Virus record (IMG/VR): IMGVR_UViG_3300033121_000823
Span: 19,348 to 83,347 of that record
Reading direction: 5' to 3' (one strand)
Length of the DNA: 64,000 nt
Source: a virus
Taxonomy: Duplodnaviria > Heunggongvirae > Uroviricota > Caudoviricetes
In this document: positions 1 to 64,000 of the stretch, one piece after another
How positions within the stretch are numbered: position 1 is the first letter of the stretch
Layout: each line of letters opens with the position of its first letter
Notes under the pieces: generated by a model
The model's input: only the letters and a program-made list of their open reading frames with translations
Told to the model about the DNA's origin: nothing
Databases searched by the model: none
Program-made: the position numbers and the translations under genes

Positions 1-275
1 TCAATTATTTCAGTTGCAAACGCCGTTAATTCACCATTCATATCGCTCTCATGGAAGGCATATGTTTTATATCCTAAGTTTTGGACATATACAAGAGCCT
101 TCCTAAGTTTTTCTTCCGTCTTTTCACCAAACATAATGATGTATGGATGAACGTCGTAGGTTTGGTCATTCATGACTTCAACTATAGCATGTCCAGCCTG
201 GACAGCTTGTTGTGGCCCCGATAAATCTCTTCTTACGAATACGTATAATGTTGGTTTGTGCTAACATTCTGACAT
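1..275 (-). CDS. PTH2-like peptidyl-tRNA hydrolase, partial (runs off the window start); in-frame TAG at codon 5 (+261..263)
   Basis: Minus-strand RBS GAGGTG then ATG at 275..273, codons M-S-E-C-TAG. The frame then continues HKPTLYVFVRRDLSGPQQAVQAGHAIVEVMNDQ..., which matches the PTH2 motif VVRxDLxMGxGKxAAQxxHA and has no alternative start before that motif. Confidence 0.45.
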
Positions 276-286
276 AGAATTTCACC

Positions 287-607
287 TCATTTAAGATATA
301 TCTTTAAATCCTCTAATTCTTCATCTGTTAATGTTTTCAATAGTTGAAGGATTCGTTTGTCCTTGTCTGATTCTATATAGTCAATTTTAATTGGTGTTGC
401 AACATAGTTGTCTAATAAATATACTACACCGTCAACTTCTACTACTTTTCTAGCTTCTACCGGAGCAAGTCCACAAAAATATCCCTTCCCCTTAGAAAAG
501 AATTCTGCATCCTTCTTAGTAGAGAAGAAATGTGTAGGAATTCCCCTACTTCTATCATTCTCTTTTGTATATACGGCGTAAACTATTTTTATTTCATGAT
601 ACATCAT
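287..607 (-). CDS. hypothetical protein
   Basis: 106 aa ORF, TGA stop, tightly packed with neighbours. Confidence 0.5.
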   Translation of the reverse strand: MMYHEIKIVYAVYTKENDRSRGIPTHFFSTKKDAEFFSKGKGYFCGLAPVEARKVVEVDGVVYLLDNYVATPIKIDYIESDKDKRILQLLKTLTDEELEDLKIYLK

Positions 608-1485
608 AAATCCTTTAGGAAAGCATACTTAGCATATTCAAAATCTATATTAGTTAGGACGGAATTGTAGTTAGTATAATCATACTTAGTTGTATATTCA
701 TTATTAGATACTCTATCTGGCGTAGCTTGAATAAAATCTGCATAATATTCTTGAGTAATTGAATACATAGCATGTGTAGGATTCCTAAATATCATAGCTG
801 CTAACAAATCATGCATCTTCTTACTAGCATGTTTAGCGAAGTATAGTTGCAGGAAGTCTAATAAAAGAAATCCGGCCCTACTTTGTAGGTCGTATAACCA
901 TAAATCTTCCTTCGTAAATTCAAAGGCGTGACATACGTTCTTCCCAACATATCTCTTAAACGCCGTCGTATTAAACATCCAATCGGCCGCGCTATGGTCT
1001 CCATTAAAGTTAAATGTTGGCATTGATTCTTTACCGACAAACTTTTCAAGTTTTATGGATGGAGTTGCAATCGAGTATGGACAGAATCCGCCCTGTATTA
1101 CAACATCGGCCATAAGATGTTCTTTCCCGCCGAATAATTCGCGAAGATTAGTCATTGGCCCGATACTGAGCACGCGGCACATATCATTAATAGTTATTTC
1201 GCCGTCATCTTGGCAAGATAGGTCCGCCCCATACATCTTTAAAAGTTTATAGTGAGTCCCGCCGCTACTACTTTTACCTATCCTTTTTTCTCTATTACCC
1301 TTTGGAATCTTTATATGGAAGTTTAGTCCAAAGTACGTTCGTACAAAGTCGGCGATAGCAATTTGGTCTGTATCACCTGGTGTAATACATACTACATTTG
1401 GAGCTAATCCCTTGTGGATTAGGTATAATAATGCTATTAAGTCATCCGGGTCTCTACCTATGTCAGTTTCAAGTACTATCTTCAT
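604..1485 (-). CDS. nucleoside hydrolase (IU-NH family)-like protein
   Basis: N-terminal METDIGRDPDDLIAL resembles the IUNH aspartate cluster DxDxxxDD; 293 aa. Confidence 0.55.
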   Translation of the reverse strand: MKIVLETDIGRDPDDLIALLYLIHKGLAPNVVCITPGDTDQIAIADFVRTYFGLNFHIKIPKGNREKRIGKSSSGGTHYKLLKMYGADLSCQDDGEITINDMCRVLSIGPMTNLRELFGGKEHLMADVVIQGGFCPYSIATPSIKLEKFVGKESMPTFNFNGDHSAADWMFNTTAFKRYVGKNVCHAFEFTKEDLWLYDLQSRAGFLLLDFLQLYFAKHASKKMHDLLAAMIFRNPTHAMYSITQEYYADFIQATPDRVSNNEYTTKYDYTNYNSVLTNIDFEYAKYAFLKDL

Positions 1486-1802
1486 ATTAATCCAAGTACT
1501 TTCTTCTCCTCTTCAGTAAGCTTAGCTAGAGCCTTTTCTCTAATAAGAGATGTTGGATTAAACGTATCCAATTCTACAATTCCAACTACCTCGTGGTATA
1601 GATTATCTACTTTTAGTAAATTGACCTTTACTATGCTACCACAACCGATTATTGGTGAATTGTCAAGAAGTAGTGTTTGGTAATCAGACGCCAACTGCTC
1701 TTTTGAGAAGTAAAAGTATCTTCTTTCTGTCATATTATAGATTTTATATGCAGTTAGATACTTAATCACCTTAAGCTTTGGGGGGTTTACTGTCGCCATC
1801 AT
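1482..1802 (-). CDS. hypothetical protein
   Basis: 106 aa ORF overlapping neighbours by 4 nt, operon-like. Confidence 0.4.
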   Translation of the reverse strand: MMATVNPPKLKVIKYLTAYKIYNMTERRYFYFSKEQLASDYQTLLLDNSPIIGCGSIVKVNLLKVDNLYHEVVGIVELDTFNPTSLIREKALAKLTEEEKKVLGLI

Positions 1803-2019
1803 CTAATAACCTCGTCTTTTCTACCTTAATTTCATCAATTGGAATGTCGTGAATAATGTCAACACTGCCTGGACCTGTTAAGCCCCATACTTCAGCGGTA
1901 ACCGTTCCATCTTTCTTTTCTATTACTTGGCCGGTTGCAGGATAGCCTCTAGTGTTAAATACTGATTTAAAACTTATTAGGGAACCTTTCATATGGATTC
2001 TCCTCTTAATGAAATACAA
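1771..2019 (-). CDS. hypothetical protein
   Basis: 82 aa ORF. Confidence 0.3.
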   Translation of the reverse strand: MYFIKRRIHMKGSLISFKSVFNTRGYPATGQVIEKKDGTVTAEVWGLTGPGSVDIIHDIPIDEIKVEKTRLLDDGDSKPPKA

Positions 2020-2447
2020 ATTTTATCTTTGACCTGCACTTTATAAACTACTTCCTGTGCCGATGACTGAAACTTAACATCCATACTTTTATTAACTTCA
2101 TCATATGATAGGAATTCTAAAACTATCTTATCAAAAACTGGTTGTACATCTATTAAGGCATCGAATTCTGGAGTTCTTCTGTATGGAGAACATTTATCAA
2201 TTGCCGCACAACATCTACGTAATGATACGGCAAGCGGTCCACTTAAGTTTTCAATAAACGCGTTACGCGCTGCAATCCTGTATAAATCATGAGCATACAT
2301 TCTATCCGTAAGGTAGGATAAACCTAAAGCCTCAAATAACTTAAGTTCTTTTTCTGAATAGTCAGTTTTATAGTCCATTATATTATTAACTTCTTCATAT
2401 ACATTCATCATATCTAGAACGGAATGCTCTATAAGAGCAAGTTTCAT
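1989..2447 (-). CDS. hypothetical protein
   Basis: 152 aa ORF. Confidence 0.4.
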   Translation of the reverse strand: MKLALIEHSVLDMMNVYEEVNNIMDYKTDYSEKELKLFEALGLSYLTDRMYAHDLYRIAARNAFIENLSGPLAVSLRRCCAAIDKCSPYRRTPEFDALIDVQPVFDKIVLEFLSYDEVNKSMDVKFQSSAQEVVYKVQVKDKICISLRGESI

Positions 2448-2761
2448 CTTGGTAAGCCTCTTTGGCGATTCATCTTATTTACTATTTCTTCAATTAATAG
2501 ATGGTGTGGCGTATCCACTACAATTTCCTCAATATCAAACCGTTTAAGCCATCGACCATCTTTAGTTTCTTCATAGGTGTATGAAAGGATATTTCCTCCG
2601 GTTCCTTCAAGCGGACCACATAATTGTGTAAACTTCTTTATATTTATTCCTAGACTCTTCTCTACCTCTTTCAAGGAAGAAAAGACGCCTAGCATCAATT
2701 CATCAATAAATAACTTGTAAGTATCCACTACTTCCAAATGTGTCAGTACGTAAACTGTCAT
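2444..2761 (-). CDS. hypothetical protein
   Basis: 105 aa ORF, 4-nt overlap coupling. Confidence 0.4.
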   Translation of the reverse strand: MTVYVLTHLEVVDTYKLFIDELMLGVFSSLKEVEKSLGINIKKFTQLCGPLEGTGGNILSYTYEETKDGRWLKRFDIEEIVVDTPHHLLIEEIVNKMNRQRGLPR

Positions 2762-3072
2762 ACTAGGATTCCATCCTTATATAAGTAGAAACTATGAGGA
2801 CGTCCACAACATTCACATCCTTCATCTTCAGAATTTTGTCCAGTAATTTCTTCCCATTCTGCAATAGCTTCTTCTAAGGATAGTCCTTCTCTAGTAGCTT
2901 CTTTGGCTAGAGCGCCTAGCCATCGTCCATCTTCACACTTCCAATATTTAACGTAATGTTCATCTTCACGTATCCACTTTACTTTCCATCCGGCAGATTC
3001 TAAATTTTTCCAATCATCATCGGAAAGCCACCAGTCTCCACCGCTATTATTACTTGAATATTCCACTATCAT
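2758..3072 (-). CDS. hypothetical protein
   Basis: 104 aa ORF. Confidence 0.4.
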   Translation of the reverse strand: MIVEYSSNNSGGDWWLSDDDWKNLESAGWKVKWIREDEHYVKYWKCEDGRWLGALAKEATREGLSLEEAIAEWEEITGQNSEDEGCECCGRPHSFYLYKDGILV

Positions 3073-3348
3073 TTACAAACTCCTTAACTTTCTTAAGAAA
3101 GTGCTCTTTAGAACAATGAAATGCTTCCAAAAGTAGAAAGCCATATACACTACGCCAAATGGTGCAAATATCATTACTAGTGGTATACAACATACCATAA
3201 GCATAGCACCAACATTACATGAAAGTTTAATTGGTAAGTCGTCCGTAAGATAGTCTACTACATCTGACGCTAGACATATAAGCGTCATCATACCAACGAA
3301 GTAAAATAGTGCTACAAAAATAGTTACTAATGTTATAATAATTGCCAT
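3073..3348 (-). CDS. small membrane protein
   Basis: 91 aa with two or three hydrophobic helices. Confidence 0.45.
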   Translation of the reverse strand: MAIIITLVTIFVALFYFVGMMTLICLASDVVDYLTDDLPIKLSCNVGAMLMVCCIPLVMIFAPFGVVYMAFYFWKHFIVLKSTFLRKLRSL

Positions 3349-3349
3349 A

Positions 3350-3538
3350 CTATTTTAAAACCTTTTCGACGTAAAATTTAAGTGATGCATGTGCTTCCTC
3401 TTTAGATGTAAACACATGAAGTGCTCCTAACATACCAGTTTCATCAAACCACACGTATCCATCTTTATCACACATATAATCCTCTATTCTTTCCCCAACT
3501 TTTACCTTATATACATGAGGTAATTCTGCCTTTTCCAT
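3350..3538 (-). CDS. hypothetical protein (TAG stop)
   Basis: 62 aa ORF; stop is TAG at 3350..3352. Confidence 0.4.
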   Translation of the reverse strand: MEKAELPHVYKVKVGERIEDYMCDKDGYVWFDETGMLGALHVFTSKEEAHASLKFYVEKVLK

Positions 3539-3822
3539 TGTTAATCTCCAACATTACATTCTTAAATTTGAGTGAACCCTTCGTATGAGGGTTATTCGGT
3601 GTTTGTTTAGTAGAGAAAGAAACATTGGCGAATTCTACTTCTTCCAAGTAAAATGTTTCGCCGCCCGTCTTAACTACCCACATAGGGATTGTCGGGTCTT
3701 CTAAGTGTTTCTTGTTAAAGTGAAATACTAGTTCTTTGCAGTGCTAGAGCATTTAAAAATCCATATTGTTAGAGGAGTGAATTCAACTGTAGGTTATACC
3801 AATTAATATAACATCATACGAG

Positions 3823-4218
3823 TTACCACTTTACATGTATGAATGGATAGCCATATCCGGTATCAATACTAACAGTAAAGTTACCTCTATCTTTTAGATA
3901 GATTGCTACTTTATCAACTATAAGTTGCTGCTCTTCTTTTGATATAAAAGAACGACCCGTTTCTGATAAGTCTATACAACTTTCTCTGTGACCACACTTT
4001 GCACTCTTATATAATGCAGTATCTATTTGTGACATTACATATTGAAGAGATTTGCTAAATCTTTCAGTATTATGAGAGTCGGCAATACTTAATAAATCTT
4101 TATCTTTTAAGTTACTAATCATATGCCTAGTTTCCACATTTTTCACATGATACACATATAGTGCATACGATATACCGATACCGACCGAACAACCACAGAA
4201 AAATCCAACTATTACCAT
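3823..4218 (-). CDS. hypothetical membrane-anchored protein
   Basis: 131 aa with N-terminal hydrophobic segment. Confidence 0.4.
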   Translation of the reverse strand: MVIVGFFCGCSVGIGISYALYVYHVKNVETRHMISNLKDKDLLSIADSHNTERFSKSLQYVMSQIDTALYKSAKCGHRESCIDLSETGRSFISKEEQQLIVDKVAIYLKDRGNFTVSIDTGYGYPFIHVKW

Positions 4219-4293
4219 TATTTATTCTCCTCAAAATATTTTACAGTGGCCTGTACAGTTTCCTTAGTATTATACTATCTATCGACCACCGTG

Positions 4294-4623
4294 TCAAGGG
4301 GTCTTTTTCTTTAATAGGCCCTCTTTTTCTATGAAAGAACGGAGGGACTCGCCGTCCAAATATAAGTCTCCGACAATCCTGTTAAAACTGTTGATGTCCA
4401 TTAAGTTTACAGGGTCGTTAGATGGGATAAAAGCTATTACTTCCTTAGCATTCATTACTTTATCCATGACTATTTTTTGAACCGTCTTACCCTCTGGGGT
4501 TGATAGTTCTGGCGTATCTACGCCGCGAATTCTAATAGAAAATTCCCTAGTAATCAATACTTTTATAGTATCTCCATCATGTACGGATATTGGATGAACT
4601 TTAAGTGCTATTCCCAGTTCCAT
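4294..4623 (-). CDS. SNase-like thermonuclease
   Basis: HDGDTIKV ... IRIRGVDTPE matches the staphylococcal nuclease motif GDT..(V/I)RL.GIDAPE. Confidence 0.55.
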   Translation of the reverse strand: MELGIALKVHPISVHDGDTIKVLITREFSIRIRGVDTPELSTPEGKTVQKIVMDKVMNAKEVIAFIPSNDPVNLMDINSFNRIVGDLYLDGESLRSFIEKEGLLKKKTP

Positions 4624-4852
4624 TTAGTTTTTCCCCTAGCTTAAATAAGTAGTTACATGCTTTAGCCGCTTCCACAATCTCTTCATTCGTTAGCTCGATG
4701 AGTAATTCCTCTTTAAAGATTGAGGCGACCTTTTGAACTTCCTCTAAGGAAGCCCAGTTGATGTCGCCCAAGAATGTTTTCCCGGCGGCCCTCATAGCTA
4801 ACGCATCTTTATACGTTTGGATGGCCATCATTTCTACATTAGAATTCTGCAT
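4601..4852 (-). CDS. possible small MazG-like NTP pyrophosphohydrolase
   Basis: 83 aa with EE-rich helices (LEEVQKVASIFKEELL, NEEIVEAAK); weak resemblance to dimeric MazG. Confidence 0.25.
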   Translation of the reverse strand: MQNSNVEMMAIQTYKDALAMRAAGKTFLGDINWASLEEVQKVASIFKEELLIELTNEEIVEAAKACNYLFKLGEKLNGTGNST

Positions 4853-5321
4853 TATCCAACACCAATTCCAAGTATGAACGAGCCATTAAATATAGTTTTC
4901 TTTTATTACCTGTAACAGTTTCCAAGTTATGGTTTAAATCGGCAATCTTTACAAGTATTGCGTATGTATCTACGGATAATCTTTCAATATACTTGTGATA
5001 TTCCTCATCTGGAAAGTGAGTCATACTTTTAACTGCACCACCAATAACCACTCCAAACTTATCATAGATTTCATCTATGGTAGTTGGTGTATCCTCGACG
5101 ATGTCGTGGAGAAGTCCAACAATACTAACGATTTCCTTAGTACGTTGATAGAAGGCTAGTTCCTGAGCATCTTGGCTTACCCTAACCAAGTGAGTCGAAA
5201 AACAATCCGACCCGTCCCATCTTTTTTGTCCCTTATGACGTTCCTTCGCCAAGGCATATGCCTTAGCGTATAATTCTTTATATTCCACTTTACATTTCCT
5301 TATTAAATGATGACCAACCAA
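4839..5321 (-). CDS. HD-domain (p)ppGpp hydrolase (SpoT/Mesh1-like)
   Basis: HKGQKR...THL and LLHDIVEDT are hallmark RelA/SpoT HD hydrolase motifs. Confidence 0.65.
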   Translation of the reverse strand: MVGHHLIRKCKVEYKELYAKAYALAKERHKGQKRWDGSDCFSTHLVRVSQDAQELAFYQRTKEIVSIVGLLHDIVEDTPTTIDEIYDKFGVVIGGAVKSMTHFPDEEYHKYIERLSVDTYAILVKIADLNHNLETVTGNKRKLYLMARSYLELVLDNAEF

Positions 5322-5676
5322 ATACTCGAACTGCCAAATACATCATATAGCGTTTCCATAGAGGAACCTTTAATGTTCGCATAGCATCTAAAAAGATGGC
5401 ATCTGCCAAAATTCTACTAAACTTGCAGCGTTTACGATACATATAATCGTGGATTACTGCGGCCTTGCCGTGTTGTCCATCTGGCTGAAATATAAACCAT
5501 AAAAAGCGTGGAACGCTAGCAAAGTCTGTATAGAACCCTGCTGGCACATCAATATAGATTCCAGAACCCTTTCCACCAACTTCATATGAAAACTTTTCCA
5601 ATACCTTGTAGATTGGACGCCCGCTAACTGTTTTTTCCGTTGCCTCAATACGTAACGGTGACTCAAAAGTACCCAT
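5290..5676 (-). CDS. DUF1353-family protein
   Basis: YTDFASVPRF ... HDYMYR pattern typical of DUF1353. Confidence 0.45.
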   Translation of the reverse strand: MGTFESPLRIEATEKTVSGRPIYKVLEKFSYEVGGKGSGIYIDVPAGFYTDFASVPRFLWFIFQPDGQHGKAAVIHDYMYRKRCKFSRILADAIFLDAMRTLKVPLWKRYMMYLAVRVFGWSSFNKEM

Positions 5677-5961
5677 TGGGAACTCCCCTTATTTGTATCC
5701 TTTTAAGTCCTTCCTATTTTTTAGATAGCCTCATAGCCGCGATTCTGCTTCTAAAATTACATTTATCTACGAATAAAATTCGTGGGCTAGTATTATCTAT
5801 TCCCTGCCATAACCCGTTCTCATAGGACAACCGACATCCTCGAACTGTTTATGTTGCTACTTCTGAGGTGTACGGCATTTAGCCTCCCTCATTAGGTTGT
5901 GTAGTCGCGAACTTAGCTCTAGAACACTCCAGCGTAATTTCGAGCTATCTACTTATTATAT

Positions 5962-6504
5962 TCACCCAAATACAGTTCTTCTAATTGTTTTGGATACTTC
6001 ATCTATCGAGGAAGTTGTCATATTTTCTTTTGGAATTAGGTCAATATAGTGAACTTTTAAATCAAGAAGAAGTTTCTCAATTTTCTCATGAATTTCATCA
6101 GCTTCTTTTTTAGTTTGATTTCTACCAACCGATTTATATTCCCATGTTCTATGTAATAGAAAGTTGTAATTATTATGTTTAATAAAGATATCTTTCACCG
6201 CTTGTCTAAATGATAGAGGCCACTCCTCTTTGGTGTATATTAAAGAGAGGAGAAGAGGAGAATCAGTAATTATAACATCTACTTTGCCAATAAGTCTTTC
6301 TATTTTATGTAATTGTTTACCAAAAATGTAAGGTTGGACCCGTAGGTCTTCATGCCTCTTTGACCAAGTAAGGTCTTTAGCATATTCAGTTACAAGTTCA
6401 CAGTTATATCCTTGTACTTTTAAGTCTGATGTCAGTCTCATAGCGACTGTAGACTTACCACTACAAGGAGCGCCAAACAGGTTAATTACCTTAGAAAGAC
6501 TCAT
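5962..6504 (-). CDS. P-loop nucleoside/nucleotide kinase (AAA_28/NadR-kinase-like)
   Basis: Walker A GAPCSGKST, 180 aa; could be a nicotinamide riboside kinase-like enzyme. Confidence 0.45.
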   Translation of the reverse strand: MSLSKVINLFGAPCSGKSTVAMRLTSDLKVQGYNCELVTEYAKDLTWSKRHEDLRVQPYIFGKQLHKIERLIGKVDVIITDSPLLLSLIYTKEEWPLSFRQAVKDIFIKHNNYNFLLHRTWEYKSVGRNQTKKEADEIHEKIEKLLLDLKVHYIDLIPKENMTTSSIDEVSKTIRRTVFG

Positions 6505-6506
6505 TT

Positions 6507-7181
6507 ATGGAATTCCTCCACGGAATAAAAGATATATTAGTTGGGATATTCGGTCCTACAGCCGTCAGTATACTTTTCGTAAGTATAGGGCTCATAATAC
6601 TTTACAAATTCTTGAAGCCAATACTTATATCTATCTGCTCTACAGCATGTAGTTTGAAAAACCGCTTCGTAAATTTACTATCCATTACTGAACAATTCCA
6701 GAACAATCATGGGTCATCCATGAGAGATGCTATTGACGCAATTCATAGCAATGTAATTGACATTAAGAGGGATATAAAAATAATTGACGGCCGAACTACT
6801 ACTATTATGAGTATTATTGGCGACAACCAAATGTCTGTAGGCATGTATGAAACAGATAAGCATGGTAACTGTATCTTCGTTAACGGACGGTGGACAGAAA
6901 TTACTGGAATGTCGATTGATGATGCCCAATCATATGGATGGGTAAATTCTATACATCCAGACGATAGAGAAAAGGTACAAGAAAATTGGGATTATGCTCT
7001 TAGACACTCATCTAAATTCGATATGATTTATTCTATAATAAACATTAAGACACAGAAAACTACCAAAGTCAGAGGATATGCACTACCAATAAAAAGTACC
7101 GACAATTCAGTTATAAGATTTGTCGGCGCTTTAATAGTTATGTCTTGTACTGTATGTCCAGTACATAAGACTACTGGATAA
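6507..7181 (+). CDS. membrane-anchored PAS-domain protein
   Basis: Two N-terminal TM helices then a PAS-like core (GMYETDKHGNCIFVNGRWTEITG ... WVNSIHPDDREKVQENW); only sizeable plus-strand gene in the first 18 kb. Confidence 0.5.
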   Translation: MEFLHGIKDILVGIFGPTAVSILFVSIGLIILYKFLKPILISICSTACSLKNRFVNLLSITEQFQNNHGSSMRDAIDAIHSNVIDIKRDIKIIDGRTTTIMSIIGDNQMSVGMYETDKHGNCIFVNGRWTEITGMSIDDAQSYGWVNSIHPDDREKVQENWDYALRHSSKFDMIYSIINIKTQKTTKVRGYALPIKSTDNSVIRFVGALIVMSCTVCPVHKTTG

Positions 7182-8385
7182 TTCGCTTGTCCTGACCTTC
7201 CAAAATATATCTTGGGCGACCAGAGAAATCAGTAAACTGAGTTGATGGTGGAATGTCCATATGATTTAGGATTGTACTTAGTAAGTTTACTGGGTAATAT
7301 GGTTGTCCCTTTATTTCAAAGGCATTTCTATCCATTTCACCGATTACACCACCAGTGTATTTTCCACCAGCTAACAGTAAAGGCACGTTTTTTGCCCAAT
7401 GGTCGCGGCCAGCATCCTGGTTGATTGGCGTTCTTCCAAACTCAGTAGAAACGACTACCATAGTAGTCTCTAGCAATCCACGTTCCTTCAACTCGTTGAT
7501 GAGGGTAGATAATGCCTTGTCTACCTCTGGGACTAACCGTTCCATTCCATCTTTTATATTGGAATGCATATCCCAACCGCCGTGTGTAACCGTAATAAAG
7601 CGGGAACCTCGTTCTACTAACCTTCGAGCCAGCAACAAGTTACGTCCAACATCAGTATTGCCGTACGCGAAACGTACATTCTCAGACTCCGCTTCAATCT
7701 TAAAAGCTTCCGATGAAGACCCGAACATAATATCAAAAGCTTGCTTTTTATGTTCATCGACAATCTTCAATCCGTTAATAGAAGAAAAGTTAGTGTCTAA
7801 ACTTTTTAAGACTTGGTGCCGCTGAGTAAAGCGTTCTACCGGAATATTTATGGCGAGATTCTTTTTACCTTCCGAATCTATTGTGAAGGGGTTATTTTGG
7901 GCACCTAGATAGGCCGCGTATAGGCCAGTCATACGCGAATTAGATACATAGTTTGGAATGCCATCGCGGCCGTTCGCCCCATACATCTTATTCACAACAC
8001 TTCCATATGAAGGATGTGTTTGGGCCGCCCCTTGATTTTCATCATTAAAGTTATAACCCGTTGATACCCATACACTTCCGCCTTGATGGCCAGCATTTTG
8101 GTGGCTAAAATTGTGGACTAACGTATAATCGTTGAATTGACTAAGATTATTCCATACGCCGCCCAAATATCTTCCATCTTTTGTTTTAACGTATCCATTT
8201 ACGCTCTTATAGCGGTCAATAGCATCTGGACTAGCATTAAAACTTTCAGCGTGGGACATACCACCAGCTAGAAATAGGAAAATGATACTTTTTTGGTGGT
8301 CTTTAGTGGCCGAGCCGACTAAATTGGGTAATCCAACCGCACTTAGCCCAAGTGCTCCACTTTGTAGGAATGTTCTTCTTAGCAT
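7171..8385 (-). CDS. DUF1501-family protein with twin-arginine signal
   Basis: N-terminal MLRRTFLQSGALGL is a TAT motif; FLAGGMSHAESF and C-terminal TEFGRTP...GRDHW...LAGG match DUF1501 hallmarks. Confidence 0.7.
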   Translation of the reverse strand: MLRRTFLQSGALGLSAVGLPNLVGSATKDHQKSIIFLFLAGGMSHAESFNASPDAIDRYKSVNGYVKTKDGRYLGGVWNNLSQFNDYTLVHNFSHQNAGHQGGSVWVSTGYNFNDENQGAAQTHPSYGSVVNKMYGANGRDGIPNYVSNSRMTGLYAAYLGAQNNPFTIDSEGKKNLAINIPVERFTQRHQVLKSLDTNFSSINGLKIVDEHKKQAFDIMFGSSSEAFKIEAESENVRFAYGNTDVGRNLLLARRLVERGSRFITVTHGGWDMHSNIKDGMERLVPEVDKALSTLINELKERGLLETTMVVVSTEFGRTPINQDAGRDHWAKNVPLLLAGGKYTGGVIGEMDRNAFEIKGQPYYPVNLLSTILNHMDIPPSTQFTDFSGRPRYILEGQDKRIIQ

Positions 8386-8424
8386 CTCTTATTTCTCCTA
8401 TACATTTTTTCTTCTATTAACTGA

Positions 8425-8516
8425 TGGCGGATATTTTCGGAATTGAACCGAACCCGGATTTTACTCGCGGACAGCTTAGCAGACTGTTGTAACGAACCAA
8501 TAGTTACCTAATATCC
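8425..8516 (-). tRNA. tRNA-Ser(GCU), type II, CCA encoded
   Basis: Acceptor GGATATT/AATATCC, T-arm TTCGG-TTCAATT-CCGAA, anticodon stem ACAGT/GCTGT with loop CTGCTAA, long variable arm. Confidence 0.55.
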
Positions 8517-8533
8517 CTACGTAATAATACGCC

Positions 8534-8809
8534 TTATTGATGGTCATTATCTCTTGGGTCAAAAGATGGTTTTATCTTTTTATATTCAATTGGTTTGAAT
8601 TCTGATAGACTATCTATTTTCCAAACAAGAGTACGAATCTTACACTTCTTACATTCATAAAATCGTAGATGTTGGAACATTAGAATTGGAGCTATTGTTT
8701 CCTCCTCATTGAGGACACGTACTATTCCACACTTACATTTACATATGTATTTTTCGGTTATCTTACGCATCTTTTCCCCTAGAGCAAAGCATACATACCA
8801 TTCCATCAA
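8534..8809 (-). CDS. hypothetical Cys-rich protein
   Basis: 91 aa with CKCKC and CKKCK motifs. Confidence 0.35.
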   Translation of the reverse strand: MMEWYVCFALGEKMRKITEKYICKCKCGIVRVLNEEETIAPILMFQHLRFYECKKCKIRTLVWKIDSLSEFKPIEYKKIKPSFDPRDNDHQ

Positions 8810-9518
8810 AACGTAAAACGTATTTATAGGTTAAATATCCACAACTATAAAGCAAATCATAAGATTCTGCTATATTTCTTACTTTTACTAATTGTCCACA
8901 CGTATATGTATAATATGAATTCTCATACTTTACCAAATGTTTATCACAATATCCTTTGTTGAAATCAGTCATAAAGGAAATTATGAGACAGTCGGATGTT
9001 TTAACTAACAAATTCTTAATAGTCTTATCCGTTAAGTGCTGGCACACATTGAATATAACGGTAGTAGCATCTTTTGGCAAGTCTGACGGCAAGTTCTTTC
9101 CGTCATATAGTTCAGTTCCTAGGGTTCGAAAGACAACATCAAAACCCCAATAGTCAACACTATGCGGAATAAACTTTTTAAGTGCTCCATAGCCACAACC
9201 AATGTCGATTACAGTTTTTGGATTAACCTTTGTCAAAAATGATGGAACTTCCATATCTTCCATCAACATCCTATTCATAGTATTACACTTATCTATATCG
9301 CCAGTCATTCCACCGCCAACTATTGACGAACTATCAATTTTAGCAGCGGCCGTCCAAAATTCTTTAAATGAGAAAGAGTCGTCATCTTGATTTAGTGCAG
9401 ATAGATGCTTTTCAGTCACTCCATTTGTTTTCAACATGTTAAAATATTCTGTATTTGAAGCGGCGTCAAATATACCAATTTCATCTAATTCTTTCATTAG
9501 AAAACTCCACGAGAACAT
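8763..9518 (-). CDS. SAM-dependent methyltransferase
   Basis: VIDIGCGYGAL matches motif I; 251 aa. Confidence 0.55.
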   Translation of the reverse strand: MFSWSFLMKELDEIGIFDAASNTEYFNMLKTNGVTEKHLSALNQDDDSFSFKEFWTAAAKIDSSSIVGGGMTGDIDKCNTMNRMLMEDMEVPSFLTKVNPKTVIDIGCGYGALKKFIPHSVDYWGFDVVFRTLGTELYDGKNLPSDLPKDATTVIFNVCQHLTDKTIKNLLVKTSDCLIISFMTDFNKGYCDKHLVKYENSYYTYTCGQLVKVRNIAESYDLLYSCGYLTYKYVLRFDGMVCMLCSRGKDA

Positions 9519-9724
9519 ACTTCAGAATTAATCGTTATGCAACTTTTTATTGCGTCTTGTATACATTTACCACCATTCCAGTCTTTTACAAATTGTTTAG
9601 TTGGAACTAGTGTAGTAGCATCGTTTATCCAAATAACTGTATGAATGTCTATTTTTGGACGAACAACACTCTTTCTATCAATCGTATTTAAGATTGTTCT
9701 ACTATCTATATAGATTTTAGACAT
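9497..9724 (-). CDS. hypothetical protein
   Basis: 75 aa ORF. Confidence 0.3.
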   Translation of the reverse strand: MSKIYIDSRTILNTIDRKSVVRPKIDIHTVIWINDATTLVPTKQFVKDWNGGKCIQDAIKSCITINSEVCSRGVF

Positions 9725-10179
9725 AATTCCTCACTAGTCATAACGTCCTTAGACGTTTTATACTTTAAAACTTGTCGTGCATTAGCTATAGAGTCTTCCA
9801 AATCCTTCAATTTTTCAAGGATTGGCCTGCCATCCTTATAAAAAAGCTGAAAGGCTTCGCATAAAACGCTATGCGTAGCTATCCATTTTACGAGAAAGCT
9901 TTCACTCGTTTCGGAGGAAAATGAAGCAAGCCCCGGCGAAAGAATCTTCATCATCTTATCAAGGAATACCCGCTCATCCTCACGAATTTCCATCTTTTTA
10001 CTTATATAGCAGTTAAGAAGTTCTTCGGCATTTATCAGTTTTCCATGGTAGAAATTCATAGTTTCAGTAAGCTTTTTTACATTCTTTTCTATGTCTTCAC
10101 GCTTACAGACATGTTCTACATTATTAAACATATCGGATGTAATATTAACATCACATATATCACATAGTATTAGACACAT
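9706..10179 (-). CDS. hypothetical protein, paralog of 10609..11079
   Basis: Shared N-terminal C-x-C...H-x-C..ED motif and conserved KW..(I/A)..(V/I) helix. Confidence 0.45.
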   Translation of the reverse strand: MCLILCDICDVNITSDMFNNVEHVCKREDIEKNVKKLTETMNFYHGKLINAEELLNCYISKKMEIREDERVFLDKMMKILSPGLASFSSETSESFLVKWIATHSVLCEAFQLFYKDGRPILEKLKDLEDSIANARQVLKYKTSKDVMTSEELCLKSI

Positions 10180-10556
10180 CCATAACCCCCTATACCAATT
10201 TTTAAATCATCTTGCAGTGTTGCTGTAAGCCCAAGTTTATTAAAGTTAAATATAAGAATCCAAATATCTACGTATACTTCATCACAAGCATAAGCATCCA
10301 ACTTGTAGAGTTCTGGCACTTCAATACCATTTTTCACAGCAAACTGTCCGATTTCAAGCGAAATTACATTATCTTCATAATCATTACAATAGTTAGTAAT
10401 ATCAAATCCGCTTTCTTTGACGCCGCTTATATAAGCCTTCTTAATTAATGATTTTGTAATTTTTCTTTTAAATTTATCTTCAATATCAACAGAAAATGTA
10501 CTAGTTTTTCCGTGACCATCATTAGATTCATCGCCGACAATTAAAGTAATAACCAT
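10170..10556 (-). CDS. hypothetical protein
   Basis: 128 aa ORF. Confidence 0.4.
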   Translation of the reverse strand: MVITLIVGDESNDGHGKTSTFSVDIEDKFKRKITKSLIKKAYISGVKESGFDITNYCNDYEDNVISLEIGQFAVKNGIEVPELYKLDAYACDEVYVDIWILIFNFNKLGLTATLQDDLKIGIGGYGCV

Positions 10557-10608
10557 TTTTAATTTCCTATATTAGGAGTATAGTCCATATTCACCAATTT
10601 GAAAATCC

Positions 10609-11079
10609 TTAAGATACAATCGCGTCAACAATATCCTGAACCGTCTTATCTAAGACTACATCCGTAAACTTCATAGGCTCTAATGATTCAATACATGCTT
10701 CACGAATTTCTTCCAAAATTTCCTCAGGACGTTTACCATGTCTATTTTGGAATAATCTATATGCGTGGAATGCAATATCATAGATTGCCGACCACTTATG
10801 GATAAATGAGTCGATATTGTCATATTGAAAAGAACCACTAACAGTATTTAGAAGCATAAGTTCAGACAAAAAATCCTTCAAAGTTTCATCAGTAATCTTA
10901 CTATAGTTAGAACTTATGTAATTATACAGTACATCTTCAACACGATGCTTTTTTCGAATCGACGCAGCAATCTGCTCATTAAGATTTCCAATGTATTTTC
11001 TAACGTCTTCCATATCACAAATATGTGTATCTAATTCATTAGTTATATCTTTATTGCAACAATCGCATCTTATCAGCAT
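10609..11079 (-). CDS. hypothetical protein, paralog of 9706..10179
   Basis: See the paralog entry above. Confidence 0.45.
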   Translation of the reverse strand: MLIRCDCCNKDITNELDTHICDMEDVRKYIGNLNEQIAASIRKKHRVEDVLYNYISSNYSKITDETLKDFLSELMLLNTVSGSFQYDNIDSFIHKWSAIYDIAFHAYRLFQNRHGKRPEEILEEIREACIESLEPMKFTDVVLDKTVQDIVDAIVS

Positions 11080-11346
11080 GTTATTTTATCCTATTTTGAC
11101 CTATTCGGCAGTAACAGCACATCATCAAAATCCAATTCTACTTCATTACTTATAATCATGCCTCACCAATAATTCTCATCTTCTTTGCTAGAACTACCTG
11201 CGTATTCCTACGGTCGAAACCGTAGATGAATTGGTTACAATATTCAACCTTAAATAAGGTGCCACGTCCGTCATATTTTCTACCATCATCACGGTTCCAA
11301 AGTATATGGAATCCTGTCATATAAGTCTGGTTTGCATCACTACGTG

Positions 11347-11571
11347 CTAGGTCGGCTCGGCTAAATCATCATATGTGTCGATTGTAGAACCACCAGCCAT
11401 CTTTGTTAGTCGAAGGTCTACTTCCATATTTGGAAGAATTTCTTCGCATAATTCTGCTAATCTACGTGCTGTTTCTCCATAGGCTGGAGCACATAAGGAA
11501 AGATGAGATGCAATAAAACTGTGTGTTCCGCCGCCGTAAATTACGATTTTCTTTTTCATTAGACGCTCCAA
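11347..11571 (-). CDS. truncated Rossmann-like ORF, possible frameshifted gene
   Basis: KKIVIYGGGTHSF N-terminal motif then TAG after 74 aa. A 54-codon ORF in another frame follows at about 11160..11340. Confidence 0.3.
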   Translation of the reverse strand: MERLMKKKIVIYGGGTHSFIASHLSLCAPAYGETARRLAELCEEILPNMEVDLRLTKMAGGSTIDTYDDLAEPT

Positions 11572-11939
11572 AAACCTACAGAATTATATTTTTCTGGCAA
11601 TGTGACACAAAATAATTCACCATTATGGTGATAACTTTTATCTTTAAGCAAATCATTTAATTCTTCATCAATATAAATTTGTTCTTCTTTTACCTTGAGA
11701 TAGTCCAAGGAATTATACCAATCTGTCATTTTATAGACAAGCGGATTTTGATTTACATAATAATAGCCAGTAATACCTAAATTAATTAGCTTACAAAGCT
11801 CTAATTTTGATATTTCTCCATCTCTTCTAATGAAGATACTTTCAGCTATATCTGGAAGTAACTTTGCGAACGTAATATAGAAGTCATTATCGCCAAATTT
11901 TACGCCAAACTGTTTCATTTTATTCCCTTGGAATTTCAA
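11559..11939 (-). CDS. hypothetical protein
   Basis: 126 aa ORF. Confidence 0.4.
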   Translation of the reverse strand: MKFQGNKMKQFGVKFGDNDFYITFAKLLPDIAESIFIRRDGEISKLELCKLINLGITGYYYVNQNPLVYKMTDWYNSLDYLKVKEEQIYIDEELNDLLKDKSYHHNGELFCVTLPEKYNSVGFWSV

Positions 11940-12279
11940 TTTTAGAAAAAAGCATATTACTCAGTGCTGCAAATATATCATTTACAGCAGTAACATCTTT
12001 AATTTCAATTATTTCTTTATTTATACTATTAACTATTTTGAACATTGGAGTCAAACCTTTTCTATATACTATAGAAAATTCATTATAAGTTCCGTGTGTT
12101 TTATATAATAAAAATGGGTATAACTCTTTATTGTAAGACCTATAATGATATTCTATGTTATCATCTGCATATTCACGTTTTACAATGGTTATAATAGAAA
12201 GAATATCTTTCTCTTTTTCATTTTTACAACAAAAATAATAACCTGGACTATTTGGAAGTCCTTTTGTAAATTTACTCAT
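11920..12279 (-). CDS. hypothetical protein
   Basis: 119 aa ORF. Confidence 0.4.
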   Translation of the reverse strand: MSKFTKGLPNSPGYYFCCKNEKEKDILSIITIVKREYADDNIEYHYRSYNKELYPFLLYKTHGTYNEFSIVYRKGLTPMFKIVNSINKEIIEIKDVTAVNDIFAALSNMLFSKIEIPRE

Positions 12280-12298
12280 ACATTAATCCTTATTAATA

Positions 12299-12410
12299 GT
12301 GGTCACCCTTGGAATCGAACCAAGATACGTCCATTAGTAGTGGAATTTAAAATTGCTGAAGAAGATTAACTTCTATATACTGCTTTATCCATTAAGCTAA
12401 GTGACCAAGG
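12299..12410 (-). tRNA. atypical tRNA-like gene (about 108 nt)
   Basis: Acceptor GGTCACT/GGTGACC, D-arm GCTT-AATGGATA-AAGC, T-arm CTTGG-TTCGATT-CCAAG; about 34 extra nt between D- and T-arms. Confidence 0.35.
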
Positions 12411-12451
12411 GCGGATTAAACCGCACTAACATTACACCAATACACCGTTTA

Positions 12452-12829
12452 TTATCTTTTCCTAATCATTAACATTTCATCAGCTAAAACTGTATGTCCT
12501 CTATCACTATAATTTTGTTTACCAATTCCTCTAATTTTTCCAAAATTAACCTTAACTAAGGTTCCACTTCCATATCCATAATTAATAGCATCTATTCTTT
12601 TTAAGAAAATATGAAAACCTGATGTATATGTATGAAAACCTGATGTATATGAACGATTAGAATTACATACTACAGTAGTACGTTTTGCTTTAAGCCATTT
12701 ATTAAATTGATAAGGCTTTCCAAGCAAGTAAGGTACTTTACCATATATACGGACTGACTTCCATCCAACGCCAGCCGCCAAATTTCTTCTTTCCTCATCA
12801 TCAAGTTCATGCACAATTTGTAAACACAT
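12452..12829 (-). CDS. hypothetical protein with internal tandem duplication
   Basis: Protein repeat YTSGFH x2 encoded by tandem about 19-bp DNA repeat near 12607..12650. Confidence 0.4.
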   Translation of the reverse strand: MCLQIVHELDDEERRNLAAGVGWKSVRIYGKVPYLLGKPYQFNKWLKAKRTTVVCNSNRSYTSGFHTYTSGFHIFLKRIDAINYGYGSGTLVKVNFGKIRGIGKQNYSDRGHTVLADEMLMIRKR

Positions 12830-12830
12830 A

Positions 12831-13388
12831 TCACTTTTCCCTTCTTGCAGAAGCTAAAATCCTATCAATTCCAATATTCTTATCAGACCACCAAGTTAGG
12901 CGAATCTTATCACGAACCTTATACGTTTTTTCTCTCGTTCCATCTTTTACAAAATTAACTTCATCTTCATCAACAAACTTATACTTCATACGACGTTTAG
13001 ACTTACCATTTATATCTCTGTAAGATTCCACATAGTCAAAAACGGGTCGAGTAATCTTACGTCCTGTATATACCTTGCGGTATTTTGGAACTGTTCTAGT
13101 TTCACTCTTATTCAGATATTCCAATCTGTATGGAATGTCTTGTCTATTCAATTCACTAGTAATATTCCATTCATAATATGAGTAGTAGTCAAAAACAATT
13201 GACCGTTTCTTTCCACGGCCCTTTTGACGTTTAGACTTTTTATGTGGACGAGAAGGCATATCATCCCACGAATTAGGAATATTTCTTCTCTTCCCACGGA
13301 CAAAGTCCGTATGGTCTTCATCACAGTTATAACGACGCTCTTGAGTAGTTCGTGGGCGTCTATATGAGGAAGTCATATGATGTTTCAT
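12831..13388 (-). CDS. highly basic hypothetical protein
   Basis: 185 aa, Arg/Lys-rich. Confidence 0.4.
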   Translation of the reverse strand: MKHHMTSSYRRPRTTQERRYNCDEDHTDFVRGKRRNIPNSWDDMPSRPHKKSKRQKGRGKKRSIVFDYYSYYEWNITSELNRQDIPYRLEYLNKSETRTVPKYRKVYTGRKITRPVFDYVESYRDINGKSKRRMKYKFVDEDEVNFVKDGTREKTYKVRDKIRLTWWSDKNIGIDRILASARREK

Positions 13389-13399
13389 AGAAAATTCCT

Positions 13400-13780
13400 T
13401 TACTTTACGGTTTCAACTCCAACAACTTCATAGTCAGAAGTAAGTATATATGGCTTGATTACATATTGTGTGTAGTGAACTTTAACTTCCTTACCAACAT
13501 TTTCTTCCATCTTCTTACCGACATCTTCAGATGTCGTTGAACATGACCAATAACCAAACATTGGCTTATCAGTACCTTGATTTAGTGGAACATCTACAAG
13601 TTGTAGTTCAGCATCATAGCTTTTAAAGAATAAACCCTTTTTTGATACCTTAATTAACTTACCACCCCTTGTTCCCTCAGAATATCCCTTACCAACTCCA
13701 CCCATACATGAACAACCGCCCACAACACATAAAAATAGTATAAAACATACTACCACACATCCAATGAATTTTTCCATACT
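13400..13780 (-). CDS. putative lipoprotein
   Basis: Track ORF 13400..13990 probably starts at internal MEKFIGCVVVCFILFLCVVGGC, a lipobox-like signal. Confidence 0.35.
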   Translation of the reverse strand, partial: SMEKFIGCVVVCFILFLCVVGGCSCMGGVGKGYSEGTRGGKLIKVSKKGLFFKSYDAELQLVDVPLNQGTDKPMFGYWSCSTTSEDVGKKMEENVGKEVKVHYTQYVIKPYILTSDYEVVGVETVK

Positions 13781-13787
13781 TGTATTC

Positions 13788-14102
13788 CTAAATAATAAGA
13801 GATTTTGTCGGTAAGACAATTCCGCCAAATTGGGCACTATACATATCTCGAAGTTGTTCGACAATTGGATATGGTTTAACGATAAGTGATTCCCCACTAA
13901 CTTCCAATGTTTTTTCAGAATCAGAAATAAATTGGGGCCAAGGTTGAGCGGAAAGCTGTGTATTGCCAGCTCTATCTTGAGCCATTCCAAGTGTTATTGG
14001 ATTTTGTACGCAATATGTGTCAGTAGATGCGTCATGTGATAACACCTGTGCAATCACAATTTCCCCCGATAAAAACTTAAACGCCCTGATTTCATTTATC
14101 AT
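13788..14102 (-). CDS. hypothetical protein
   Basis: 104 aa ORF. Confidence 0.4.
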   Translation of the reverse strand: MINEIRAFKFLSGEIVIAQVLSHDASTDTYCVQNPITLGMAQDRAGNTQLSAQPWPQFISDSEKTLEVSGESLIVKPYPIVEQLRDMYSAQFGGIVLPTKSLII

Positions 14103-14637
14103 TCTTTAGCTCCTTACCAATTTCTATAATCATTTTATATATTTTGGTATCTAAAACACCAGTAATAATATTTCTTACGTCCGTTAATATTAACCCAAGT
14201 TTATTTATACCCCAGTCATCAATATTATTTAAAGCATCTTTTTCGCTATATCCAATACCCCAAATTCTATCAGTTGGACTAGCTTCGACTAGCAAATCTG
14301 GATATGTGCCTAGAAGTAAATCTCTTAAATCTTCATGATAAGAAAATTTACATAGACATCCATAAAAAACTACCTCTGAAGATATAGCATCCCATACCTT
14401 AGCATCAAATCCATTAACCAATCTACCTAAACGCTTTTGCTCTCTAGGAGAATTAGTATTCATAATAGCATTGAATGATTCCTCGTCATTGAAGCATAGA
14501 GCCTTATTAGCCATCATATACTGCTCAACACAGTTAAATGTGGTCGGCTTTTCAAGCCGTTTAATAGGAGAAAAAGCAGTAGTGAATGGCGATTCATGCC
14601 AATTACTCAGCGGGCCGCCCCAGAAAAAGTGATACAT
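14092..14637 (-). CDS. NADAR-domain protein (YbiA-like)
   Basis: SNWHESPF ... VEQYMMANKALCF ... NSPREQKRLGR ... LVEASPTDRIWGIG match the NADAR/DUF1768 family. Confidence 0.65.
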   Translation of the reverse strand: MYHFFWGGPLSNWHESPFTTAFSPIKRLEKPTTFNCVEQYMMANKALCFNDEESFNAIMNTNSPREQKRLGRLVNGFDAKVWDAISSEVVFYGCLCKFSYHEDLRDLLLGTYPDLLVEASPTDRIWGIGYSEKDALNNIDDWGINKLGLILTDVRNIITGVLDTKIYKMIIEIGKELKNDK

Positions 14638-15200
14638 TAGAAATAGTTCTCCATATATTCCGCGACCTGTTTACATAGGTCATCTATTGACATAACAAGA
14701 TTAATTTCATCTACAGTTCGTATGTCTTGATTGAATCTTTCTGTTTGTACAATCAAGTCCAACTTTCTAATATAATATGGATGAAATCCAGCGAAAATCT
14801 TCTTATTACTTCGTCCAAGTTCCTTACCATACTCAAAGAGAGTTATTGGACAAAGTGTTTCGGCCGGGAACCAGAATAAGATATAGTCGGCAACCTTGAT
14901 TTGGTCATACTCCCAATGAATCTGGGCGGCTGGATTAGGTAATCCATCACGTCGCGGATTAACAATATTTAATGGATACCCTTTTAAGATATTAAGGAGT
15001 TTTTCGGCGACCTCTTCCTGCCAGTTTGGGCAATTTGAAATACCTCCAGCTAAAAATAGACATCCCCAATCATTTTTTGGAACGTCTGGACACTTAAAGT
15101 ACTTCGCCATACTCAGCCTCCTCAAAAATTTCATCTTGACACGCTTGACATAGGCCAGAAATTTTATACTCGCGAATAGATAAATTATCCCTAAAATCAC
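14637..15200 (-). CDS. nucleoside 2-deoxyribosyltransferase-like protein
   Basis: CLFLAGGISNC ... NPRR resembles the PF05014 YLAGP core. Confidence 0.45.
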   Translation of the reverse strand: MILGIIYLFASIKFLAYVKRVKMKFLRRLSMAKYFKCPDVPKNDWGCLFLAGGISNCPNWQEEVAEKLLNILKGYPLNIVNPRRDGLPNPAAQIHWEYDQIKVADYILFWFPAETLCPITLFEYGKELGRSNKKIFAGFHPYYIRKLDLIVQTERFNQDIRTVDEINLVMSIDDLCKQVAEYMENYF

Positions 15201-15297
15201 TCATGATTATATCACACTCGCAAAGTGGACATTTCTTATTACGTACTAAAGACGTTTCACGAATATATCCAACCTGCTTCATAATTTCTTCATTCAT
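15094..15297 (-). CDS. small zinc-ribbon protein
   Basis: CPLCECD ... CQACQDE. Confidence 0.35.
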   Translation of the reverse strand: MNEEIMKQVGYIRETSLVRNKKCPLCECDIIMSDFRDNLSIREYKISGLCQACQDEIFEEAEYGEVL

Positions 15298-15755
15298 GGC
15301 TTAAATCCTATTTTTCGCGTAGAGTCGCCGAAAATACTTCTTGGAATATTATGCGGGTGAAAGATACCGTCTTTTCGCGAGCAAAAGACGAATTCGGCGG
15401 TTGCTACACATTTTTTCTCTATTAATTTTCTAGATTGAGAGTGTACTTCGACACTTATAGTTATAGCCTTTGTTCTAACATCAGTAATTCGACATTTAAT
15501 GTAAACAATATCACCCATTTGGGCGGCAGCATGAAACGTGCCGTTGAATTTATGAGTTACTGCACTATCACACTCTGTAAGAGTAAGGATTTGAGATACG
15601 CAGCAGGCAGCCGCTAAATCCATTTTAGAGAAGAGGGCACCACCGAAAATCATTGGTTGCATATAGTTAGTATCGGCGGGCATTACAACAAAGTTTGTTT
15701 CAAAAGTTAGGAAGTCATTCCAATTTTTATTCATATTATCCCTTTCAATATTCAA
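15294..15755 (-). CDS. hotdog-fold acyl-CoA thioesterase-like protein
   Basis: 4HBT-like core MPADTNYMQPMIFGGALFSKMDLAAA ... HAAAQMGDIVYI. Confidence 0.5.
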   Translation of the reverse strand: MNIERDNMNKNWNDFLTFETNFVVMPADTNYMQPMIFGGALFSKMDLAAACCVSQILTLTECDSAVTHKFNGTFHAAAQMGDIVYIKCRITDVRTKAITISVEVHSQSRKLIEKKCVATAEFVFCSRKDGIFHPHNIPRSIFGDSTRKIGFKP

Positions 15756-15757
15756 AG

Positions 15758-15835
15758 TTTGGTGTGCCAGAAGGTGCTCGAACCCTTCTCTGTTGCTCTT
15801 CAGGCAACCACTTTACCATCTAAGTTACTGGCACC
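15758..15835 (-). tRNA. tRNA-Phe(GAA), CCA encoded
   Basis: Acceptor GTGCCAG/CTGGCAC, D ACTT-AGATGGTA-AAGT, anticodon stem GTTGC/GCAAC with loop CTGAAGA. Confidence 0.6.
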
Positions 15836-15846
15836 TACTTCATAGG

Positions 15847-15919
15847 TCGTACTAGTAAGAATCGAACTTACATCTTGATTGTATCAGAATCACGTCTTAA
15901 ACCATTAGACGATAGTACG
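15847..15919 (-). tRNA. tRNA-Ile(GAU)
   Basis: Acceptor CGTACTA/TAGTACG, D GTCT/AGAC, anticodon stem TGATT/AATCA with loop CTGATAC, T-arm GTAAG-TTCGATT-CTTAC. Confidence 0.6.
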
Positions 15920-15920
15920 T

Positions 15921-16027
15921 TGGCGGGGAAGTTTGGATTTGAACCAAAATATATAGATTTTCAGTCTATTTTTTACCTTTTGGTATTTGCTGATATAGCA
16001 TATACAGGCTACATTTTTCTCTTCCCC
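15921..16027 (-). ncRNA. tRNA-like element with T-arm, CCA and embedded ATCAGCAA motif
   Basis: TTTGG-TTCAAAT-CCAAA then CTTCCCC-G-CCA; anticodon-like hairpin ATAGA-CTGAAAA-TCTAT. Matching acceptor GGGGAAG lies 107 nt away with a TATATCAGCAAATACCAAAAGG insert. Confidence 0.3.
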
Positions 16028-16032
16028 ATAGT

Positions 16033-16103
16033 ACCCAATAAGCGAATCGAACGCTTGCTTCAACCTTGTAAGGATTGCACTCTAACCACTGAGTTAATCG
16101 GGC
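16033..16103 (-). tRNA. tRNA-Val(UAC)
   Basis: Acceptor GCCCGAT/ATTGGGT with two GU pairs, D ACTC-AGTGGTTAG-AGTG, anticodon stem CAATC/GGTTG with loop CTTACAA, T-arm AAGCG-TTCGATT-CGCTT. Confidence 0.5.
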
Positions 16104-16104
16104 A

Positions 16105-16317
16105 TTATACATCATCAAAAATTTTTGGAGGATTTTTTAACATTAAAGTTATAACTACTGCTCCGCTAGCAAACATTAGTCCAACAACAGATGCGTGCTG
16201 TGCATCAATATTTCTTTCAAAGTTCCAGCCGCCAATATACAGCGGAATGAATGGAATAATAAAACAAAAGATAGCATTAAAACCTGCCCAAAATATACCT
16301 TTCATATGAATCTCCAA
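16105..16317 (-). CDS. small membrane protein
   Basis: 70 aa with two TM helices. Confidence 0.4.
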   Translation of the reverse strand: MEIHMKGIFWAGFNAIFCFIIPFIPLYIGGWNFERNIDAQHASVVGLMFASGAVVITLMLKNPPKIFDDV

Positions 16318-16728
16318 TTACATTACAACCTTACTTTCCACAAATATATCTTGCAACGATTCAAAGTAACCCTTCCAAGGTGGATACTTTTCAACCTTCT
16401 CGTAGTAAGTTTCATCGCTCACCGAGTCAATGATTGCTTGAGCATCCTTTTCATTTTTGTAAATTCCAACAATACAACCGTGTCCTTCAGAGTTTCCAAA
16501 GGAATCACCAGTACTATATCTCGCTAATACAATGTACACAGTTTGTCCACGAACTACATCAAAAGGAACTTCCTTAGTAATTGACATTGGAAAGGGTGCT
16601 ATTCGAATTTCTCTCAATTCGAAATTGTAGATTGATGTACCACGATACGACCAAGCTCCACCATCTTCCTCTGCTCCAATACCACTTTCTTCACACCATT
16701 CATCAAAGTCAACATATAGTGACGTCAT
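16318..16728 (-). CDS. hypothetical protein
   Basis: 136 aa ORF. Confidence 0.4.
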   Translation of the reverse strand: MTSLYVDFDEWCEESGIGAEEDGGAWSYRGTSIYNFELREIRIAPFPMSITKEVPFDVVRGQTVYIVLARYSTGDSFGNSEGHGCIVGIYKNEKDAQAIIDSVSDETYYEKVEKYPPWKGYFESLQDIFVESKVVM

Positions 16729-17255
16729 CGTATAATCCTTTTACATAACATTGAATAGTTTGATTCAAGTATCTCCTTGCCGAACCATGTAGGAATTTTA
16801 ACTACTGGAAATTCAATCTCAGTACTACTTAATAATTCTAATTCTAGAATAATCTTACAATTACTAAAAATATCTACATAAACTGAAAATGTTTCATAAA
16901 GATGTACTTTACGATTGAATCCTAGATGCCACTCAAAATTATTGGAATCTAATTTAAATCTTGTCTTAAAGAGATTTGCTGTTGGAAGAGATTCTAATAT
17001 TGTATAGGCGTCACGACTAATTTCATATTCTCTTTCATACTTTTTATACTTCTGTGTTATAAAATATACAGTGTTATTTTTACTTTCAAGTTTTCTTATT
17101 CTAGTCTTTCCATCATCTAAGTACTTTTGAGTTAACTGATAAGAATCAACAATATAAGGGACACAATGTTTTATAAAATTTTCAGTAGATAATTCAAATT
17201 TTTGCTCAATTTCAAACACTGTTGTATCCTTCTTTATATGCTCTATTAAGAGCAC
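16725..17255 (-). CDS. hypothetical protein
   Basis: 176 aa ORF. Confidence 0.4.
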   Translation of the reverse strand: MLLIEHIKKDTTVFEIEQKFELSTENFIKHCVPYIVDSYQLTQKYLDDGKTRIRKLESKNNTVYFITQKYKKYEREYEISRDAYTILESLPTANLFKTRFKLDSNNFEWHLGFNRKVHLYETFSVYVDIFSNCKIILELELLSSTEIEFPVVKIPTWFGKEILESNYSMLCKRIIR

Positions 17256-17517
17256 CGTTAAAGTTTAGACTTCGTGGATTTCCAAGTTCTGCATCCATTT
17301 TACCCATCTCACGAGTATACTTACAGAGTAATTTTTCTACTTCCAATGTATATGGTTCTTCTGACATATAAAATGCTGTCCCATGAGCGGGACAGTTCAT
17401 ATGCATTTCTTCTCTCTTACATCCAGAACATTTCGTAACTCTAGGTAAGTATGGTGAAGTAACGCTACTACGTAGCGAAAGTTCTCTATGCCTTTTCATA
17501 CGATTTATCCAAATCAA
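17212..17517 (-). CDS. hypothetical Cys/His-rich protein
   Basis: 101 aa with CSGCK..HMNCPAHG. Confidence 0.35.
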   Translation of the reverse strand: MIWINRMKRHRELSLRSSVTSPYLPRVTKCSGCKREEMHMNCPAHGTAFYMSEEPYTLEVEKLLCKYTREMGKMDAELGNPRSLNFNGALNRAYKEGYNSV

Positions 17518-17695
17518 ACGGAGTAATGTGGTATATTGATTCTTCAGTCCATAGGATAGTATCCTTTTCTCTTCTATCCCATAGTTCTTCTTTATAGTTT
17601 AAGGCATTAATAGCCATTTCTATAGAAGAAAAAACTCCAATTATACTAGTATCGAAGTATTTTTTACAAGTACGAGTCAAAATATATAATTCCAT
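17486..17695 (-). CDS. hypothetical protein
   Basis: 69 aa ORF. Confidence 0.35.
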   Translation of the reverse strand: MELYILTRTCKKYFDTSIIGVFSSIEMAINALNYKEELWDRREKDTILWTEESIYHITPFDLDKSYEKA

Positions 17696-17712
17696 ATATA
17701 CTCCTTAATAAG

Positions 17713-17784
17713 TCCAGCCAGCAGAACTCGAATCTACTTAATGAGGGCCACAACCTCACGCATTACCATATATGCTATGGCTGG
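17713..17784 (-). tRNA. tRNA-His(GUG)
   Basis: Acceptor CCAGCCA/TGGCTGG, anticodon stem TGAGG/CCTCA with loop TTGTGGC. Confidence 0.55.
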
Positions 17785-17835
17785 GAAGGTGAGATAGGAT
17801 ACTATTGAGGTATCATTTCAACGCAGTAGCGTTGC

Positions 17836-17862
17836 GTTTTATCTGTAAGGACTTTTGTTTAT
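17836..17862 (+). terminator. hairpin plus T-run (plus-strand-oriented intrinsic terminator-like)
   Basis: CAACG-CAGTAG-CGTTG followed by CGTTTTAT. Confidence 0.3.
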
Positions 17863-17907
17863 ACAGTTTGCCATTAAAACTACTATCTCATTTATAGGAA
17901 TATACAT

Positions 17908-18132
17908 TTACTTACTCTTCCGAAGGAAGGGAATACTTCCCCAGCGTTCCTTAGTCTTTTCAAGTCCAACTTCTTCAGAAATCTTCTTCGCCTTAAGCGA
18001 AGCATCAGTCGAAAGTTTTGTACTTTCCAACTCAACCTTTTTATTGAGATGAATGACCGTTCCAATAATGCCCACTGAAAGAACAATGGCAAGACAAACA
18101 ATTCCACACAACTTTACTTCATGTGACATTTC
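17908..18132 (-). CDS. small membrane-anchored basic protein
   Basis: Track ORF 17908..18249 overlaps tRNA-Arg; likely starts at internal MSHEVKLCGIV... Confidence 0.35.
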   Translation of the reverse strand, partial: EMSHEVKLCGIVCLAIVLSVGIIGTVIHLNKKVELESTKLSTDASLKAKKISEEVGLEKTKERWGSIPFLRKSK

Positions 18133-18164
18133 AAAACTCCAAAAATTAATAGGAAAAGAAATAG

Positions 18165-18236
18165 TGCCCTTCATAGGATTTGAACCTACTCTTATACTTT
18201 CGTAGAGTATCGTGCTCTCCGTTACACTAAAAGGGC
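18165..18236 (-). tRNA. tRNA-Arg(ACG)
   Basis: Acceptor GCCCTTT/GAAGGGC, D GTGT-AACGGAG-AGCAC, anticodon stem ATACT/AGTAT with loop CTACGAA. Confidence 0.6.
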
Positions 18237-18364
18237 ATAGCACACTCAATTGGTTTGTCCAATATCTCTACTAAACTTAAAAAGTAGAAATGTTATGATA
18301 TTCATGAGTATCATTATTACACCATAAGTGTGTAAGCTTGTTAGAGGTACATATGATAGTTCTA

Positions 18365-18445
18365 ACTTACTCAGCGGAAGCGCAGAAAATCGAATTCTGG
18401 ACCCTTTCGGGCACTGTTTTCAAGACAGTTTAGCACGCCAACTGC
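18365..18445 (-). tRNA. tRNA-Ser(UGA), type II
   Basis: Acceptor GGAAGTG/CGCTTCC, anticodon stem ACTGT/ACAGT with loop CTTGAAA, variable arm GCCCGAAAGGGT, T-arm CAGAA-TTCGATT-TTCTG. Confidence 0.55.
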
Positions 18446-18509
18446 AATCACTTCCTGGTCGCGGATTCTTACGCTCATGAAACGTAAGTTTGCTAGCTTA
18501 ATCCGCAAG

Positions 18510-18595
18510 CGTTCCACTGGGGAATCGAACCCTATCCTTCCAACCAACGTATTTAAGGAATCAACTTAGAAGATTGATGTCGGCTACAGTGGAAC
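18510..18595 (-). tRNA. type II tRNA, anticodon unresolved
   Basis: Perfect acceptor GTTCCAC/GTGGAAC, T-arm TAGGG-TTCGATT-CCCCA, about 86 nt with long variable region. Confidence 0.4.
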
Positions 18596-18602
18596 GTAAA
18601 CA

Positions 18603-18668
18603 GACATCACTTTTTAAACAAAAACCATTGTTATTTTGATAGTTGCTGATGATGTCTTAGTACCGTGT
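18603..18668 (-). ncRNA. conserved inter-tRNA element A (hairpin AGACATCA...TGATGTCT containing ATCAGCAACTAT)
   Basis: Shares TTTTGATAGTTGCTGATGATGTCTT with element B (22444..22499) and ATCAGCAA with 15975..16032; sits between tRNAs. Confidence 0.35.
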
Positions 18669-18670
18669 AC

Positions 18671-18742
18671 GGGTAACGCCCCCGTCTCATCAGATTGAAA
18701 TTCTGAGAACCTCACTTGAAGTTAAACACGGCATATTATTTT
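18671..18742 (-). tRNA. tRNA-Glu(UUC)-like with atypical T-loop
   Basis: Acceptor GCCGTGT/ACACGGT, D AACT-TCAAGTGA-GGTT, anticodon stem TCAGA/TCTGA with loop ATTTCAA, T-arm ACGGG-GGCGTTA-CCCGT. Confidence 0.4.
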
Positions 18743-18797
18743 TGGTGTATACTATATAGGCACCATTTCTGGAAACTTTTATCTATAGGAGAATCAA

Positions 18798-19382
18798 ATG
18801 TACACCTGCAAATGTGGGACTATATTCACACAAACAAAACATAATCAAATTTATTGTAGCAAAAAATGTAAATATAAATTTAAAAGATTAAAAGTATTAG
18901 CAAATAAAAACAAAAATAATTTTTGTATTGTATGTAATACAAATACATATAATCCAAAATATTGTTCTAAAAAATGTTATTTATCAATAAATAAAATTTC
19001 TAGTCCAAAATTAAAAGATGTTTTTTGTAAAAAGTGTAATACGTTTCTTAGAAACGGTTCTACATTATCCCAAATAAAAATTTGTAATAATTGTAATCCT
19101 AATTATGTTGATTGGTCAAAAATAACAAAAATAGAAATGAGAAATAAATATAAAAATTCATTGCAATATCATTCAAGACTACGTTCTTTAGCAAGAAAGA
19201 AGTGTAAAGATAATACCTGTAAAATATGTGGATATACATTACATATTGAAGTATGCCATATACGTCCTATATCAGATTTTCCAGACACAGCTTTAGTTTC
19301 TGAAATAAATGATATGTCAAATCTTGTAGCTTTATGTCCTAATTGCCATTGGGAATATGACAACGGATTAATAAAACTTTAG
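18798..19382 (+). CDS. HNH homing endonuclease, free-standing in tRNA cluster
   Basis: Multiple CxxC zinc fingers; C-terminal HIEVCHIRPISDF ... LVALCPNCHWEYDNG is an HNH His-Me finger; plus strand among minus-strand tRNAs. Confidence 0.75.
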   Translation: MYTCKCGTIFTQTKHNQIYCSKKCKYKFKRLKVLANKNKNNFCIVCNTNTYNPKYCSKKCYLSINKISSPKLKDVFCKKCNTFLRNGSTLSQIKICNNCNPNYVDWSKITKIEMRNKYKNSLQYHSRLRSLARKKCKDNTCKICGYTLHIEVCHIRPISDFPDTALVSEINDMSNLVALCPNCHWEYDNGLIKL

Positions 19383-19383
19383 C

Positions 19384-19452
19384 AGCGGAACCTGGAATCG
19401 AACCAGGGAGGTTAGCTTATGAAACTAACGAGATACCACTTCTCAATTCCGC
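19384..19452 (-). tRNA. tRNA-Met(CAU) (could be fMet, Met or Ile-lysidine type)
   Basis: Acceptor GCGGAAT/GTTCCGC, anticodon stem TTAGT/GCTAA with loop TTCATAA, T-arm CCTGG-TTCGATT-CCAGG. Confidence 0.5.
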
Positions 19453-19455
19453 AAG

Positions 19456-19529
19456 TTTCACTAGTTGGACTCGAACCAACGCTGTCGCGGACTATTAATC
19501 CCGCCGTTCTACCACTGAACTATAGTGAA
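19456..19529 (-). tRNA. tRNA with 8-nt anticodon loop (ATTAATAG), identity unresolved
   Basis: Acceptor TTCACTA/TAGTGAA, classic D-arm GTTC-AGTGGTA-GAAC, T-arm GTTGG-TTCGAGT-CCAAC, anticodon stem GCGGG/CCGC(T). Confidence 0.45.
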
Positions 19530-19671
19530 TCCTCCATTATTAGTAGCGATGGATTGACACTCATTTTAGTCGCCGTAACTTTACACCAATAACTCCGACT
19601 CAAAGTGTCGTTGTGTTCATATACAGCCAAAGTAATCATATTTTAATTCCCATTACTGGGGAATCGCGCGA

Positions 19672-19710
19672 GTAGTCCGGGTAGGAATTGAACCTACGAC
19701 TTCCACTTTA
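19672..19710 (-). tRNA. 3' exon of intron-containing tRNA (anticodon likely UAU or GAU)
   Basis: Anticodon 3' stem AGTGG, variable AAGTC, T-arm GTAGG-TTCAATT-CCTAC, acceptor CCGGACT complementary to GGTCCGG at 20021..20027. Confidence 0.45.
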
Positions 19711-19992
19711 TCTTACCACTATAGTTTTCACTACCAATAAATTGTTTGTGGTCTGGACTTTTTCTTTATCATGATATTATTTCTAATATTTTAGATATTT
19801 CCCGTAAAGTCTCTGCACTTTTTGGCGTCTTCAATCAAGAATTAGACAAATGTATACTATTGTGTCATAATTGTCACTGTGAAGAACATGCCAACTTAGC
19901 TCAAGATTGCCATGATAGTTAGTAACTATCGAAGGTTTCCTTGAATTTGAGAAATTCTACTTTTACCGTTTCCAGTAAAGCACTCATAAATC
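19711..19992 (-). mobile_element. group I intron in tRNA anticodon loop (about 280 nt, no intact ORF)
   Basis: R-like GTGCAGAGACTTTACGGGAAA and S-like AAGAAAAAGTCCAGAC (compare td R GTTCACAGACTA, S AAGATATAGTCGGAC); 5' exon ends in U, intron ends in G. Confidence 0.45.
19795..19920 (+). pseudogene. remnant HNH-like ORF inside the tRNA intron (antisense)
   Basis: Short ORF ending ...ELDKCILLCHNCHCEEH resembling the C-terminal LCPNCH HNH motif of 18798..19382. Confidence 0.25.
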
Positions 19993-20027
19993 TAAGAATG
20001 GCGCTCTAACCACTGAGCTACCGGACC
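19993..20027 (-). tRNA. 5' exon of intron-containing tRNA
   Basis: GGTCCGG-TA-GCTC-AGTGGTTA-GAGC-G-CCATT-CTT; no downstream complement for anticodon stem until 19702..19706. Confidence 0.45.
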
Positions 20028-20159
20028 ATACGGCCTATCGGCCGATATATTCTTTACTACAAACTAAATATATTCTATATGAGTGGACACTGTGGGAGTC
20101 AAACCCAAAAAACTTCGTTGCAAGCGAAATCCCTACATCGGTAGGACCAGGCCCATTAT

Positions 20160-20354
20160 TTATATCTTCACAAGATTATTAGGTTCAAAAGAGGCGAAAG
20201 TCTGTTTATTACTTCGTCTCATATACTCAACTCTAACACGCTTTTCACTAAAACCGCAGATGATACCGCGTTTAAGTCGTGTTGTACAACCAATCTTTAC
20301 AGGCATTACAACCTCATCACCAAGCGATAGTTCTTTTCCGGCAAAATCTTTCAC
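20160..20354 (-). CDS. hypothetical small protein
   Basis: 64 aa ORF. Confidence 0.3.
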   Translation of the reverse strand: MKDFAGKELSLGDEVVMPVKIGCTTRLKRGIICGFSEKRVRVEYMRRSNKQTFASFEPNNLVKI

Positions 20355-20614
20355 ATTACATTCCTTATATGGGCCTTTGTCTTCTCAATTCTTTCAAAGT
20401 TAGCTCTGCCATCATTACATGATAAACAGGCAACCCAAATATCTTCATCATACCAGCCTAGTCTACCATTACATCCAAGACACTCTTTATCAATATTATT
20501 GCAATATTCCTCATATTGTTTTTGTGACATATCTCCATCAATGTCACTCGGTAGTCTTCCAGGTTTTGCCAACAGTTTATCTGGTAGTTGTTTCATGTGG
20601 TTTCCATTTTTCAT
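20351..20614 (-). CDS. small zinc-finger protein
   Basis: CLGCNG ... CLSCNDG. Confidence 0.35.
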   Translation of the reverse strand: MKNGNHMKQLPDKLLAKPGRLPSDIDGDMSQKQYEEYCNNIDKECLGCNGRLGWYDEDIWVACLSCNDGRANFERIEKTKAHIRNVM

Positions 20615-21200
20615 AAATTAAATTATCAATTTTAATTTGCATTTCTTTTTTAAATTCATTAATTTCAGTTAATTTATGATGATTAGGACATAATGGTATT
20701 AGATTTTTAACGTCATTATTACTATGATTATAGTCAATATGATGCACTTCTACAACTTTATCCCAGTCACATATTGCACATTTATACTCCCAATATTGAA
20801 AACAGATATGTCTATAAATAGTTCTTGTTTTAGAACCTTTAACAAACATTCCAGTTTTATACTGACCGTTATTTTCCCCGCTTCTAAAGAATGTATTCGC
20901 ACACGCTCTAGAACAAACGCTTTTTTCATCCTTATGATTTGTTTTAGTTTGAAATTTAATATTGCAAACTGGACAAACCTTTTCAAGTATTATATACTTT
21001 CTCGACCATGCCCATTTATCAAAATGGGAAATATTTAAGTTATTTTCAACAATAATTTTTTCAAGCTTTTTAAAACCATTACCATTTATTGGTATATTTA
21101 AAGCTCTAGCAAACTCACTTTTACTTTTTGATTGATTAGCTATTAATTGTAAATTTTCTATAGACTGCATAGTATATCTCCTTAATATACTATACACCAA
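20577..21200 (-). CDS. HNH homing endonuclease
   Basis: CPVCN/CSRAC zinc fingers and VVEVHHIDYNHSNNDVKNLIPLCPNHH HNH motif. Confidence 0.7.
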   Translation of the reverse strand: MVYSILRRYTMQSIENLQLIANQSKSKSEFARALNIPINGNGFKKLEKIIVENNLNISHFDKWAWSRKYIILEKVCPVCNIKFQTKTNHKDEKSVCSRACANTFFRSGENNGQYKTGMFVKGSKTRTIYRHICFQYWEYKCAICDWDKVVEVHHIDYNHSNNDVKNLIPLCPNHHKLTEINEFKKEMQIKIDNLIYEKWKPHETTTR

Positions 21201-21226
21201 TTTTAGTCTAACATCAAAGATTTCGG

Positions 21227-21304
21227 TCTAGTAGGTCGGATTTGAACCGACGTAATCTCCTGTTCCCAAAACAGGCGAGATAAACCAAACTCCTCTACTA
21301 CTAG
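21227..21304 (-). tRNA. tRNA-Pro(UGG)
   Basis: Acceptor CTAGTAG/CTACTAG, anticodon stem CCTGT/ACAGG with loop TTTGGGA, T-arm GTCGG-TTCAAAT-CCGAC. Confidence 0.55.
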
Positions 21305-21308
21305 TTGT

Positions 21309-21408
21309 TCGCGAATATAGGATTCTAACCTATTCTCAGTTCCGTAAACTGCACTAGCCTCATGCACCAGAAAAGAAGTTCTAATCATCGTCATGACAAA
21401 CATTCGCG
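21309..21408 (-). ncRNA. atypical tRNA-like element (100 nt) flanked by 7-bp inverted repeat CGCGAAT/ATTCGCG
   Basis: T-arm-like ATAGG-TTAGAAT-CCTAT and anticodon-like CAGT-TTACGGA-ACTG; no canonical D-arm. Confidence 0.3.
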
Positions 21409-21411
21409 AAG

Positions 21412-21485
21412 CTCCATCCCTACGTAACGCTCGTAGCAAAGCGGGTGTTAACAGCACCCCGGATTCACTTGCTTCCTCGGATGGA
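21412..21485 (-). tRNA. tRNA-Asn(GUU)
   Basis: Perfect acceptor TCCATCC/GGATGGA, anticodon stem GGGTG/CACCC with loop CTGTTAA, T-arm CTACG-AGCGTTA-CGTAG. Confidence 0.5.
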
Positions 21486-21550
21486 ATAATACATAAGTGA
21501 TTGTTATCTTGAGTAATTAGCTACTTTACTCTCATCCAATGTTATGTAAG

Positions 21551-21623
21551 CGATGTATACGGGAATTAAACCCGCAGCATCGTGTTCGACAAACACGCCT
21601 CATTATCGTTTGAGTCATACACC
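21551..21623 (-). tRNA. tRNA-Asp(GUC)
   Basis: Acceptor GGTGTAT/ATACATC, D CTCA/TGAG, anticodon stem CGTGT/ACACG with loop TTGTCGA. Confidence 0.6.
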
Positions 21624-21627
21624 ATTA

Positions 21628-21715
21628 GTATCGACAACAGGATTTGAACCTGTATGGTATTTTTATAACCGGCACGTTCTAAGCGTGATGCGTCTGCCTT
21701 TCCGCCATGTCGACA
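21628..21715 (-). tRNA. tRNA-Leu(UAG), type II
   Basis: Acceptor TGTCGAC/GTCGATA, anticodon loop CTTAGAA, long variable arm, T-arm ACAGG-TTCAAAT-CCTGT, 88 nt. Confidence 0.55.
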
Positions 21716-21804
21716 TACTTTCTACCGAAAGTAGTAAAGACAAAATATAAAGCTTAAAATAAGCGAAATAATTATAACTGCTAGAAGCACAAATATAGCA
21801 ATAA

Positions 21805-22020
21805 TCATTTACAATAAACCTTTACCTCTTCTTTTTCTCTATCAACTTCTTTATATCCACCTTTTCTAGCAACATCAGTAGTTGGAGACTGAACATTTCT
21901 ATCTTCAAACCAAACTGTGCAGTCTTGCTCGCCTTGTCCTTCAAACCAACTTGCTAAAATCTTAGCTTGTTTAAAGGTTAACCCTTCAAAAATACAACGT
22001 GCCATAATTATTCCTTTCAA
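21805..22020 (-). CDS. hypothetical protein within tRNA cluster
   Basis: 71 aa ORF with upstream spacing consistent with RBS. Confidence 0.4.
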   Translation of the reverse strand: MKGIIMARCIFEGLTFKQAKILASWFEGQGEQDCTVWFEDRNVQSPTTDVARKGGYKEVDREKEEVKVYCK

Positions 22021-22025
22021 TTTAT

Positions 22026-22099
22026 TGGTGGAACCATAGAGAATCGAACTCTACTATTCTGGGTAAGAGCCAGAAGCATCACCACAATGCTTTGGTTCC
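22026..22099 (-). tRNA. tRNA-Lys(CUU), CCA encoded
   Basis: Acceptor GGAACCA/TGGTTCC, D GCAT-TGTGGTG-ATGC, anticodon stem TCTGG/CCAGA with loop CTCTTAC, T-arm TAGAG-TTCGATT-CTCTA. Confidence 0.6.
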
Positions 22100-22197
22100 A
22101 ACTACGTTGGTATTATAGTTACAAAACTGACTAGTGTTCCACATAATGGATTGGCCTCCCAATTTAATTGCTTGGAAATTTTTGCTGAACTAGTCAA

Positions 22198-22269
22198 GTA
22201 GGGCCGCAGGGACTTGAACCCTATTCTTCTTGTTAAAAGCAAGAAGCTTCACCGTAAAAGCTTCGACCC
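22198..22269 (-). tRNA. tRNA-Lys(UUU)
   Basis: Acceptor GGGGTCG/CGGCCCT, D GCTT-TTACGGTG-AAGC, anticodon stem TCTTG/CAAGA with loop CTTTTAA. Confidence 0.6.
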
Positions 22270-22368
22270 CAAATATTGCACATACATTGAATATTAAAAC
22301 TCTTATTATAGTTTGCAGAACCATAATAATTGCCAATGTCATCTACTGCATTATTAGATGGTGCAAGT

Positions 22369-22439
22369 GGATTGTGAAGGATTTGAACCTCCATCACCGG
22401 CTAATTCGACGGTGCATTTTTCATTATGCTAACAACCCA
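22369..22439 (-). tRNA. tRNA, anticodon arm non-canonical (unresolved)
   Basis: Acceptor GGGTTGT/ACAATCC, D GCAT-AATGAAAA-ATGC, T-arm GGAGG-TTCAAAT-CCTTC; anticodon region ACCGTCGAATTAGCCGGTG. Confidence 0.4.
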
Positions 22440-22443
22440 TTAG

Positions 22444-22499
22444 AACAGACTACGAATCGCATCAATTAACAGTTGATAATTTTATAGTTGCTGATATAG
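22444..22499 (-). ncRNA. conserved inter-tRNA element B (hairpin AGACTA...TAGTCT containing ATCAGCAACTAT)
   Basis: Aligns with element A over TTTTATAGTTGCTGATATAGTCTT. Confidence 0.35.
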
Positions 22500-22502
22500 T
22501 CT

Positions 22503-22575
22503 TGGCGGGCGGGGTTGGTTTTGACCAACAACTCTAACTAAAGTTAGTGTATTTCTTTATACTACCCACCCATAA
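22503..22575 (-). ncRNA. tRNA-like gene with 4-nt anticodon loop, CCA encoded
   Basis: Acceptor GGGTGGG/CCCGCCC, D GTAT/ATAC, T-arm GTTGG-TCAAAA-CCAAC, GCCA 3' end; CTAAC-TTTA-GTTAG hairpin replaces the anticodon loop. Confidence 0.35.
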
Positions 22576-22633
22576 ACAGATTACACTAATCATTGATAAT
22601 TAATGTTTGATTAGATTTTGCTGAGGTAATCTT

Positions 22634-22721
22634 TAGTGAGCCATAAGGGAATCGAACCCCTTGCCTGCCAACACACATAATAAAGGCAACTGTTTTACAG
22701 ACAGCCGTGTGTAATATGACT
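22634..22721 (-). tRNA. type II tRNA, possibly Tyr(GUA), atypical D region
   Basis: Acceptor GAGTCAT/ATGGCTC, anticodon-like GCTGT-CTGTAAA-ACAGT, long extra arm, T-arm AGGGG-TTCGATT-CCCTT. Confidence 0.35.
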
Positions 22722-22736
22722 CATTATTTCTTCCAA

Positions 22737-22818
22737 GTATCGCCGGTGGGATTCGAACCCACAATCCCGAAGGCAGGAATTTTTAAGACTCCTGTGTATA
22801 CCAGTTCCACCACGGCGA
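22737..22818 (-). tRNA. tRNA-Leu(UAA), type II
   Basis: Acceptor GTCGCCG/CGGCGAT, anticodon stem GGAGT/ATTCC with loop CTTAAAA, variable arm with TTCG hairpin, T-arm GTGGG-TTCGAAT-CCCAC. Confidence 0.5.
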
Positions 22819-22833
22819 CATACATTCTTTTTA

Positions 22834-22907
22834 GTACTAGTTGTCGGAATCGAACCGACTCTTTTTCCGTTTTACAAGAACGGTGCCTTCCCATTCGGCC
22901 AAACTAG
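22834..22907 (-). tRNA. tRNA-Thr(UGU)
   Basis: Acceptor ACTAGTT/AACTAGT, anticodon stem CCGTT/AACGG with loop CTTGTAA, T-arm GTCGG-TTCGATT-CCGAC. Confidence 0.55.
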
Positions 22908-22921
22908 TGAAATAGCACTGG

Positions 22922-23539
22922 ATGGCGTATATAGTAGTATACACTTCACATAATCCAGTAAAGAGGTCAAAAAAAATGAACAAGTGCGAACAATGTCAAA
23001 ACGATTCCAATGGTAGATTTTGTTCTAAACGATGCTGTATTATTTGGAATAATAAAGCTAGAGCCAAACCTAAAAAGGAAAAAGTACAAAAACTTTGCCT
23101 AAACTGTTCAAAGCCAACTAAACGTAAATATTGCTCAAGTGATTGTTCACAACAATATAAAAAGCAAAGCTTATGTTTAAATTGTAACAATAAAACAAAA
23201 AGAAAATTTTGTTCCACAAAATGTCAAAGACAATTTTTAGATAAAAAAATATTTCTCAATATAGAGTCAGGAGTTAACTTATGTCTACATAGCAAAAAAC
23301 GCTATCTAATACATAAATATGGTGACAAGTGCTCTATATGTTCGGTTGAAACATGGCTCGATAAACCACTCGTGAAGATTTTAGACCACATTGATGGTAA
23401 TTCATCAAATAATGATATTACTAATCTTCGTTTAGTTTGCTCAAATTGCGACTCTCAACTACCAACATACAAAAGTAAGAATAAAGGAAACGGTAGACAT
23501 TACAGACGTGAACGATACAAAAACAATCAATCATACTGA
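22922..23539 (+). CDS. HNH homing endonuclease
   Basis: Repeated CxxC/CSxxC zinc knuckles; C-terminal HIDGNSSNNDITNLRLVCSNCD HNH motif. Confidence 0.7.
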   Translation: MAYIVVYTSHNPVKRSKKMNKCEQCQNDSNGRFCSKRCCIIWNNKARAKPKKEKVQKLCLNCSKPTKRKYCSSDCSQQYKKQSLCLNCNNKTKRKFCSTKCQRQFLDKKIFLNIESGVNLCLHSKKRYLIHKYGDKCSICSVETWLDKPLVKILDHIDGNSSNNDITNLRLVCSNCDSQLPTYKSKNKGNGRHYRRERYKNNQSY

Positions 23540-23597
23540 CCGTTGCCCTGTCCCACTATTATACTACCTTAGTACCTCTCAGTCAACGGGGTCAAAT

Positions 23598-23622
23598 TAT
23601 TCAGTAAAAGGTCCGGCGGTCG
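23598..23622 (-). terminator. GC hairpin plus T-run downstream of 23656..24072
   Basis: CCGGCG-AC-CGCCGG followed by ACCTTTTAC on the minus strand. Confidence 0.35.
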
Positions 23623-23655
23623 CCGGTTGTCCGCTCATTATACTAAGTGGAACCC

Positions 23656-24072
23656 CTACTGTCCAGTGGTCAAAAGTTTAGCCTGTTCTTCCAAAATTAT
23701 TCTTTCGGCAATTCGTTCTATCAATGCTCGTATCCGATTAAGTAGTCGGCAACGTCCTCTTCTCAATTGTAGGTCAACCGTAGAAGTCACGATTGCACCG
23801 CTTTCTCCATAGCTTACATCAGCCCTATAATAAAAGCTGTTTACGCGACCATGTGGCGATAAAGTTTTCACTTCAAGATAGCCAATATTTGTCCTAGTAT
23901 ATACTTTACAAGTAACTTCTAAATCTGCATCCTTAACAATCGGCGGAATATTTTCCCGTATCTTTTGGAAGACCGGATGGTCCTCACTAATCCTAACAGT
24001 CTTACTATCTTCGGCTGACGCCTCAGTTAATAGGAAAAAAGAAAGTAGGGCCGCCGCGAATATCTTATACAT
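23656..24072 (-). CDS. secreted hypothetical protein (contains 40-bp repeat copy)
   Basis: Signal peptide MYKIFAAALLSFFLLTEASA; RBS GAGGAAAAAT; internal GESGAIVTSTVDL encoded by the repeat. Confidence 0.5.
   Translation of the reverse strand: MYKIFAAALLSFFLLTEASAEDSKTVRISEDHPVFQKIRENIPPIVKDADLEVTCKVYTRTNIGYLEVKTLSPHGRVNSFYYRADVSYGESGAIVTSTVDLQLRRGRCRLLNRIRALIERIAERIILEEQAKLLTTGQ
23769..23808. repeat. 40-bp perfect direct repeat, copy 1 (inside secreted-protein gene)
   Basis: GTAGGTCAACCGTAGAAGTCACGATTGCACCGCTTTCTCC is identical to 45421..45460. Confidence 0.8.
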
Positions 24073-24092
24073 ATTTTTCCTCTATTAACGAA

Positions 24093-24120
24093 AAAAGGGA
24101 AGCCGTAGCCTCCCTTTTAT
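24093..24120 (-). terminator. bidirectional intrinsic terminator
   Basis: GGGAAGCCGTAGCCTCCC: 7-bp stem with TACG loop, flanked by A-run upstream and TTTTATTT downstream on plus, TTTTTTCG on minus. Confidence 0.5.
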
Positions 24121-24269
24121 TTGGGTATGTTATAGCTACGCATTAACACTGTGGAGTAGGAAATAATGGTGAGGAATTTATACGGAGCGACGCTTCGACG
24201 CAATCTCTCTCATGTTTATAATTCTTTTTATTATTCATAGTTTCTACCTCCACTACTATATACGCCAAG

Positions 24270-24611
24270 TTAATCAACTTCCTTGTATAATTTAGCATAA
24301 TCATCTTCTTTTAAGGAACTTCCAGTCTTTAAGACTGCTTCCATAACTTCTTTTCCATGCTCGCGGAAGTCCTCACCAAGATTATCTCTTGTGATTCTTC
24401 TAAGTGCTACTCTTTGGAAAACTCCAGGACTTTTAGCTACCTTTACCGCTTCGCCAGATGAAGTCTTACATTCTCTAAATCTTGCAATAATCTCTGAAAT
24501 AATTGCGATGAATCCACTTATTGTAGCAGGGTCTAAAGCAGCCTGCCTATTTCCAGTTAGTTCGCCATAATTAATGGCTGTTGCCGAAGCAACTTCTTGT
24601 AATTTACTCAT
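24270..24611 (-). CDS. hypothetical protein
   Basis: 113 aa ORF. Confidence 0.4.
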   Translation of the reverse strand: MSKLQEVASATAINYGELTGNRQAALDPATISGFIAIISEIIARFRECKTSSGEAVKVAKSPGVFQRVALRRITRDNLGEDFREHGKEVMEAVLKTGSSLKEDDYAKLYKEVD

Positions 24612-24943
24612 TATCGTCTCACGCTTCTTTGTACACTTCTAAAGCGTCCGTTTCTTTGTACAGACTTTTCAACCTGTACGTTTTGACGAACTACTTGTTT
24701 CTCTACAACAATAGCAGCGCCATGATGGCCGACAACCTGTCGTTCAACAATAATTCGTTGCGGATGTGAAACCTCAATGAATTGTACATGAGGTACTTCT
24801 ACAAACTCAACAAATCTTTGAGGATGCGCCACAACCTGTCTTTGTACAACTACATTTTGTTGACATACGTTTTGTCTACAATCTGTAGCAGATGCTACAC
24901 CAACAAAACCGAATGCGATTAGTAATCCTAAGATATACTTCAT
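24611..24943 (-). CDS. secreted low-complexity repeat protein
   Basis: Signal peptide plus degenerate repeats VVxHPQRxVE / QVVxHHG. Confidence 0.45.
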   Translation of the reverse strand: MKYILGLLIAFGFVGVASATDCRQNVCQQNVVVQRQVVAHPQRFVEFVEVPHVQFIEVSHPQRIIVERQVVGHHGAAIVVEKQVVRQNVQVEKSVQRNGRFRSVQRSVRR

Positions 24944-24955
24944 ATTTTTCTCCTA

Positions 24956-25555
24956 TTAATTTTTTGACTTTATTGCTAATGCTTTACTATGCATCCACAG
25001 CTTTAATGTCTTTACTTCTTCATCTGATAGTGGTGGGGAACCCTTTGGCATTCTAGCTTCGCCTTCCAATAATAGGGAGGCATCACTTCTATGAAAGACT
25101 AATTCTCTATTAGCTAATTCTAGGGAATCATCAGAAGATACTACTAATTTTCCATCCTTAACCAAAGTTAAGTCACCATCTTGTTTTGTATCACCATGAC
25201 ACTTTGCACATTTCTCAACATATAAGGAAAGTACTTTACTTTCCAAAGCATCTACTGGTTTTTGTTCCGGCTCGACTGGCTTAGCTGGTACTTTTCCAGC
25301 TACATTACCGAGTGTTAATGATTGTAAGGCAAGCGTCATCTTCTTTAACTCTTCAACTTGCTCACGAAGAATCTTTAATTCTTCATCCTTCTTAGCATTA
25401 TCTTCAGCTACTAATTTTTGTCCATGACTATAATAGCCTTGAACTCCTAAATATGTATTTGGGTCAAATTGAACAACTCTCTGACGTACAATTACGTCAG
25501 TAGCCATAACTGGCATAGTTAGTAATCCAATAAATAATGCTAGTAAGTACTTCAT
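24956..25555 (-). CDS. secreted PSCyt1-like (Planctomycete cytochrome-C-type domain) protein
   Basis: Signal peptide, coiled coil, then VEKCAKCHGDTKQDGDLTL ... MPKGSPPLSDEEVKTLKLWM matching the PSCyt1 CxxCHG...L motif. Confidence 0.5.
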   Translation of the reverse strand: MKYLLALFIGLLTMPVMATDVIVRQRVVQFDPNTYLGVQGYYSHGQKLVAEDNAKKDEELKILREQVEELKKMTLALQSLTLGNVAGKVPAKPVEPEQKPVDALESKVLSLYVEKCAKCHGDTKQDGDLTLVKDGKLVVSSDDSLELANRELVFHRSDASLLLEGEARMPKGSPPLSDEEVKTLKLWMHSKALAIKSKN

Positions 25556-27267
25556 TACTGTTTAACCTCATAGTTCTTATCTTCAATCCAACCTTCTGTT
25601 CCATCGGCTAGCTTAACTCTAAGCCATCCGGGTTGAGACTGTCCAGAATCTACAATTGCAGTAACTTTTGTACCGGCTTCAATTCGTTTGATAACGACCG
25701 TCCCCTCCTTATAAATATTACACCCATTCTTGATAATTCCAAGATAAGTGTCAAATTTTTCGGTAGTTATCTTGGTAAGACCGTTCAAAATAATCATCGT
25801 TTGTTGGAAAAGGCCGGGTACTCCATCAGTGTTTGCATCTTCCCACAAGTCACGCGGAATAGACTGCTTATTTGCAAGTAGTAATGATAGGCGGCCAGGA
25901 ATCTTATAATTGATATCCTGTAAACCTTCCTTACATTTATCATTCAATTCTTGTTCGGTTACTCCACATTCATGTGCAACCTGCTTAATATCTAATGGCT
26001 TATTATACCATTGGATTACACGATAGTAAGCCTTTAAGTTATCTTCAGGTGAAGTTCCATTACTTTTCTTCAATGCTTTTGCGTATAATTCTTGATTTTC
26101 CTTAACAGAATCTTCAAAGCGGTCAGACAGATAGGCCCTTTCAACTCTTAATTGGTCTGCCTTATCCTTATAGTATACTAAACCGCGACTCTTCAAATAT
26201 TCCTTAATAGTATTCTCTGATGGTAGTGGACCTACAGCATGACAATCAAAACATCCATGTGGAGTAATTACGCGGGCATCGCCTAAAACATCACTTAAAT
26301 GACGAACAATTGTAGCGTCAGCAAAATCAGCAAGATTTTCTTTTGCGTCATATAAATCATACGTCTGAAGCTTTAATTGATTAGTTGCGAATATTTCACC
26401 ACCATCAAAAGTGTCAGGTGGCTTACCACCAAATGATGGAAATCTCTCAATATAATCTCTATTACCAGCTTGAAATTTTACGTCATAAGTCTGATATAGC
26501 CAACCAAGTTCAGTTCTATAGCCAAATAAAATTCTATTATGTCTGGCTACATTCTGTGAGGCAGTTACTATAGTTGCAAACTCGTTACCAATTTCTCTAC
26601 TCTTAGCAATATCTGGAAGCCCCCAGGCTGCCCTAAAGTCTTGTACTGTCTTGGGTTGCGTAATATTTGCATACAATAATGTACGATATATTGAGATATT
26701 TTTAGGGTCTCTATCAGATTGCTTAGTTCCAAGGCTAGCATTATATACAAGCCAGTCAGCACGAACGACAGCATTGCCAGCCATAAGACGTAACAAAGCA
26801 TTATTTTCATGTTGGATGATTGGCTCTAACATATAACCGTCAAACTTAGTTATTGATTCCCAAGCTTCTGGTGTCCAATTATAATTTCTAATATCTATCC
26901 AATACATAGTGTCGGAAATTTTATTAAGCTCGCGTATTTTCTTAAAATCCCACGCTTTTTCTTCTTCGTCATATTCAGCTAATGCTAGAGGATAAAAACT
27001 TCCTGCCGATAGTGCTTCACCCTTAGTTGGACCACTCATAGAGTGTAATAGAAAAGAAAGTGTAGTAAGCATCGGCGGCCGCAATTCTTCCGGAACGGCA
27101 TAAGTTGTTATGCCGCGAATATATTGTCTATCTTCCGCCGGTTCATATTTTTGGAGAAATACTAAAAAGGATTCAACCTCAGAGTTTGGCGTCTTTAGTT
27201 TTTGTGGTTGCTCTTGGGCGAGTAAACTTCCGCCGATAAGTATAATTCCTACAAAGTATTTCCACAT
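25555..27267 (-). CDS. secreted 570-aa protein with CxxCH motif and C-terminal SH3b-like domain
   Basis: Signal peptide; HGCFDCHAVG; C-terminal GTKVTAIVDSGQSQPGWLRVKLADGTEGWI. Confidence 0.45.
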   Translation of the reverse strand: MWKYFVGIILIGGSLLAQEQPQKLKTPNSEVESFLVFLQKYEPAEDRQYIRGITTYAVPEELRPPMLTTLSFLLHSMSGPTKGEALSAGSFYPLALAEYDEEEKAWDFKKIRELNKISDTMYWIDIRNYNWTPEAWESITKFDGYMLEPIIQHENNALLRLMAGNAVVRADWLVYNASLGTKQSDRDPKNISIYRTLLYANITQPKTVQDFRAAWGLPDIAKSREIGNEFATIVTASQNVARHNRILFGYRTELGWLYQTYDVKFQAGNRDYIERFPSFGGKPPDTFDGGEIFATNQLKLQTYDLYDAKENLADFADATIVRHLSDVLGDARVITPHGCFDCHAVGPLPSENTIKEYLKSRGLVYYKDKADQLRVERAYLSDRFEDSVKENQELYAKALKKSNGTSPEDNLKAYYRVIQWYNKPLDIKQVAHECGVTEQELNDKCKEGLQDINYKIPGRLSLLLANKQSIPRDLWEDANTDGVPGLFQQTMIILNGLTKITTEKFDTYLGIIKNGCNIYKEGTVVIKRIEAGTKVTAIVDSGQSQPGWLRVKLADGTEGWIEDKNYEVKQ

Positions 27268-27280
27268 GTTTCTTTTCCTA

Positions 27281-28147
27281 TTAACTTATTTTAGATATAC
27301 GATATCCAGGAATTTCTATTTTAGAAATTTGTCCACTTAAAATAATCGTAGTATTTCCTGTTGGAATTGGCGTTGGTGTTGGGTCAGGCTTTGGATTAAC
27401 TTGTGTTGGTGGCCCATATCTTAAGTCATTCAACTGTCTAATATCTTCTTTCATAGGCTTATTAATTGACGGATTGTAAAATGGGTTAATTAGGCTATTT
27501 GGAACGCTTACGTGAGATACACCAATACCATGCATCGTTTCATGACATACTACATTCTCTAAATATATTCCTCGGCCATTTTTTCCAAATGGAATCCATG
27601 TTTCATCTAAGTCAAATTTACCAAATAGCTGTCCTCTATATGAGGAAGAGGATGGTAATTGAAACCAAGCTAGTGTTCCACTAGACCCATCAAAATCATC
27701 TTGGCGACCTCTACCAACATCATATACTAAATTTGCTTCATTAGCAGATGAAACTTTTATAAAGGTTAAACCGCATACAGCACTAATATTATCTAGTGCA
27801 ACCCTAATAGTTTGTTCCCAATCTTCGCGAGACATTTCTTCATCATATCCACTTATACAATAAGTAAGAGTTTTCATGCCCCATTTTGGGACAGAGCCAG
27901 CCTCCTCAATTAAAAATTCATGGTCGGGCAATGAACATCTTGGAGATTCCATCGCACGTACTAATTTACCATCAATAGTTTCACTTGAAAAGTCTAAACC
28001 GGCAGTCTTTTTAAGACGTATAATGCCGCTCGCAATATCTTCGAGCGAAAATGTATCCTTAATATAACCATACTTCTTCAAATATGTATATACTCTTGAA
28101 ACATCTAAATCCTTATTAGATAAGAACTTACTAATTTTATCTAGCAT
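27281..28147 (-). CDS. zinc metalloprotease (zincin HExxHxxGxxH)
   Basis: VVCHETMHGIGVSH motif; Pro/Thr linker then C-terminal domain. Confidence 0.55.
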   Translation of the reverse strand: MLDKISKFLSNKDLDVSRVYTYLKKYGYIKDTFSLEDIASGIIRLKKTAGLDFSSETIDGKLVRAMESPRCSLPDHEFLIEEAGSVPKWGMKTLTYCISGYDEEMSREDWEQTIRVALDNISAVCGLTFIKVSSANEANLVYDVGRGRQDDFDGSSGTLAWFQLPSSSSYRGQLFGKFDLDETWIPFGKNGRGIYLENVVCHETMHGIGVSHVSVPNSLINPFYNPSINKPMKEDIRQLNDLRYGPPTQVNPKPDPTPTPIPTGNTTIILSGQISKIEIPGYRISKIS

Positions 28148-28159
28148 AGAATTCTCCTA

Positions 28160-28186
28160 TAAAAAAAGCCCACAATTAGTGGGCTT
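28160..28186 (-). terminator. intrinsic terminator after 28206..28757
   Basis: AGCCCAC-AATTA-GTGGGCT hairpin followed by TTTTTTT on the minus strand. Confidence 0.5.
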
Positions 28187-28205
28187 TGGATACACTCAGT
28201 TTAAA

Positions 28206-28757
28206 TTATGGATTTGTTCGTGGTTTGTAATTGTCATTTACTGGAAGCGGAGCACCAGTCTTATACGTTAATTCACCTGGAACATCATTTGTACTATATA
28301 GAACTGCATGGTCAGCACCAAAGTCAACTGAATCTCCAGCATTAGCACCCTTAGTTACAGCTCCAGTAACAGCATTCCAAGAATCTTCATCTAATCTTCT
28401 TGTTGTTGTTAAAGAGTTTACACTCCGAGCACCGCCAAAGTCAGACCCGCCAGATAGTAAAACTGTATTTGCTGTTCCATTGATAGTAGTTGCCAATTTC
28501 TTAGCAATGTATACACCAGGAGTATTACCCTTATTAAAAGTTCCATTTGTTAACCCTTTAAAAGTACCAAGATTTCCGCTTGAAGTTGGAGATACAGCTA
28601 ATACTACTTTTGAGCCATACGATACCTCTCCAGATACATTATCTCTTAGAGTTCTAGCATTTACGGCTAAGTCTGCATTTGCAACCTCACCAGCCTTTAC
28701 GATGGTACATCCATTATTCTTTTGAGGATTACCACTAATTGCTTTTGTAACAGTCAT
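28206..28757 (-). CDS. hypothetical Gly/Thr/Asn-rich protein
   Basis: 183 aa; composition resembles structural or adhesin-like proteins. Confidence 0.35.
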   Translation of the reverse strand: MTVTKAISGNPQKNNGCTIVKAGEVANADLAVNARTLRDNVSGEVSYGSKVVLAVSPTSSGNLGTFKGLTNGTFNKGNTPGVYIAKKLATTINGTANTVLLSGGSDFGGARSVNSLTTTRRLDEDSWNAVTGAVTKGANAGDSVDFGADHAVLYSTNDVPGELTYKTGAPLPVNDNYKPRTNP

Positions 28758-28824
28758 TTATTTTCTCCCGATTGGGACATTCCTAAAATCCACGCATTGT
28801 CCTATCCAACTATATATACACCTT

Positions 28825-29283
28825 TTAGGAATTTTTAATCTTATTCACGAGAGATATAACTCTTAGTCGCATACCTTCAGTCGTTATTCCATAAATCTTA
28901 CTAAGTTCTGCATTCGTATATTTCATGACAAACCGTTCATTAAACAATTTCTTTTCTTCTGCTGATAATCCATCTAAAATATCTATTATTTCTGTAGAAA
29001 AATCCTTAAAGGAAATATCAATATACTCATCAATATTTTTGTCATGCGGTTTATAGTAAGTTACATAAATGTTATAACACTCCCATTTTATCCTCATAGT
29101 AAGGTACGTCTTAAATGACATACCCCTATCATTCTTAAAATGTGCAAGCGCATTCATAAGTCCTATCATACCAGCACTTTTTCGTTCTTCTGGAGATAAG
29201 TTTTTTCCAAAAAATCTAGTTACTGATTCAATAGTATGTTTATTCTCAGAATACTTTGATTCGAAAGTAGTATTATCTATCAT
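28825..29283 (-). CDS. sigma-70 family sigma factor (regions 2 and 4)
   Basis: Region 2-like GMIGLMNALAHFKNDRGMSFKTYLTMRI; region 4 HTH LSAEEKKLFNERFVMKYTNAELSKIYGITTEGMRLRV. Confidence 0.6.
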   Translation of the reverse strand: MIDNTTFESKYSENKHTIESVTRFFGKNLSPEERKSAGMIGLMNALAHFKNDRGMSFKTYLTMRIKWECYNIYVTYYKPHDKNIDEYIDISFKDFSTEIIDILDGLSAEEKKLFNERFVMKYTNAELSKIYGITTEGMRLRVISLVNKIKNS

Positions 29284-29924
29284 ATTAGATTACATTTCGT
29301 TTTAGAAGTTAAAAATATACCATTACTAAACTGATATGCAGTAAGGAGTTCCGATTTTTTCTCCTCATACATTATATCGTTTGATATATTCGTTCCCGTA
29401 TAATCATACGAGGCATTTGGAAAAATATAGATGCACCAATCCTTAAAATTAGACTTAAGCGTATCTAGTATTTCCGATAACATCTTTCCATCTTTTAATG
29501 GAATATTCTTAACCTCTAATCCACATACTCTCTGTTGAATATCTAGTTTTACTTGTGTCGTATCAAATAGACTTCCAATAGCAATTATAAATCTATACCT
29601 AGAGATTATTCTTAATACTTCAACACCAGGAGTTTTCTTTATAGTCTCTCTAGAAACTTCACCAATTGAAAAGTTAGTATGACCCATCCAGAATTTAAAT
29701 TGTTTCATTGGATGCAGCGTATCATCAATCTTCCATAGTCCAAATGGAGTCATTGACATCTCTTGAACTGGAATCATATCATCAAGTTGAAGTAAGGTAT
29801 CTTCTTCAGCCGTAGAAAAATCAGACTTTTCTTCTTTTAATAAGGTATTTTTAATTGGACTATAGTCATAGTGCATACTTTCCCAGTGAATTTTACGTTC
29901 CATCTGTTTTTCCTCCAGTAGCAA
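29280..29924 (-). CDS. hypothetical protein
   Basis: 214 aa ORF between sigma-like genes. Confidence 0.4.
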   Translation of the reverse strand: MLLEEKQMERKIHWESMHYDYSPIKNTLLKEEKSDFSTAEEDTLLQLDDMIPVQEMSMTPFGLWKIDDTLHPMKQFKFWMGHTNFSIGEVSRETIKKTPGVEVLRIISRYRFIIAIGSLFDTTQVKLDIQQRVCGLEVKNIPLKDGKMLSEILDTLKSNFKDWCIYIFPNASYDYTGTNISNDIMYEEKKSELLTAYQFSNGIFLTSKTKCNLI

Positions 29925-30228
29925 AAACTAGCTCAGGGTCAACTATTGGAACCTCTTCACCATTTTCATCTTGATTAATATACTTCTTCTGTTCTTCTAT
30001 TAGGCTATATACGTCTAGCAATACATCTGAAAGAGTTTTCACAACTACAACTTTTAATGCTTTTAATTGTTTCGTATCTACTTTATCAGCGGCGGCCGTA
30101 TATACATCAGTAAGTAGTGACGTATTCATAATACGTCTTAGGGCATTACCAAACTTATCTATATCGGTAAACTCTACATCTATCATTATATTGTCTATAT
30201 CTTCAAAGTCAAATGTAATTTTATTCAT
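29893..30228 (-). CDS. hypothetical acidic protein
   Basis: 111 aa ORF. Confidence 0.35.
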   Translation of the reverse strand: MNKITFDFEDIDNIMIDVEFTDIDKFGNALRRIMNTSLLTDVYTAAADKVDTKQLKALKVVVVKTLSDVLLDVYSLIEEQKKYINQDENGEEVPIVDPELVFATGGKTDGT

Positions 30229-30766
30229 TGGCTTCCTTTATCTTATCCAGGCTCTTATTAATTATAACTGAAACCCTGTTTTTTGAAATGTTATATTTCG
30301 TAGCAATTTCAGACATAGTAGCATTATCGAAAAAATACATACGAATCATTTCTTGGTCTCTATCAGATAGAGACGAATTATTAAGTAAATAGTCAATATA
30401 TTCTCTATCTATAATAGATTTCACATCACTACTTTTCGCTTCTAAAAAGTTATATAAGTTTGTATTTTCACTTAATTCAAAGTCAAGACTCTTTATTAAA
30501 CAATCTTTATACTTAACGTATTCAGACTTTATGTTTTTTACAGCAAATTTATAGTTTAGATTTCTATAAGCATCTCTATCTGCCGATTTTTCTGGGTCAT
30601 ATCTTTTATCGGCCATCATTCCATAATATGCAACGTATGCAATAGCATCACTATCCTTACTTCTTATATTACAATATTTCCTTAAAAAATTTCTAGCATC
30701 TCTTAAATACTGCTTTAGTGGAAGGTACTGACTACACATCTTAATATACTTGCACTCCTGTCCCAT
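30221..30766 (-). CDS. second sigma-70 family-like protein
   Basis: Region 4 HTH LSDRDQEMIRMYFFDNATMSEIATKYNISKNRVSVIINKSLDKIKE; weaker region 2. Confidence 0.45.
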   Translation of the reverse strand: MGQECKYIKMCSQYLPLKQYLRDARNFLRKYCNIRSKDSDAIAYVAYYGMMADKRYDPEKSADRDAYRNLNYKFAVKNIKSEYVKYKDCLIKSLDFELSENTNLYNFLEAKSSDVKSIIDREYIDYLLNNSSLSDRDQEMIRMYFFDNATMSEIATKYNISKNRVSVIINKSLDKIKEANE

Positions 30767-31761
30767 GTCAACGGGGGTGGTTGAATAGTTTTCGGATTTT
30801 TGTAAAAATTACGCATCAACTCGACCGTCGCATCAAAATCCGGCTCTACCCATTCCCCCTGGCCAAAAAACCATTTTCCATCCTGTGCTATTACCTTCTT
30901 GGTATATGGAATAGCATATTCCTTTAATACAAATTCAGACTGACCGGCATAATCTGTCATAATAACAGGCTTTCCACAGCCCATCATTTCACACGCTTCC
31001 AAATTCCAACCTTCGGCACGCGAAGGAAATATTCCACAATCAGCATGTCTCATTAAGTTTGCTACATCTGAATCAGTAGCTAAACGTGGAATTATCTTTA
31101 TTTTATGTCCAAGCTTGGAAGCTTTATACTTTTTCTCCCACTCTTTATTCTTCTCATCGGAATAAAAAGGATTATGGTTACACATTAATAATTCAACATC
31201 ATCTTTATCAGTGAATGCAGCATTAAAAATGTCAACTAATATATCGTGTCCCTTTCTTATTTCCCACTTCCCCATGTTAAGAAAGCGTACACGCCCTATC
31301 GGGCGGTTAATAGGGAAAAAATGTTCATTATAGCCGAGTGGCACAATGCTACTATTTATTCCATACTTAAGAAGTACTTGGGCCGCCCACGCTGAGCATA
31401 CTATATTGTGGTCACACCTTCCTAGTAAATTCGCTTCCTTCTCTGTTAGTCTATCTAGTTCAAATATAGACCAGCCAATATGGGCACCTTTTCCAACAAA
31501 CATTGACATATCAAATTGATGCCAAAGTCTTACACAGGGTGCGTTTACATCATATGTATCTGCCCTTCTAATCATATCGGCCATTTCAGACTTTTTATAT
31601 AATGGGACTTCTGGCTGACCAATTGGAAATAATGCTACTTCTTCAAGTCTATTATAGGCAGACGCGATTTCTGTTCCTACACGACCATATCCTAATGTAT
31701 TTATCGGTGCTATAAAATTTAAGCTCATCCACCAGCTCCCCATAGTGCATAAACGCGGCAC
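30715..31761 (-). CDS. GT-B fold group-1 (GT4-like) glycosyltransferase
   Basis: FPSRAEGWNLEACEMMGCGKPVIMTD is the EX7E motif region. Confidence 0.55.
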   Translation of the reverse strand: MPRLCTMGSWWMSLNFIAPINTLGYGRVGTEIASAYNRLEEVALFPIGQPEVPLYKKSEMADMIRRADTYDVNAPCVRLWHQFDMSMFVGKGAHIGWSIFELDRLTEKEANLLGRCDHNIVCSAWAAQVLLKYGINSSIVPLGYNEHFFPINRPIGRVRFLNMGKWEIRKGHDILVDIFNAAFTDKDDVELLMCNHNPFYSDEKNKEWEKKYKASKLGHKIKIIPRLATDSDVANLMRHADCGIFPSRAEGWNLEACEMMGCGKPVIMTDYAGQSEFVLKEYAIPYTKKVIAQDGKWFFGQGEWVEPDFDATVELMRNFYKNPKTIQPPPLTWDRSASILRCVVSTFH

Positions 31762-32273
31762 TTAGTAAAATCTGTAAGTGTAACATTTAACACATTAATT
31801 CCGTAATCTTGTAATTCTTTTCTAAGAAGGTCAGTTAATACTTCATCAAAGTCCTCGTGAGATTCCTTAATATCTGTGTAAGTCATACTAGACATCGCAT
31901 TTTTAATTGCGGCGAGTGCAAAATCTTTTACAGTATCATCATACTCAAATGATTCGGTGAGAAGTTTTACTACATCAGAAACTTCATAAACTACTATACC
32001 ACTTACACCTACAGCAATATCATCCTTAGTAGTAACGTACTGTGCAACCAAGTTTACTGTTTGGCGTTTTACTGGCACTACTTCTACCTCAGTAACTATA
32101 GGCCAGTAAAAGTGTACGCCAGTCTTAAAAATACCATTTTCGGCCGACATTAGTTGCGGATATCTACCACTCCTAAAGCGAACACCAGAATGAGTACTCC
32201 TAACAATCTTAATATGAGGTATAAAAGAAAGTATTGCATCGAAAAATTGTCCTATCCAGTTTAATGCTTCCAT
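31725..32273 (-). CDS. hypothetical protein (possible SPFH-like)
   Basis: 182 aa; weak band-7-like beta-rich pattern. Confidence 0.25.
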   Translation of the reverse strand: MEALNWIGQFFDAILSFIPHIKIVRSTHSGVRFRSGRYPQLMSAENGIFKTGVHFYWPIVTEVEVVPVKRQTVNLVAQYVTTKDDIAVGVSGIVVYEVSDVVKLLTESFEYDDTVKDFALAAIKNAMSSMTYTDIKESHEDFDEVLTDLLRKELQDYGINVLNVTLTDFTKCRVYALWGAGG

Positions 32274-32763
32274 TTATACCTCCAGTGGACCATGCGGATA
32301 ATGAGTCCGCGTCCTTAACGGCTTATAAAAAGCTTCTACACGCTTATTAGGGTGTATTCGGAAACCCCAAGAACCTATGATGTTATAACTTTTCCTCTAT
32401 TACATCCATTTTGAGTTAAGCACAGACTAATCAGTAGTCTGACAGAGTAATATCATTACCATAGATTTGTTTTTCCGGTAAATCACACCGTCTGCAATTA
32501 AGCAGCCAAGGCTAGCGAAGCTTTGCCAGTTAAAAAATTTTGCCTAATTTTTACGTAGATAAGACTTCTACGGCGTGCTACTTAGTACTAAGTAACGTAA
32601 GTCGATTCAATTTATGGCCCATGTAATTTTTGGTTCTATAATCTTAGTTTCTTGTCCACATGATGGACACCTATGAATATATACGCCAGTAATAACTATA
32701 TGCATTGGTGGATTATGTGATGGATGAGTACATATATCCTTAATCCATGTTCCATTTTCTGTT

Positions 32764-33573
32764 TCATTGTACATAGTAATGTCCATTATAAAGTGCTATT
32801 AGAGAAGGATTTACGATGATTTTATATCCCATAAAACGTATCTGATTACATACGGAAATATGTTCACAATCTTCATTAGAATATTTAATGAAATTCTTTG
32901 TAAATAGCAATCCTCTGTATATTGACATGCCTCCAAAGGCAGCTTTTACTTCATAATGAGGCTGCCCACGCTTTAAGTCTAGAAGATTATAGTTATCTCC
33001 TTTTTCTTCTAAAGGACGGTATGTCCAACTATCATAGTATACCTTTGATTTTGAACCATCATCAAGTTTGGAATATAGTAGACCGTTAGCAGTTACAGCC
33101 CCAAAATCCTTATAAATATGAAGTAATCCAAATGAGTGGAATAACCCTTCATACGAAAAGCCGCCCTTAATGTCGAAGTCATAGACTATTGTATAGTCAT
33201 ATGGAATATCTGGAACGTACTTATTACGCATGTCTGCCATAGCAGTTCTACGTAACAAACCTTTACCGGTCATTTTTGGCGTTCCGATATTATACGACTG
33301 ACCAAGTTGGTTATTTAAGATATATTCCCGCGTTCCATCAAAAGAATCGTTCTCAACAATATCAAAAGTAATATCTATGTTTAGTGCTTTAAACCTTTCA
33401 ACATTGTCATGTAATTCTTTTATACAATCTCTTGCTAGTCCACATACTAAGATTTTTGGTCTAGTGGTATATAAATATGTATACCCGGCATTTAAAATAG
33501 CTGAATATTCTAATATATTTTGTGGAGGAAACATAGATTCTGGAAACTGTATTCCAAAATAATTAATCTGCAT
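32764..33573 (-). CDS. hypothetical protein, possible nucleotide-sugar transferase
   Basis: 269 aa; weak GT-A-like features. Confidence 0.2.
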   Translation of the reverse strand: MQINYFGIQFPESMFPPQNILEYSAILNAGYTYLYTTRPKILVCGLARDCIKELHDNVERFKALNIDITFDIVENDSFDGTREYILNNQLGQSYNIGTPKMTGKGLLRRTAMADMRNKYVPDIPYDYTIVYDFDIKGGFSYEGLFHSFGLLHIYKDFGAVTANGLLYSKLDDGSKSKVYYDSWTYRPLEEKGDNYNLLDLKRGQPHYEVKAAFGGMSIYRGLLFTKNFIKYSNEDCEHISVCNQIRFMGYKIIVNPSLIALYNGHYYVQ

Positions 33574-34120
33574 ATATTTTATCCATATTGAAGAATCTCC
33601 AGCCTCTATCGTTTATTGTGCCATCATCAATATTATCTAAATATTCTAACATTTCGTTAAATGTTGAAAAAAATCTTTCGTGTGGTAAAATTCCATATAG
33701 CCAAGGTGGAATATTATCCTTACCCTGCTTACATACAATAAGACATGGCTTTTTCTGTTGACTAGCAACAATTAATTCATGATATGTCCCGCACATATGA
33801 CATTCTTTATTAACGAGTACTATTAGAAAATGTGCCGCGTCAACCATTGCAAGGTCGGCCCTAACAATTTCTTTCATAGTTTCATGAAGTTTATCATACT
33901 GTTTTTTCTCTATTAACTCTTTTCTAAATAATACAAATTTTTCATCTTCATTTAGAGCTGGATTATTAATGGTACTCTTATCTAGTGGATTTAAAATGCC
34001 GACTCCATATGTTCTTAAATATGAATCTACTAATATTCTCCAACTCTTTCCTCTGTCCTTACAATCATCAATTGGTCCTGCAAGATATGCTATTTGCCCT
34101 TTGAGTTTTCCCATATCCAC
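33563..34120 (-). CDS. nucleoside 2-deoxyribosyltransferase-like protein
   Basis: GQIAYLAGPIDDC core typical of PF05014. Confidence 0.5.
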   Translation of the reverse strand: MDMGKLKGQIAYLAGPIDDCKDRGKSWRILVDSYLRTYGVGILNPLDKSTINNPALNEDEKFVLFRKELIEKKQYDKLHETMKEIVRADLAMVDAAHFLIVLVNKECHMCGTYHELIVASQQKKPCLIVCKQGKDNIPPWLYGILPHERFFSTFNEMLEYLDNIDDGTINDRGWRFFNMDKIYAD

Positions 34121-34305
34121 TCCTGTTTATTCTTTTCTAGTGCTGATTTACACTTATCTTCAATACGAGCAAAGAAATAACCAATCATCCAATGATATCT
34201 TTTCATATTAAAATTCTCAATATCATGTGATGATTCATGAGGACAATCCTCACTATCTAATCCATCATAATATGCATTATAGCCAGCCTTGTGAGTTTTG
34301 TTCAT
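34090..34305 (-). CDS. hypothetical small protein
   Basis: 71 aa ORF. Confidence 0.3.
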   Translation of the reverse strand: MNKTHKAGYNAYYDGLDSEDCPHESSHDIENFNMKRYHWMIGYFFARIEDKCKSALEKNKQEWIWENSKGK

Positions 34306-34393
34306 AGGTTCCTTTCATATTGGAAAATAGTTTTATAGTTGGCCGTCCGATTTTGCTTCGGATTAATCGTCTAGAACGGCCAATCTTTTGATA
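34306..34393 (-). promoter_or_regulatory. nested hairpin element in rIIB-downstream intergenic region
   Basis: GGCCGT...ACGGCC outer stem enclosing TCCGA-TTTTGCT-TCGGA. Confidence 0.25.
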
Positions 34394-35443
34394 TTAGAAC
34401 TTTGCAACACCTAGTGGTATTGATTGAATATCATAAATATAATCAGTCTTAAACGACCGATAATTGCCTGCTGACTTATCATCTGAAGTCATGTAGAAGG
34501 TAAATACATCACAATCCTCATTATCGTGTAGAACACCGCACCGTGTTTCTTCCTCGCCGTCTTCCTTAACATATGTAAAGGAATAGTGCTTGTTAAGAGT
34601 CATATCATCTGTAGTCAACTCTTCTACGTATTCAGACTCGTCTACTACGGTAATATCCTTAGTATCGTAATCATCGCCAACATTACCACTATAAACTGGA
34701 GCGTTTAACGGAGCCTTATAATCTCCAACTACAGTATATGCACAAGTTCTCAACTTTTGGCAGTTATGGTCATTAGGAACACTAACAACATCCTCAGGAG
34801 CAACCTTACAGATGATTACCTTATCTCCACTGGAATGATACCAGCCGGTAGGCCCACTGTAAGCTAACGCTCCAACGTGGAAACCTTGTGAACAATGTCT
34901 TGTGAAGTCATCATCCACTTCATTACGCGGCATACGCATAGTAGCTCCAGGCTTATTATCATAAGTTCCTGAATACTTATCTAAGTAGTTTCCACGAACT
35001 GACTTATATGCTAGAAAGCATCCATCCTCAGTTAACATTAATCCATTTACTTCCAAGAAGCCCCACAATTCCTTCACACTTCGTGAAGATGGATTTTGTA
35101 GAAGCCGCTCGAAGAACTTTACCAAAGGAGTAAAGTCGAAACCGTTAGCCATCATTGACATGATAGCCTTAGAGACGCTATTACTTACAGGATTTCCGTC
35201 AACATAAACTCCTGTGGAATCTACAGTTACACGGTCTAACGTCCCAATTCTTTGGTTTACTACTTTCGCGACCTCTTTTACGGTGTCTAAATTCTTCAAG
35301 AAAAGGTCTGCATCCTTTTCATTAAAAGCCTTCCGTAGGACCGCATATTGCGGATGGTCCTTAGCAACTGTATATGCTGAACCATCAACAAGAACATTCA
35401 AAGTACCATCACCAATAACCTGACGACCAATCATTCTACTCAT
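34394..35443 (-). CDS. rIIB: rIIB
   Basis: FLAYKSVRGNYLDKYSGTYDNKPGATMRMPRNEVDDDFTRHCSQGFHV aligns with T4 rIIB FYAWKVVRSNYFDCHSNTFDNSPGKVVSMPRNSVNDDDTQTCSRGLHV. Confidence 0.8.
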   Translation of the reverse strand: MSRMIGRQVIGDGTLNVLVDGSAYTVAKDHPQYAVLRKAFNEKDADLFLKNLDTVKEVAKVVNQRIGTLDRVTVDSTGVYVDGNPVSNSVSKAIMSMMANGFDFTPLVKFFERLLQNPSSRSVKELWGFLEVNGLMLTEDGCFLAYKSVRGNYLDKYSGTYDNKPGATMRMPRNEVDDDFTRHCSQGFHVGALAYSGPTGWYHSSGDKVIICKVAPEDVVSVPNDHNCQKLRTCAYTVVGDYKAPLNAPVYSGNVGDDYDTKDITVVDESEYVEELTTDDMTLNKHYSFTYVKEDGEEETRCGVLHDNEDCDVFTFYMTSDDKSAGNYRSFKTDYIYDIQSIPLGVAKF

Positions 35444-35473
35444 AAATTTTCTCCAAATAAAAAAAAACGAAAT

Positions 35474-37447
35474 TTACTTACTATCTATCATACGAACATA
35501 ATTTTTAACGGCAGGCGTCGTATAATTCGACGCACTAACATATTGAAGCATAGGATATAATTTTTCTATCTTATCGTTCAATGTTTTAACTTTAACTTTA
35601 GCATCATCAACCTCTTTAATTTTTTCACTAAAGAAAGATTGATACATGTCATATAGATACTTATAGTCACTATCGTAATCTAACGACTTAATTATATCTA
35701 TTTCATCCTTCGAAAGGTTCTTTGACGGAGTATTAAATAGATTTCTATTTAGTATAGGATATGACGCATCAATTTTGTAAAGATTATTCTTTAATATTGT
35801 ACGAGTCTCATCTTTTAAATAATCATCAATATGAGTCCATCCAGCATTCTTTGCAGAATCTATTAGTTTTGATTTTAGACCAAAAATTGAGTCTAATACT
35901 GCTGAACAATTGTTCAGTTGCTTGATAAGTCGTGACATTGAATACCAATTCATCTTCGCATTTTTAATATCAAAACCGTGTAACTCGCAGTATACACCCT
36001 TTTTAGTAAAATCTATCGTTTCAGATACCCAACTTTTAGTTATATACGAACTTTGTTGATATCGCATTCCTTGCGAAGTTTTTGCTCTAGCTACACCTTT
36101 CTTTCTAGTTGGCTGATAAGTAACAGAACTTATTGGAAGTATAATTGAGTCATCACAACCTAGAGCATTAATGACAGACTGCTTATCCTCAAATAGATAA
36201 GCGGCTTTTCCAGTATTTGCTACATAATTGCGTAGACGGACTACTGACCCCTTCTTCTTAATAGCTGCTAAATCATCATAAAAAATGGTAAATTCTTGAT
36301 TTAGAGATATATATCTATGATTAACAGTAATCTTCGTATTTGAAAAATTCTTATAGCATTTACGACAATCATTAACTGATAAAGTAAATCCTGAGTCAGG
36401 AAATAATTGCTGATTATTATATTGAAAAGCTGAAACATTCAATATTCTTTGCAAAGTATAATCAAGCTTAGAATAATACTCAATGAATGTTAGACGCGAT
36501 TCATATAAGTTTTTACTATTCTTATAGGACTCAGATGCCATATTCTGAATAGAATTCTTAACCTTGTTCAAGGTATTCTCTATGAATGCTATAGTCTTAG
36601 CGTCATAGGATAAGCCCTCGCGAGAAACTTCAATTGATACATCTCCAGTTTCTACAAAAATATCTATTCCGGCAGAAGTAATAGCATTATTTATGCTATG
36701 ATTTACTACTGGATATGCAACTGATGCCATAATAATGCGGCAGCCAGTACCATCGCCCTTTCTAATACCCCAATTATCTTTCTTTAAAGAATATTCGGGA
36801 TTTACAATATTCAATTTATTTCCAACCATCTTTGGCTTAACAGTAAAATACTTATATAAGTCTGTTGCCCTATTAGCAAATGCTGATTCATCACCACGAA
36901 CAGTTGGAAAGCTAATCTTTACACCACTTCTTTCCGGCGAATGAACTTCGGAAAGTAGAGATAATGACGGAACTCCATCCTTGTTTAGGAAGGCTCGCCA
37001 TTCATACTTAATACCATTATACCAACTTGTAATATTGAATGTTCGTGTATGATATGAGAATGGTGTTTTCGACCCAAGTCCAAGACATCCATTAAATAAG
37101 TTAGAATTATCCTTACTAGACATTCCGTATGTGCTGAATACTTTTTGAATCGTTTCTTTGGACATACCAGTTCCAAAGTCGCGAATGTAAAATTCTGGCA
37201 TACTCCAAGTGGGGATATGTACCTCAAAAGCTTCAGCAGCGTTTCCATTTGCTATATGACTATCAAGAGCATTTGTACTTAGTTCACGGATGCAGGCTCG
37301 AATCTTATCAGAATATAATCCATCCGACAAAATATGGAACATTTTCGGCCCCATACTTATGGAGAATGTACTAGTTTCAAATGTATCGTCGTCTAAATTT
37401 ACGACTCTATTACCTTCATTCAATAACTTCATTAGAATTTTCCTCAA
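35474..37447 (-). CDS. rIIA: rIIA
   Basis: [38 protein letters not shown] aligns with T4 rIIA [47 protein letters not shown] also shared; 657 aa. Confidence 0.85.
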   Translation of the reverse strand: [657 protein letters not shown]

Positions 37448-37853
37448 TTATAGAATTAACCCAACTGTCTACACTCTTTAATACTTTTAATTGTTCTGAA
37501 TCAGGAACAGAATTCCTAACCCAGTTTTTAATGACGGACGGCATAAATAGTCTTCCATCTTTAATACCGTACGTTATACATCTATCACAATACTCAAAAA
37601 CGCTATCTTCATCATAGGATGTAAGTATTAGCTGTGGTTTTCCGGCTATTGCGTAAACTACTACAGCACGCTGTATTCTACCTAAACCAGTAATATACTT
37701 TATAAGGAAAGGGTCAACTATCGGCGTAACATCATCTTTTTTCTCTATTACCCTTACTACACTTTTCCCAAATTCATATCCGCAGGGACAAACTTTTGTC
37801 CTAACCCCTACAGAGCGTTTACATTCTGAGCATATCTTTTTTCCCTTACTCAA
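37416..37853 (-). CDS. zinc-ribbon protein
   Basis: CSECKRS...CPCGYEF. Confidence 0.4.
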   Translation of the reverse strand: MSKGKKICSECKRSVGVRTKVCPCGYEFGKSVVRVIEKKDDVTPIVDPFLIKYITGLGRIQRAVVVYAIAGKPQLILTSYDEDSVFEYCDRCITYGIKDGRLFMPSVIKNWVRNSVPDSEQLKVLKSVDSWVNSIIEENSNEVIE

Positions 37854-38070
37854 GTTCTATACCCGCCTTCCTGATAACCGATGCCGTATCAAATACCTTA
37901 TCTTCATCATGCTTAGAAAAACCAATTTCAGATACCACTATATCTTTATCAATAGAGTAGGATTCGTCTAAATATAAAAGTAAAACATTTATTGCAGCGT
38001 CTAAGTGATTGTTAATTTTATCGTTACAGATAACTACTCGTAAGTTACCGGAGCTAACATAGTACTTCAT
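37846..38070 (-). CDS. hypothetical protein (same frame as upstream ORF, separated by TAG plus 4 codons)
   Basis: 74 aa; weak RBS. Confidence 0.35.
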   Translation of the reverse strand: MKYYVSSGNLRVVICNDKINNHLDAAINVLLLYLDESYSIDKDIVVSEIGFSKHDEDKVFDTASVIRKAGIELE

Positions 38071-38082
38071 ATGTAATATACT

Positions 38083-38472
38083 CTAATTTTGAGTCTCCGT
38101 CAACGGGGCGTACAATTTTTCACAGTCTTTTATTATTTCCTCGTCAGTTTTTTCACTAAAATCTTCAAGAAATTTTGGGACATTTTGTATGGCTATGGAA
38201 GGTGGAAACCTACAGTTTTGTGCGATATGTAAAAGCCACACAGCTTCTCCATTCAGTCCATCAAAATTAATAGAGAAAAAATCACATGTGCGTGCAGCGT
38301 TTACGTCGTGAATGTCTATTCTAGACTTCGTTGAAACGATTATAGTAATCTCTTTTAGTTTCGAGCCGAGTTGTTTGGCTAACCCGCTAGCCCACTTAGC
38401 CGGTCCCTTTATAAATACTGCGTTTGGCGACATGCCTACTGGCGGCTTCCATTTATTTGGAGTTATAGACAT
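38083..38472 (-). CDS. hypothetical protein (TAG stop)
   Basis: 129 aa ORF. Confidence 0.4.
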   Translation of the reverse strand: MSITPNKWKPPVGMSPNAVFIKGPAKWASGLAKQLGSKLKEITIIVSTKSRIDIHDVNAARTCDFFSINFDGLNGEAVWLLHIAQNCRFPPSIAIQNVPKFLEDFSEKTDEEIIKDCEKLYAPLTETQN

Positions 38473-38517
38473 TTAAGATTATTCCTACAATAATACCAAT
38501 TATAATACCAGCCACAA

Positions 38518-38826
38518 TCATACATTTTCTAGCTCATTCGAAATCATTTGCTGTTTGATAGAATTATAGATACAGAGGGCTGGCCAAATCATATTTAATT
38601 TAATTATCTTTAAATCTGTATCTGATATATCAAGATTTTCTCTCATATCTCTTTCTATAGCATTTATAGTATCTTTAAGAGTATTGAAGAGTTCTAAATT
38701 CTCATCTTTGAATTCATCAACTAATTTAATAAATAGCTTATATGGAAACTGTGTATCCTCTAATTTCATCTCTTTTACCGACTGCTCATAAAAACTCTCA
38801 AGTAGTTCTTTTTTAACTTTTATCAT
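38518..38826 (-). CDS. hypothetical protein
   Basis: 102 aa ORF. Confidence 0.4.
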   Translation of the reverse strand: MIKVKKELLESFYEQSVKEMKLEDTQFPYKLFIKLVDEFKDENLELFNTLKDTINAIERDMRENLDISDTDLKIIKLNMIWPALCIYNSIKQQMISNELENV

Positions 38827-39320
38827 AAATAGAAGCTCCTTACTGTTATACCCTTACGAACCCAGCAGTCATTGATTAGTTCTTTAATGAAATCCCAATT
38901 ACCACCTGCTAATGCAGAACCAAAACGTGGACAGACAATCTCATACGTTGCACGACTATCATTCGCCATATCTGTAGATATACTTACAGCTACGCTCTCC
39001 ATACATCGTACAAGATGATTATAGAATAACGGTCTACCTCCACCAAGTGTTTGGGCACACATGTTAGCTACTACTACCATTCTATACGAATGATTCGTAT
39101 CCATATGATTTGAGCATGGAATTAGTTGGGTTTTTCCTAACATCTGAAGATACGTCTCTTCATGATATCGTTTTTTAGCTTCTGGATATAAACGTCCTAA
39201 AGGGACGACGAAACCAGCTCCCCAAGCATTTTTATTATTCACTATATGTGGAATATATAAGACTTTTCCAAGACTGTTTCCAACGTATTCAAATAAATCA
39301 CCTTGTGTTTCTGTAAACAT
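38823..39320 (-). CDS. macro-domain-like protein
   Basis: TQGDLFE ... HIVNNKNAWGAGFVVPLG ... VCPRFGSALAGGNW resemble the MacroD motifs VQGDIT, VNAAN..LGGGGV, FPAISTGVYG. Confidence 0.45.
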   Translation of the reverse strand: MFTETQGDLFEYVGNSLGKVLYIPHIVNNKNAWGAGFVVPLGRLYPEAKKRYHEETYLQMLGKTQLIPCSNHMDTNHSYRMVVVANMCAQTLGGGRPLFYNHLVRCMESVAVSISTDMANDSRATYEIVCPRFGSALAGGNWDFIKELINDCWVRKGITVRSFYL

Positions 39321-39321
39321 A

Positions 39322-39714
39322 TTATTCTGGCACCTTTAAGTTATAGTCTTTAGCTACTAATAGATATTCATACCTAATATCCTCGATATATTCTGGATTA
39401 CCCAACAAATCTATAAGTCCATCATGAAGACGGATTTGAAACCTGCTTAAGCGGTAAGAATTTAATGATTGCCTATCAATATCAAACCATTGTGGATAAT
39501 ATTCACATAGTGCTGGAAAATCTGGATTACCAATAATCTTACTAATTTGTTCTTCAGATAGAGCTAATCCTACTGCACAATTTCTAACTTCACCATCCAC
39601 AGTTACTTTATATAAGCATGTATCACCATCACTGGTTGCCGGTTTACCACACTCAACAACAAACTTTCGCCACGCCTTATCAAAAATATCTTGCAAAGTA
39701 ATTTTCTTATTCAT
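39322..39714 (-). CDS. hypothetical protein
   Basis: 130 aa ORF. Confidence 0.4.
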   Translation of the reverse strand: MNKKITLQDIFDKAWRKFVVECGKPATSDGDTCLYKVTVDGEVRNCAVGLALSEEQISKIIGNPDFPALCEYYPQWFDIDRQSLNSYRLSRFQIRLHDGLIDLLGNPEYIEDIRYEYLLVAKDYNLKVPE

Positions 39715-39916
39715 CTTCTTTCTTCCTCAATTGCATCATAGTAATGATTGGGCCGCCAGCACCGATAACGGCCATTACAACCTTTTCCCTTAACTCATCC
39801 TCAAATGGAAGTGTTCCTATCATGTAGACCATTGCAACACATACGCCACCAAAAATAGCATAATTCAAAGTAATAGTAAATGTCTTTACGATATAACGAT
39901 TTAATTCATCATTCAT
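39707..39916 (-). CDS. small membrane protein
   Basis: 69 aa with two TM helices. Confidence 0.4.
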   Translation of the reverse strand: MNDELNRYIVKTFTITLNYAIFGGVCVAMVYMIGTLPFEDELREKVVMAVIGAGGPIITMMQLRKKEDE

Positions 39917-39951
39917 TAGATTTCACCTTAGTATAGTCGTATCCACTTCTT

Positions 39952-40269
39952 TCATAGTTTCACCTTCTTCAAAATAATGTCGTCGGCGTCACCAAAATTC
40001 TTATTTGGGCCAGCAGAGATAGCAGTAATCGTTGTGTCAGTACTGGTTAGCTTTACTAAGGTTCCATACGAGTCGATTTCTAAAATCGAATCTTTTAATG
40101 CATTTCTAAGAATTACTTTGGTCGCCTCAACTTTTTCCACATCAACTACCTTAATCTTTTCATTAGCTGCCTTTCTAGCAGCCATAACGGCTGGAAATAG
40201 TTGGGCACAAAGTATTCCAACTATTGCTATAAGCACTAATAATTCAACTAAAGTGAATCCACGCTTCAT
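39952..40269 (-). CDS. prepilin-type (type IV pilin/pseudopilin-like) protein
   Basis: MKRGFTLVELLVLIAIVGILCAQLFPAVMAARKAA is a class III signal with N-methylation motif; resembles Planctomycete DUF1559 N-termini. Confidence 0.6.
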   Translation of the reverse strand: MKRGFTLVELLVLIAIVGILCAQLFPAVMAARKAANEKIKVVDVEKVEATKVILRNALKDSILEIDSYGTLVKLTSTDTTITAISAGPNKNFGDADDIILKKVKL

Positions 40270-40874
40270 TGGTTATATTCCTTACTAATAATTTTGTAGA
40301 TTACTCGTTCACCCTTTGGGCTTTTACGTTCATAGAGTGGCCGTACAACTACCCCTTCCATCACATTTGTCGCATTTTGTACACGGCTCTTTCCGGCCGC
40401 TAACAAAGTTAATTCTTGGAACGAGTGTGGAAACTTTCCTATGAATGGAGGACGTAATACATTATACGTATTGAACATCTTTTCCCTCTCATCAATATCT
40501 AGGAATCTTTCTTCATTACGGTCATATATGTCGAAAGCATAGAAAGCTCGCTTACCACCTTCAAGACCATACTTAAATCCCTTAACATTTCCAGTTGCTT
40601 CGCCATACAGCACGAAGTGAGTATTCTCGCGGAGAAAATTCTTACATGCTTCACTTAAAGTGTGGAAGCATGTCCAATGCTCACTTTTAAAAGATTCTTC
40701 TACCCAGTGATTTCTAGTTCCTACTTTAAATGTAGTATTTTTACTATCATAGTAAACTCTACAATTAGAGTTATGTACAATAATTCCATTTGCTATAAAA
40801 TTATTGTTATATTTTACTTCAATATCACAAGCTAAATATACTTCTTTTAAATAGTCTTTTTTATGTAATCTCAT
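40266..40874 (-). CDS. C-intein (35 aa) fused to C-terminal half of Rnl2/Rnl5-type RNA ligase
   Basis: MRLHKKDYLKEVYLACDIEVKYNNNFIANGIIVHN|S resembles split DnaE IntC (…VYDIGVERDHNFALKNGFIASN). Downstream EGVVVRP and KIISKEY resemble ligase motifs IV and V. Confidence 0.6.
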   Translation of the reverse strand: MRLHKKDYLKEVYLACDIEVKYNNNFIANGIIVHNSNCRVYYDSKNTTFKVGTRNHWVEESFKSEHWTCFHTLSEACKNFLRENTHFVLYGEATGNVKGFKYGLEGGKRAFYAFDIYDRNEERFLDIDEREKMFNTYNVLRPPFIGKFPHSFQELTLLAAGKSRVQNATNVMEGVVVRPLYERKSPKGERVIYKIISKEYNQ

Positions 40875-41601
40875 ATTTTTCTCTATTAGTTTTTAAACAA
40901 CTATCTGTAAATTTCACATCTTTGATATTAGATAAATCTAAATTATTTGACAATTTACTAATCCAAAATTTAAACTCTGACTCCTGCATATTCCCTTTCA
41001 TATAATTAATTCTTTTATGTACAATGACTATATTACTTTTAATATAGCCAATTTCTGGATTAATCCTATCAATTGATGCAGTCTGTTTTGTTACTTTATT
41101 ACTATCTGGATAGAAATTAATATTTATTCCAGAATAATAACATTTAAAATTTTGTTTTTCAAATTGACTCCAAATATCTTCCATAGATATATCTATAAAT
41201 ATAAGTCTTTCTTCGCAAGATTGTAATATTCTTCTATAATATGAATATGATATGTCTTTATATCCATTTTTCCTACATTTAGATATCTTATCACATCCAC
41301 AACTTTTTGTTAAGTTTCTTTTTAATGAACTTATATTTATAATTTTTTTATTTCCACAATCACACGTACATAAAAATTTAGCCTTATTATGTCTATCTAA
41401 TCCATGATATGACTCTACAATTAGTTTATTAAACTTTTTACCTATAACAGACATATCTACACCAGAATCCTTTTTTCTTCTTATACCATATTTTTTCATT
41501 TTTTTATATATAGTATGAGTAGTTGTGTTTAATATTCTAGCAGTGGCAGTTATATTGTTATAACTTAATAATTCTTGTAATTTTTCTTTTGTTATATGCA
41601 T
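40861..41601 (-). CDS. Mob-like HNH homing endonuclease between intein halves
   Basis: N-terminal HTH, CTCDCG...CGC zinc finger, ASIDRINPEIGYIKSNIVIVHKRINYMKGN variant HNH motif; paralogs at 50483..51094 and 61077..61787. Confidence 0.55.
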   Translation of the reverse strand: MHITKEKLQELLSYNNITATARILNTTTHTIYKKMKKYGIRRKKDSGVDMSVIGKKFNKLIVESYHGLDRHNKAKFLCTCDCGNKKIINISSLKRNLTKSCGCDKISKCRKNGYKDISYSYYRRILQSCEERLIFIDISMEDIWSQFEKQNFKCYYSGININFYPDSNKVTKQTASIDRINPEIGYIKSNIVIVHKRINYMKGNMQESEFKFWISKLSNNLDLSNIKDVKFTDSCLKTNREKYEIT

Positions 41602-41643
41602 AATTTGGTCTCCTTACCAAAATATACATAGTAAAGAAAAGAA

Positions 41644-42429
41644 TCACAAGTGTACTACATCATCTTTTTCTGTTAATTCTCCAGCGGAGACATAACCTCT
41701 ATTTTTTGTAAGAATAGGATGGTCAACTGTACATATCAGTTCTTTACCATTATCAAAATGTAATTTTAACCAAGACTTTTCTAACCTTTCAAACTTTGTT
41801 GCTAATACTACATCTTTAGTGTATGTATCATTTTCTATATCATAACTTATAATATTTTGCCCGGATTTAATATCCTTAATTTTAATATCTCCATCTGGAG
41901 TTGATACTAATGTATCCTCATGAACGCAGCCATGAATCTTCTCTTCAACCCACACTAACTCATTATCTTCAAAGTACTTATGGAGTTTTACGCCACTATC
42001 AATATCATACTTTGATAGTGATTCTCCGCTCGTAAAATTACCGCCGCTTGAAAGGTGTAGTTCTGGCTCCCAGTGTTTTACGCCAAGAACTTGGGATAAA
42101 TCGTCGCCCTCCTTAACTGTAAGTCCATCCGGAACTTTTACTAGGCAGCCGTCACTTAAATAACCGCGTAGTTTAACAGCCTTAACGCGTACTTCTTGCA
42201 CGCCGTCATTCTTGTTTAAGAATGTAAATGGTTCCTTCCAACAATCTACGACCGATTGTGGTTGAATCCAAACGGCTAACTCGCCATCCTGCCAACTATC
42301 CGTATTTACGACTACTTGAACAGTCCCCTCAAATAGACGAACTATAGATAACTTTTCGGCGTCTGGATGTTTTTCCTTCTTGACGACTACGACTGGCGCC
42401 TGATGTGTAAACTTTGTCATTCTTTCCAT
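41644..42429 (-). CDS. N-terminal half of Rnl2/Rnl5-type RNA ligase fused to N-intein (about 94 aa)
   Basis: About 165-aa N-extein ends in nucleotidyltransferase motif I EEKIHG. Intein block A CVHEDTLVSTPDG and block B TVDHPIL follow; the ORF ends in TGA without a C-terminal splicing block. Confidence 0.6.
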   Translation of the reverse strand: MERMTKFTHQAPVVVVKKEKHPDAEKLSIVRLFEGTVQVVVNTDSWQDGELAVWIQPQSVVDCWKEPFTFLNKNDGVQEVRVKAVKLRGYLSDGCLVKVPDGLTVKEGDDLSQVLGVKHWEPELHLSSGGNFTSGESLSKYDIDSGVKLHKYFEDNELVWVEEKIHGCVHEDTLVSTPDGDIKIKDIKSGQNIISYDIENDTYTKDVVLATKFERLEKSWLKLHFDNGKELICTVDHPILTKNRGYVSAGELTEKDDVVHL

Positions 42430-42656
42430 CCTTCTTCAATTACTATTGCGTATAACGATGCTGGATTAGTTAATGCTAGCTCAGTAGTTATACTTATCCA
42501 AGTACCATCATCTAATTGTAGATGAAGAACATTACATGCTATTGCATCAACTGATATTATTTTTTTTCCTATTAATTTTTCAGGGTCAATCTTCATTTTA
42601 CATTCCCCACGGTTATATGATATGAATCGAATGGATACCGATACTTTGGAAGACAT
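42417..42656 (-). CDS. hypothetical protein
   Basis: 79 aa ORF. Confidence 0.35.
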   Translation of the reverse strand: MSSKVSVSIRFISYNRGECKMKIDPEKLIGKKIISVDAIACNVLHLQLDDGTWISITTELALTNPASLYAIVIEEGWKE

Positions 42657-42967
42657 AACTTACTTCTAATGTCGGCTATTCCATCAGAATAAGCCTTTAG
42701 GAAGAAGTATGGTTTCTGTTCATAGATGTATGAACTATAGGAAAATCCTATTTTCCTTCCATTCATATACTTCCAATTCATTCGTCCTGGCTCTTCCTTA
42801 CCAAGACGAGTAATCGTAATATGTGCTCTGTATGCTTGTCTCTGTACATACCATGCCTTTGGAATTAGGGAATAATAATAATCTACAATTCCTTGGTCTA
42901 TTTCCAACGTAACATAGTGATTATGATACTTTACGCGACCTACGGATGAAAACACGTTTAACTCCAA
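42593..42967 (-). CDS. 2H phosphoesterase (LigT/CPDase-like or Acb1-like)
   Basis: Two H-x-T-x motifs, AHITITR and YHITVGN; 124 aa. Confidence 0.6.
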   Translation of the reverse strand: MELNVFSSVGRVKYHNHYVTLEIDQGIVDYYYSLIPKAWYVQRQAYRAHITITRLGKEEPGRMNWKYMNGRKIGFSYSSYIYEQKPYFFLKAYSDGIADIRSKLCLPKYRYPFDSYHITVGNVK

Positions 42968-44032
42968 TCATAATACTGTTGTTTTATCCTTATAAGTTGT
43001 TCCATAACTCTTCCACTTGATTGGTGATGAAATTAATGACTCTGAAAAACCTTTCGGCTTCTTATCGCACCAAGTTAAGAATATTCCGTCAGGTTTAACA
43101 ATTCTTTCAGCATTTTGAAAGATTCTTAAATTGTCACCAAATGTTCCATACTTGATTGGACCTTGATTTTTGTTGAATTTATTATGGTCGTCACCTAAAT
43201 TAATTCCAATTTCGGATTCGTTGAACGGTCCATCACCATGCCTTGAAAAGAATGTACGAATTACTCCAACAATTTCGGCGGTAATCCCTCTTAGTTTACA
43301 AAAATCTAGTGCATATCGAGGAGTTACACTGCTCCAAGTAGTGTACGGAATCATTCCATAAACTTCATCTAATCCAAAACCTTGAGTTCCCTCAAAAATA
43401 TAACACTTAAAGTGTTCTTCATATGGAGCTTCAAACATTTCAAGCGTTTCACCACACCATGACCACGGATTAAAGCTTATTAGCTTTTCAAGTATTTCAT
43501 AAGTACCAGAATAATTATAAAAAGAATCTATATATCTCTCTTTCATGAGATAAAGCTTATCTAGCTTATCCTGTACAGAGTCTCCATAAAAGATTGCGTC
43601 ATTGCCATACTTTAGGAAATATTCCTTAGTCTTTCCAACTCCAACTCCACAACTTAAATATCCATCATGGAAATCCATATATTTTTGGAGTGGAGTAGTT
43701 ACTAAACATTTAGGATGTATCCTCATTACATCTCTAAAATTTACAAAATTCTTCAACGCTTCATATTCACGACGCATTGCCAATGGTTCTACAATAGAAT
43801 TCCTATCATGCAATGTTTTCACCCCATGAAATGTTCCACTTCCAAATTGTGAGAAGATATGACTATGACCACTTGGTAAAACTACTCTATGTCCAGCCTG
43901 ATGGCCACCACAAAATCTGACATTTACTACGTCAGATGGAAAGTGCGTCTTAACGGCGTTAGCCGTAAAATAATCTACTGCTGTACCCTTTCCCTCATCA
44001 CCGAATCCCATACCAACTACAATTTTATTCAT
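42968..44032 (-). CDS. adenylosuccinate synthetase family protein (PurA-like, possibly PurZ)
   Basis: GFGDEGKGTAVDY (P-loop GDEGKGK), CGGHQAGHRVV (GGHNAGH), FEGTQGFGLD (FEGAQG); IMP-site motif GTTGRGIGP diverged to CGVGVGKT. Confidence 0.7.
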   Translation of the reverse strand: MNKIVVGMGFGDEGKGTAVDYFTANAVKTHFPSDVVNVRFCGGHQAGHRVVLPSGHSHIFSQFGSGTFHGVKTLHDRNSIVEPLAMRREYEALKNFVNFRDVMRIHPKCLVTTPLQKYMDFHDGYLSCGVGVGKTKEYFLKYGNDAIFYGDSVQDKLDKLYLMKERYIDSFYNYSGTYEILEKLISFNPWSWCGETLEMFEAPYEEHFKCYIFEGTQGFGLDEVYGMIPYTTWSSVTPRYALDFCKLRGITAEIVGVIRTFFSRHGDGPFNESEIGINLGDDHNKFNKNQGPIKYGTFGDNLRIFQNAERIVKPDGIFLTWCDKKPKGFSESLISSPIKWKSYGTTYKDKTTVL

Positions 44033-44056
44033 GGTTATGCCTTTAGATAGATATTG

Positions 44057-44461
44057 TCATACATTTTTTTTAGTAATATCAAAATGTATGCCTTTCATAT
44101 ACTTATTAAGCTGTTTTTCTTGAAAGAAAAAAGTATTTCTTAGTCGTTCTTTAATAGAACTTTCTTCATCAAGAAGAACATAATAGTCGTCTATTTTACT
44201 ACCATTTTTTATAAATGGAATTACGATTGAAAAAATTTGTAAATTGTTGGTAAGATAATATTCTTTTAGCTCATTTGCATACATTTTGTATTCAAAAGAT
44301 GGTACATCTATAGTAAAAACTTTTAATGAGCTATTCAATGAATATGGAATATATACGCAAACTCTAGAATAAGAACCTCTTCCAAAGCGAAATCTTCCAC
44401 TATTCCAAATTTCTAGACCAAGTACTTCTCTTAAAAGCTTCCTATTCGTTGGAAATGACAT
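44057..44461 (-). CDS. hypothetical protein
   Basis: 134 aa ORF. Confidence 0.4.
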   Translation of the reverse strand: MSFPTNRKLLREVLGLEIWNSGRFRFGRGSYSRVCVYIPYSLNSSLKVFTIDVPSFEYKMYANELKEYYLTNNLQIFSIVIPFIKNGSKIDDYYVLLDEESSIKERLRNTFFFQEKQLNKYMKGIHFDITKKNV

Positions 44462-45405
44462 TAACCAAGCTCCAATTTAGAGACCGACATCTTATTTGTT
44501 GATGGAGTCTTTACCTTTACTTCACTTAAAGCCTTACTAAGGCTAGCTGTATGATGAGAGGATAAAGACATTTTCTTTGCCGTATCCTTCACATGATATC
44601 CTTCATTAGCTCCAATAATACTGGCGATTGCCTCACATACCAAGTCTGGATTTTCAAGCTTAATTACACGCTCTCCAAAAAGCTTCTTCCAAAAATCATT
44701 AACATCCCTATCATCATAGTAAGACGATAGGTTTGGAATAATAAAGTAGACTTCATACATTTCATGTAATTCATTAACTAAATTTTCCAATTTCATATTT
44801 TCAGCTAAACCGCCAATATGGTCTACAACATACTTAGATGATACATCGCGAGCCTTCTCATCTCCAATAATGAAAAGATATCCTTTCTTTCCACGCTTTT
44901 CCCAAGAATCTAATACTGTTCTACGAGCCATAAAGTACATAGCTAGTTCGTAAGATTCAAACTTTTGCCCGCCACCACCGCCTTCCAAAAATATCTTTCC
45001 CAAATCTTCATCAATACGAACATCGGATTCAAACTGCCCAATCTGGATTGGAACAGTATCACATGTAGCATCTCCAATGCCACCAGTAAGAATTTGCGGG
45101 CCTTCTACATACTTTTGTTCTAAAAGAATAGAAAGAAGTTTTGGAAGCTTTGTTTGCAATGTTCTAGGAACACTACCCATACTGCCGGTAACATCAAATA
45201 ATACTGCGACTGGAGTAGTAATAGGATGCTCGTCGCTGTCTCTCGATTCACGAATTTTCCCCTTAATATTTAGGTCATTATGTAGTGCTGATGCCCTACC
45301 AGCCCTTACATCAACATCATGGGTAAAGCTAGTACTATAGCCACTACTCTTAACTGCTCGCTGTCTTGCGTCATATGCATCGTCTGTCCAATTTCCACCA
45401 CCCAT
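44461..45405 (-). CDS. vWA-domain protein
   Basis: MIDAS-like LFDVTGSMGS; likely true start ATG at 45405 after RBS AGGAGA (track start at 45429 is TTG). Confidence 0.55.
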   Translation of the reverse strand: MGGGNWTDDAYDARQRAVKSSGYSTSFTHDVDVRAGRASALHNDLNIKGKIRESRDSDEHPITTPVAVLFDVTGSMGSVPRTLQTKLPKLLSILLEQKYVEGPQILTGGIGDATCDTVPIQIGQFESDVRIDEDLGKIFLEGGGGGQKFESYELAMYFMARRTVLDSWEKRGKKGYLFIIGDEKARDVSSKYVVDHIGGLAENMKLENLVNELHEMYEVYFIIPNLSSYYDDRDVNDFWKKLFGERVIKLENPDLVCEAIASIIGANEGYHVKDTAKKMSLSSHHTASLSKALSEVKVKTPSTNKMSVSKLELG

Positions 45406-45406
45406 A

Positions 45407-46336
45407 TTAAATCTCCTTATGTAGGTCAACCGTAGAAGTCACGATTGCACCGCTTTCTCCCATATTGAATTGTCTAAAAGTTCTCTTACCAATCTTCTTT
45501 GCTAATACTTCGTTAAACTTATCATGAAGTTCCCACGCGTCATCAGCAACAATAGTTGTCATATCAAGCACGAACTGAATATCTTCCTTCCTTATAAGTT
45601 TTCTTGCTATTTGTTTTACAAGACAAACATCAAAAATTTTGGAAGACATAGTCTTCTTTTCATACTCATCGGAATAATACGCTCTTCCGATGTATTTTTT
45701 CGTCAAATATCTTGGCCGTTCTCCTGACGGAAAAATATTAGACCATCCCAATAAAGTTCCGCCGTGCGTCTCACAATTAATTAAGAAGTGTTCCGGCGTT
45801 AAGTTCGCGGCGACCAAATTCTTACTATGTAAGTAGCCAAGTATTGTCATAAGACGATTAAGCATCCAAGCGGCGTCCCTAATATCTATTCCTCCCGTGT
45901 ATCGTTTTAATACGTCGGCCAGACTACATGTTTTTTCCCTATTAAATACTTGGACCGTTAAGTCAGCTCCATAATTTGTATTAATAGAGAAAGAAGTAAT
46001 GGGTACTGGTAACAGTTTGTCAAAAAATATGTCACCGCGAACCTTATTAAGTGTATCCAGGCCGTCCTTTAAGAATTTATTGGCCGCAGGATGTTTGGCC
46101 ACCTTTACAACTACATCCAAGTTTCCATACACTGTAGTTAGGTCGCCGTCTGTCATCTTATATACTTTGTACGGCCCAATTACAGTTGGATTTTTCCAAC
46201 TTTCATACAGTTCTTGTGTCGACTTGAATAGTTCGGCTGAACCACCATGGTCAGGATGATGCTTTATCTTTAAGTCACGAAAGATTTTATCGGCGTCACC
46301 TTTTCCAAAGACATCACACGGTAATATATACGTCAT
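45407..46336 (-). CDS. J-domain plus protein-kinase-like fusion protein
   Basis: IKHHPDHGG is a J-domain HPD motif; HSKNLVAANLTPEHFLIN is a kinase catalytic-loop-like segment; C-terminal 13 aa encoded by the 40-bp repeat. Confidence 0.4.
   Translation of the reverse strand: MTYILPCDVFGKGDADKIFRDLKIKHHPDHGGSAELFKSTQELYESWKNPTVIGPYKVYKMTDGDLTTVYGNLDVVVKVAKHPAANKFLKDGLDTLNKVRGDIFFDKLLPVPITSFSINTNYGADLTVQVFNREKTCSLADVLKRYTGGIDIRDAAWMLNRLMTILGYLHSKNLVAANLTPEHFLINCETHGGTLLGWSNIFPSGERPRYLTKKYIGRAYYSDEYEKKTMSSKIFDVCLVKQIARKLIRKEDIQFVLDMTTIVADDAWELHDKFNEVLAKKIGKRTFRQFNMGESGAIVTSTVDLHKEI
45421..45460. repeat. 40-bp perfect direct repeat, copy 2 (3' end of J-domain/kinase gene, just upstream of vWA gene RBS)
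   Basis: Identical to 23769..23808; encodes GESGAIVTSTVDL on the minus strand in both contexts. Confidence 0.8.
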
Positions 46337-46480
46337 AAAATTACCTTTTTATTACAATGATTACAAATTATATACTTGTATGATAATGTAAAATATACAT
46401 CCTCAATAACCTCTATTTGAATTTTATTATCAATATTTTTCAAACAAAAATTACATAACATGTTTAAAAATTCCATAGTT

Positions 46481-46678
46481 TTACCATGTTTTTAGCATTA
46501 CACCATTAGAGCAGTTTGGACATGTAATATAGTTATAGCCACTAGGACATCCACTATAATCAGTGTATGTTTGCTTTTTAACGTCATTTGGAACATACTC
46601 TAATGTAGCTCCACAATGTGAGCACACAATACGCTTTACTACACTTTCATGTGGATTTGTACTAACTACTTTAACCAT
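46481..46678 (-). CDS. zinc-ribbon protein
   Basis: CSHCG ... CPNCSNG. Confidence 0.4.
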   Translation of the reverse strand: MVKVVSTNPHESVVKRIVCSHCGATLEYVPNDVKKQTYTDYSGCPSGYNYITCPNCSNGVMLKTW

Positions 46679-46710
46679 GTTTTACTCCTTCTGAAGTTCC
46701 ATATATATTG

Positions 46711-46781
46711 GCGTAGCGAGTAGTCCCGCAGGGAATCGAACCCTAGAAGCCGACTTTATAAGAATCAGCCGTACAACCAGT
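46711..46781 (-). tRNA. tRNA, anticodon probably UAU (Ile-AUA type)
   Basis: Acceptor GGTCCTG/CGGGACT with GU pairs, anticodon stem TGATT/AGTCG with loop CTTATAA, T-arm TAGGG-TTCGATT-CCCTG. Confidence 0.4.
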
Positions 46782-46815
46782 AGCCAGGACCATACTGCCT
46801 TTCGGCAGTTTTAAT

Positions 46816-47160
46816 TTACTTATTACTTGAAATGAAGTTATGTAAATTAATATATAATGTTTTTATTGGGGCAAGAATTAAACTTCTAAGAGAAAGGCAT
46901 TCTTCTTTACTCATAAGTAAATCAAGACAGCCAACAAAGTCAAGTGAGGATTGACATAATGTAGGTAGCTTTACTACATCATTTTCTTCGTCAATACTAA
47001 ACTTATAACATTCTAAGATATCTGCATAGTTATGATAATCCTTCTCACGAAGAAAACCAATCACAATATCTAAAACTTCAATCTGATTTTCCTTGCAAAT
47101 TTGCAATGTACTCATGTTTGTAACATCCTTAAAAAGATAAAGAATTGTAATCCCGAACAA
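46816..47160 (-). CDS. hypothetical protein
   Basis: 114 aa ORF. Confidence 0.4.
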   Translation of the reverse strand: MFGITILYLFKDVTNMSTLQICKENQIEVLDIVIGFLREKDYHNYADILECYKFSIDEENDVVKLPTLCQSSLDFVGCLDLLMSKEECLSLRSLILAPIKTLYINLHNFISSNK

Positions 47161-47276
47161 AATAGCTGAAAAAAGAACAGATACAGATATGAATCATATT
47201 TGGTCTTTTCATAATTATCATATGCTTGAAAGGCAAAGAATAGTGCCATAAACATAAAAGCTAATGACAACAACAT
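47104..47276 (-). CDS. small hydrophobic membrane protein overlapping SPFH stop
   Basis: ATG overlaps TAG of 47278..48105 (TAGTATG); about 57 aa MLLSLAFMFMALFFAF... Confidence 0.3.
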
Positions 47277-47277
47277 A

Positions 47278-48105
47278 CTACTTATCCTTTAAAGGAAGTT
47301 GAATAAATGGAGTTCCATTTGAGCCGCTAACCATAGGCAACTTACCATCCCACTTTTCCATAGCCTTGTAACTTAGAAGTTCCGGCGAAAGACTCTTAGT
47401 AATAGTTTCATTAGCTTGAGCTTCTGCTCGTGCTTTTTCCAAAATTGATTCTGCTTCACCTTTTGCCTTAGCAATTGCTTGTGCTGCTTCAGCTTCAATC
47501 TGCTTAACTTTATTCGCTGCTTCAATAGCTCGCTGCGAACTTTCAATAGTCGCGGAAATAGAATCCTTTACTTTTTCCGAAACTTGAATCTTTCCTACAA
47601 AGGCCAGCATATCAAATGCAAAGCCACGCGGCCCCAATTCTTTGCGTAAATCTGCCAAAACTTCATTAAGTAGAAGTTCACGTTTTTCACCCAACATCTC
47701 TACAGCTTTGTACTTGCCGGCGTGGCGAGTAATAGCGTCACGAACCTTTGAACGCATATAGTAATGTGTAATGTACTTTGCATCTTGTCGTAGTTCCTGA
47801 AAAATCGTTGGAATGAACTTTTCTTCAATACTATAGGATAGTGCCACATCAGCTTTTAGGACTTCACCCTCTGACGAGTTAAATGAAATCGCTTCATCAA
47901 TTGGACTCCCCTCATTAATATCTTCAGTCCAAACTACATTTTGGGTAAATGTAGGGAATTCGTAAATACGAGTTGTCCACTTATTGTAAGGAATACGACC
48001 TCGCAATAGTTCGGACGCAGTTCCCTTATCGCCACCCCAATAATTTACTTTAACACCAACCCAACCGGGCTCAATTGTTTCACAACCAACACTCATAACC
48101 AACAT
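47278..48105 (-). CDS. SPFH/band-7 (HflC/stomatin-like) protein
   Basis: N-terminal TM, SPFH core, C-terminal coiled coil EAEAAQAIAKAKGEAESILEKARAEAQA. Confidence 0.6.
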   Translation of the reverse strand: MLVMSVGCETIEPGWVGVKVNYWGGDKGTASELLRGRIPYNKWTTRIYEFPTFTQNVVWTEDINEGSPIDEAISFNSSEGEVLKADVALSYSIEEKFIPTIFQELRQDAKYITHYYMRSKVRDAITRHAGKYKAVEMLGEKRELLLNEVLADLRKELGPRGFAFDMLAFVGKIQVSEKVKDSISATIESSQRAIEAANKVKQIEAEAAQAIAKAKGEAESILEKARAEAQANETITKSLSPELLSYKAMEKWDGKLPMVSGSNGTPFIQLPLKDK

Positions 48106-48154
48106 ACAGAATACAAAAAACAGTACAATACCACCAACTGCAAACTTAAACTGA

Positions 48155-48340
48155 TTAATCGTTTAGATACTCCTTGAAAAACTTTGGAACGTAATGATAT
48201 AATAAGAGGAACCATACAATTAAGGTTAAAATTCCACCAGTTAGTGCAAAATCCATGGAAGCTGCCATAAAACTGGTAGATACTTCAATAATTAGTGCAG
48301 TCAATAAGACTGTGCCTACTAGGCGAATTAAATGCTTCAT
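48155..48340 (-). CDS. small membrane protein
   Basis: 61 aa with two TM helices. Confidence 0.4.
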   Translation of the reverse strand: MKHLIRLVGTVLLTALIIEVSTSFMAASMDFALTGGILTLIVWFLLLYHYVPKFFKEYLND

Positions 48341-49431
48341 AATACACGAGTTACTTTCTCGGGCGATGCCCGCATTAAGGTTATTGGATTTATGTCAGTC
48401 TCTCCATTGTCGTACTTCGTCTTAGCCTCGAATAGGAAGTTATTGAAAGGACAATCCTTTATTGCCAACGCAAACTTCTTTCGCGACTTTTCATCCTTAA
48501 AACAGAACCAATGATTAGACATTGTTTCCATTATTTTTTGAAGTTTTTCCTCTAAGGCTCGTGCCTGCTTCTCAACATATGGAAAATAACATATTACTTC
48601 ATCAAGTTCTCCATTCAATATATATTCGATTAAACGTGATTCCGACTGTATATTCCCATTGTTTGCCATCCGGTGGAGCATTAAGTAGGTGGAATTTTTC
48701 ATCTTGAACCGCAAATTATTGCGGTCGCGAAGAACAAACCCCTCAAAAGTTTTATCCGTTCGCTCTAGATTTGCTATGAACGCCTCAACATCCATGATAT
48801 CGCCGAAAGAATATTCTTCAGGCATCTCCACACCTATTTCTTTTCCTATTACTTTTGTGATTGGATGAAGTAATTCAACTTCTCCATCAAATACCGTTAA
48901 TAGGAAAAGAGATGGTGTATTGTATAGGCGAACAACTTGATTATATCGCGAACACAATTCAAAGACATATGTCTTCGTTTTTTCCAATCGTTGGAAGAAG
49001 TTTTCCGGGGCGGCTAACATAAATAGTTGTCGCCACGTTATAAAATCATTTACATTCCTGCCGCCAAAACTTCCACGCGTTTGTACGTGCCATTCTCCAT
49101 TCCAATAGTAAACTACGATATACGAGCCATCTTCCTTGAAAGTTGCTACGCTTTCCTCAAACTGAAATTTCTTCATTTCATTAGGATATTCACCCCAATT
49201 AAAGAAACGGTAAAAACCGCGAGCACATAATGACCAATCTTTGGAATCTAGAGTAAGTGCCCGACATTCACGAACTATCGGCTCAAACTTCATCTTAGAG
49301 GAAGCTATTTGGCCATAGTTGAGGATTACTCGACTATCCGTTGGATGCTTTATAGCATTTATTCCATAATAATGGTTTAAAAGAGATAAGTCTCCATTAT
49401 TCTTTATTAGAAACTTTTGAACGTCGAGCAT
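48337..49431 (-). CDS. RNA ligase 1 (Rnl1-like)
   Basis: FKEDGSYIVVYYWNGEWHVQTRGS aligns with T4 Rnl1 [24 protein letters not shown] around Lys99. Confidence 0.65.
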   Translation of the reverse strand: MLDVQKFLIKNNGDLSLLNHYYGINAIKHPTDSRVILNYGQIASSKMKFEPIVRECRALTLDSKDWSLCARGFYRFFNWGEYPNEMKKFQFEESVATFKEDGSYIVVYYWNGEWHVQTRGSFGGRNVNDFITWRQLFMLAAPENFFQRLEKTKTYVFELCSRYNQVVRLYNTPSLFLLTVFDGEVELLHPITKVIGKEIGVEMPEEYSFGDIMDVEAFIANLERTDKTFEGFVLRDRNNLRFKMKNSTYLMLHRMANNGNIQSESRLIEYILNGELDEVICYFPYVEKQARALEEKLQKIMETMSNHWFCFKDEKSRKKFALAIKDCPFNNFLFEAKTKYDNGETDINPITLMRASPEKVTRVL

Positions 49432-49688
49432 TATTCCTCAACCTTAATCAAAAGTGAATCTTCAGTAGGTTGCGACACAGTCAATCCAAAAGAAGTTAAC
49501 TCAACATGAACACGACTAATAATGTCAAGATTGTCATGATAAAAGGTGAATGTTGGGGCTTCGCCACAACCATCCCACTTTTCAATCTTTTCATATAATT
49601 GGTCATATAGTTCTGACGCGATAGCGTTACATTGCATACCAAATGCCACTCTCCGTTCTTTAACCAATTCTTTAATATCTTTATCCAT
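49431..49688 (-). CDS. hypothetical protein
   Basis: 85 aa ORF. Confidence 0.35.
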   Translation of the reverse strand: MDKDIKELVKERRVAFGMQCNAIASELYDQLYEKIEKWDGCGEAPTFTFYHDNLDIISRVHVELTSFGLTVSQPTEDSLLIKVEE

Positions 49689-49696
49689 TTTTACCT

Positions 49697-50047
49697 CTAA
49701 TCAGATGAGTCTACATCCCAAATTTTTCCACACACTGTACAAATAAGACGATTATAGCATCGTCCTAAATTTTCCAAATGAACATAGTTATGTCCAGGAC
49801 ATGACTCTTCGTTAGGAATAATTCCACTTCCATGGCATGAAGTACATATACAGCGGAAGTGACTATGTAAGTGACGATTTTTCGAAGTATTCTTATACCG
49901 TCCTTTAATTCGATATGCATTTATGCGAAGATTCCACCCGCCATATCCGCGGCATACATGGCACACCTTATGTGTATGTGGAATTTTAAGGCGACGAATT
50001 GGAAAATCTAAAAAGGCATCTTTATCATTTGGAGTTAGATACTTCAT
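49697..50047 (-). CDS. Cys/His-rich zinc-binding protein
   Basis: CHVCRGYGGW ... CTSCHGSG ... CTVCG. Confidence 0.4.
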   Translation of the reverse strand: MKYLTPNDKDAFLDFPIRRLKIPHTHKVCHVCRGYGGWNLRINAYRIKGRYKNTSKNRHLHSHFRCICTSCHGSGIIPNEESCPGHNYVHLENLGRCYNRLICTVCGKIWDVDSSD

Positions 50048-50508
50048 AACAAATTCCTATGTTTACTTACCACTGATGAAATTTCTTCAAAAGCTCGCCT
50101 ATACGCATCTTCCTTAGGAACTATTTGTTTTAAGTCTCCATAGTGCATCTCAATACATTGAAAGAGAAGGTCTTTAATTTCAGCTTCTCGTGGAACGTAT
50201 GGAAGAGTACTTTCTTGATAAGCCTTTTCAAGGCGTTTTTCCGATTCCTTAAAAAATTCTCTAATCCAATTTTCTCCCACATCACCACGGCGAATTGCCT
50301 TCATTAGTTCTTTAGCTCTGGTTAAGTCTATTGTTCCAAGAGTAAGAATTTGTTCAACTTCGTCGAGTAAGCGAACTACGTGGTATAAAAATTTTACATC
50401 TGTCATGTATATTTTTCTAGATTCAAATCTTTTTGATTTTTTCATACCTTTATTAAAAAGAAGGTAATATTCTATTAATTCATTATCCGTTAAATTTTGC
50501 AAGCTCAT
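50044..50508 (-). CDS. hypothetical protein
   Basis: 154 aa helical ORF. Confidence 0.4.
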   Translation of the reverse strand: MSLQNLTDNELIEYYLLFNKGMKKSKRFESRKIYMTDVKFLYHVVRLLDEVEQILTLGTIDLTRAKELMKAIRRGDVGENWIREFFKESEKRLEKAYQESTLPYVPREAEIKDLLFQCIEMHYGDLKQIVPKEDAYRRAFEEISSVVSKHRNLL

Positions 50509-51094
50509 ATTTAGCTACCTTCATACATAAATCTTTAAAATCTTGATTATTATAAACATTTTTTAATTTATTAATATCTTTATGAACCCACTGAACATTC
50601 CCTTCAATATAACCTAATTTTGAATCTATTCTATCAAGAGATGCGGTATGATTACTTAAGCTTAAAGAAATATCTTCTCCAGATAAAGCACATTTTTTAT
50701 TTTGTTTTAAATATAGTTCATAAATATATTTTTCTGTAATTTCAAATATAATATATCTCTGTTTTGCATTTGAAAAAATAGAACGAAAATATGTTTTTGT
50801 TAGTTCTTTATATCCTTGAAAGTTTCTTTTAGATTGTATGCCCTTTTTACAACCACATGTTTTAGTTTTTCCATTCCTTAAATCACTTCCACATGCTATA
50901 AAAATTTTCCCACAAATGCACTTACATTCCCAATATGCTAAATTTCTTGCCCGTTTTGTTTTAAAGGTTTCTGGAGCAATAACTTTTCTTATGACTATAC
51001 AACTTCCATAACTTTTACCAGTTTCGTTCTTTAAATTAGATGCTTCTTTTTTCTTTTTTGTTTTCATGTATATCTCCTTTGTATAGAGATACAC
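50483..51094 (-). CDS. Mob-like HNH homing endonuclease paralog
   Basis: CKCICG...CGC and ASLDRIDSKLGYIEGNVQWVHKDINKLK. Confidence 0.5.
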   Translation of the reverse strand: MYLYTKEIYMKTKKKKEASNLKNETGKSYGSCIVIRKVIAPETFKTKRARNLAYWECKCICGKIFIACGSDLRNGKTKTCGCKKGIQSKRNFQGYKELTKTYFRSIFSNAKQRYIIFEITEKYIYELYLKQNKKCALSGEDISLSLSNHTASLDRIDSKLGYIEGNVQWVHKDINKLKNVYNNQDFKDLCMKVAKYELAKFNG

Positions 51095-51110
51095 CGTTTA
51101 GGTTATGATA

Positions 51111-51728
51111 TTAATCTTTGACTACGATATTTCGTCTATTTATTTCATTTTTAATATCTTGTAGAGTTGTTTTGTGAGAAACGCCTAATCTTTTTTCAAG
51201 ATTGTGTATTTCTTTTATTTCTTCCATATCTTTAGTACTAGAAGCTTTATGAATTTGCGAAAATGCGTAACCTTTAAACGAGTGCCATGCTTTCTTACTT
51301 AGGAATAAGTCCCTTCTTTCCCTAACTAGATTTCCGACCTGAGTAGAATGGATAACACACTCCAATGGAGTGTATAACGAGTCAACCATGTTGGGATTGC
51401 ACTCGGAAGCTAAGGCAAAGTAGTCAACAATATTGTATATCGTGACATCATACTGCTTATCTTCATCCTGAATGTGATGAAGTTGATAGGAAGAGAAACG
51501 ATTATTCAATGTACGCCACTTTCCAAAACCGACAAGTTGTCGGTCAAGATGTGGGAATAGTTCACTTTTTGGAGGGATACAAAATCCATATATGTCGACG
51601 TCTGACCCACCATTACTTACATGGTAGGCTTGACTGCCCATAATTGTTAGGTAATGAATATTATCAACTATCCATGCTTCGCATCCCGGCAGTAACTTCT
51701 TATCATATAACCGTTTAATCAAATTCAC
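51111..51728 (-). CDS. Pol-beta-superfamily nucleotidyltransferase, unknown substrate
   Basis: GSQAYHVSNGGSDVDIYG fits the GS-x9-DxD minimal NTase motif. Confidence 0.45.
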   Translation of the reverse strand: MNLIKRLYDKKLLPGCEAWIVDNIHYLTIMGSQAYHVSNGGSDVDIYGFCIPPKSELFPHLDRQLVGFGKWRTLNNRFSSYQLHHIQDEDKQYDVTIYNIVDYFALASECNPNMVDSLYTPLECVIHSTQVGNLVRERRDLFLSKKAWHSFKGYAFSQIHKASSTKDMEEIKEIHNLEKRLGVSHKTTLQDIKNEINRRNIVVKD

Positions 51729-52179
51729 ACAATACCTCGCTTAAATCAATTTCTAGTTCACTTTCTATAAATGGAACATAAATAGCACGTTCAAATGTAT
51801 CATTCCATTGGTCTTCATTGAGGCATTGGATAAAAAATTCATCCAACAATCCATCATCAATATCTAAGATTTCCATACATATTCTATGTCTTGCAGCATA
51901 CTCTTTACAGTCTAACTTTCCTTCAGCATCATACGTTTCGCCTTCGTAAAGGAAGGCAAAATGCCAAGATGATTGAGGAACATCATTGAAAGTACCAGCA
52001 ATCCACTTCTTATTACATTCAATTGGATATTCAGTTGACGCAAACTGAATTACCTTGAATGATGACATGTCACAGCCATTCTTTTCCAAGTAAAGATAGG
52101 CGGCGTATACACCTACTAAGCAGCCACCATTATTAATTGTTGGAATTTGAGATGTTACTTTGAAGAAGTTATAGAGCAT
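51715..52179 (-). CDS. hypothetical protein
   Basis: 154 aa ORF. Confidence 0.4.
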   Translation of the reverse strand: MLYNFFKVTSQIPTINNGGCLVGVYAAYLYLEKNGCDMSSFKVIQFASTEYPIECNKKWIAGTFNDVPQSSWHFAFLYEGETYDAEGKLDCKEYAARHRICMEILDIDDGLLDEFFIQCLNEDQWNDTFERAIYVPFIESELEIDLSEVLCEFD

Positions 52180-52182
52180 ACT

Positions 52183-52443
52183 CTACTCCGTAATATTCCA
52201 AGCTTTCTTAATTTTGGAAACCGTATCTTCATCAACATGTTGAATCAAATAACATTGGTCTAGAAATGCCTCATTAGAGCCTCCAGATTTATGGACACCA
52301 CCATCTGTCATATCTAAGAATGTAACTACATCAAAACCATAGTCAGCATCAAAATGTGTTTCCTTAATACAGACACATACGTCCATACCGTAGGAATCGC
52401 CAGTCAATACTACATCGCCGACTTTACAGTTATAAAGGTTCAC
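52183..52443 (-). CDS. hypothetical protein (TAG stop, same frame as next gene)
   Basis: 86 aa ORF. Confidence 0.4.
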   Translation of the reverse strand: MNLYNCKVGDVVLTGDSYGMDVCVCIKETHFDADYGFDVVTFLDMTDGGVHKSGGSNEAFLDQCYLIQHVDEDTVSKIKKAWNITE

Positions 52444-52585
52444 TTTTTTGCCCTTCTATTTGAAATCACTTTTAATCAACATTCTATGTTCCTAAAGCAT
52501 ACGAAAATATTTTTCGAAATAAAAAGTGCCCGGAGGTTCCGCCATTATACTTGGAAGGAACCTACCGGGCAAGGGGTCAGAAAAA

Positions 52586-53158
52586 TCAGCAACTGCATGT
52601 GAAGAACGAGCCGCCACCGTCCTTATTCTCGTACTTTGTTCCCTTAATTCCATCTAACTCATTATAGTGAGTCCAAAATTCGTCGGGAACAGATTCACCA
52701 TCAAAGCGTGGGCCGTGATTTACGTAATCCCCATATTCAACATATCGCTTTCCATACTCGACAACCTCATCAAAATCCATTCCATAACATGCTGCCCATT
52801 TGGTAATCCAGCCAATATGGCTATCCTCATATCTTTTTTCTAGTTTTTTAGAATATGAATCATGGTCGAAAGAGTCATGTTCCCATGCATGGCGTAATGA
52901 AGAGATACTACCGGGATACAAACAAAGGAGGCACGTATCGTCATACGTTTTATCCTTCTCAAATGGATTAACTACTGCTACGTGAGGTCTAAATGAACAT
53001 GAGACATAGTATGTTCCGTCAATTTTCTTAATGCCAACATGGTCACCGGGCCATACAGGTTCACGAACCTTAGCAACAATGACCGCAATATGTAGAGCAT
53101 CTCTTACGCCAACATCCTCATCAGTCAACTTTTTCAAAAATAGATTATCCTGCGACAT
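52586..53158 (-). CDS. hypothetical protein
   Basis: 190 aa ORF. Confidence 0.4.
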   Translation of the reverse strand: MSQDNLFLKKLTDEDVGVRDALHIAVIVAKVREPVWPGDHVGIKKIDGTYYVSCSFRPHVAVVNPFEKDKTYDDTCLLCLYPGSISSLRHAWEHDSFDHDSYSKKLEKRYEDSHIGWITKWAACYGMDFDEVVEYGKRYVEYGDYVNHGPRFDGESVPDEFWTHYNELDGIKGTKYENKDGGGSFFTCSC

Positions 53159-54629
53159 TACTGCGAACCTCCTTTAAAGTATACTCTTTGAGTAATTTTC
53201 CATTAAGAAAAACTGGTTGCATAATATTCCACATCTTAAAAGATGCATTATATTCTTCCTTCGATAAATCTTCAACAAGCTCAAGTTTGGAAGTACGTTT
53301 TACTCCAAGTAAACCTCTCGCAGACTTCTTAACTCCATCATCAGTCTTTGGGTCTTTAAATACGTTGATAGACTTCCCATCTACTTCTCCATAAGTAGTC
53401 TTAACTGCAAATCCAAACGTATCTCTAGTAGTATACCTATAAGTGAATGAGCCAATTCCAAGAACAGGGATATTACTTGCGAAACCCTTACGTTTTAAGC
53501 CCTCTAAAATATCTCTTTGACGTTCCAAAGTAATTGAATCGCCATAAATAATTCCAATGTGTGGGTCAAGACTCTTGTAACCCTTACGAGTAAAGGAACC
53601 GCCGAAAATCTTATGCATCATTTCAACAGAACCATAATACTCTGGAGTTCCAAATGTAGCATCTTTATCGCCACAAATAATTTTAGTTGGATTACCGGAA
53701 TCGGGCCTGATTGTAACCTTACCACTCCTATTCATAATTTCATTCTTCAACTTTGGAAGAATTTCTGTAATGACCTTCCAATAGTCATAAGAATCACATA
53801 CAATGGAAACTATTCCATCTGGATATACTTCAGTGATTAACCGCTTAAACTGTTCGAGTTCTCCAGTCAATAAATCTTTTCCACTCGCGAGAATTGCTAT
53901 AGTTTGTGTTGAATGCTCTGTAGCAACAACAGATGTTCCAATTAGTCCTGTAGCACCATAATAGTGCTTAAGAAATTTTACGGCAGGAACTGTATCTGTA
54001 CCAGTAAATGATAATAAGTGGCCAGCTCCACTTAAACATGCACTTTCTAAGCCAGACATCCCTCTATAAGAGAAATCATGCCCTTGCCATTGCACAAAAT
54101 CTCTATCGCCAACCGTTTCATCGGCATATTCATTAAATACCCGTCTATATTCAGCAGCAATAGTGGCGGAAGTACATGGTTCCCAAAGTACATTCGACAT
54201 ACTTGTTTCTAAGAAGTTTGTTAACCAGAAAAAGTCTGGCAATGTATTATGAATAGTATACATTGGTACACGTAGAGGAACTTTAGTGCCCTCTGGTACT
54301 GCACAAATCTTAATTGGAAGATATCCTAATGTATGTAAATCACTTACATGCTTAGATGAAATGTCGCGACCAACAAAATCACGAATATTTTCTTCATGCT
54401 CTTCGAGAACAGAGCTTTTCGGTCGATTAAAAAAGTTATCATTCCACTGACGAATCAAATAATCCTTAATGTAATATTGTAATCCAAAAAATACAACCTC
54501 ATTAATATTTGGAATACGAGACCCACGCGGTGTAAAATTTGAATAAATTCGTTCAGTGTCTTGAGGATACTGATTTCTGTGGTCTAACTTATATGAATCA
54601 GTATATGTCAATGGCATCATTTCAATCAT
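53145..54629 (-). CDS. NAMPT-family enzyme (NadV or Namat)
   Basis: 494 aa; N-terminal LTYTDSYKLDHRNQYP and overall length fit the NAMPT family. Confidence 0.7.
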   Translation of the reverse strand: MIEMMPLTYTDSYKLDHRNQYPQDTERIYSNFTPRGSRIPNINEVVFFGLQYYIKDYLIRQWNDNFFNRPKSSVLEEHEENIRDFVGRDISSKHVSDLHTLGYLPIKICAVPEGTKVPLRVPMYTIHNTLPDFFWLTNFLETSMSNVLWEPCTSATIAAEYRRVFNEYADETVGDRDFVQWQGHDFSYRGMSGLESACLSGAGHLLSFTGTDTVPAVKFLKHYYGATGLIGTSVVATEHSTQTIAILASGKDLLTGELEQFKRLITEVYPDGIVSIVCDSYDYWKVITEILPKLKNEIMNRSGKVTIRPDSGNPTKIICGDKDATFGTPEYYGSVEMMHKIFGGSFTRKGYKSLDPHIGIIYGDSITLERQRDILEGLKRKGFASNIPVLGIGSFTYRYTTRDTFGFAVKTTYGEVDGKSINVFKDPKTDDGVKKSARGLLGVKRTSKLELVEDLSKEEYNASFKMWNIMQPVFLNGKLLKEYTLKEVRSNVAG

Positions 54630-54780
54630 TAGAGTACCCCTACCAAAATTTTAATTTGTTTTATTATTTTATACAGCGTATGAAATTTCTAAACATTGAC
54701 CAACTAGTATGGTATCACTTGGAGCGTCTCCAATATCATTACATAATTGTGGGGCATTGATTTTTAATGTATACACTATA

Positions 54781-55644
54781 TCAATCCTTCAAAATATCAT
54801 AGAAAAAGTTAATACCGTCCATCTGTTCATCACGGAATGAATTAGTAGTTGCTACCCAATCAATGTTGGGAATGGGGAGTAATTTGCTAAAGATTCCATG
54901 GTATACAGCAAGACCAACATGTTTGGCACCGTTTTCCTTTAAGAGTTTTGCAGTTCCGGCAAAAGTCCCACCACCATCACATAAATCGTCTAGAATTAAG
55001 CAGTTATTAGTCGGCTTTCCTTCAACAATTGTGAATCCAGTCAACTTACCATTTGGTTCTCGTACTTTTTCACACAATACTGTATCTGATGAACGTAAAA
55101 AGTTAAAACGGTCAACAGCGCCCTTATCGGGAATAACAATGGTTGGAAAATTGTCATCGCGTACATTTTTGTATTCACTGATTGAATTATAGAAAAATTC
55201 TTGCCCTTGTATTGGAAGAATAGTATTCTTTTCAGCAAACTTCTTATTTACCAACAGGTCAAAAAAGCTTTCACTGTGTGGACAATGAATCCATACATCG
55301 GAAACACTAAGATATTCCGATAAAATATCTAAGAATACCTTTTCTGTCCACGGACTTACATACTCTGTAGTTCTGTCCATTCGTTGGGCAGATAGGTACA
55401 AAATTTCCACAATTGGTTGTGTAGCACCATTCTTAGTAACTGTATCTAAGAGCATACATAGACGAACTAAGTCATCCCCCGTCTTAATACGGGCGAAAAT
55501 ATGTGGGTCACGCACAATCTTCTTAAGTGTGAAGTGCGGCATACCATCTGGCATTGTTACCCACGAAAGTTGCATACGTCCATCGTCAAAAATGTTTTTA
55601 TACACTAGATGTTTCTCCAAGTATTTTAAGTAGTCTAAGCTCAT
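54781..55644 (-). CDS. Prs-family enzyme (PRPP synthetase or ADPR-PP synthetase Adps)
   Basis: PRPP-binding loop CLILDDLCDGGGTFAGTAKLLKENGAKHV aligns with Prs [29 protein letters not shown]; divergent N-terminal half. Confidence 0.65.
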   Translation of the reverse strand: MSLDYLKYLEKHLVYKNIFDDGRMQLSWVTMPDGMPHFTLKKIVRDPHIFARIKTGDDLVRLCMLLDTVTKNGATQPIVEILYLSAQRMDRTTEYVSPWTEKVFLDILSEYLSVSDVWIHCPHSESFFDLLVNKKFAEKNTILPIQGQEFFYNSISEYKNVRDDNFPTIVIPDKGAVDRFNFLRSSDTVLCEKVREPNGKLTGFTIVEGKPTNNCLILDDLCDGGGTFAGTAKLLKENGAKHVGLAVYHGIFSKLLPIPNIDWVATTNSFRDEQMDGINFFYDILKD

Positions 55645-56278
55645 GTGTTGAATTAGTTAAATCATGTACTTCATCGAATCCATTTACATTAAATAATCCA
55701 TGAAGAAATCGTAATGGATAGTCTTGATAAGGAATGATTTCCTTTAGTTCCTTAACAGATTTATTTTGACAATAATCATGCCCATACAAGTGTTGAGCAA
55801 TTCTCTGTATAGAGTTACGATGACAATCTAAATAGCGGCTATAAAAATAGTTACAAGCCTCATGAATTGATGGAACGGAAAATACGCGGCAGTCAAAAGT
55901 GCCGTAAAAGCCCGTCTTATCATTTCTCATTTCCTCCGTAAGGAAGATAGAACATGTAGTAGCGAATAAACTGCATAGTTTGTTGATTCGGCCCGAATAG
56001 ATTAGCTGAGACTGTTCCTCTGTTGGCCGCCAACAAAAACTTATTTCATCAGATGAAGTGAAAGCATATGGAAAATTATACTCTTCACAGATATATTCCA
56101 TACACTTTTGCATTACCCAAGAGAAATTACTATCAAATGGCTGAGTTAGTTTATGCCTTTTCAGAACTTTTGAAAAGTTAACTCCATCAACTCTTACAAT
56201 AATCCACTCATTATGAGGAGCTTGTAAATCGAGTTTCTTTTCATAGTCTTTCATACGATTCGACAAATCGAGAGTCAT
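55598..56278 (-). CDS. hypothetical protein
   Basis: 226 aa ORF. Confidence 0.4.
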   Translation of the reverse strand: MTLDLSNRMKDYEKKLDLQAPHNEWIIVRVDGVNFSKVLKRHKLTQPFDSNFSWVMQKCMEYICEEYNFPYAFTSSDEISFCWRPTEEQSQLIYSGRINKLCSLFATTCSIFLTEEMRNDKTGFYGTFDCRVFSVPSIHEACNYFYSRYLDCHRNSIQRIAQHLYGHDYCQNKSVKELKEIIPYQDYPLRFLHGLFNVNGFDEVHDLTNSTHELRLLKILGETSSV

Positions 56279-56883
56279 GTAATTGTTACCTTAAATGGTT
56301 TATTACTTGGAATATACTTTGATGTTTCTGTCAACCTAATGAATAGACGTTTACCATCTCTAATAGCAGGAGTCGCACGATGCAAGTGCTCACTATACGT
56401 ATACACTTGCAAAGGTTTAATAGAAGAAAAAATGATAGGGCGAACCTTACAAGCAAGGCCAAGTACCTTATCCCAATTTACTCGCCCCTTATCCGGCACA
56501 TATACCGTCCTATCCTCGCTTAAGAATTGTGTGGCCGAAACATCACTACTAATAAATAGATTGTGAATCTCACCGACCGGTTCTTCGATTGGATTTGGTG
56601 TACAGTCTATATGCCAAAATGGCAGGGCAGGCACATCATCTTTTTTCAAGTTATGCACTTTAATATCTACAAGTACATACTTATGAATATTAAAAATGTT
56701 GATTGAAGATAATACTTCGCGGACATAATCCGTGGTATTCTTCATTACGAAATCGTAATCGCCCCATTTATATGAGGTCGCCGGAAAATCTTCTTCTTTT
56801 GGCGGCGGCATACATTTTTTCCCTATTAACGCGGACGGTAGTCCGCTAATTGTGTATAGGGATTGATTTACTTGAATATCCAT
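56275..56883 (-). CDS. hypothetical protein, possible Fe(II)/2OG oxygenase-like
   Basis: FWHIDCTP (HxD) and later HLHRAT. Confidence 0.25.
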   Translation of the reverse strand: MDIQVNQSLYTISGLPSALIGKKCMPPPKEEDFPATSYKWGDYDFVMKNTTDYVREVLSSINIFNIHKYVLVDIKVHNLKKDDVPALPFWHIDCTPNPIEEPVGEIHNLFISSDVSATQFLSEDRTVYVPDKGRVNWDKVLGLACKVRPIIFSSIKPLQVYTYSEHLHRATPAIRDGKRLFIRLTETSKYIPSNKPFKVTIT

Positions 56884-57042
56884 CGCTCTTCCTTTGGAAG
56901 AAAGGATTGAAGCATAATAAAGTTAACAGTTTGTCTTACTAGTAAGTTTCTTACTTCTTCATTAACTTCAGAAGAAAAGATAATTTGAATTGTAAGTAGA
57001 GTAATAACAGTAATTTGAAAAATGCTACCAATTTTCAAGAAG

Positions 57043-57267
57043 TTATAAAGCATTAAGCACCTTCAATACTTCATACTTAGCACTCTCCAAGTGTTCCTCA
57101 GTCCCATAAGCAAATACATTGGCAGGACTGTTCTTACACCAAATTTCATACTGTTCATCAGTTAGAATATGCCACGAATAATTCTTTCCATTATTAAAGA
57201 CTTGTCCGACCATTCCTTTAGAACGAATAGCACATAGTTCATTGCTCAAATTAGACATGTGAAACAT
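57043..57267 (-). CDS. hypothetical protein
   Basis: 74 aa ORF. Confidence 0.35.
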   Translation of the reverse strand: MFHMSNLSNELCAIRSKGMVGQVFNNGKNYSWHILTDEQYEIWCKNSPANVFAYGTEEHLESAKYEVLKVLNAL

Positions 57268-57833
57268 TATTGTGCAGTCTCCTCATTGTGATGGTCAACA
57301 AAATTGATTGGACGGCTAGCCATAATTTCCCTAACTTCATTGAATGATAGAGGTTTTTTCCAAACGTCCCATCCAATGTCGATAGTTTTTCCGCCAATAT
57401 CCTCTAATGAACCATGTGAATGTCCATATAAGCACCATGAACCATGATGGCTTTTTTGCCATACACGCATGGCGTAATGAGACATTACAATAAATTGTTT
57501 ATTGATTCGTCGTTCTAGGAACGAATGAGTTTCCGTAAATAAGTGTCGATAATACTTTCGAATGTTATCGTCATGATTGCCATAAATAAGAATGATATTT
57601 CGGCATCGAACCATGTTTCGGAATTCTAGAACACGTTCCTTACCACCAAATGACCAATCGCCCAAATGGTACAACGTATCATTCTCATCTACATGAGAGT
57701 TGATTACATCTGCAATATGCTTCGTCATAACAAATTCATCGGCGTAGGTTCTATATCCTTTATCCCAGTCTGATACAATTGGACCTGCGATATTCTTATG
57801 AAACGCATGAGTGTCCGAAATAAAATATTCCAT
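57267..57833 (-). CDS. calcineurin-like metallophosphoesterase
   Basis: FISDTHAFH, HLGDWSF, YGNHDDN, GHSHG motifs. Confidence 0.65.
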   Translation of the reverse strand: MEYFISDTHAFHKNIAGPIVSDWDKGYRTYADEFVMTKHIADVINSHVDENDTLYHLGDWSFGGKERVLEFRNMVRCRNIILIYGNHDDNIRKYYRHLFTETHSFLERRINKQFIVMSHYAMRVWQKSHHGSWCLYGHSHGSLEDIGGKTIDIGWDVWKKPLSFNEVREIMASRPINFVDHHNEETAQ

Positions 57834-58508
57834 TTATCGTTGCTCCAACGTCGGTTTAAGCCATAAATCATCTTCAAACAAAAACCACATTCCAAATCCA
57901 TCTAGAGTCCTAAAAGAGCTAATACTATCCGCCCTGAACATCTTAAAGAGTTCTTCGCGAATTCTTTCTTTTGAAATACCAGACAAAAGACCTTTTAGGT
58001 CAGAATCATATAGAAAGGAAGAAATTTCCTTATCTAACTTAAATCCTAAGGTAATTGCGAAGCGAAATGCTCGCAAAATTCTAAGTCCATCCTCAGTAAA
58101 ACGCTTCTCTGGCGAACCAACACAACGGATAATTCGCTGAGCAATATCCTTAATTCCACCATGTGGGTCAATATACGTTCCATCGTACTTTGCGATAGCA
58201 TTCATCGTAAAGTCACGACGCTCCAAATCGTCGTAAATACTTCCAGCTTCAACCTTATCAGGATGTCTTCCATCATTATAAGCTCCATCCTTTCGACAAA
58301 GAACATAATCAGTAGTTCCAATACCTGGAATCTTAGCACGAATAGTTAGGAACTGTGGAGTTTCCAAAAAGATTGTTCCGCCAATTCTAAGAATTTCTTT
58401 CCTCATTTCATCGTATGATGATGCTTCTACAGAAAAGTCAATATCCTTACTATTCCTTCCAATAATTTCATCACGAACACAGCCACCAACCTTATAGAAC
58501 TTGACCAT
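57834..58508 (-). CDS. CCA-adding tRNA nucleotidyltransferase (minimal head domain)
   Basis: YKVGGCVRDEIIGRNSKDIDF is the class II CCA/poly(A) polymerase GGxVRD..D.D motif; likely start at MVKFYKVGG. Confidence 0.65.
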   Translation of the reverse strand: MVKFYKVGGCVRDEIIGRNSKDIDFSVEASSYDEMRKEILRIGGTIFLETPQFLTIRAKIPGIGTTDYVLCRKDGAYNDGRHPDKVEAGSIYDDLERRDFTMNAIAKYDGTYIDPHGGIKDIAQRIIRCVGSPEKRFTEDGLRILRAFRFAITLGFKLDKEISSFLYDSDLKGLLSGISKERIREELFKMFRADSISSFRTLDGFGMWFLFEDDLWLKPTLEQR

Positions 58509-58995
58509 AGAAGCCAGTCTCCGTGTCAAAAGTAATGTCCATCTTAATACCAGTTGCTCTAACGTCAAGCTTTCCACACTGCTCAATCAGATATTGAGTA
58601 TTTTGCCACCGCAAAACCATCTTATTTATGGTTCCAAATGGTACGTTATGAACGCCGCGATTAAAACATTCATCAGCATTAAATGAGAATGTTTCGTAGA
58701 AGATTACACTGGAAAAATACTTTTTAGCCAATTTAACATAATCTTTACATTCCTTCCACGTAATATTCATATTGTCGACAATTGGAATATTTCCATCAGC
58801 AAGAATCTTCTCGACTCTCTGCTTATTCAAGTTGTGAAATACTCCAAGTTTACTAGCATCAAATTGATAAGTTCCGTCCTTGATAAAGTACGAATCTGTA
58901 GAACAAATCAACGAGTTGTGATAATAGTGCATTTGGATAAAGTTAGCCAAAGTACTTTTACCACTACCCGGAAGTCCACGCATAATAATTAACAT
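58492..58995 (-). CDS. P-loop polynucleotide kinase-like protein
   Basis: Walker A GLPGSGKSTLA; 167 aa; adjacent to phosphoesterase and CCA enzyme. Confidence 0.55.
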   Translation of the reverse strand: MLIIMRGLPGSGKSTLANFIQMHYYHNSLICSTDSYFIKDGTYQFDASKLGVFHNLNKQRVEKILADGNIPIVDNMNITWKECKDYVKLAKKYFSSVIFYETFSFNADECFNRGVHNVPFGTINKMVLRWQNTQYLIEQCGKLDVRATGIKMDITFDTETGFYGQVL

Positions 58996-59039
58996 ACGAA
59001 TTCATTCTAGGCTCCAACATTATACTATGTAGAGACCTG

Positions 59040-59498
59040 TTACGCAAGGGGGTCAAAATATTGACGATAGAGTTTTGAATTGATGGGTTGTGCATACAAC
59101 CTTTTGAAAATATTTGATTCAATATACGGAACGTAGAGTTTGCTTAAAAGAAGTCTCTTGAATTCCATAATTGAAGTTACTTCAAAAAGTTTCCACATTC
59201 TGTAGTAGAAAAGGCTGTAGCAACTTCTAACAAATTGTATTCCTTCCTCATTAAATCTATTTGTAAGGAAATAAGATAGTGGCTTATTTCTTTCATTGTT
59301 GCATCCATAGCAACATGCGACGACATTCGCCGGGTAATTCTTACCACCTAAACATACAGGAATTATATGTTCTGTTGTACGAGTTGTTGGCGTCAAATTC
59401 TTATTACAGAAGAAGCATACTTTTACTTCTTTAGTTACTGGAATTATACCACTTCTTTTTCTTTTACGTTTTGATTTAACTACCATTTTAGTTTCCAC
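59040..59498 (-). CDS. small HNH endonuclease
   Basis: CFFCNK...TEHIIPVCLGGKNYPANVVACCYGCNNERNK. Confidence 0.6.
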   Translation of the reverse strand: METKMVVKSKRKRKRSGIIPVTKEVKVCFFCNKNLTPTTRTTEHIIPVCLGGKNYPANVVACCYGCNNERNKPLSYFLTNRFNEEGIQFVRSCYSLFYYRMWKLFEVTSIMEFKRLLLSKLYVPYIESNIFKRLYAQPINSKLYRQYFDPLA

Positions 59499-59731
59499 GC
59501 TTGTTCAAGATGCATTCTTTCGCGAAATATTGATAGTTCTAGCTCTATTTGATACTGTTGTTCTATCTTAGTAGATTCTTCAATAAATTTATCAAAGGTA
59601 TTCCAGCATCTTTGTGAAAGGTAGTATAAACTACCAATTCTCTTATAGTTCGGCCTATATTTCTTAACAAAGTCATTAAACAACTTATTGTTAACGTATT
59701 GTCTTTCAACAAGACGACACAGCTTAAACAT
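59480..59731 (-). CDS. hypothetical protein
   Basis: 83 aa ORF. Confidence 0.35.
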   Translation of the reverse strand: MFKLCRLVERQYVNNKLFNDFVKKYRPNYKRIGSLYYLSQRCWNTFDKFIEESTKIEQQYQIELELSIFRERMHLEQAWKLKW

Positions 59732-60068
59732 CAGTATTCTCCATCAAATTCAAGTAAGAGAATTGCGACGATTGCATATAGTGCAAACCACCAGAAACCA
59801 CACGTAAAAAGTATTGCAAGTCCAATAAGTATTACGACCAATTCAATTAGTTGCATCACTTAACCTCGTATTCAAAAGTCTTACAAAATTTGATGCATTT
59901 ATCTTTGCAAACATACCAAAAAATTGGCAAATAACGAGATTATCCTGAAAGACAAGAACTTGAGTAAATCTATCATCAACATCCTTATTGTACATTTCAT
60001 GTTCACGTCCGATATTCTGCGTAGTAAACACTTAGATGTTCCTTATGTGCGGCGAGGAGACTAGTTTA

Positions 60069-60348
60069 GCTACTACAAAAAGAAAGTAGTGATATAGCCA
60101 AATAGAAGAATAGCAAATGTTACAATATTTAGAGCTGTTAGCTTTACACACGTTGGGTATTTTTCATCATTGGGAATAAATTTCAAATTCGCTAAATTTA
60201 GAATTAACATGATTCCATACGCCTGAGGAAATGTCAACAAGGCAGTTCCAAAAGTAGTTACAATGAACCACGCCCATAAAAGCTTGAATGTAAGAGCCTA
60301 GAACATTCCTGTCAAAATAGCGTAAACAAAACTTCCAAAATGTGCCAT
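60069..60348 (-). CDS. small membrane protein with in-frame TAG at codon 17 and TAGTAG terminator
   Basis: RBS AGGAGAATTAAG-ATG, then MAHFGSFVYAILTGMF-TAG-ALTFKLLWAWFIVTTFGTALLTF... (74 more hydrophobic codons), ending TTG TAG TAG. No ATG/GTG near the start of the downstream part. Confidence 0.4.
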
Positions 60349-60358
60349 CTTAATTCTC

Positions 60359-60553
60359 CTAAGTCATAATGATAAAATCAACATCACCACCAACTTTACA
60401 TCTTTCCAAGAATTGTTTATCTGGAAAAACTATGACATTAGTTACAGTTTCCAAATCTAAAAATCCAAGATTATCACCAATTCTAGGAACGAAATTTGTA
60501 TTTTTACATACTTGTTTTAGTGTCTTGCTGCTTACAAAGATTATTCTATACAT
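60359..60553 (-). CDS. hypothetical protein (TAG stop), paralog of next ORF
   Basis: Shares PR(I/V)GD...FP.K..L with 60557..60784. Confidence 0.4.
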   Translation of the reverse strand: MYRIIFVSSKTLKQVCKNTNFVPRIGDNLGFLDLETVTNVIVFPDKQFLERCKVGGDVDFIIMT

Positions 60554-60556
60554 CGT

Positions 60557-60784
60557 TTACTCCGCAAAAACTATGGCAACGTAATCATTATTTGGATAAT
60601 TATTTCCAGGTAAATTTATTTTATTCAAATAATCTTTTGTTGGAAACAAAAGAACCTGCTTAACGACTGGAAATAATCCATTTACTTTAGGACAACATAC
60701 TAACATATCTCCTACACGAGGAATAATAGGAGCAATCATTACAAGCGATGAAGTCATACTAAAATTGGATATGTATATCTTCAT
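60557..60784 (-). CDS. hypothetical protein, paralog of 60359..60553
   Basis: 75 aa ORF. Confidence 0.4.
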   Translation of the reverse strand: MKIYISNFSMTSSLVMIAPIIPRVGDMLVCCPKVNGLFPVVKQVLLFPTKDYLNKINLPGNNYPNNDYVAIVFAE

Positions 60785-61076
60785 ACTAGCTCCTCAAACT
60801 GATTGAAGCAATTTGTACTCCATAGTAATCACCACGCATATCATATTGACGTTTATATTCATCAATAATTTTTTCAATGTCAAACTTCATTAGATAGTAT
60901 TGAGTAGTAAGTTGAATGACTACAATCAATCTGTTCGTTTCTTTTTCGATTACTAAGATTGAGTTCATGCTAATCGCGCCTTTCTAGCAAAGAAAGTAAA
61001 GTTTTCTATTATGTTGTACTTGTGATGGACGCAACGATTCTACTTCTTTTTGAGTTAGCATAAACTATTAATCCTT

Positions 61077-61787
61077 TTAAGATGTGGACGCAATTAATTT
61101 ACAATATCTAATAAATTCATCTTGTGATAACTCATTTTTCATATAATTAACAGTCCTATGTACTATTTGAATATTATCTTTAGTATAACCTAAATTATTA
61201 TTAATTCTATCTACTGATGCAGTACCATCAGTAAAAGATATTGAAATATTAGATAATATACATTTGTATTTTTGCTGAACCAGTAAGTTTTCTATGTCTT
61301 GTAATGTTATCTCAAATATTCTATTTTTCCTCTTAGATTCTCCTTTTAATTTTGAAAAATACCGTTTTATATTTTTAACTTTATTTGATGGAATAAATTT
61401 TGATGATTTATGACATAATATACATCCAGATTCATTATAATTAAATATATCTGCTTTTTTATAAGATATATTACCACAGTCGCATTTAGTTTGATAATAT
61501 ATAACTGGTCTATTTTTTATATATTCTCTTTTATATCCAATAACAGTTAATGTGCCGCGTTTTTCGCCAATTGGTATTGTTACACAATATTTACAATTAC
61601 GTTTATTATTTAATGTGTTAGCAACAATTATTTGTTCTGTATTACACTTTTTACATTTTACTAAAATAATATCTAAAGGATACTTATAGTGTTTACCTTT
61701 AGTTTTTTCTCCTACCTTATCTAAGATAGTATAGGTAGGATGATTAAGTTGTTTCCATTCATCATTAGTTTTATGTAAAGTAGTCAT
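61077..61787 (-). CDS. Mob-like HNH homing endonuclease paralog
   Basis: CDCGN...C zinc finger and ASVDRINNNLGYTKDNIQIVHRTVNYMKN. Confidence 0.5.
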   Translation of the reverse strand: MTTLHKTNDEWKQLNHPTYTILDKVGEKTKGKHYKYPLDIILVKCKKCNTEQIIVANTLNNKRNCKYCVTIPIGEKRGTLTVIGYKREYIKNRPVIYYQTKCDCGNISYKKADIFNYNESGCILCHKSSKFIPSNKVKNIKRYFSKLKGESKRKNRIFEITLQDIENLLVQQKYKCILSNISISFTDGTASVDRINNNLGYTKDNIQIVHRTVNYMKNELSQDEFIRYCKLIASTS

Positions 61788-61840
61788 TGTATATCCTATT
61801 CATGGTTTATCTATCCATGAATATATACACCTAACTACTT

Positions 61841-62566
61841 TTATTTTTGCCTTTTTAAGGCATATAAAGCTCTTACAGCATCACTATTCTTTTTTTGCTG
61901 CCCATGCAAAACGAGACAAAAACTTTCTTCTTTCGTCAGTGGATTTGCAGCATGACTATCATCCTCGTCGATAGGCATATTTCCAGCCTCATGACGATTG
62001 AAGATAACCTTTGAATAACGAAGATTATTTTCAACAATCATGTGGTCAAGTCTACCTCCATACGAGGCAGTTAATACGAAATTGGCAGGAATATCCTTAA
62101 TTTTATTTGACCAAACTTTGAGATTCTTTGTGTAAGCATAGAATAGTCTATCGCTATGTAGCTCTGCCATTCTTACCCACGCATCAAAATATGCCTGAGA
62201 AAAGAAATCGCCCGAACTATGTATTCTACACACTCCTAGATTAGAAGGCATCGAGTCATTTAATAGAGAAAAAATGTGTGAAGATGTTTTTGCCGACCTA
62301 ACCAATTTCGTATTATGGTCGTCCGACGCAAACTTTGCCTTATACAATACTTCCAATGAGGCCGCGTAACACCTAAACTTTGTGTGCGGCCCGTCCACTA
62401 TCTTCCCATCAACAACCTTAGATAGACACTCATTACTATAGGGGCAAGTATGTCCCGCCAGTAAGTCGAGCGAATATATCTTTCGGTCGCCGCCTAAATA
62501 CTTCTTAATCCAAGGAGCTTTAGCAAGCTTTTGTAGCTTGCTGTTTGCCTTGGAAAACTTCAACAT
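61841..62566 (-). CDS. hypothetical protein
   Basis: 241 aa ORF. Confidence 0.45.
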   Translation of the reverse strand: MLKFSKANSKLQKLAKAPWIKKYLGGDRKIYSLDLLAGHTCPYSNECLSKVVDGKIVDGPHTKFRCYAASLEVLYKAKFASDDHNTKLVRSAKTSSHIFSLLNDSMPSNLGVCRIHSSGDFFSQAYFDAWVRMAELHSDRLFYAYTKNLKVWSNKIKDIPANFVLTASYGGRLDHMIVENNLRYSKVIFNRHEAGNMPIDEDDSHAANPLTKEESFCLVLHGQQKKNSDAVRALYALKRQK

Positions 62567-62582
62567 ACTTATTTTTCTCCTG

Positions 62583-62789
62583 TTACCACCAAAGTGTTTT
62601 CTTTTTCTTTACAATCACATATTCTATCTCAGATAGAGCGATATTCATGATTTGAATATTTTTGTCGAGAACTATCAATTCCATGGAATTTATAGAATCG
62701 CCCGAATATTTAATCTTAAACTCTTTAAACCATATGGAGATAGAGTTTCCACTTTTAAAGCCAATTTCAACTAGTGAAGCTTCTTTCAT
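62583..62789 (-). CDS. hypothetical protein
   Basis: 68 aa ORF. Confidence 0.35.
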   Translation of the reverse strand: MKEASLVEIGFKSGNSISIWFKEFKIKYSGDSINSMELIVLDKNIQIMNIALSEIEYVIVKKKKTLWW

Positions 62790-62833
62790 GTTTTTTCTCT
62801 ATTAACTTTTGATAAATCTGAATAATCGCGAAG

Positions 62834-62905
62834 TGTCTCTACTAGGACTCGAACCTAGATTTTGGGATTTAGAGTCCCTCGTATTTCCAATTATACGATA
62901 GAGAC
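62834..62905 (-). tRNA. tRNA with anticodon CUA (putative amber suppressor, or sense-UAG decoder)
   Basis: Perfect acceptor GTCTCTA/TAGAGAC, D GTAT-AATTGGAA-ATAC, anticodon stem AGGGA/TCCCA with loop CTCTAAA (C32 U33 C34 U35 A36 A37 A38), T-arm CTAGG-TTCGAGT-CCTAG. Confidence 0.5.
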
Positions 62906-63001
62906 AGCCTTTCAGGATGTATTACCTACTATCTAAGTAAAACGACCATCCAAGCAAAATCATAAAACAAACTGCGCCAATTAACAAGCATATAGCTTCC
63001 A

Positions 63002-63358
63002 TTATGCACCCAACTTTCCAAGCGCTCTGAACAATGCAATCTTAGTTCCTTCCTTTCGCACGAAAGGCTTCTTCTTTGGGAAATTGTACTTTGCTGAAGT
63101 TGTTACACCATCAGGCGTTGTAACTTCAACATGAGTAAATCCACCATGCGGCAATACAACGTCCCCATACTTTTTACTATATGTGACTTGATAAGGTCGT
63201 AATGGAAACTCCAATTTTCCTTCCTTTAGCTTTTCCTCATACTCATAACGAGAAAAAAGCCAGTTCCAATTTTCATCACATACAATCGTATCTCGCACAT
63301 GAGTAACACGAACCTTGTAACCCTTCTGACGTAGCTTTTCAACAGTAACTTCACTCAT
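63002..63358 (-). CDS. hypothetical protein
   Basis: 118 aa ORF with RBS AGGAGG. Confidence 0.45.
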   Translation of the reverse strand: MSEVTVEKLRQKGYKVRVTHVRDTIVCDENWNWLFSRYEYEEKLKEGKLEFPLRPYQVTYSKKYGDVVLPHGGFTHVEVTTPDGVTTSAKYNFPKKKPFVRKEGTKIALFRALGKLGA

Positions 63359-63461
63359 AAAACCTCCTGGAATTCATAGTAATTGTTGGACTTTTCACGC
63401 TTTTTCAACTCAAGACGGCGAAGTCGTTCGAACTTGTCCGTCTTTTCACGCTTTTTCTTTT
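63359..63461 (-). CDS. small basic repeat protein (unlisted short ORF)
   Basis: MKQNKIFEERQRRNHQKKKREKTDKFERLRRLELKKREKSNNYYEFQEVL; the KKREK repeats explain the DNA direct repeat CTTTTCACGCTTTTTC x2. Confidence 0.3.
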
Positions 63462-63484
63462 GATGGTTTCGGCGTTGCCGCTCT

Positions 63485-63778
63485 TCAAAGATTTTGTTCT
63501 GTTTCATACTTTAGTTGCAATTTACGGAAATTGGATTCTGTCATACGAGACAATGTAAATGACGCCAGCATATACACTAAACTATCTACGCTATCAGCTT
63601 CATCTGCATTGATAATGTAGTAATAGTTTTTTGCAGTGATTGTAGCTTTCAGTGCTTGAAGCTTTGTTGAATCAATTTTATCGAGGATTTCTAACACCAT
63701 CTGTTCCATCTCATCGTTGTGATGGATATACTGTGATAGTAGCTCATCAATTTCCTTTTTGCTATACTGACTCGACAT
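63485..63778 (-). CDS. hypothetical protein
   Basis: 97 aa ORF. Confidence 0.4.
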   Translation of the reverse strand: MSSQYSKKEIDELLSQYIHHNDEMEQMVLEILDKIDSTKLQALKATITAKNYYYIINADEADSVDSLVYMLASFTLSRMTESNFRKLQLKYETEQNL

Positions 63779-63980
63779 ACTTAAAGTCCTCTCCCTTAAA
63801 GTTATGAATATCCGCGCCTAAATTCTTACCAACAGAAAGATGATAGGCTCTTTCACCTACAACTCCCATCATCTCTCCCGGCTCTTTCATTTCACCAATC
63901 GGTGTTTGAAGTTGGCGAAAAGCCTCGCCAATATCATCCAATGACGAAATTTCAACCGCTACATAAAGTACATACTTCAT
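63762..63980 (-). CDS. hypothetical protein
   Basis: 72 aa ORF. Confidence 0.35.
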   Translation of the reverse strand: MKYVLYVAVEISSLDDIGEAFRQLQTPIGEMKEPGEMMGVVGERAYHLSVGKNLGADIHNFKGEDFKYVESV

Positions 63981-64000
63981 TTGACTTTCCTAAATGCGAC

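Follow-up and report, generated by a model that had tools for sequence, protein, structure and literature searches.

A phage RNA ligase gene probably fractured by a split intein and a free-standing PacI-type nuclease gene

An Rnl5-like RNA ligase gene in the window (the whole 64,000-nt stretch of viral DNA analysed here) is very probably a fractured gene, in which a class-1 split intein divides the ligase, with a free-standing homing-endonuclease gene inserted where the intein is split. The anatomy of the locus, an empty allele, a cassette that stays identical across diverged backgrounds and the nuclease fold are shown here; splicing, cleavage and a regulatory role for a hairpin are proposed from them.

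Layout of the locus

The locus consists of three minus-strand genes, an IntN-fused ligase half, a nuclease gene and an IntC-fused ligase half, with coordinates that agree with those of a first-pass annotation made from the letters of the sequence. The features are as follows, with a slash marking the predicted splice junctions.

42429..41644, minus strand: ORF of 261 aa ending ...EEKIHG/CVHEDTLV...CTVDHPIL...VVHL, then TGA
41601..40861, minus strand: nuclease ORF of 246 aa with its own AAGGAG Shine-Dalgarno and ATG
40874..40266, minus strand: ORF of 202 aa starting MRLHKK...NFIANGIIVHN/SNCRV
41929..42429, minus strand: N-extein, ligase residues 1-167; OB domain and nucleotidyltransferase region up to motif I (K164-I-H-G167)
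41644..41928, minus strand: IntN, 94 aa; C1 VHEDTLV is block A and CTVDHPIL block B (TxxH); TGA stop at 41646..41644
41595..41630, minus strand: predicted RNA hairpin in the spacer between IntN and the nuclease gene
40861..41601, minus strand: nuclease gene; N-terminal HTH, Cys-rich module and C-terminal His-Me (HNH-fold) domain
40770..40874, minus strand: IntC, 35 aa, MRLHKK...NNNFIANGIIVHN; blocks F and G
40266..40769, minus strand: C-extein, ligase residues 168-334 from the +1 Ser nucleophile; TGA stop included
40674..41991, minus strand: mobile cassette, its limits set by population data

The nuclease and IntN ORFs share a frame and are separated by two in-frame stops (the TGA of IntN and a TAA downstream of it); the nuclease ORF is +1 relative to the IntC ORF, which it overlaps by 14 nt, and with its own Shine-Dalgarno and ATG it is the complete middle gene, in a different frame from the C-terminal piece, that the first-pass annotation had described. 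GC content is 0.43 in the N-extein and 0.38-0.43 across the exteins, falling to 0.30 in IntN and 0.20 in IntC, with 0.20-0.30 for the cassette. The exact nuclease protein and the same three-gene layout recur on 15 contigs from independent samples, runs, projects and assemblers; the stop at 41644 is therefore real and not the sequencing error that had been considered at first pass. Stop-codon recoding was also rejected, the window's suppressor tRNA reading TAG and the relevant stops being TGA and TAA. The genome that carries the split ligase is that of a large phage, and a search of the region at the nucleotide level matched none of 50,697 phage records.

The ligase halves and the split intein

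Both ligase halves match domain models above cut-off, the N-extein matching the OB domain PF21189 (E 6.5e-9) and the C-extein RNA_ligase PF09414 (E 7.8e-22), with positions 13-180 of the TIGR02306 profile falling on the former and 169-338 on the latter. The equivalog cut-off of TIGR02306 was missed (60.5 and 43.8 bits for the two halves versus 151), and we label the ligase 'Rnl5-like' because it belongs to a distant phage branch that scores below it. All family-invariant ligase columns are kept (K164, G167, F246-D247, E305-G306 and K326). When joined, the exteins align to NgrRnl without a gap across the junction (E 2.7e-14, query residues 40-312), KIHG/SN facing KLDGSS, and this contiguous alignment to an Rnl5-type structure bears out the extein junction that had been proposed. 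Natural homologues could be aligned with them as well, eight lacking an intein and one with an unrelated insertion elsewhere. NgrRnl of Naegleria gruberi (5cot) and DraRnl of Deinococcus radiodurans, of the Rnl5 family (TIGR02306), share with the phage protein an OB domain followed by a nucleotidyltransferase domain, motif I and the conserved columns, although the phage ligase is only distantly related to them and the characterised Rnl5 members have no intein. On these alignments the protein is a predicted ATP-dependent ligase of DRB0094/NgrRnl (Rnl5-like) type with an N-terminal OB domain. It is broken three residues past the catalytic lysine (K-I-H-G/S, G167/S168), and its predicted spliced form has 334 aa. 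The window holds a second RNA ligase gene, of Rnl1 type (PF09511), at 48337..49431.

The ORF at 41644..42429 reads as described at first pass, motif I (KIHG) running directly into intein blocks A and B and then TGA, and its IntN matches TIGR01445 (intein_Nterm) at 38.4 bits (cut-off 24.5). The ORF at 40266..40874 likewise opens with a 35-aa IntC-like segment, matching TIGR01443 (intein_Cterm) at 28.1 bits (cut-off 15.6), before continuing as the C-terminal part of the ligase; this IntC was also recovered (E 2.8e-10) by an IntC HMM built without the window sequence. With curated models matching both halves, the claim of a split intein with an intervening endonuclease gene stands. The closest solved inteins are NrdJ-1 (8ubs, phmmer E 2.7e-10, spanning both halves) and gp41-1, and there is sequence homology to the solved structures 8ubs, 6qaz and 7cfv. 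All class 1 residues are present, namely C168 (Cys1), T-V-D-H, H-N and S+1, and the splicing residues are kept in L011, L088 and L079. IntN is acidic, with a net charge of -6. A HINT fold is predicted from that homology; a single-sequence AlphaFold (AF2) model of fused IntN and IntC had a pLDDT of 34, too low to be informative. Judged by its residues and profile matches, the element is a class-1 split intein, from which we infer trans-splicing of the two ligase halves.

An empty allele and an identical cassette

That this is a fractured ligase gene, as the first-pass annotation held, is borne out by a natural uninterrupted allele. Protein P0001 is an intein-less ligase that covers 99% of the predicted spliced product at 92% identity; its gene holds the corresponding position in a phage contig syntenic with this one, an empty site. 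The cassette that is missing there is 1,318 nt long and comprises 63 nt of 5' extein, IntN, the spacer, the nuclease gene, IntC and 96 nt of 3' extein, the last of these being AT-rich and recoded. Three backgrounds, those of the window, L001 and L004, share it at 100% identity, against 85.6-96.8% in the flanking extein and 94-98% in PurA. Compared with the empty allele L007, the 96-nt tract carries 32 mismatches and a 6-nt indel, and beyond the tract identity jumps to 99.8%. Recent homing with co-conversion leaves just such a pattern, an identical cassette between diverged flanks. At +1 the cassette allele alone has Ser, the empty allele having Glu; the cassette therefore brings its own nucleophile. 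Since all cassette copies are identical, they hold no signal of selection on the intein within this lineage. The phages concerned are strongly mosaic.

Relatives occupy the same position in the ligase. L079 has a contiguous mini-intein at the identical ligase site. In L011 and L088 the intein is a related split one (42-44% identical), cut at the same alignment column; the host genes encode Rnl2-like ligases, and the nuclease between the halves is of a different class.

The nuclease

The nuclease is built of an N-terminal HTH, a Cys-rich CxCDCG...SCGC module and a C-terminal His-Me domain. Its fold is that of the His-Me/HNH superfamily (beta-beta-alpha-metal), for which a family profile and a fold search were informative; sequence searches against the PDB gave nothing significant, the HNH models of Pfam and NCBIfam did not match, and there was no similarity to GIY-YIG or Vsr-like seeds. 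The gene had been called 'Mob-like HNH' at first pass: the HNH-superfamily part of that label holds, and the Mob-like part was rejected, with T4 MobE giving a best BLASTP E of 12 and no Pfam HNH match. T4 MobE itself is of the canonical H-N-H kind, and no similarity between it and the window nuclease could be detected.

The position of the HNH catalytic histidine, at the end of strand 1, is taken by Arg179 (SIDR), which aligns with the DH of I-HmuI and the DR of PacI. The motif ID178R..GY186IKSN190..IN200YMK is of PacI type, and in the alignment, on which this comparison rests, the spacing D178-x7-Y186-x3-N190-x9-N200 faces D92-x7-Y100-x3-N104-x8-N113 of PacI, a type in which an omega-loop tyrosine stands for the histidine and the metal ligands are Asp and Asn. 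Tyr186 and Asn190 are invariant in 30 relatives; the sequence match to PacI is by itself weak (E 0.38). In the predicted PacI-type active site, tyrosine replaces the catalytic histidine, and DNA cleavage by the protein is probable on this likeness. PacI (PDB 3ldy/3m7k) has VDR-x6-GY-x3-N...CN-RIK where the nuclease has IDR-x6-GY-x3-N...IN-YMK, and shares with it both the tyrosine and Cys-rich zinc-type motifs. However, PacI is a restriction enzyme that forms a homodimer of 142-aa chains and has an 8-bp site, whereas the nuclease has 246 aa with an added HTH and CxCDCG module; as it lies inside a mobile cassette, a long asymmetric site of homing type would be expected. The PacI type is group 20 of the His-Me finger classification (PMC5714182).

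Relatives of the nuclease include PHROG families named 'anti-sigma factor' and 'sigma70 decoy'. No split intein was found near relatives of the nuclease in 80 IMG/VR loci, for which a positive control was run, and a metagenome scan for diverged nuclease copies returned only one more copy, itself identical. The approximately 50 related fractured loci in IMG/VR carry PD-(D/E)xK/Vsr-like or GIY-YIG genes, and the nuclease family was not found among them. Of three hits of a crude regular expression in these loci, L154 fell to PD-(D/E)xK-type endonuclease/resolvase families by PHROG, L107 had no PHROG match and L113 is near-identical to L107. To our knowledge, the PacI-type His-Me branch has so far comprised a restriction enzyme and uncharacterised viral proteins.

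Translation signals

The hairpin at 41595..41630 holds the AAGGAG Shine-Dalgarno in its loop and the nuclease AUG in its 3' arm, with a minimum free energy of -14.0 kcal/mol (46 nt) and a z of -2.8 versus shuffles for its 106-nt context; a regulatory role in nuclease translation is predicted. The IntC ATG sits within the nuclease gene, 14 nt from its 3' end, and has only a weak ribosome-binding site; should the C-terminal half depend for its translation on the hairpin-repressed nuclease gene, little ligase might be made. There is no terminator between the three genes. A promoter scan found no canonical T4 late promoter (TATAAATA) in the hairpin, and the AT-rich region holds many consensus-like sites.

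Comparison with known fractured genes

Fractured genes, such as the NrdJ-1, gp41-1 and IMPDH-1 loci, were described by Dassa et al. (2009; NAR 37:2560, PMC2677866). As in that arrangement, the window has two same-strand ORFs that, when joined, match an uninterrupted homologue, the upstream ORF ending in IntN and the downstream ORF starting with IntC, and a separate endonuclease gene with its own start between the halves. The accessory hallmarks are also present: the endonuclease gene overlaps IntC (by 6-69 bp in the published cases) and a hairpin covers its start (found upstream of the endonuclease gene at 15/16 in the published loci). Other likenesses to the published loci (PMC2677866) are the break at an active-site motif of a conserved gene for a nucleic-acid enzyme, the same-strand position of the endonuclease gene, the phage context, the sizes of IntN and IntC (approximately 90-105 and 35-40 aa, against 94 and 35 aa in the window) and the intein itself, which is a sequence relative of NrdJ-1 and gp41-1. 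By contrast, ATP-dependent RNA ligase is absent from the eight host types listed there, and the endonucleases are GIY-YIG or Vsr-like, not PacI-type His-Me (HNH-superfamily) as in the window. Endonuclease type describes the known members of this group rather than defining the arrangement, and HNH enzymes were predicted to be able to fracture genes, without an example (PMC2677866). In the literature searched we found neither an intein in an ATP-dependent RNA ligase nor an HNH-type fractured gene, an absence that is no proof.

The nrdA gene of Aeromonas phage Aeh1 is split by free-standing mobE (Friedrich et al., 2007; Gibb & Edgell, 2007; both as cited in PMC2677866). As far as that account goes, Aeh1 resembles the window in having a free-standing HNH-superfamily gene inside a T4-like phage enzyme gene with all three genes co-oriented, a hairpin that sequesters the endonuclease start and an endonuclease gene overlapping the downstream half, but it lacks an intein, the two NrdA chains assembling non-covalently.

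Alternative explanations

The nuclease-like protein could be inactive, now or always, as a DNA-binding relic or regulator, with the cassette spread by ordinary homologous recombination between phages that infect the same cell, or with the aid of another nuclease. DR in place of DH at the catalytic histidine and the lack of a Pfam or NCBIfam HNH match fit this reading, as do the inactive DNA binders among His-Me groups without the histidine (PMC5714182), the anti-sigma and sigma70-decoy names of PHROG relatives and the strong mosaicism that these phages show in any case. We nevertheless consider it unlikely: the D178...Y186...N190...N200 spacing mirrors that of PacI, which is active with tyrosine for histidine, Tyr186 and Asn190 are invariant in the 30 relatives, the ORF is intact on 15/15 contigs, and the co-conversion tracts on either side of the 100% identical insert are short and sharply bounded, as nuclease-driven homing leaves them.

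Absence of splicing, with the ligase either working as two chains that the intein fragments hold together non-covalently or being encoded by an inactivated and dispensable gene, is less probable still. Aeh1 NrdA/mobE, as reported in PMC2677866, provides a precedent for a split gene that functions without splicing, the Rnl1-type ligase gene (PF09511) is also present and the identical cassettes carry no selection signal; but C1, T-x-x-H, H-N and the +1 Ser are all in place and kept in relatives of only 29-44% identity, L011 and L088 share the split point, Ser at +1 goes with the cassette allele and Glu with the empty one, and, with the break lying within the active site, intein fragments left unspliced would probably get in the way of catalysis. 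A third reading, to which the shared frame of the nuclease and IntN ORFs might point, is that faulty assembly or sequencing has broken up a contiguous intein with an in-frame endonuclease domain; it is for practical purposes refuted by the two intervening stops, the nuclease's own start signals, the out-of-frame 3' junction with its 14-nt overlap and the identical sequence on 15 contigs from independent samples and assemblers.

Proposed mechanism and significance

On the fractured-gene reading, all three genes would be co-transcribed and the two ligase halves translated separately; IntN (94 aa, acidic) and IntC (35 aa) would associate and trans-splice, joining G167 to S168 in a 334-aa ligase. 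The nuclease would cut intein-less ligase alleles in co-infecting relatives, site-specifically and with a PacI-type tyrosine active site, its translation probably being throttled by the hairpin over its start codon. Repair from cassette-bearing genomes would then copy the cassette, with short flanking extein tracts, into the cut allele.

A more tentative extension, which we hold possible rather than probable, is that the nuclease is a homing endonuclease, the first from the PacI-type tyrosine-dependent branch, and that it took over the split point from a Vsr-like enzyme, in an intein lineage that moves from one RNA ligase family to another, unrelated one by recognising the motif I common to them. 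If true, the locus, the empty allele and the mini-intein relative would form a natural series of endonuclease entry, endonuclease swapping and split-intein mobilisation.

Fractured genes are already known as a layout; what is new in this one is the enzyme that is interrupted and the type of nuclease. The locus extends fractured genes to an ATP-dependent RNA ligase, cut three residues past the adenylated lysine, and to a nuclease class that was predicted in 2009 and is undocumented as far as the searched literature shows. Its metagenomic relatives are an unusually clean natural record of homing: the site is found empty, the cassette recurs unchanged in genomes that have diverged, the co-conversion tracts are delimited at 63 nt and 96 nt, a mini-intein sits unbroken at this site, and sister inteins split at the same point enclose a different nuclease. 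The compact NrdJ-1-like split intein (94 + 35 aa), with its Ser +1 junction, may serve protein engineering, and the nuclease is a candidate site-specific enzyme with an unusual tyrosine active site.

Organization of the fractured ligase locus

Here an RNA ligase gene is fractured, with a nuclease gene of the PacI His-Me type between its halves; an empty allele and clear co-conversion tracts were found as well. The first-pass annotation had proposed a ligase gene broken by split-intein halves around an endonuclease gene, and this interpretation was essentially right; its three ORFs are present as described:

42429..41644, minus strand: ligase N-half and IntN (261 aa; residues 1-167 end EEKIHG)
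41601..40861, minus strand: nuclease (246 aa)
40874..40266, minus strand: IntC and ligase C-half (MRLHKK...NFIANGIIVHN, then SNCRVYY... for 167 residues)

The first ORF continues after EEKIHG as CVHEDTLV...DG...CTVDHPIL...VVHL and closes with TGA. A 42-nt spacer with AAGGAG leads to the nuclease ORF, which shares the frame of the first ORF, interrupted by TGA and TAA stops between them, and lies at +1 to the third, whose start is 14 nt within the end of the nuclease gene. Curated models back each label: PF09414 for the ligase domain (E 7.8e-22), PF21189 for the OB domain (E 6.5e-9), TIGR01445 for IntN (38.4 bits, cut-off 24.5) and TIGR01443 for IntC (28.1 bits, cut-off 15.6). The first ORF matches positions 13-180 of profile TIGR02306 and the third matches 169-338; the pair therefore makes up one ligase, divided at a single point.

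At 41630..41595 a predicted hairpin (-14 kcal/mol) has the Shine-Dalgarno sequence in the loop, its stem taking in the nuclease AUG, and no terminator-like site was found between the three genes. Such a hairpin, the absence of a terminator and an endonuclease/IntC overlap are typical of fractured loci (PMC2677866), and by analogy the hairpin and missing terminator may function here as they would there. We infer trans-splicing of the ligase, cleavage by the nuclease and control by the hairpin.

Independent copies and an empty allele

A contiguous intein with a sequencing error could mimic this layout. Fifteen contigs, up to 184 kb long and drawn from independent runs and projects, nevertheless encode the exact 246-aa nuclease protein, and every one read has the same three-gene layout, so the locus is not an artefact; a metagenome scan yielded one further identical copy. 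Searching with the conceptually spliced ligase recovered uninterrupted homologues, among them P0001 (331 aa; 92% identity across 99% of the query), and the junction aligned without gaps, as EEKIHG-S in the window versus EEKIHG-E/T/A/S in intein-less ligases. P0001 occupies the same position in the syntenic contig L007, flanked on one side by a PurA-like gene and two small ORFs and on the other by a pilin-like gene.

We compared the window with two cassette-bearing contigs, L001 and L004, and with the empty allele of L007. All three cassette-bearing loci are 100% identical from 41991 to 40674 (1,318 nt), a block taking in both intein halves, the spacer, the nuclease gene and the opening 96 nt of the C-extein; at these loci N-extein identity is 93.7% and 85.6%, and the remaining C-extein is 96.8% identical. 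Directly past the insertion, the 96-nt tract is AT-rich (GC 0.29) and differs from the empty allele by 32 mismatches and a 6-nt indel; beyond it, identity jumps to 99.8%. GC is 0.20-0.30 in the intein halves and nuclease gene compared with 0.38-0.43 in the exteins. Such a pattern is what recent homing, driven by a nuclease and from a donor richer in AT, would be expected to leave; the flanks that were co-converted also recode the probable target site and bring in the +1 Ser.

Identity to L007 is ~85% upstream of the cassette (41933..45419) and 97-99.8% over ~1.2 kb downstream (39941..40679), a shift which places the cassette at the edge of a recently exchanged region, as has been reported of nuclease genes in other phages (PMC10448857). 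On a 2,987-nt Logan contig (SRR23702466; L248:1609-2718), the gene called directly after the ligase N-half joins nuclease residues 1-103 (100% identical) with a YcaO-domain protein; the assembly is chimeric, or else a true recombination took place at the CxCDCG...SCGC module.

The nuclease

The nuclease protein matches PHROG HNH endonuclease, endonuclease and endonuclease VII families (3.5e-23 to 5.5e-15); Pfam and NCBIfam gave only a weak HTH match. The earlier label 'Mob-like' is valid only as a functional analogy, since T4 MobE, a canonical HNH protein, shows no similarity to the nuclease. Thirty relatives share an HTH (in some), an FNKLxV...CxCDCGN...TKSCGC module and a C-terminal SIDRI(D/N)..GY...N motif, in which Y186 and N190 never vary. 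Two solved proteins align to the family profile: I-HmuI (E 0.007), with DR opposite the I-HmuI DH, and PacI at E 0.38, an alignment in which VD92R-x6-GY100-x3-N104...CN113RIK lies opposite ID178R-x6-GY186-x3-N190...IN200YMK. PacI is the documented example of an omega-loop tyrosine taking the place of the catalytic histidine, with Asp and Asn as metal ligands (PMC5714182; PMC4081073).

The nearest relatives are free-standing genes in phage contigs; no intein half was found near nuclease relatives in 80 IMG/VR loci (positive control included), and the family is absent from all ~50 related fractured loci, whose tested middle genes are mostly PD-(D/E)xK/Vsr-like, two matching GIY-YIG seeds. P0059 (290 aa) carries an FNKLT...CKCDCGN...TSCGC module fused to a LAGLIDADG rather than a His-Me domain, which suggests a portable DNA-binding module common to different endonuclease classes.

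The split intein and its relatives

Among solved split or mini inteins, the fused halves matched NrdJ-1 (8ubs; E 2.7e-10, covering both halves), gp41-1 (6qaz; E 2.3e-6) and the Spl DnaX mini-intein (E 5.2e-6); NrdJ-1 and gp41-1, both related to the window intein, come from the original fractured-gene loci. The window intein has the full set of class-1 catalytic residues, an acidic IntN (net -6) and a basic IntC N-terminus.

Two related loci are Rnl2-like ligases fractured at KLHG|C by split inteins 42-44% identical to that of the window: L011 (T4-like contig; 242-2471; ...KLHG|C; 44%), with a 288-aa Vsr/DUF559-like middle gene and a 47-nt overlap, and L088 (318-kb phage contig; 3333-5611), laid out likewise. 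In L011, a GIY-YIG gene lies just downstream, adjoining gp23. A third locus, L079 (IMGVR_UViG_3300042991_000510; 3953-6255), carries an unsplit mini-intein of 141 aa at the same site as the window (KIHG|C...VHN|S) in a 509-aa Rnl5-like ligase. The split point falls in one alignment column in the window, L011 and L088 inteins, opposite an internal Met of the L079 mini-intein. A canonical HNH gene (5506..6255; ...GWHVDHVIP...) stands on its own immediately downstream of the L079 ligase, and intein and endonuclease gene may travel together.

An intein-alignment scan of IMG/VR gave 80 loci, ~50 of them enzyme genes fractured in this way, RNR and helicase included. At five IMG/VR loci (L094, L146, L147, L155, L166), related IntN and IntC ORFs lie 16-99 nt apart without an intervening endonuclease gene; these look like fractured genes after endonuclease loss.

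Other genes of the phage

The window has 17 tRNA genes, including one with a CTA anticodon (amber suppressor; 62833..62905; labelled tRNA-Pyl by ARAGORN) and one with an apparent four-base anticodon (taat; 19455..19529), which may point to stop-codon reassignment or frameshift suppression. An Rnl1-type RNA ligase (48337..49431) gives the phage two RNA ligases of different families besides this large tRNA set. Also present are nicotinamide phosphoribosyltransferase (53145..54629), adenylosuccinate synthetase (42968..44032) and, within 34394..37447, an rIIB homologue whose 657-aa neighbour, with a GHKL-ATPase domain, may be rIIA. Directly 3' of the ligase, and overlapping its stop, is the gene for a small protein bearing a prepilin-type N-terminal methylation motif (PF07963; 39952..40269), and a DUF1501 protein is encoded at 7171..8385; such families are typical of Planctomycetota and their relatives and may hint at the host.

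Place among known fractured genes

Fractured genes were described in 2009 for eight types of enzyme, their endonucleases being GIY-YIG or Vsr-like, and it was predicted that HNH genes could fracture genes likewise (PMC2677866). In a 2025 survey of actinophage inteins, the endonucleases given for split inteins are still Vsr-like only, and all the RNA ligases named as intein hosts are of the RtcB type. Our literature searches, of incomplete coverage and hence weak evidence of novelty, found neither an ATP-dependent RNA ligase with an intein nor an HNH-type fractured gene. The locus would gain in interest if its nuclease turned out to be active in homing and tyrosine-dependent.

Follow-up and report, generated by a model that had tools for sequence, protein, structure and literature searches.

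Phage T4 repairs PrrC-cleaved tRNA-Lys with Pnkp and Rnl1. The RNA-repair complement of jumbo phages was described by Iyer, Anantharaman, Krishnan, Burroughs and Aravind in 2021 (PMC7824862), who built on Burroughs and Aravind 2016 and read this gene combination as RNA repair. Similar clusters occur in cultured phages: RNA ligase, kinase, and phosphoesterase genes are neighbours in the unrelated Vibrio phage Chester and Escherichia phage nomo; Arthrobacter phage Atuin has an NTase, an RNA ligase, Pnk, and a short CCA enzyme together, the last no more than about 3 kb from the RNA ligase and polynucleotide kinase; Rhodococcus phage Weasels2 groups RtcB, Thg1, and 2H; and Rhizobium phage RHph_I1_18 groups PTH, RlaP, and a phosphoesterase. 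The gene set and its jumbo-phage precedent are therefore already known. Fractured genes with split inteins, in which the N-extein plus IntN, an endonuclease ORF, and IntC plus the C-extein follow one another, were described by Dassa et al. 2009 (PMC2677866).

Here, we analysed a 64,000-nucleotide stretch (the window) of a large uncultivated phage, in which RNA-repair and tRNA-end genes span 40266-58995, every one on the minus strand. Like the jumbo-phage complement (PMC7824862), they comprise Rnl1-/Rnl2-like ATP-dependent ligases, a polynucleotide kinase, 2H and calcineurin-like phosphoesterases, RlaP, a CCA-adding enzyme, and Thg1, accompanied by many tRNAs, NAD+ salvage, and NADAR. Unlike that complement, the present window has neither PTH2 nor RtcB, its second ligase belongs to the Rnl5 type and is broken up by a split intein, its RlaP gene is in two parts, and its Thg1 gene is coupled to one for a 2OG-Fe(II) oxygenase. 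The genes probably form a multi-enzyme set that keeps tRNA usable in infection, of the type catalogued in jumbo phages. What is distinctive here is that two of the genes are fragmented by homing endonucleases, one of them via a naturally split intein. Family calls rest on Pfam and PHROG profile matches and on matches to solved structures.

Kinase, CCA-adding enzyme, and phosphoesterase

Two tightly packed gene groups, with members that overlap or abut, lie at the upstream end of the set:

58492..58995, minus strand: P-loop kinase, 167 aa, candidate RNA 5'-OH polynucleotide kinase (AAA_33, 2.5e-7; KTI12, 8.5e-7)
57834..58508, minus strand: short class II CCA-adding enzyme, 224 aa (PF01743, 1.5e-21; 1MIV, 8.8e-27)
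57267..57833, minus strand: calcineurin-type metallophosphoesterase, 188 aa (Metallophos and Metallophos_2; aq_1665 1XM7, 8.5e-9; phrog_547, 8e-46)
56275..56883, minus strand: 2OG-Fe(II) oxygenase-fold protein, its stop overlapping the Thg1 start
55598..56278, minus strand: Thg1-like 3'-5' nucleotidyltransferase, 226 aa (PF04446, 1e-28; catalytic VRVDG and SSDE)

The first three had been proposed to form an operon, and their packing is indeed operon-like, with the end of the kinase gene running 17 nt into the CCA gene, whose stop in turn abuts the phosphoesterase start. The kinase, previously called Pnk-like, matches phrog_505 "polynucleotide kinase" (2.6e-12) and, weakly (E ~0.03), the kinase domains of PSTK and Clostridium thermocellum Pnkp. 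It lacks the HAD phosphatase domain that is fused in T4 Pnkp, the phosphatase being instead the separate metallophosphoesterase, so that the pair is nearer in domain content to C. thermocellum Pnkp than to the T4 enzyme. The metal-binding motifs of the metallophosphoesterase are complete (DxH, GD, GNHD, H, GHxH), and its family is very broad in phages (1159 records).

The CCA-adding enzyme carries the motifs GGxVRD..DxD, RRD, and EDxxR, with motifs A, B, and D intact, yet consists of head and neck only: the match covers residues 23-203 of the 404 of the B. stearothermophilus enzyme 1MIV, and the body and tail domains, which hold the tRNA in characterised class II enzymes, are missing. In the E. 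coli CCA-adding enzyme, an HD phosphohydrolase domain is fused at the C-terminus. The phage likewise couples a CCA nucleotidyltransferase to a phosphoesterase that might clear a blocked 3' end, but in the phage the phosphoesterase, of calcineurin type, has its own gene and the CCA enzyme ends after the neck.

The Thg1-like protein, which the first-pass annotation does not mention, has intact catalytic D and DE residues and matches the TLP of B. thuringiensis (4KGK, 6.8e-14) and human THG1 (3OTB, 1.3e-12). The oxygenase-fold protein encoded with it is a candidate accessory of the tRNA-end module.

Two ligases and two genes in pieces

The remaining repair genes lie downstream on the same strand:

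50483..51094, minus strand: homing endonuclease copy 2, splitting RlaP (phrog_3322, 9e-20; phrog_3118 HNH, 1.8e-16)
51111..51728, minus strand: N half of the RlaP (RNA-ligase-associated Pol-beta) nucleotidyltransferase (PF10127, 4e-11)
50044..50508, minus strand: C half of the RlaP nucleotidyltransferase (phrog_388 nucleotidyltransferase, 2.9e-13, profile positions 239-338 of 351)
48337..49431, minus strand: Rnl1-type ATP-dependent RNA ligase, 364 aa (motif I KEDGS; PF09511, 1e-18)
42593..42967, minus strand: small 2H phosphoesterase, 124 aa (two invariant HxT motifs, H49 and H117)
41644..42429, minus strand: N-extein of an Rnl5-type ligase plus split-intein N fragment (PF21189, 6.5e-9; Intein_splicing/Hint matches)
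40861..41601, minus strand: free-standing HNH-type homing endonuclease, copy 1, between the ligase halves (phrog_374, 3.5e-23; phrog_3322, 1e-20)
40266..40874, minus strand: split-intein C fragment plus Rnl5 C-extein, the nucleotidyltransferase domain (PF09414, 7.8e-22; Intein_splicing C block)

The Rnl1-like assignment holds, the product matching T4 Rnl1 (2C5U) with 5.3e-6 over residues 49-294. Like the T4 system, the phage thus pairs an Rnl1 homologue bearing motif I with predicted 5' kinase and 3' phosphoesterase activities encoded nearby, but the ligase gene lies 9 kb from the kinase. A 2H phosphoesterase had been listed as well; the fold of the product of 42593-42967 agrees, its homologues match the RNA-repair "Swiss Army Knife" 2H family, and its gene is directly upstream of the Rnl5 ligase.

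The split ligase had been called Rnl2/5-like; it is of the Rnl5 type. Its N-extein contains the N-terminal OB domain and motif I and ends in ...EEKIHG, followed by an intein N fragment of ~94 aa (CVHEDT...VVHL, block B TVDH); the intein C fragment is 35 aa long (...NGIIVHN) with Ser at +1. When spliced in silico, the catalytic motif KIHG at the junction is intact, and the product aligns in one piece over the junction with 131 uninterrupted homologues, which are phage ligases (~25-30% identity). It also matches the Naegleria RNA ligase NgrRnl (6VT4/5COT; 2.7e-14, residues 40-312) and has the same order of N-terminal OB and nucleotidyltransferase domains as the Rnl5 of Naegleria gruberi and Deinococcus radiodurans, from which it differs in being encoded by a two-piece gene. 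When joined, the intein halves match NrdJ-1 (4.6e-10) and gp41-1 (2e-6), and reassembly of the ligase would require protein trans-splicing by this gp41-1/NrdJ-1-like split intein. These nearest inteins both come from Dassa et al. 2009 (PMC2677866), and the order of the gene pieces is the same as described there; the host gene here is an RNA ligase, a term that occurs 0 times in that paper. The fractured layout is present in five of the eight related loci, which are all those whose contigs extend that far; these five contigs come from five samples, and none of them was seen to have an uninterrupted version.

RlaP is likewise divided, by endonuclease copy 2. The product of 51111-51728 had been taken for an unassigned minimal NTase, but its PF10127 match makes it the N half of an RlaP-family enzyme whose C half lies at 50044-50508. 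Residues 1-167 of the N half align with residues 2-166 of a contiguous Rhizobium phage NTase and residues 23-149 of the C half with its residues 170-295, and the concatenated halves give a one-piece alignment (7e-60). The halves would have to associate non-covalently. One related contig (L001) has the complete three-gene layout, and two others are cut by the contig end.

A single family of HNH-type homing endonucleases accounts for the fragmentation of both genes. Copy 1 has a zinc finger and the pattern S[ILV]DRI..GY..N..VH...N..K, common to the other two copies. The endonuclease family of the earlier fractured genes is reportedly of the Vsr-like/EDxHD type, whereas the copies here fall into HNH and endonuclease VII PHROG families.

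tRNA genes

We found 20 tRNA genes (17 with ARAGORN, two more with Rfam, and one interrupted by a group I intron), fewer than the more than 25 claimed before:

8425..22908, minus strand: tRNA gene region with 18 genes
46720-46791 and 62833-62905: the remaining two tRNA genes

Only three encode CCA, namely Ser(GCU), Phe, and Lys(CUU); two further genes encode CC, and 15 encode neither. The tRNA-His (17712-17784) has discriminator A73 and C at position -1, hence no encoded G-1. The PTH2 of the first-pass annotation was not recovered: PF01981 had no match in Pfam scans of all minus-strand ORFs of at least 60 aa and the larger plus-strand ORFs, and a six-frame motif search found none.

A predicted repair route and its alternatives

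From these families we infer substrates for all the enzymes and an order of steps. The kinase would add a 5' phosphate to the break, the metallophosphoesterase and/or the 2H enzyme would take off the cyclic or 3' phosphate, and RlaP would replace the nucleotide lost at the break. Rnl1 would then close breaks in the anticodon loop, and the Rnl5-type ligase would seal nicks in duplex RNA. Both strands of the acceptor end would be restored: the short CCA enzyme would add the 3' CCA, where needed after the action of the abutting phosphoesterase, comparable to the fused HD domain in E. coli, and the Thg1-like enzyme would lengthen the 5' end by 3'-5' polymerisation.

The CCA and Thg1 activities also fit a part in finishing the tRNAs that the phage itself encodes, the majority of them without CCA. 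The two enzymes might mainly mature these transcripts, by supplying the 3' CCA and by either placing G-1 on tRNA-His or trimming and filling in 5' ends, even if the ligases are repair enzymes. With 17 of 20 tRNA genes lacking CCA and a tRNA-His lacking G-1, such an ordinary role would need no defence pressure, and in RHph_I1_18, which also bears Thg1, the tRNA-His gene again has A73 and encodes no G-1. We regard this as a serious contender, at somewhat under even likelihood: nearly every bacterium already has a CCA enzyme of its own, the missing G-1 would be irrelevant in hosts whose HisRS does without it, and the Thg1 homologue lacks the HINNLYN motif and resembles eukaryotic Thg1 no more closely than it does the bacterial repair-type TLP 4KGK. 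Moreover, both genes sit among healing and sealing genes, while the tRNA gene block is 30 kb off.

An alternative in which small molecules, not RNA ends, are the substrates of the kinase, the metallophosphoesterase, and the 2H protein is unlikely. Such molecules could be cyclic-oligonucleotide immune signals, derivatives of ADP-ribose, or nucleotides, and the NAD+ reconstitution genes nearby would be the partners. In phage nomo, the kinase/phosphoesterase pair adjoins an RNA ligase and the 8 kb examined there contain no NAD genes, and the position and family of the 2H gene and the PHROG family of the kinase also point to RNA. The products of the split genes could be inactive, and the interruption of both Rnl5 ligase and RlaP, the abundance of mobile endonucleases in the region, and insertions and deletions between strains would suit remnants of homing-endonuclease invasion and an effective toolkit smaller than it appears. 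We consider such decay quite improbable, since the intein retains every splicing block and the +1 Ser is preserved, its two fragments have the sizes usual for split inteins that are active, the exteins and RlaP halves retain open reading frames and catalytic motifs, the RlaP halves cover their homologue without loss, and the split ligase layout persists across samples (the complete RlaP layout on one related contig only).

Within the preferred reading, a tRNA-repair set, counter-defence against host nucleases that damage tRNA is plausible from the gene content, and repair after such damage matches how this combination has been interpreted in jumbo phages (PMC7824862). The first-pass annotation had argued for this from its gene list; its identifications are mostly right, as seven calls including the operon packing stand while PTH2, the tRNA count, and the minimal-NTase label do not and Thg1 was overlooked, and its overall reading is partly supported. 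It had further seen pressure from several tRNA-targeting toxins in the addition of CCA repair and a second ligase. As far as can be judged from sequence, no particular toxin is singled out as the target, and such additions are not unusual among phages, given that 492 phage records contain the short form of the CCA enzyme and 157 contain Thg1.

Two RNA ligases, one of them divided by a split intein

The product of 48337-49431 (minus strand), previously listed as an Rnl1-like ligase, is by its sequence a clear Rnl1 homologue (PF09511, 68.5 bits against a cutoff of 28.3, 1e-18; T4 Rnl1, 5e-6), and its motif I, KEDGS, aligns with the KEDGS of T4 that holds the adenylylated lysine. The alignment to 2C5U stops at residue 294 of 364, and a C-terminal domain for tRNA anticodon-loop specificity would have to lie beyond the aligned part. 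The other ligase is spread over three ORFs:

41644-42429, minus strand: N-extein of Rnl5 (OB domain PF21189, ending ...EEKIHG) and a 94-aa intein N fragment
40861-41601, minus strand: free-standing HNH-type homing endonuclease between the ligase halves (phrog_374, HNH, 3.5e-23)
40266-40874, minus strand: 35-aa intein C fragment (...NGIIVHN), then Ser and the C-extein of Rnl5 (PF09414)

The split-intein signature is complete and its halves lie on separate ORFs: the N fragment (CVHEDT...TVDH...VVHL) starts with Cys and has a TxxH block B (TVDH), and the C fragment ends in HN followed by Ser. Fused in silico, the halves have as best PDB matches NrdJ-1 (4.6e-10) and gp41-1 (2.2e-6), naturally split inteins from a study of "fractured genes" in environmental sequences (PMC2677866). 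The joined exteins form a protein of 334 aa that matches the Naegleria gruberi RNA ligase (2.7e-14, over residues 40-312 of the spliced product) and spans the junction in a single alignment to phage RNA ligases encoded without interruption (131 records at a coverage of 80% or more). It has an N-terminal OB domain and a nucleotidyltransferase domain (PF21189 and PF09414), without a C-terminal OB domain. The intein halves and the match of the joined exteins thus predict an Rnl5-type nick-sealing ligase that is encoded by two ORFs and would have to be assembled via trans-splicing. The first-pass annotation had proposed a split Rnl2/5-like ligase here; the split is real, and with its type settled as Rnl5, its intein fragments, and its intervening endonuclease, the gene is more interesting than that description.

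The layout equals the fractured-gene layout of Dassa et al. 2009 (PMC2677866), a paper with no mention of an RNA ligase as host gene. Among eight related metagenomic loci, all five informative ones (L010-L013 and L015) keep the three ORFs, and the other three end within or just upstream of the endonuclease gene. The endonuclease here matches HNH and endonuclease VII PHROG families, unlike the family in the described fractured genes, which is reportedly Vsr-like.

A second endonuclease copy in RlaP

Further copies of the ligase-splitting endonuclease occur elsewhere in the window, one of them in an RlaP gene:

61077-61787: third endonuclease copy
51111-51728, minus strand: N half of RlaP (PF10127, 43.5 bits against a cutoff of 23)
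50483-51094, minus strand: second endonuclease copy, between the RlaP halves
50044-50508, minus strand: C half of RlaP, matching a family of phage nucleotidyltransferases over the family's C-terminal part

The N half had been described as an unassigned minimal nucleotidyltransferase, a label that now gives way to RlaP. Concatenated, the halves give a single alignment (7e-60) to a contiguous gene of Rhizobium phage RHph_I1_18, corresponding to residues 2-166 and 170-295 of its product. The split RlaP gene has no intein. The C half is followed 0.6 kb downstream by Rnl1, which places RlaP in an RNA ligase neighbourhood. The third copy is part of a 1.96-kb segment (59877-61838, with several small ORFs) that is missing from strain variant L001, which indicates that this endonuclease family is actively reshaping the region.

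Kinase, CCA-adding enzyme, and metallophosphoesterase

Three genes on the minus strand that overlap or abut encode a kinase (58492-58995), a CCA-adding enzyme (57834-58508), and a metallophosphoesterase (57267-57833), and the families and operon-like arrangement assigned to them earlier are borne out. The kinase (167 aa) is a P-loop protein of the AAA_33/KTI12 type that matches a PHROG family carrying the label polynucleotide kinase and weakly resembles the solved kinase domains of PSTK and Clostridium thermocellum Pnkp. It consists of the kinase domain only, with no fused HAD (DxDxT) 3'-phosphatase, and the phosphoesterase is a separate calcineurin-type gene; the system is therefore not of the T4 Pnkp type. 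It may compare with C. thermocellum Pnkp, where kinase and metallophosphoesterase come with a ligase: both predicted activities are encoded here, by separate genes, and the kinase matches the kinase domain of that enzyme weakly (E 0.03). The metallophosphoesterase, which is similar to Aquifex aq_1665, has all metal-binding motifs and is one member of a large family in phages.

The CCA-adding enzyme corresponds to the head and neck domains of class II enzymes from bacteria (9e-27), and motifs A (GGxxRD..DxD), B (RRD), and D (EDxxR) are present in the alignment to 1MIV and 6IBP. It ends where the body domain would begin: its 224 aa align to residues 23-203 of the 404-aa 1MIV, without the tRNA-elbow-binding body and tail. 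This short form is common in phages (492 records), and a literature search found no biochemical study of short phage CCA enzymes. In abutting a phosphoesterase gene, the CCA gene calls to mind E. coli, whose CCA enzyme is a nucleotidyltransferase-HD fusion. Other phages conserve the grouping of kinase and phosphoesterase with an RNA ligase, as homologues of both flank the ligase in Vibrio phage Chester and Escherichia phage nomo, and Arthrobacter phage Atuin carries a nucleotidyltransferase, RNA ligase, Pnk, and short CCA enzyme within 5 kb.

A Thg1-like protein, a coupled oxygenase, and the tRNA genes

A Thg1-like gene that had been missed (55598-56278, minus strand; PF04446, 100.4 bits against a cutoff of 29.2, 1e-28) encodes a protein whose VRVDG and SSDE align with 4KGK and 3OTB, with conserved catalytic carboxylates (Asp, Asp-Glu). 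It is about equally close to the repair-type TLP of Bacillus thuringiensis and to human THG1. The eukaryote-type HINNLYN motif of bona fide Thg1, which adds G-1 to tRNA-His, is missing; in its place is DCHRNSIQ, of which DCH also occurs in human THG1 and NSI in the bacterial TLP.

The start of this gene is overlapped by the stop of another (56275-56883, minus strand), whose product is assigned to the 2OG-Fe(II) oxygenases by its predicted fold; searching PDB sequences with a family profile returned nothing. The family comprises about 180 cluster representatives, and in unrelated phages its members are found repeatedly next to RlaP, RNA ligases, kinases, and RtcB. The substrate of the enzyme might be tRNA, from which it would oxidatively strip a base or ribose adduct, or a translation factor, which it would hydroxylate. 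We regard it as rather unlikely that the oxygenase is an unrecognised component of phage tRNA repair and the split-intein Rnl5 the first RNA-repair enzyme known from natural protein trans-splicing.

We counted 20 tRNA genes (17 by ARAGORN, two by Rfam, and one interrupted by a group I intron) where more than 25 had been reported, and CCA is encoded by three of them and CC by two, as read from the gene ends. A PTH2 gene, also reported earlier, was not recovered: PF01981 had no match in the scanned ORFs (all minus-strand ORFs of at least 60 aa, in concatenated sets, and large plus-strand ORFs), and a six-frame motif search was empty. Unlike standard bacterial tRNA-His (G-1:C73), the phage tRNA-His (17712-17784, minus strand) has A73, a C1:G72 first pair, and C at -1, and neither G-1 nor CCA is encoded. 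Rhizobium phage RHph_I1_18 also has a Thg1, and its tRNA-His likewise has A73 and no G-1. The group I intron (Rfam, 19734-20017) interrupts the anticodon loop in a class I-shaped tRNA gene (about 19672-20027, minus strand) that is apparently tRNA-Ile(UAU), with exons GGTCCGGTAGCTCAGTGGTTAGAGCGCCATTCTT and ATAAAGTGGAAGTCGTAGGTTCAATTCCTACCCGGACTA. Two further tRNA genes are unusual:

62833-62905, minus strand: tRNA with a CUA anticodon, of the amber suppressor type (labelled Pyl by ARAGORN)
19455-19529, minus strand: tRNA with a four-base "taat" anticodon and no identity call by ARAGORN (Rfam tRNA, 50.6 bits)

TAG serves as the stop codon of several ORFs in the window.

2H phosphoesterase, NAD+ genes, and further genes

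The 2H phosphoesterase, present as the first-pass annotation had it, is a 124-aa ORF (42593-42967, minus strand) that starts in-frame directly after the TGA stop of a PurA-like gene. It has the superfamily signature of two HxT/S motifs on a pseudo-symmetric fold; both HxT motifs are invariant among its homologues, which weakly match the "Swiss Army Knife" 2H family. Its top structural neighbour is Acb1, an anti-CBASS nuclease. Elsewhere in the cluster, a Prs-like gene (54781-55644; PF00156, phrog_619) adjoins a Nampt-family gene (53145-54629; PF04095, PF18127), both on the minus strand. By gene adjacency and family, the pair resembles Adps and Namat of the NARP1 NAD+ reconstitution pathway (bioRxiv 10.1101/2024.02.11.579819), and in Vibrio phage Chester and Rhodococcus phage Weasels2 such a pair also adjoins genes for RNA repair. 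Further genes of note in the window are the following:

42968-44032, minus strand: PurA-like adenylosuccinate synthetase homologue, short at 354 aa (PHROG 2-amino-adenylosuccinate synthetase, PurZ-like, 8e-44)
38823-39320, minus strand: phrog_335 "phosphatase" match, Macro-like by eye
14092-14637, minus strand: NADAR domain protein (7.8e-48)
4839-5321, minus strand: HD-domain protein whose matches (E down to 2.5e-10) are the hydrolase domains of RelA/SpoT and small hydrolases of alarmones or (p)ppApp

A PDB sequence search with the PurA-like protein returned PurA entries only, the best being short archaeal ones, whereas its PHROG match would make it a candidate PurZ and the phage a possible maker of 2-aminoadenine DNA. 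The NADAR and Macro-like proteins fit ADP-ribose-centred conflict functions. The HD protein was considered as a DatZ and rejected, given its match to RelA/SpoT-type alarmone hydrolases; it could undo the pyrophosphorylation of tRNA CCA ends by toxSAS/CapRel-type toxins or degrade toxic alarmones.

A probable pathway for tRNA repair and its alternatives

The enzyme set probably covers every step for restoring a cut tRNA. The kinase would act on the 5' end, the metallophosphoesterase and/or the 2H enzyme would take off the 2',3'-cyclic or 3' phosphate, RlaP would refill one nucleotide, and sealing would fall to Rnl1 in the loop and Rnl5 in the duplex; at the acceptor end, the CCA enzyme would serve the 3' strand and Thg1 the 5' strand. 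Support for this pathway comes from conserved neighbourhoods, and every substrate is inferred. RHph_I1_18 has PTH, RlaP, and metallophosphoesterase genes adjoining tRNA genes, and in Weasels2, RtcB, Prs/Nampt, Thg1, a phosphoesterase, and a 2H "ligase" lie amid the tRNA genes. A set of jumbo-phage genes comprising RNA ligases, polynucleotide kinases, 2H and calcineurin-like phosphoesterases, RlaP, and a CCA-adding enzyme, along with Thg1, PTH2, tRNAs, NAD+ salvage, and NADAR, has been read as a means of countering attacks on the translation machinery (Iyer et al. 2021, PMC7824862), and the present locus is an instance of it. The first-pass interpretation, a repair toolkit against anticodon-nuclease defences, is partly supported, and its gene list is partly confirmed: ligases, kinase, CCA enzyme, phosphoesterase, and 2H protein stand, and PTH2, the tRNA count, and the nucleotidyltransferase label do not.

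The strongest rival, which is compatible with repair, is that the CCA enzyme and Thg1 could have the ordinary task of maturing the tRNAs that the phage itself encodes, as the few encoded CCA ends and the tRNA-His with A73, C at -1, and no G-1 would allow. The kinase, phosphoesterase, and 2H proteins could also act on small molecules, to which the NARP1-resembling pair inside the cluster and the structural likeness to Acb1 would point; however, the 8 kb examined in phage nomo contain the kinase-phosphoesterase-ligase trio and no NAD genes. The idea of inactive split genes is countered by intact splicing blocks, open frames, and a ligase layout retained on contigs from five samples, although the three-gene RlaP layout is complete on one related contig only.

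Read as a repair locus, the window is among the more complete single-locus cases of phage tRNA end repair, with 5' and 3' healing, gap filling, two kinds of sealing, and both acceptor-stem strands, interleaved with NAD+ genes. The current picture is unchanged by it, as the same combination is described in jumbo phages and found in cultured isolates. The locus is useful as an annotation template for like islands in uncultivated phages and as a source of enzymes (the split intein, kin of gp41-1 and NrdJ-1, the short CCA enzyme, and the Rnl5 ligase). It also advises checking what a phage's tRNA genes need before its CCA or Thg1 genes are called counter-defence. Worth following are the split-intein ligase, the RlaP pieces, the Thg1-coupled oxygenase of RNA-repair neighbourhoods, and CCA and Thg1 genes against tRNA needs.

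The phage and its strain variants

All ORFs of substantial size across the 64-kb window are on the minus strand, and its G+C content is about 35%. Genes for rIIA-like and rIIB-like proteins and two sigma factors, with the tRNA gene block, confirm a large phage. In a megablast search of 50,697 phage records, positions 48000-60000 had a single 39-bp match and no cultured close relative, and metagenomic contigs from several JGI and SRA samples carry exact copies of window proteins; this is thus an uncultivated phage sampled as several strain variants. Two proteins may bear on the host:

7171-8385, minus strand: DUF1501 protein (1.5e-71)
24956-25555, minus strand: secreted protein with a cbb3-type cytochrome c motif

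Both families are typical of Planctomycetota-like bacteria, and such a host may be hinted at.

In related contigs, the kinase and CCA genes are separated by a 365-bp insert (L001 5222-5620; the window junction is near 58525). It holds a 132-aa ORF with an HSE...PCxxC pattern that is deaminase-like by eye and had no match in a Pfam search, and the C-terminal residues of this ORF duplicate the end of the window's kinase.

Follow-up and report, generated by a model that had tools for sequence, protein, structure and literature searches.

The two neighbouring genes analysed here, a Prs homolog and a NAMPT homolog, very probably constitute a NARP1 (NAD+ reconstitution pathway 1) module of an uncultivated large phage, judging from their sequences and from analogy with characterised systems. 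They lie within the window, the whole stretch of 64,000 nucleotides that was analysed, and the phage may infect a member of the Bacteroidota. The sequence-only reading had posed NARP1 (Adps plus Namat) and classical Prs plus NadV salvage as equal; sequence tests now tip the balance to NARP1. We favour it because the NAMPT homolog carries a Namat-specific clamp and groups with validated Namats and not with PRPP-using Nampt, and because the Prs homolog is Adps-like: it scores under the Prs cut-offs, has an Adps-type PP loop, is devoid of alpha11-alpha12 and stands beside a Namat. NARP1 itself is already published and structurally characterised, and about 4% of the phages sequenced carry it (10.1101/2024.02.11.579819). 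The pathway is thus known, and it is the first enzyme that is unusually divergent here.

In the proposed scheme, NADases of host defence (TIR, SIR2 or SEFIR effectors of Thoeris, DSR, SIR2-HerA and similar systems) would cleave NAD+ into ADP-ribose and nicotinamide. The Adps-like enzyme, of PRPS fold, would use ATP as donor and place its beta-gamma pyrophosphate on the 1'' hydroxyl of ADP-ribose, giving ADPR-pyrophosphate (ADPR-PP). The Namat-like enzyme, of NAMPT fold, would then grip the adenine of ADPR-PP with its clamp and couple nicotinamide to it, yielding NAD+ in one step. The analysis itself establishes that the genes are present in this order, that they are homologous to known enzymes, that published residues of active site and specificity are conserved, and that the pairing recurs in relatives. 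We infer both activities, their substrate preferences and the anti-defence role from the NARP1 systems of SPbetaL1, FADO, Bas63 and ICP1 (10.1101/2024.02.11.579819; PMC12774641; PMC13586617), substrate preference not being readable with certainty from sequence.

The claim that a Prs homolog sits beside a NAMPT homolog proved correct. Both ORFs are on the minus strand, co-oriented: the Adps-like gene (54781..55605 or 55644; PHROG 619, Pribosyltran) and the Namat-like gene (53145..54629, 494 aa; NAPRTase, NAMPT_N, PHROG 448), with a spacer of 151 nt (54630..54780) between them. The Adps-like product would count 287 aa from an ATG at 55644 or 274 aa from a GTG at 55605. The GTG is probably the true start, because it is preceded 9 nt upstream by GGAG, overlaps by 8 nt the stop of the upstream gene for a Thg1-like 3'-5' nucleotidyltransferase (55598..56278, minus strand), and corresponds to the start in the close relatives P0001 and P0002. 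In the spacer no terminator-like site was found, and promoter-like matches showed no excess over shuffle expectation. An independent contig (L014) has exactly this spacer; the 87% identical relative L003 has an 87-aa ORF in its place. The gene module as a whole is kept in L003, and an independent sequencing run shows it unchanged.

The Namat-like protein matches Pfam NAPRTase (E 4e-36) and NAMPT_N (E 6e-13) as well as PHROG 448 'nicotinamide phosphoribosyl transferase' (E 2e-185). Its best PDB matches are 9w5x/9w5w (554 bits, E 3e-165), rat/human NAMPT reaching 245 bits in the same search. These chains are deposited as 'Nicotinamide phosphoribosyltransferase'; we read them as SPbetaL1 Namat, since residue numbering and motif agree with PMC12774641. 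By tblastn, identity to phages with validated or typical NARP1 amounts to 36-54% (SPbetaL1 53.7%, FADO 51.5%, Bas63 46%, ICP1 45.7%), and to NARP2-type phages (a KVP40-like phage, Miro, phiCbK) to 32% at most. Nineteen of the 20 NAD+-contact residues of SPbetaL1 Namat are kept, the twentieth being an Ala to Ser change also present in Bas63 Namat. The adenine 'selectivity clamp', a Namat-specific feature defined from SPbetaL1 Namat crystal structures (PMC12774641), is conserved: R40, F392, Y396, T398, R399 and D400 of SPbetaL1 correspond here to R38, F395, Y399, T401, R402 and D403. PRPP-using phage Nampt is devoid of this clamp (GGGLLQ..), and in the KVP40-like enzyme F392, Y396 and T398 are replaced by G, Q and D. 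Moreover, the SCH motif GSFTYRYTTRD matches the Namat consensus GSX-phi-X-phi-X-phi-TRD (PMC12774641), and the SCL loop has the SPbetaL1 length with Arg at its third position. In a neighbour-joining tree, sampled with three Nampt outgroups and only one bona fide Prs, the protein clades with SPbetaL1 and FADO Namat (bootstrap 100). The 53145..54629 product is thus a predicted nicotinamide ADP-ribose transferase, converting ADPR-PP and nicotinamide into NAD+, as its residues and the characterised homologs suggest.

The Adps-like protein matches in Pfam Pribosyltran alone, at C-terminal residues 207-264 (E 8e-7). Pribosyltran_N was not found in the Pfam scan, so that the 'divergent N-terminal half' noticed earlier is a correct description. 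PHROG 619 'ribose-phosphate pyrophosphokinase' nevertheless covers residues 24-274 (E 1e-44), and the TIGR01251 alignment is colinear over residues 32-254. The TIGR01251 score, 72 bits, lies below the curated Prs cut-off of 113, as do those of the validated Adps of ICP1 (98 bits) and SPbetaL1 (106 bits), whereas E. coli Prs scores 423; the protein is also under the NF002320 cut-off. The active-site comparison with characterised enzymes, proposed as a check and carried out here, found the catalytic and acceptor residues of Adps kept along with the Namat clamp: R87, H121, D161, K185, D212, D213 and D216 of ICP1 Adps are R88, H123, D173, K193, D219, D220 and D223 here. The PP loop, DDLCDGGGTF, resembles those of ICP1 (DDICDGAASF) and Bas63 (DDICDGGRTF) and not that of Prs, DTGGT being absent. 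With 34 aa the C-terminal tail is shorter than that of E. coli Prs (61 aa); consequently the alpha11-alpha12 module of Prs is missing.

Sequence distance places the protein less clearly. Identity is 26-31% to validated Adps and 23% to E. coli Prs, and phmmer gives 77 bits for ICP1, 61 for Bennett, 54 for Bas63, 50 for E. coli Prs, 48 for SPbetaL1 and 47 for FADO. With a five-Adps profile the protein scores 113 bits and E. coli Prs 97, as against 173-265 for validated Adps in leave-one-out. By these sequence measures the protein is very divergent, its distance to validated Adps being much the same as that to E. coli Prs. Residues and homologs together make the 54781..55605 product a predicted ADP-ribose pyrophosphokinase (ADPR and ATP to ADPR-PP). 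Since its PP loop retains the G-G-T of Prs, residual PRPP synthesis would be possible.

Among validated Adps, that of ICP1, whose structures are available in apo, ADPR/ATP-bound and product-bound forms (PMC13586617), is top-scoring, and ICP1-type Adps are the best phage matches (30-31% identity with ICP1 itself, 89-90% query cover). It shares with the window protein the short C-terminus and, in addition, C215 and F221 (C222 and F228 here). They differ by F223, which is G230, by the PP loop (GAAS there, GGGT here) and by the two adenine-stacking residues, F18 and F92, replaced by M31 and T93; F92 is also unconserved in SPbetaL1 and Bas63 Adps. The SPbetaL1 and FADO systems (10.1101/2024.02.11.579819; PMC12774641) display the same order, Adps then Namat on one strand, and close Namats (52-54% identity, short SCL loop with Arg, SCH motif GSFTY(Q/R)Y(N/T)TRD). 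On the other hand, their Adps is just 26-29% identical and carries a DDLSS(F/Y)GGTF loop, and the SPbetaL1 genes abut, in place of the spacer seen here. E. coli Prs (class I PRPP synthetase; PDB 4s2u, 7xmu) has the same two-domain PRT fold, colinear over residues 53-253, with a catalytic Lys/Arg loop and DD motif in common, but its PP loop reads IDTGGTL where ours reads CDGGGTF.

The pairing extends far beyond this phage. We considered loci of those relatives of the Prs-like gene that carry its type of PP loop: of 80 such loci in IMG/VR, 70 have a NAMPT homolog on the same strand at no more than 3 kb, and of 39 in bacterial genomes, 36 have one within 5 kb. The adjacency is not due to chance, and its maintenance across very distant relatives points to a pathway of two enzymes. 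In the SCH region, each of the 60 motifs recovered from viral loci has an aromatic residue at position 3, and 56 have one at position 7 as well.

The sequence-only reading had further proposed a wider NAD/ADP-ribose gene set, most of which stands: a NADAR domain protein (ADP-ribosyl hydrolase family; 14092..14637, minus strand, Pfam E 7e-49) adjoining an NDT-like gene (Nuc_deoxyri_tr2; 14637..15200, minus strand, E 2e-14), a second NDT-like gene (Nuc_deoxyrib_tr; 33563..34120, E 2e-8), an IU-NH nucleoside hydrolase (604..1485, E 2e-11) and a stand-alone macro domain protein (38823..39320, minus strand). The 'NadR-like kinase' (5962..6504) drops out, as a generic AAA_28 P-loop kinase with 21.7 bits for TIGR01526 against a cut-off of 341. 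The macro protein has no Pfam match; its identity comes from an AF2 model (pLDDT 92.6) with Foldseek hits to 2fg1 (E 3e-14), 5e3b (E 3e-12) and Poa1p (E 5e-11), and from a profile search of the PDB (2afc E 6e-43, 5e3b E 1e-40, Poa1p E 5e-9). Model and profile assign it to the BT1257/SCO6735 type, in a class also including Poa1p, TARG1 and DarG.

These dispersed genes raise a speculative extension, that the macro, NADAR and NDT-like products may supply or protect ADPR-type substrates. The pair would then be a NARP1 relying on helpers in trans (macro, NADAR and the NDT-like protein of 14637..15200), which would provide Adps with free ADPR made from ADPR-1''-phosphate, from ADP-ribosylated DNA or protein, or from cyclic ADPR signals; we hold such a dependence to be rather unlikely. 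Macro ADPR-1''-phosphate phosphatases (Adpp) are proven partners in 15% of NARP1 phages (10.64898/2026.01.28.702374), and NARP1-AP (Adps-Adpp-Namat, Vibrio phage Gary type) resembles our case in its Adps plus Namat core and in a same-genome macro protein of Poa1p/TARG1/ALC1-like class. An NDT-like gene 53% identical to that of 14637..15200 is found three genes downstream of Namat, beside a macro gene, in L015/L016, and NADAR homologs lie about 0.5-4 kb from NARP1 in L005 and six Bacteroidota genome loci. However, the window macro gene, a candidate for an ADPR-releasing helper, is 14 kb from the pair and outside the operon, and the helpers altogether are 14-40 kb away. The macro is far nearer to BT1257/SCO6735 than to Poa1p, and shares with the Adpp-like macro of Bennett (Thalassavirus) the C-terminal phosphate-loop motif alone. 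NADAR is already accounted for as an anti-DarT factor (PMC13464706), and near Adps in the 80 viral loci tblastn detects NADAR in none, NDT-like genes in two and a window-type macro in two.

Classical salvage is less probable still, and we regard it as improbable. The Prs-like protein would make PRPP out of ribose-5-phosphate, the NAMPT-like protein would join PRPP and nicotinamide into NMN, and a host or phage NMN adenylyltransferase would complete NAD+, a NARP2-like logic with added PRPP supply. Both proteins are indeed members of the Prs and NAMPT superfamilies, Namat enzymes keep PRPP-dependent NMN synthesis in vitro (PMC12774641), and the retained G-G-T and the similar distances of the Adps-like protein to validated Adps and to E. 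coli Prs fit this scheme. Yet the NAMPT homolog possesses the clamp missing from PRPP-specific Nampt and falls outside the NARP2-type group in the tree, while its partner has a sub-threshold Prs score, no Prs C-terminal module and no DTGGT loop. NARP2 of Vibrio phage KVP40 (Nampt plus Nmnat) shares the NAMPT fold, NCBIfam NF006629 matching both types, but its Nampt (GGGLLQ..RD) has no aromatic clamp. In published surveys the partner of PRPP-using phage Nampt is Nmnat and no Prs-like gene (10.1101/2024.02.11.579819), and no NMNAT (CTP_transf_like) domain was found among about 70 window ORFs scanned.

Least of all do we credit a role in nucleotide supply, in which the Prs-like protein would raise PRPP for phage nucleotide synthesis next to an incidental NAMPT-like gene: the window does encode a PurA-like synthetase (42968..44032), an HD hydrolase, the IU-NH and both NDT-like proteins and the P-loop kinase, but these lie 10-50 kb off, Prs hallmarks are missing and the distant pairing speaks against it.

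The NARP1 pair is embedded in an RNA-repair gene cluster, in which it differs from the SPbetaL1 and FADO systems. The Thg1-like gene (Pfam Thg1 E 1e-28; PHROG 4717 E 6e-45) keeps its synteny with the pair in L003 and occurs in none of the 80 other viral NARP1 loci examined; it is a neighbour, outside the known NARP1 components. On the other side, a 190-aa ORF (52586..53158, minus strand) overlaps the Namat stop by 14 nt. It has no Pfam or NCBIfam match, its AF2 model is of low confidence (pLDDT 56), and its homologs do not adjoin NARP1 elsewhere. It is one of a conserved family of phage proteins and, judged by position only, is co-transcribed with the Namat-like gene.

The two neighbouring genes that the sequence-only reading had described, one encoding a NAMPT homolog (53145..54629, minus strand) and the other a Prs homolog (54781..55644, minus strand), were both found, in a phage-like genome segment of ~35% GC in which nearly every gene lies on the minus strand. 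The observation of the gene pair is thereby confirmed. Its interpretation as NARP1, in which Adps converts ADPR and ATP to ADPR-PP and Namat joins ADPR-PP to nicotinamide to give NAD+, is in our view very probably correct, since it is supported by what we see directly, namely gene content, residues and a conserved pairing. The main rival is ordinary salvage by a Prs and a NadV, and the two proteins bear on it to different degrees.

The comparison of active sites was most telling for the NAMPT homolog, where the adenine selectivity clamp and 19 of the 20 residues contacting NAD+ in SPbetaL1 Namat are of Namat type, unlike PRPP-type Nampt; the remaining contact is Ala changed to Ser, as in Bas63. 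Namat and Nampt have their catalytic core in common and the features that separate them were defined in PMC12774641. The Nampt-like core is kept (SPbetaL1 D13, Y15, F189, R192, D215, R306 and D308 correspond to D11, Y13, F186, R189, D212, R308 and D310), and the E-H-S motif with the catalytic H239 is invariant in the alignment of this protein. The clamp, composed of the SCL loop and the SCH motif, comprises R38, F395, Y399, T401, R402 and D403. Its SCH motif, GSFTYRYTTRD, conforms to the Namat pattern with Arg at phi2 (usually Gln or Asn) and Thr at phi3 (usually Asn or Val), whereas NARP2-type Nampt displays GGGLLQQLDRD at this position and the KVP40-like, Miro and phiCbK Nampt proteins GGGLLQ.. 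or GGGLATG... The SCL loop G-S-R38 has the same length as SPbetaL1 T-S-R40 and has Arg as its third residue, the position at which Namat supplies stacking through Arg, Lys or Tyr.

Overall similarity points in the same direction. The protein (494 aa) matches Pfam NAPRTase (E 4e-36), NAMPT_N (E 6e-13) and PHROG 448 (E 2e-185), and among PDB chains 9w5x/9w5w score highest (554 bits), ahead of 9ke8 (439 bits) and of mammalian NAMPT (~245 bits). We take 9w5x to be SPbetaL1 Namat, because residue numbering and motif match those of PMC12774641. In tblastn against 50,697 phage records, validated or typical NARP1 phages share 36-54% identity with it (SPbetaL1 53.7%, FADO 51.5%, Bas63 (JohannRWettstein) about 46%, ICP1 45.7%), and T4-like and jumbo phages with PRPP-type Nampt at most 32%. 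A neighbor-joining tree of 11 sequences places it, at bootstrap 100, in one group with two metagenomic Adps-linked homologs and the Namat proteins of SPbetaL1 and FADO. This group falls inside the Namat rather than the Nampt clade, the whole Namat group having a bootstrap of 70. The NCBIfam model NF006629 cannot tell Namat from Nampt and scores all alike (window 538, SPbetaL1 Namat 594, KVP40-like Nampt 508 bits). On sequence grounds, then, this protein can be classed as a Namat.

At its key residues the Prs homolog resembles an Adps, but it is divergent and its overall similarity is weak. The open reading frame of 287 aa matches PHROG 619 'ribose-phosphate pyrophosphokinase' over residues 24-274 (E 1e-44), and its sole Pfam match is the C-terminal Pribosyltran (residues 207-264), which bears out the divergent N-terminal half noticed earlier. 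The likeliest start codon is the GTG at 55605, for a protein of 274 aa, because a GGAG lies 9 nt upstream, the overlap with the stop of the preceding Thg1-like gene would be 8 nt, and relatives 87-97% identical begin at the equivalent position.

Comparison with ICP1 Adps, an enzyme described with structures and activity in PMC13586617, showed that the catalytic and acceptor residues are all kept. The catalytic Lys (ICP1 K185, SPbetaL1 K162) is K193, and the ICP1 acceptor residues R87, H121, D161, D212, D213 and D216 correspond to R88, H123, D173, D219, D220 and D223, all invariant. The PP loop, which in Adps is remodelled and binds the ATP donor (ICP1 C215-S220, then F221), reads DDLCDGGGTF; it resembles DDICDGAASF of ICP1 and DDICDGGRTF of Bas63, unlike Prs, with C222, D223, G224 and F228 matching both. 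Its central GGT is Prs-like too, the match to Adps residing in the flanking positions, and DDLCDGG is common to 43 of 54 retrieved homologs. After the HGIFS motif, 34 residues remain, where validated Adps have 34-44 and E. coli Prs has 61; such a short tail is consistent with loss of the Prs C-terminal alpha11-alpha12 filament module, a loss described as a defining signature of Adps (PMC13586617). For F18 and F92, which stack the adenine in ICP1 Adps, the window protein has M31 and T93. As SPbetaL1 (S73) and Bas63 (M102) Adps lack F92 too, it is not a family-wide feature; at the F18 position most relatives have Phe.

Global scores separate Adps from Prs less sharply. The window protein shares 26-31% of its residues with validated Adps and 23% with E. 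coli Prs, and its best phage matches are ICP1-type Adps (~30% identity, 89-90% query coverage). With phmmer, ICP1 scores 77, Bennett 61, Bas63 54, E. coli Prs 50, SPbetaL1 48 and FADO 47 bits. On a profile of five Adps, which separates only weakly and for which E. coli Prs was the sole bona fide Prs compared, the window protein reaches 113 bits, E. coli Prs 97 and validated Adps 173-265 (leave-one-out). Three intermediate homologs (P0011, P0013 and P0006) obtain 159-174 bits, and Namat adjacency was seen for P0011 and P0006. In the PDB set searched, from which the ICP1 Adps entries were absent, only Prs structures were retrieved. The thresholds of the canonical Prs models are not reached: on TIGR01251 (cut-off 113) the window protein scores 72 bits, ICP1 Adps 98, SPbetaL1 Adps 106 and E. 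coli Prs 423, and on NF002320 (cut-off 297) it scores 67 and E. coli Prs 533.

The linkage of the two genes extends well beyond this phage. The Namat-like gene is the next one, 151 nt downstream of the Adps-like gene, and promoter and terminator scans of this spacer gave nothing above shuffle expectation. In an 87% identical relative the upstream order is kept (kinase, CCA-adding enzyme, phosphoesterase, Thg1-like, Adps) and an 87-aa ORF replaces the spacer before the Namat start. More distant Adps homologs (36-41% identity) lie on contigs of 98-183 kb, and every one of them has a NAMPT homolog at most two genes away. Scanning IMG/VR for the DDLCDGG loop yielded 80 loci, 70 of them with a same-strand Namat homolog no more than 3 kb away; the SCH-region motifs recovered from viral loci have an aromatic residue at position 3 in 60/60 and also at position 7 in 56/60. 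Among GTDB species genomes, 36 of the 39 loci with a DDLCDGG-type Adps have Namat within 5 kb, and these loci are mostly from Bacteroidota. A Namat homolog within 10 genes, which 97% of Adps-clade genes have, is present at the window locus as well. The nearest Namat homologs in GTDB genomes (56-57% identity) belong to Flavihumibacter, Ferruginibacter and Chitinophagales, a weak hint at Bacteroidota as host phylum.

No close relative turned up when the locus was compared by megablast with the collection of 50,697 phage records, just a 39-nt match. The phage recurs in independent samples, because the NARP1 region is 100% identical on a 3.5-kb contig from an independent run (SRR32380191) and the macro protein is 100% identical to one recorded on a 130,801-nt JGI contig.

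Other NAD+ reconstitution pathways describe the locus less well. NARP1-AP (Adps-Adpp-Namat) has a macro gene within two genes of Adps or Namat. None of the genes at that distance here has a macro domain, these being the Thg1-like gene, ORF190, an 86-aa ORF and the gene of a PHROG 1843 protein. With the macro gene of the window 14 kb away, the pair does not form a NARP1-AP operon as 10.64898/2026.01.28.702374 understands it. As for NARP2 (Nampt and Nmnat), the NAMPT homolog is of Namat type and no NMNAT/cytidylyltransferase domain was seen in the ~70 window ORFs scanned, the genome extending beyond the window. NARP3 consists of a bifunctional NadR-like NMNAT/RNK and PnuC. No PnuC was seen in the window, and the 'NadR-like kinase' of the sequence-only reading (5962..6504) turned out to be a generic, kinase-only AAA_28 protein (180 aa, E 2e-12; 21.7 bits on TIGR01526 vs a cut-off of 341), with homologs that are stand-alone 'thymidylate kinase' or hypothetical genes in jumbo phages.

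Read as NARP1, and by homology to the enzymes of 10.1101/2024.02.11.579819, the pair would act in two steps: ATP and ADPR would be converted to ADPR-PP (and AMP) by the Adps-like enzyme, and the Namat-like enzyme would couple ADPR-PP and nicotinamide directly to NAD+. The regenerated NAD+ would neutralise NADase-based defences; we infer both activities, and the anti-defence role of the pair, from this homology. NARP1 allows a phage to reverse NAD+ depletion, the common end-point of Thoeris, DSR, SIR2-HerA, SEFIR and other defences. It is already known, structurally characterised and common in phages, and the present locus is an expected and explained, if divergent, member. It widens NARP1 to an uncultivated large phage lineage, whose closest Namat-linked relatives among bacterial genomes belong to Bacteroidota. 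Its main residual value lies in the candidate accessory genes beside NARP1 in relatives and in the divergent Adps. Few Adps that still accompany a textbook Namat diverge as far as this one, which is therefore useful for defining the residues truly needed for ADPR recognition.

The further ADP-ribose-related genes announced for the window were largely recovered: NADAR at 14092..14637 (Pfam E 7e-49), the IU-NH nucleoside hydrolase (Pfam E 2e-11), both nucleoside 2-deoxyribosyltransferase-like (NDT-like) proteins and the macro-like protein at 38823..39320. The latter has zero Pfam matches, but its macrodomain fold is confidently predicted (AF2 pLDDT 92.6). Foldseek matched it to 2fg1 (E 3e-14) and Poa1p (E 5e-11), and its family profile searched against PDB to BT1257 (E 6e-43), SCO6735 (E 1e-40) and Poa1p (E 5e-9), so that it stands nearer BT1257 and SCO6735 than Poa1p. 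As a candidate Adpp orthologue, it shares with the Adpp-like macro of Bennett (Thalassavirus) just one 36-residue loop match.

Some of these families approach NARP1 in relatives. NADAR and an NDT-like gene (14637..15200) abut in the window. In two relatives' contigs (L015, 9512..10589, and L016) an NDT-like gene (Nuc_deoxyri_tr2), 53% identical to 14637..15200, lies three genes downstream of Namat, with a macro gene directly after. NADAR is close to NARP1 in six Bacteroidota loci and in L005 (a JGI 3300051786 contig), where it is ~0.5 kb downstream of Namat. L005 also carries a His_Phos_1 gene (6900..7589, E 3e-14) between Adps and Namat, which may be a counterpart, without a macro domain, of the NARP1-AP phosphatase Adpp. 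On another relative's 183-kb contig, an R2K-type ATP-grasp gene (PF18299; 5268..6017) overlaps the start of the Adps homolog, and the Namat, of 554 aa, has an insertion resembling that of Bas63 Namat.

We consider it rather unlikely that these genes form an extended, partly dispersed ADPR recycling network around NARP1. In such a network, the BT1257/SCO6735-type macro, NADAR and NDT-like proteins would free ADPR from ADPR-1''-phosphate, ADP-ribosylated DNA or cyclic-ADPR signals, and the freed ADPR would go to a divergent Adps subfamily in which Met replaces the adenine-stacking Phe. If true, NADAR, NDT-like proteins and the histidine phosphatase would be new types of NARP1 accessory beside the published macro (Adpp) and RyR (RyDEP). 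The genes of these three kinds that stand beside NARP1 in relatives are leads for accessory enzymes; our literature search retrieved no link of NADAR or Thg1 to NARP1.

The Thg1-like gene (55598..56278, minus strand) overlaps the Adps start and was considered as a functional partner. A Thg1 homolog occurs at 0/80 other viral (IMG/VR) NARP1 loci, and we read the arrangement as lineage-specific synteny; phage FADO, too, encodes a tRNAHis guanylyltransferase, five genes from its NARP1. The gene is part of a dense RNA/tRNA repair set around the pair (48337..49431, 51111..51728, 55598..56278, 57267..58995), with an Rnl1-like ligase, an RlaP nucleotidyltransferase, a metallophosphoesterase, a CCA-adding enzyme and a P-loop polynucleotide-kinase-like protein. 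ORF190 (52586..53158, minus strand), suspected as a NARP1 component from its overlap with the Namat stop, was discarded as its homologs elsewhere are not NARP1-linked. The family is conserved in phiM12-like, GAP32-like and other jumbo phages, with invariant motifs (RDAIH, GIVDPF, ITSLRHxWxHPxF, VPDEFWTHY and a C-terminal SFFTCSC) that suggest possible metal ligands; its AF2 model (pLDDT 56) is too poor to interpret.

Elsewhere in the window, ARAGORN called 17 tRNA genes (8425..22908, 46720..46791 and 62833..62905), every one of them on the minus strand. One is a tRNA-His(GTG) at 17712..17784, of interest in view of the Thg1-like gene. An odd tRNA at 19455..19529 has its anticodon called as 4 bases (taat), and an amber-suppressor-type tRNA with anticodon CTA (called 'Pyl') at 62833..62905 could serve TAG recoding in part of the genome. 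Plus-strand HNH endonuclease genes (18798..19382, 22922..23539) are interspersed with the tRNAs. An Rnl2-type RNA ligase gene (40266..42429, minus strand) is apparently intein-interrupted, with ligase OB-fold and Hint/intein N-terminal splicing matches at 41644..42429, an HTH-bearing ORF, maybe the intein endonuclease part, at 40861..41601, and an intein C-terminal match followed by the RNA_ligase domain at 40266..40874, all on the minus strand. A short PurA-like adenylosuccinate synthetase (42968..44032, minus strand; 354 aa, Pfam E 1e-28; PHROG 1211 '2-aminooxy adenylosuccinate synthetase' E 8e-44) is a candidate PurZ of a 2-aminoadenine (Z-genome) phage, its best phage matches being PurA-like proteins of cluster C mycobacteriophages (~33% identity). 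Unusual phage cargo completes the window: a PAS-domain protein (plus strand), a DUF1501 protein (E 3e-72), a cytochrome-c-like protein, a matrixin-type metalloprotease, two sigma-70-like factors and two SPFH/Band 7 proteins, encoded at 6507..7181 (+), 7171..8385 (-), 24956..25555, 27281..28147, 28825..29283, 30221..30766, 31725..32273 and 47278..48105.
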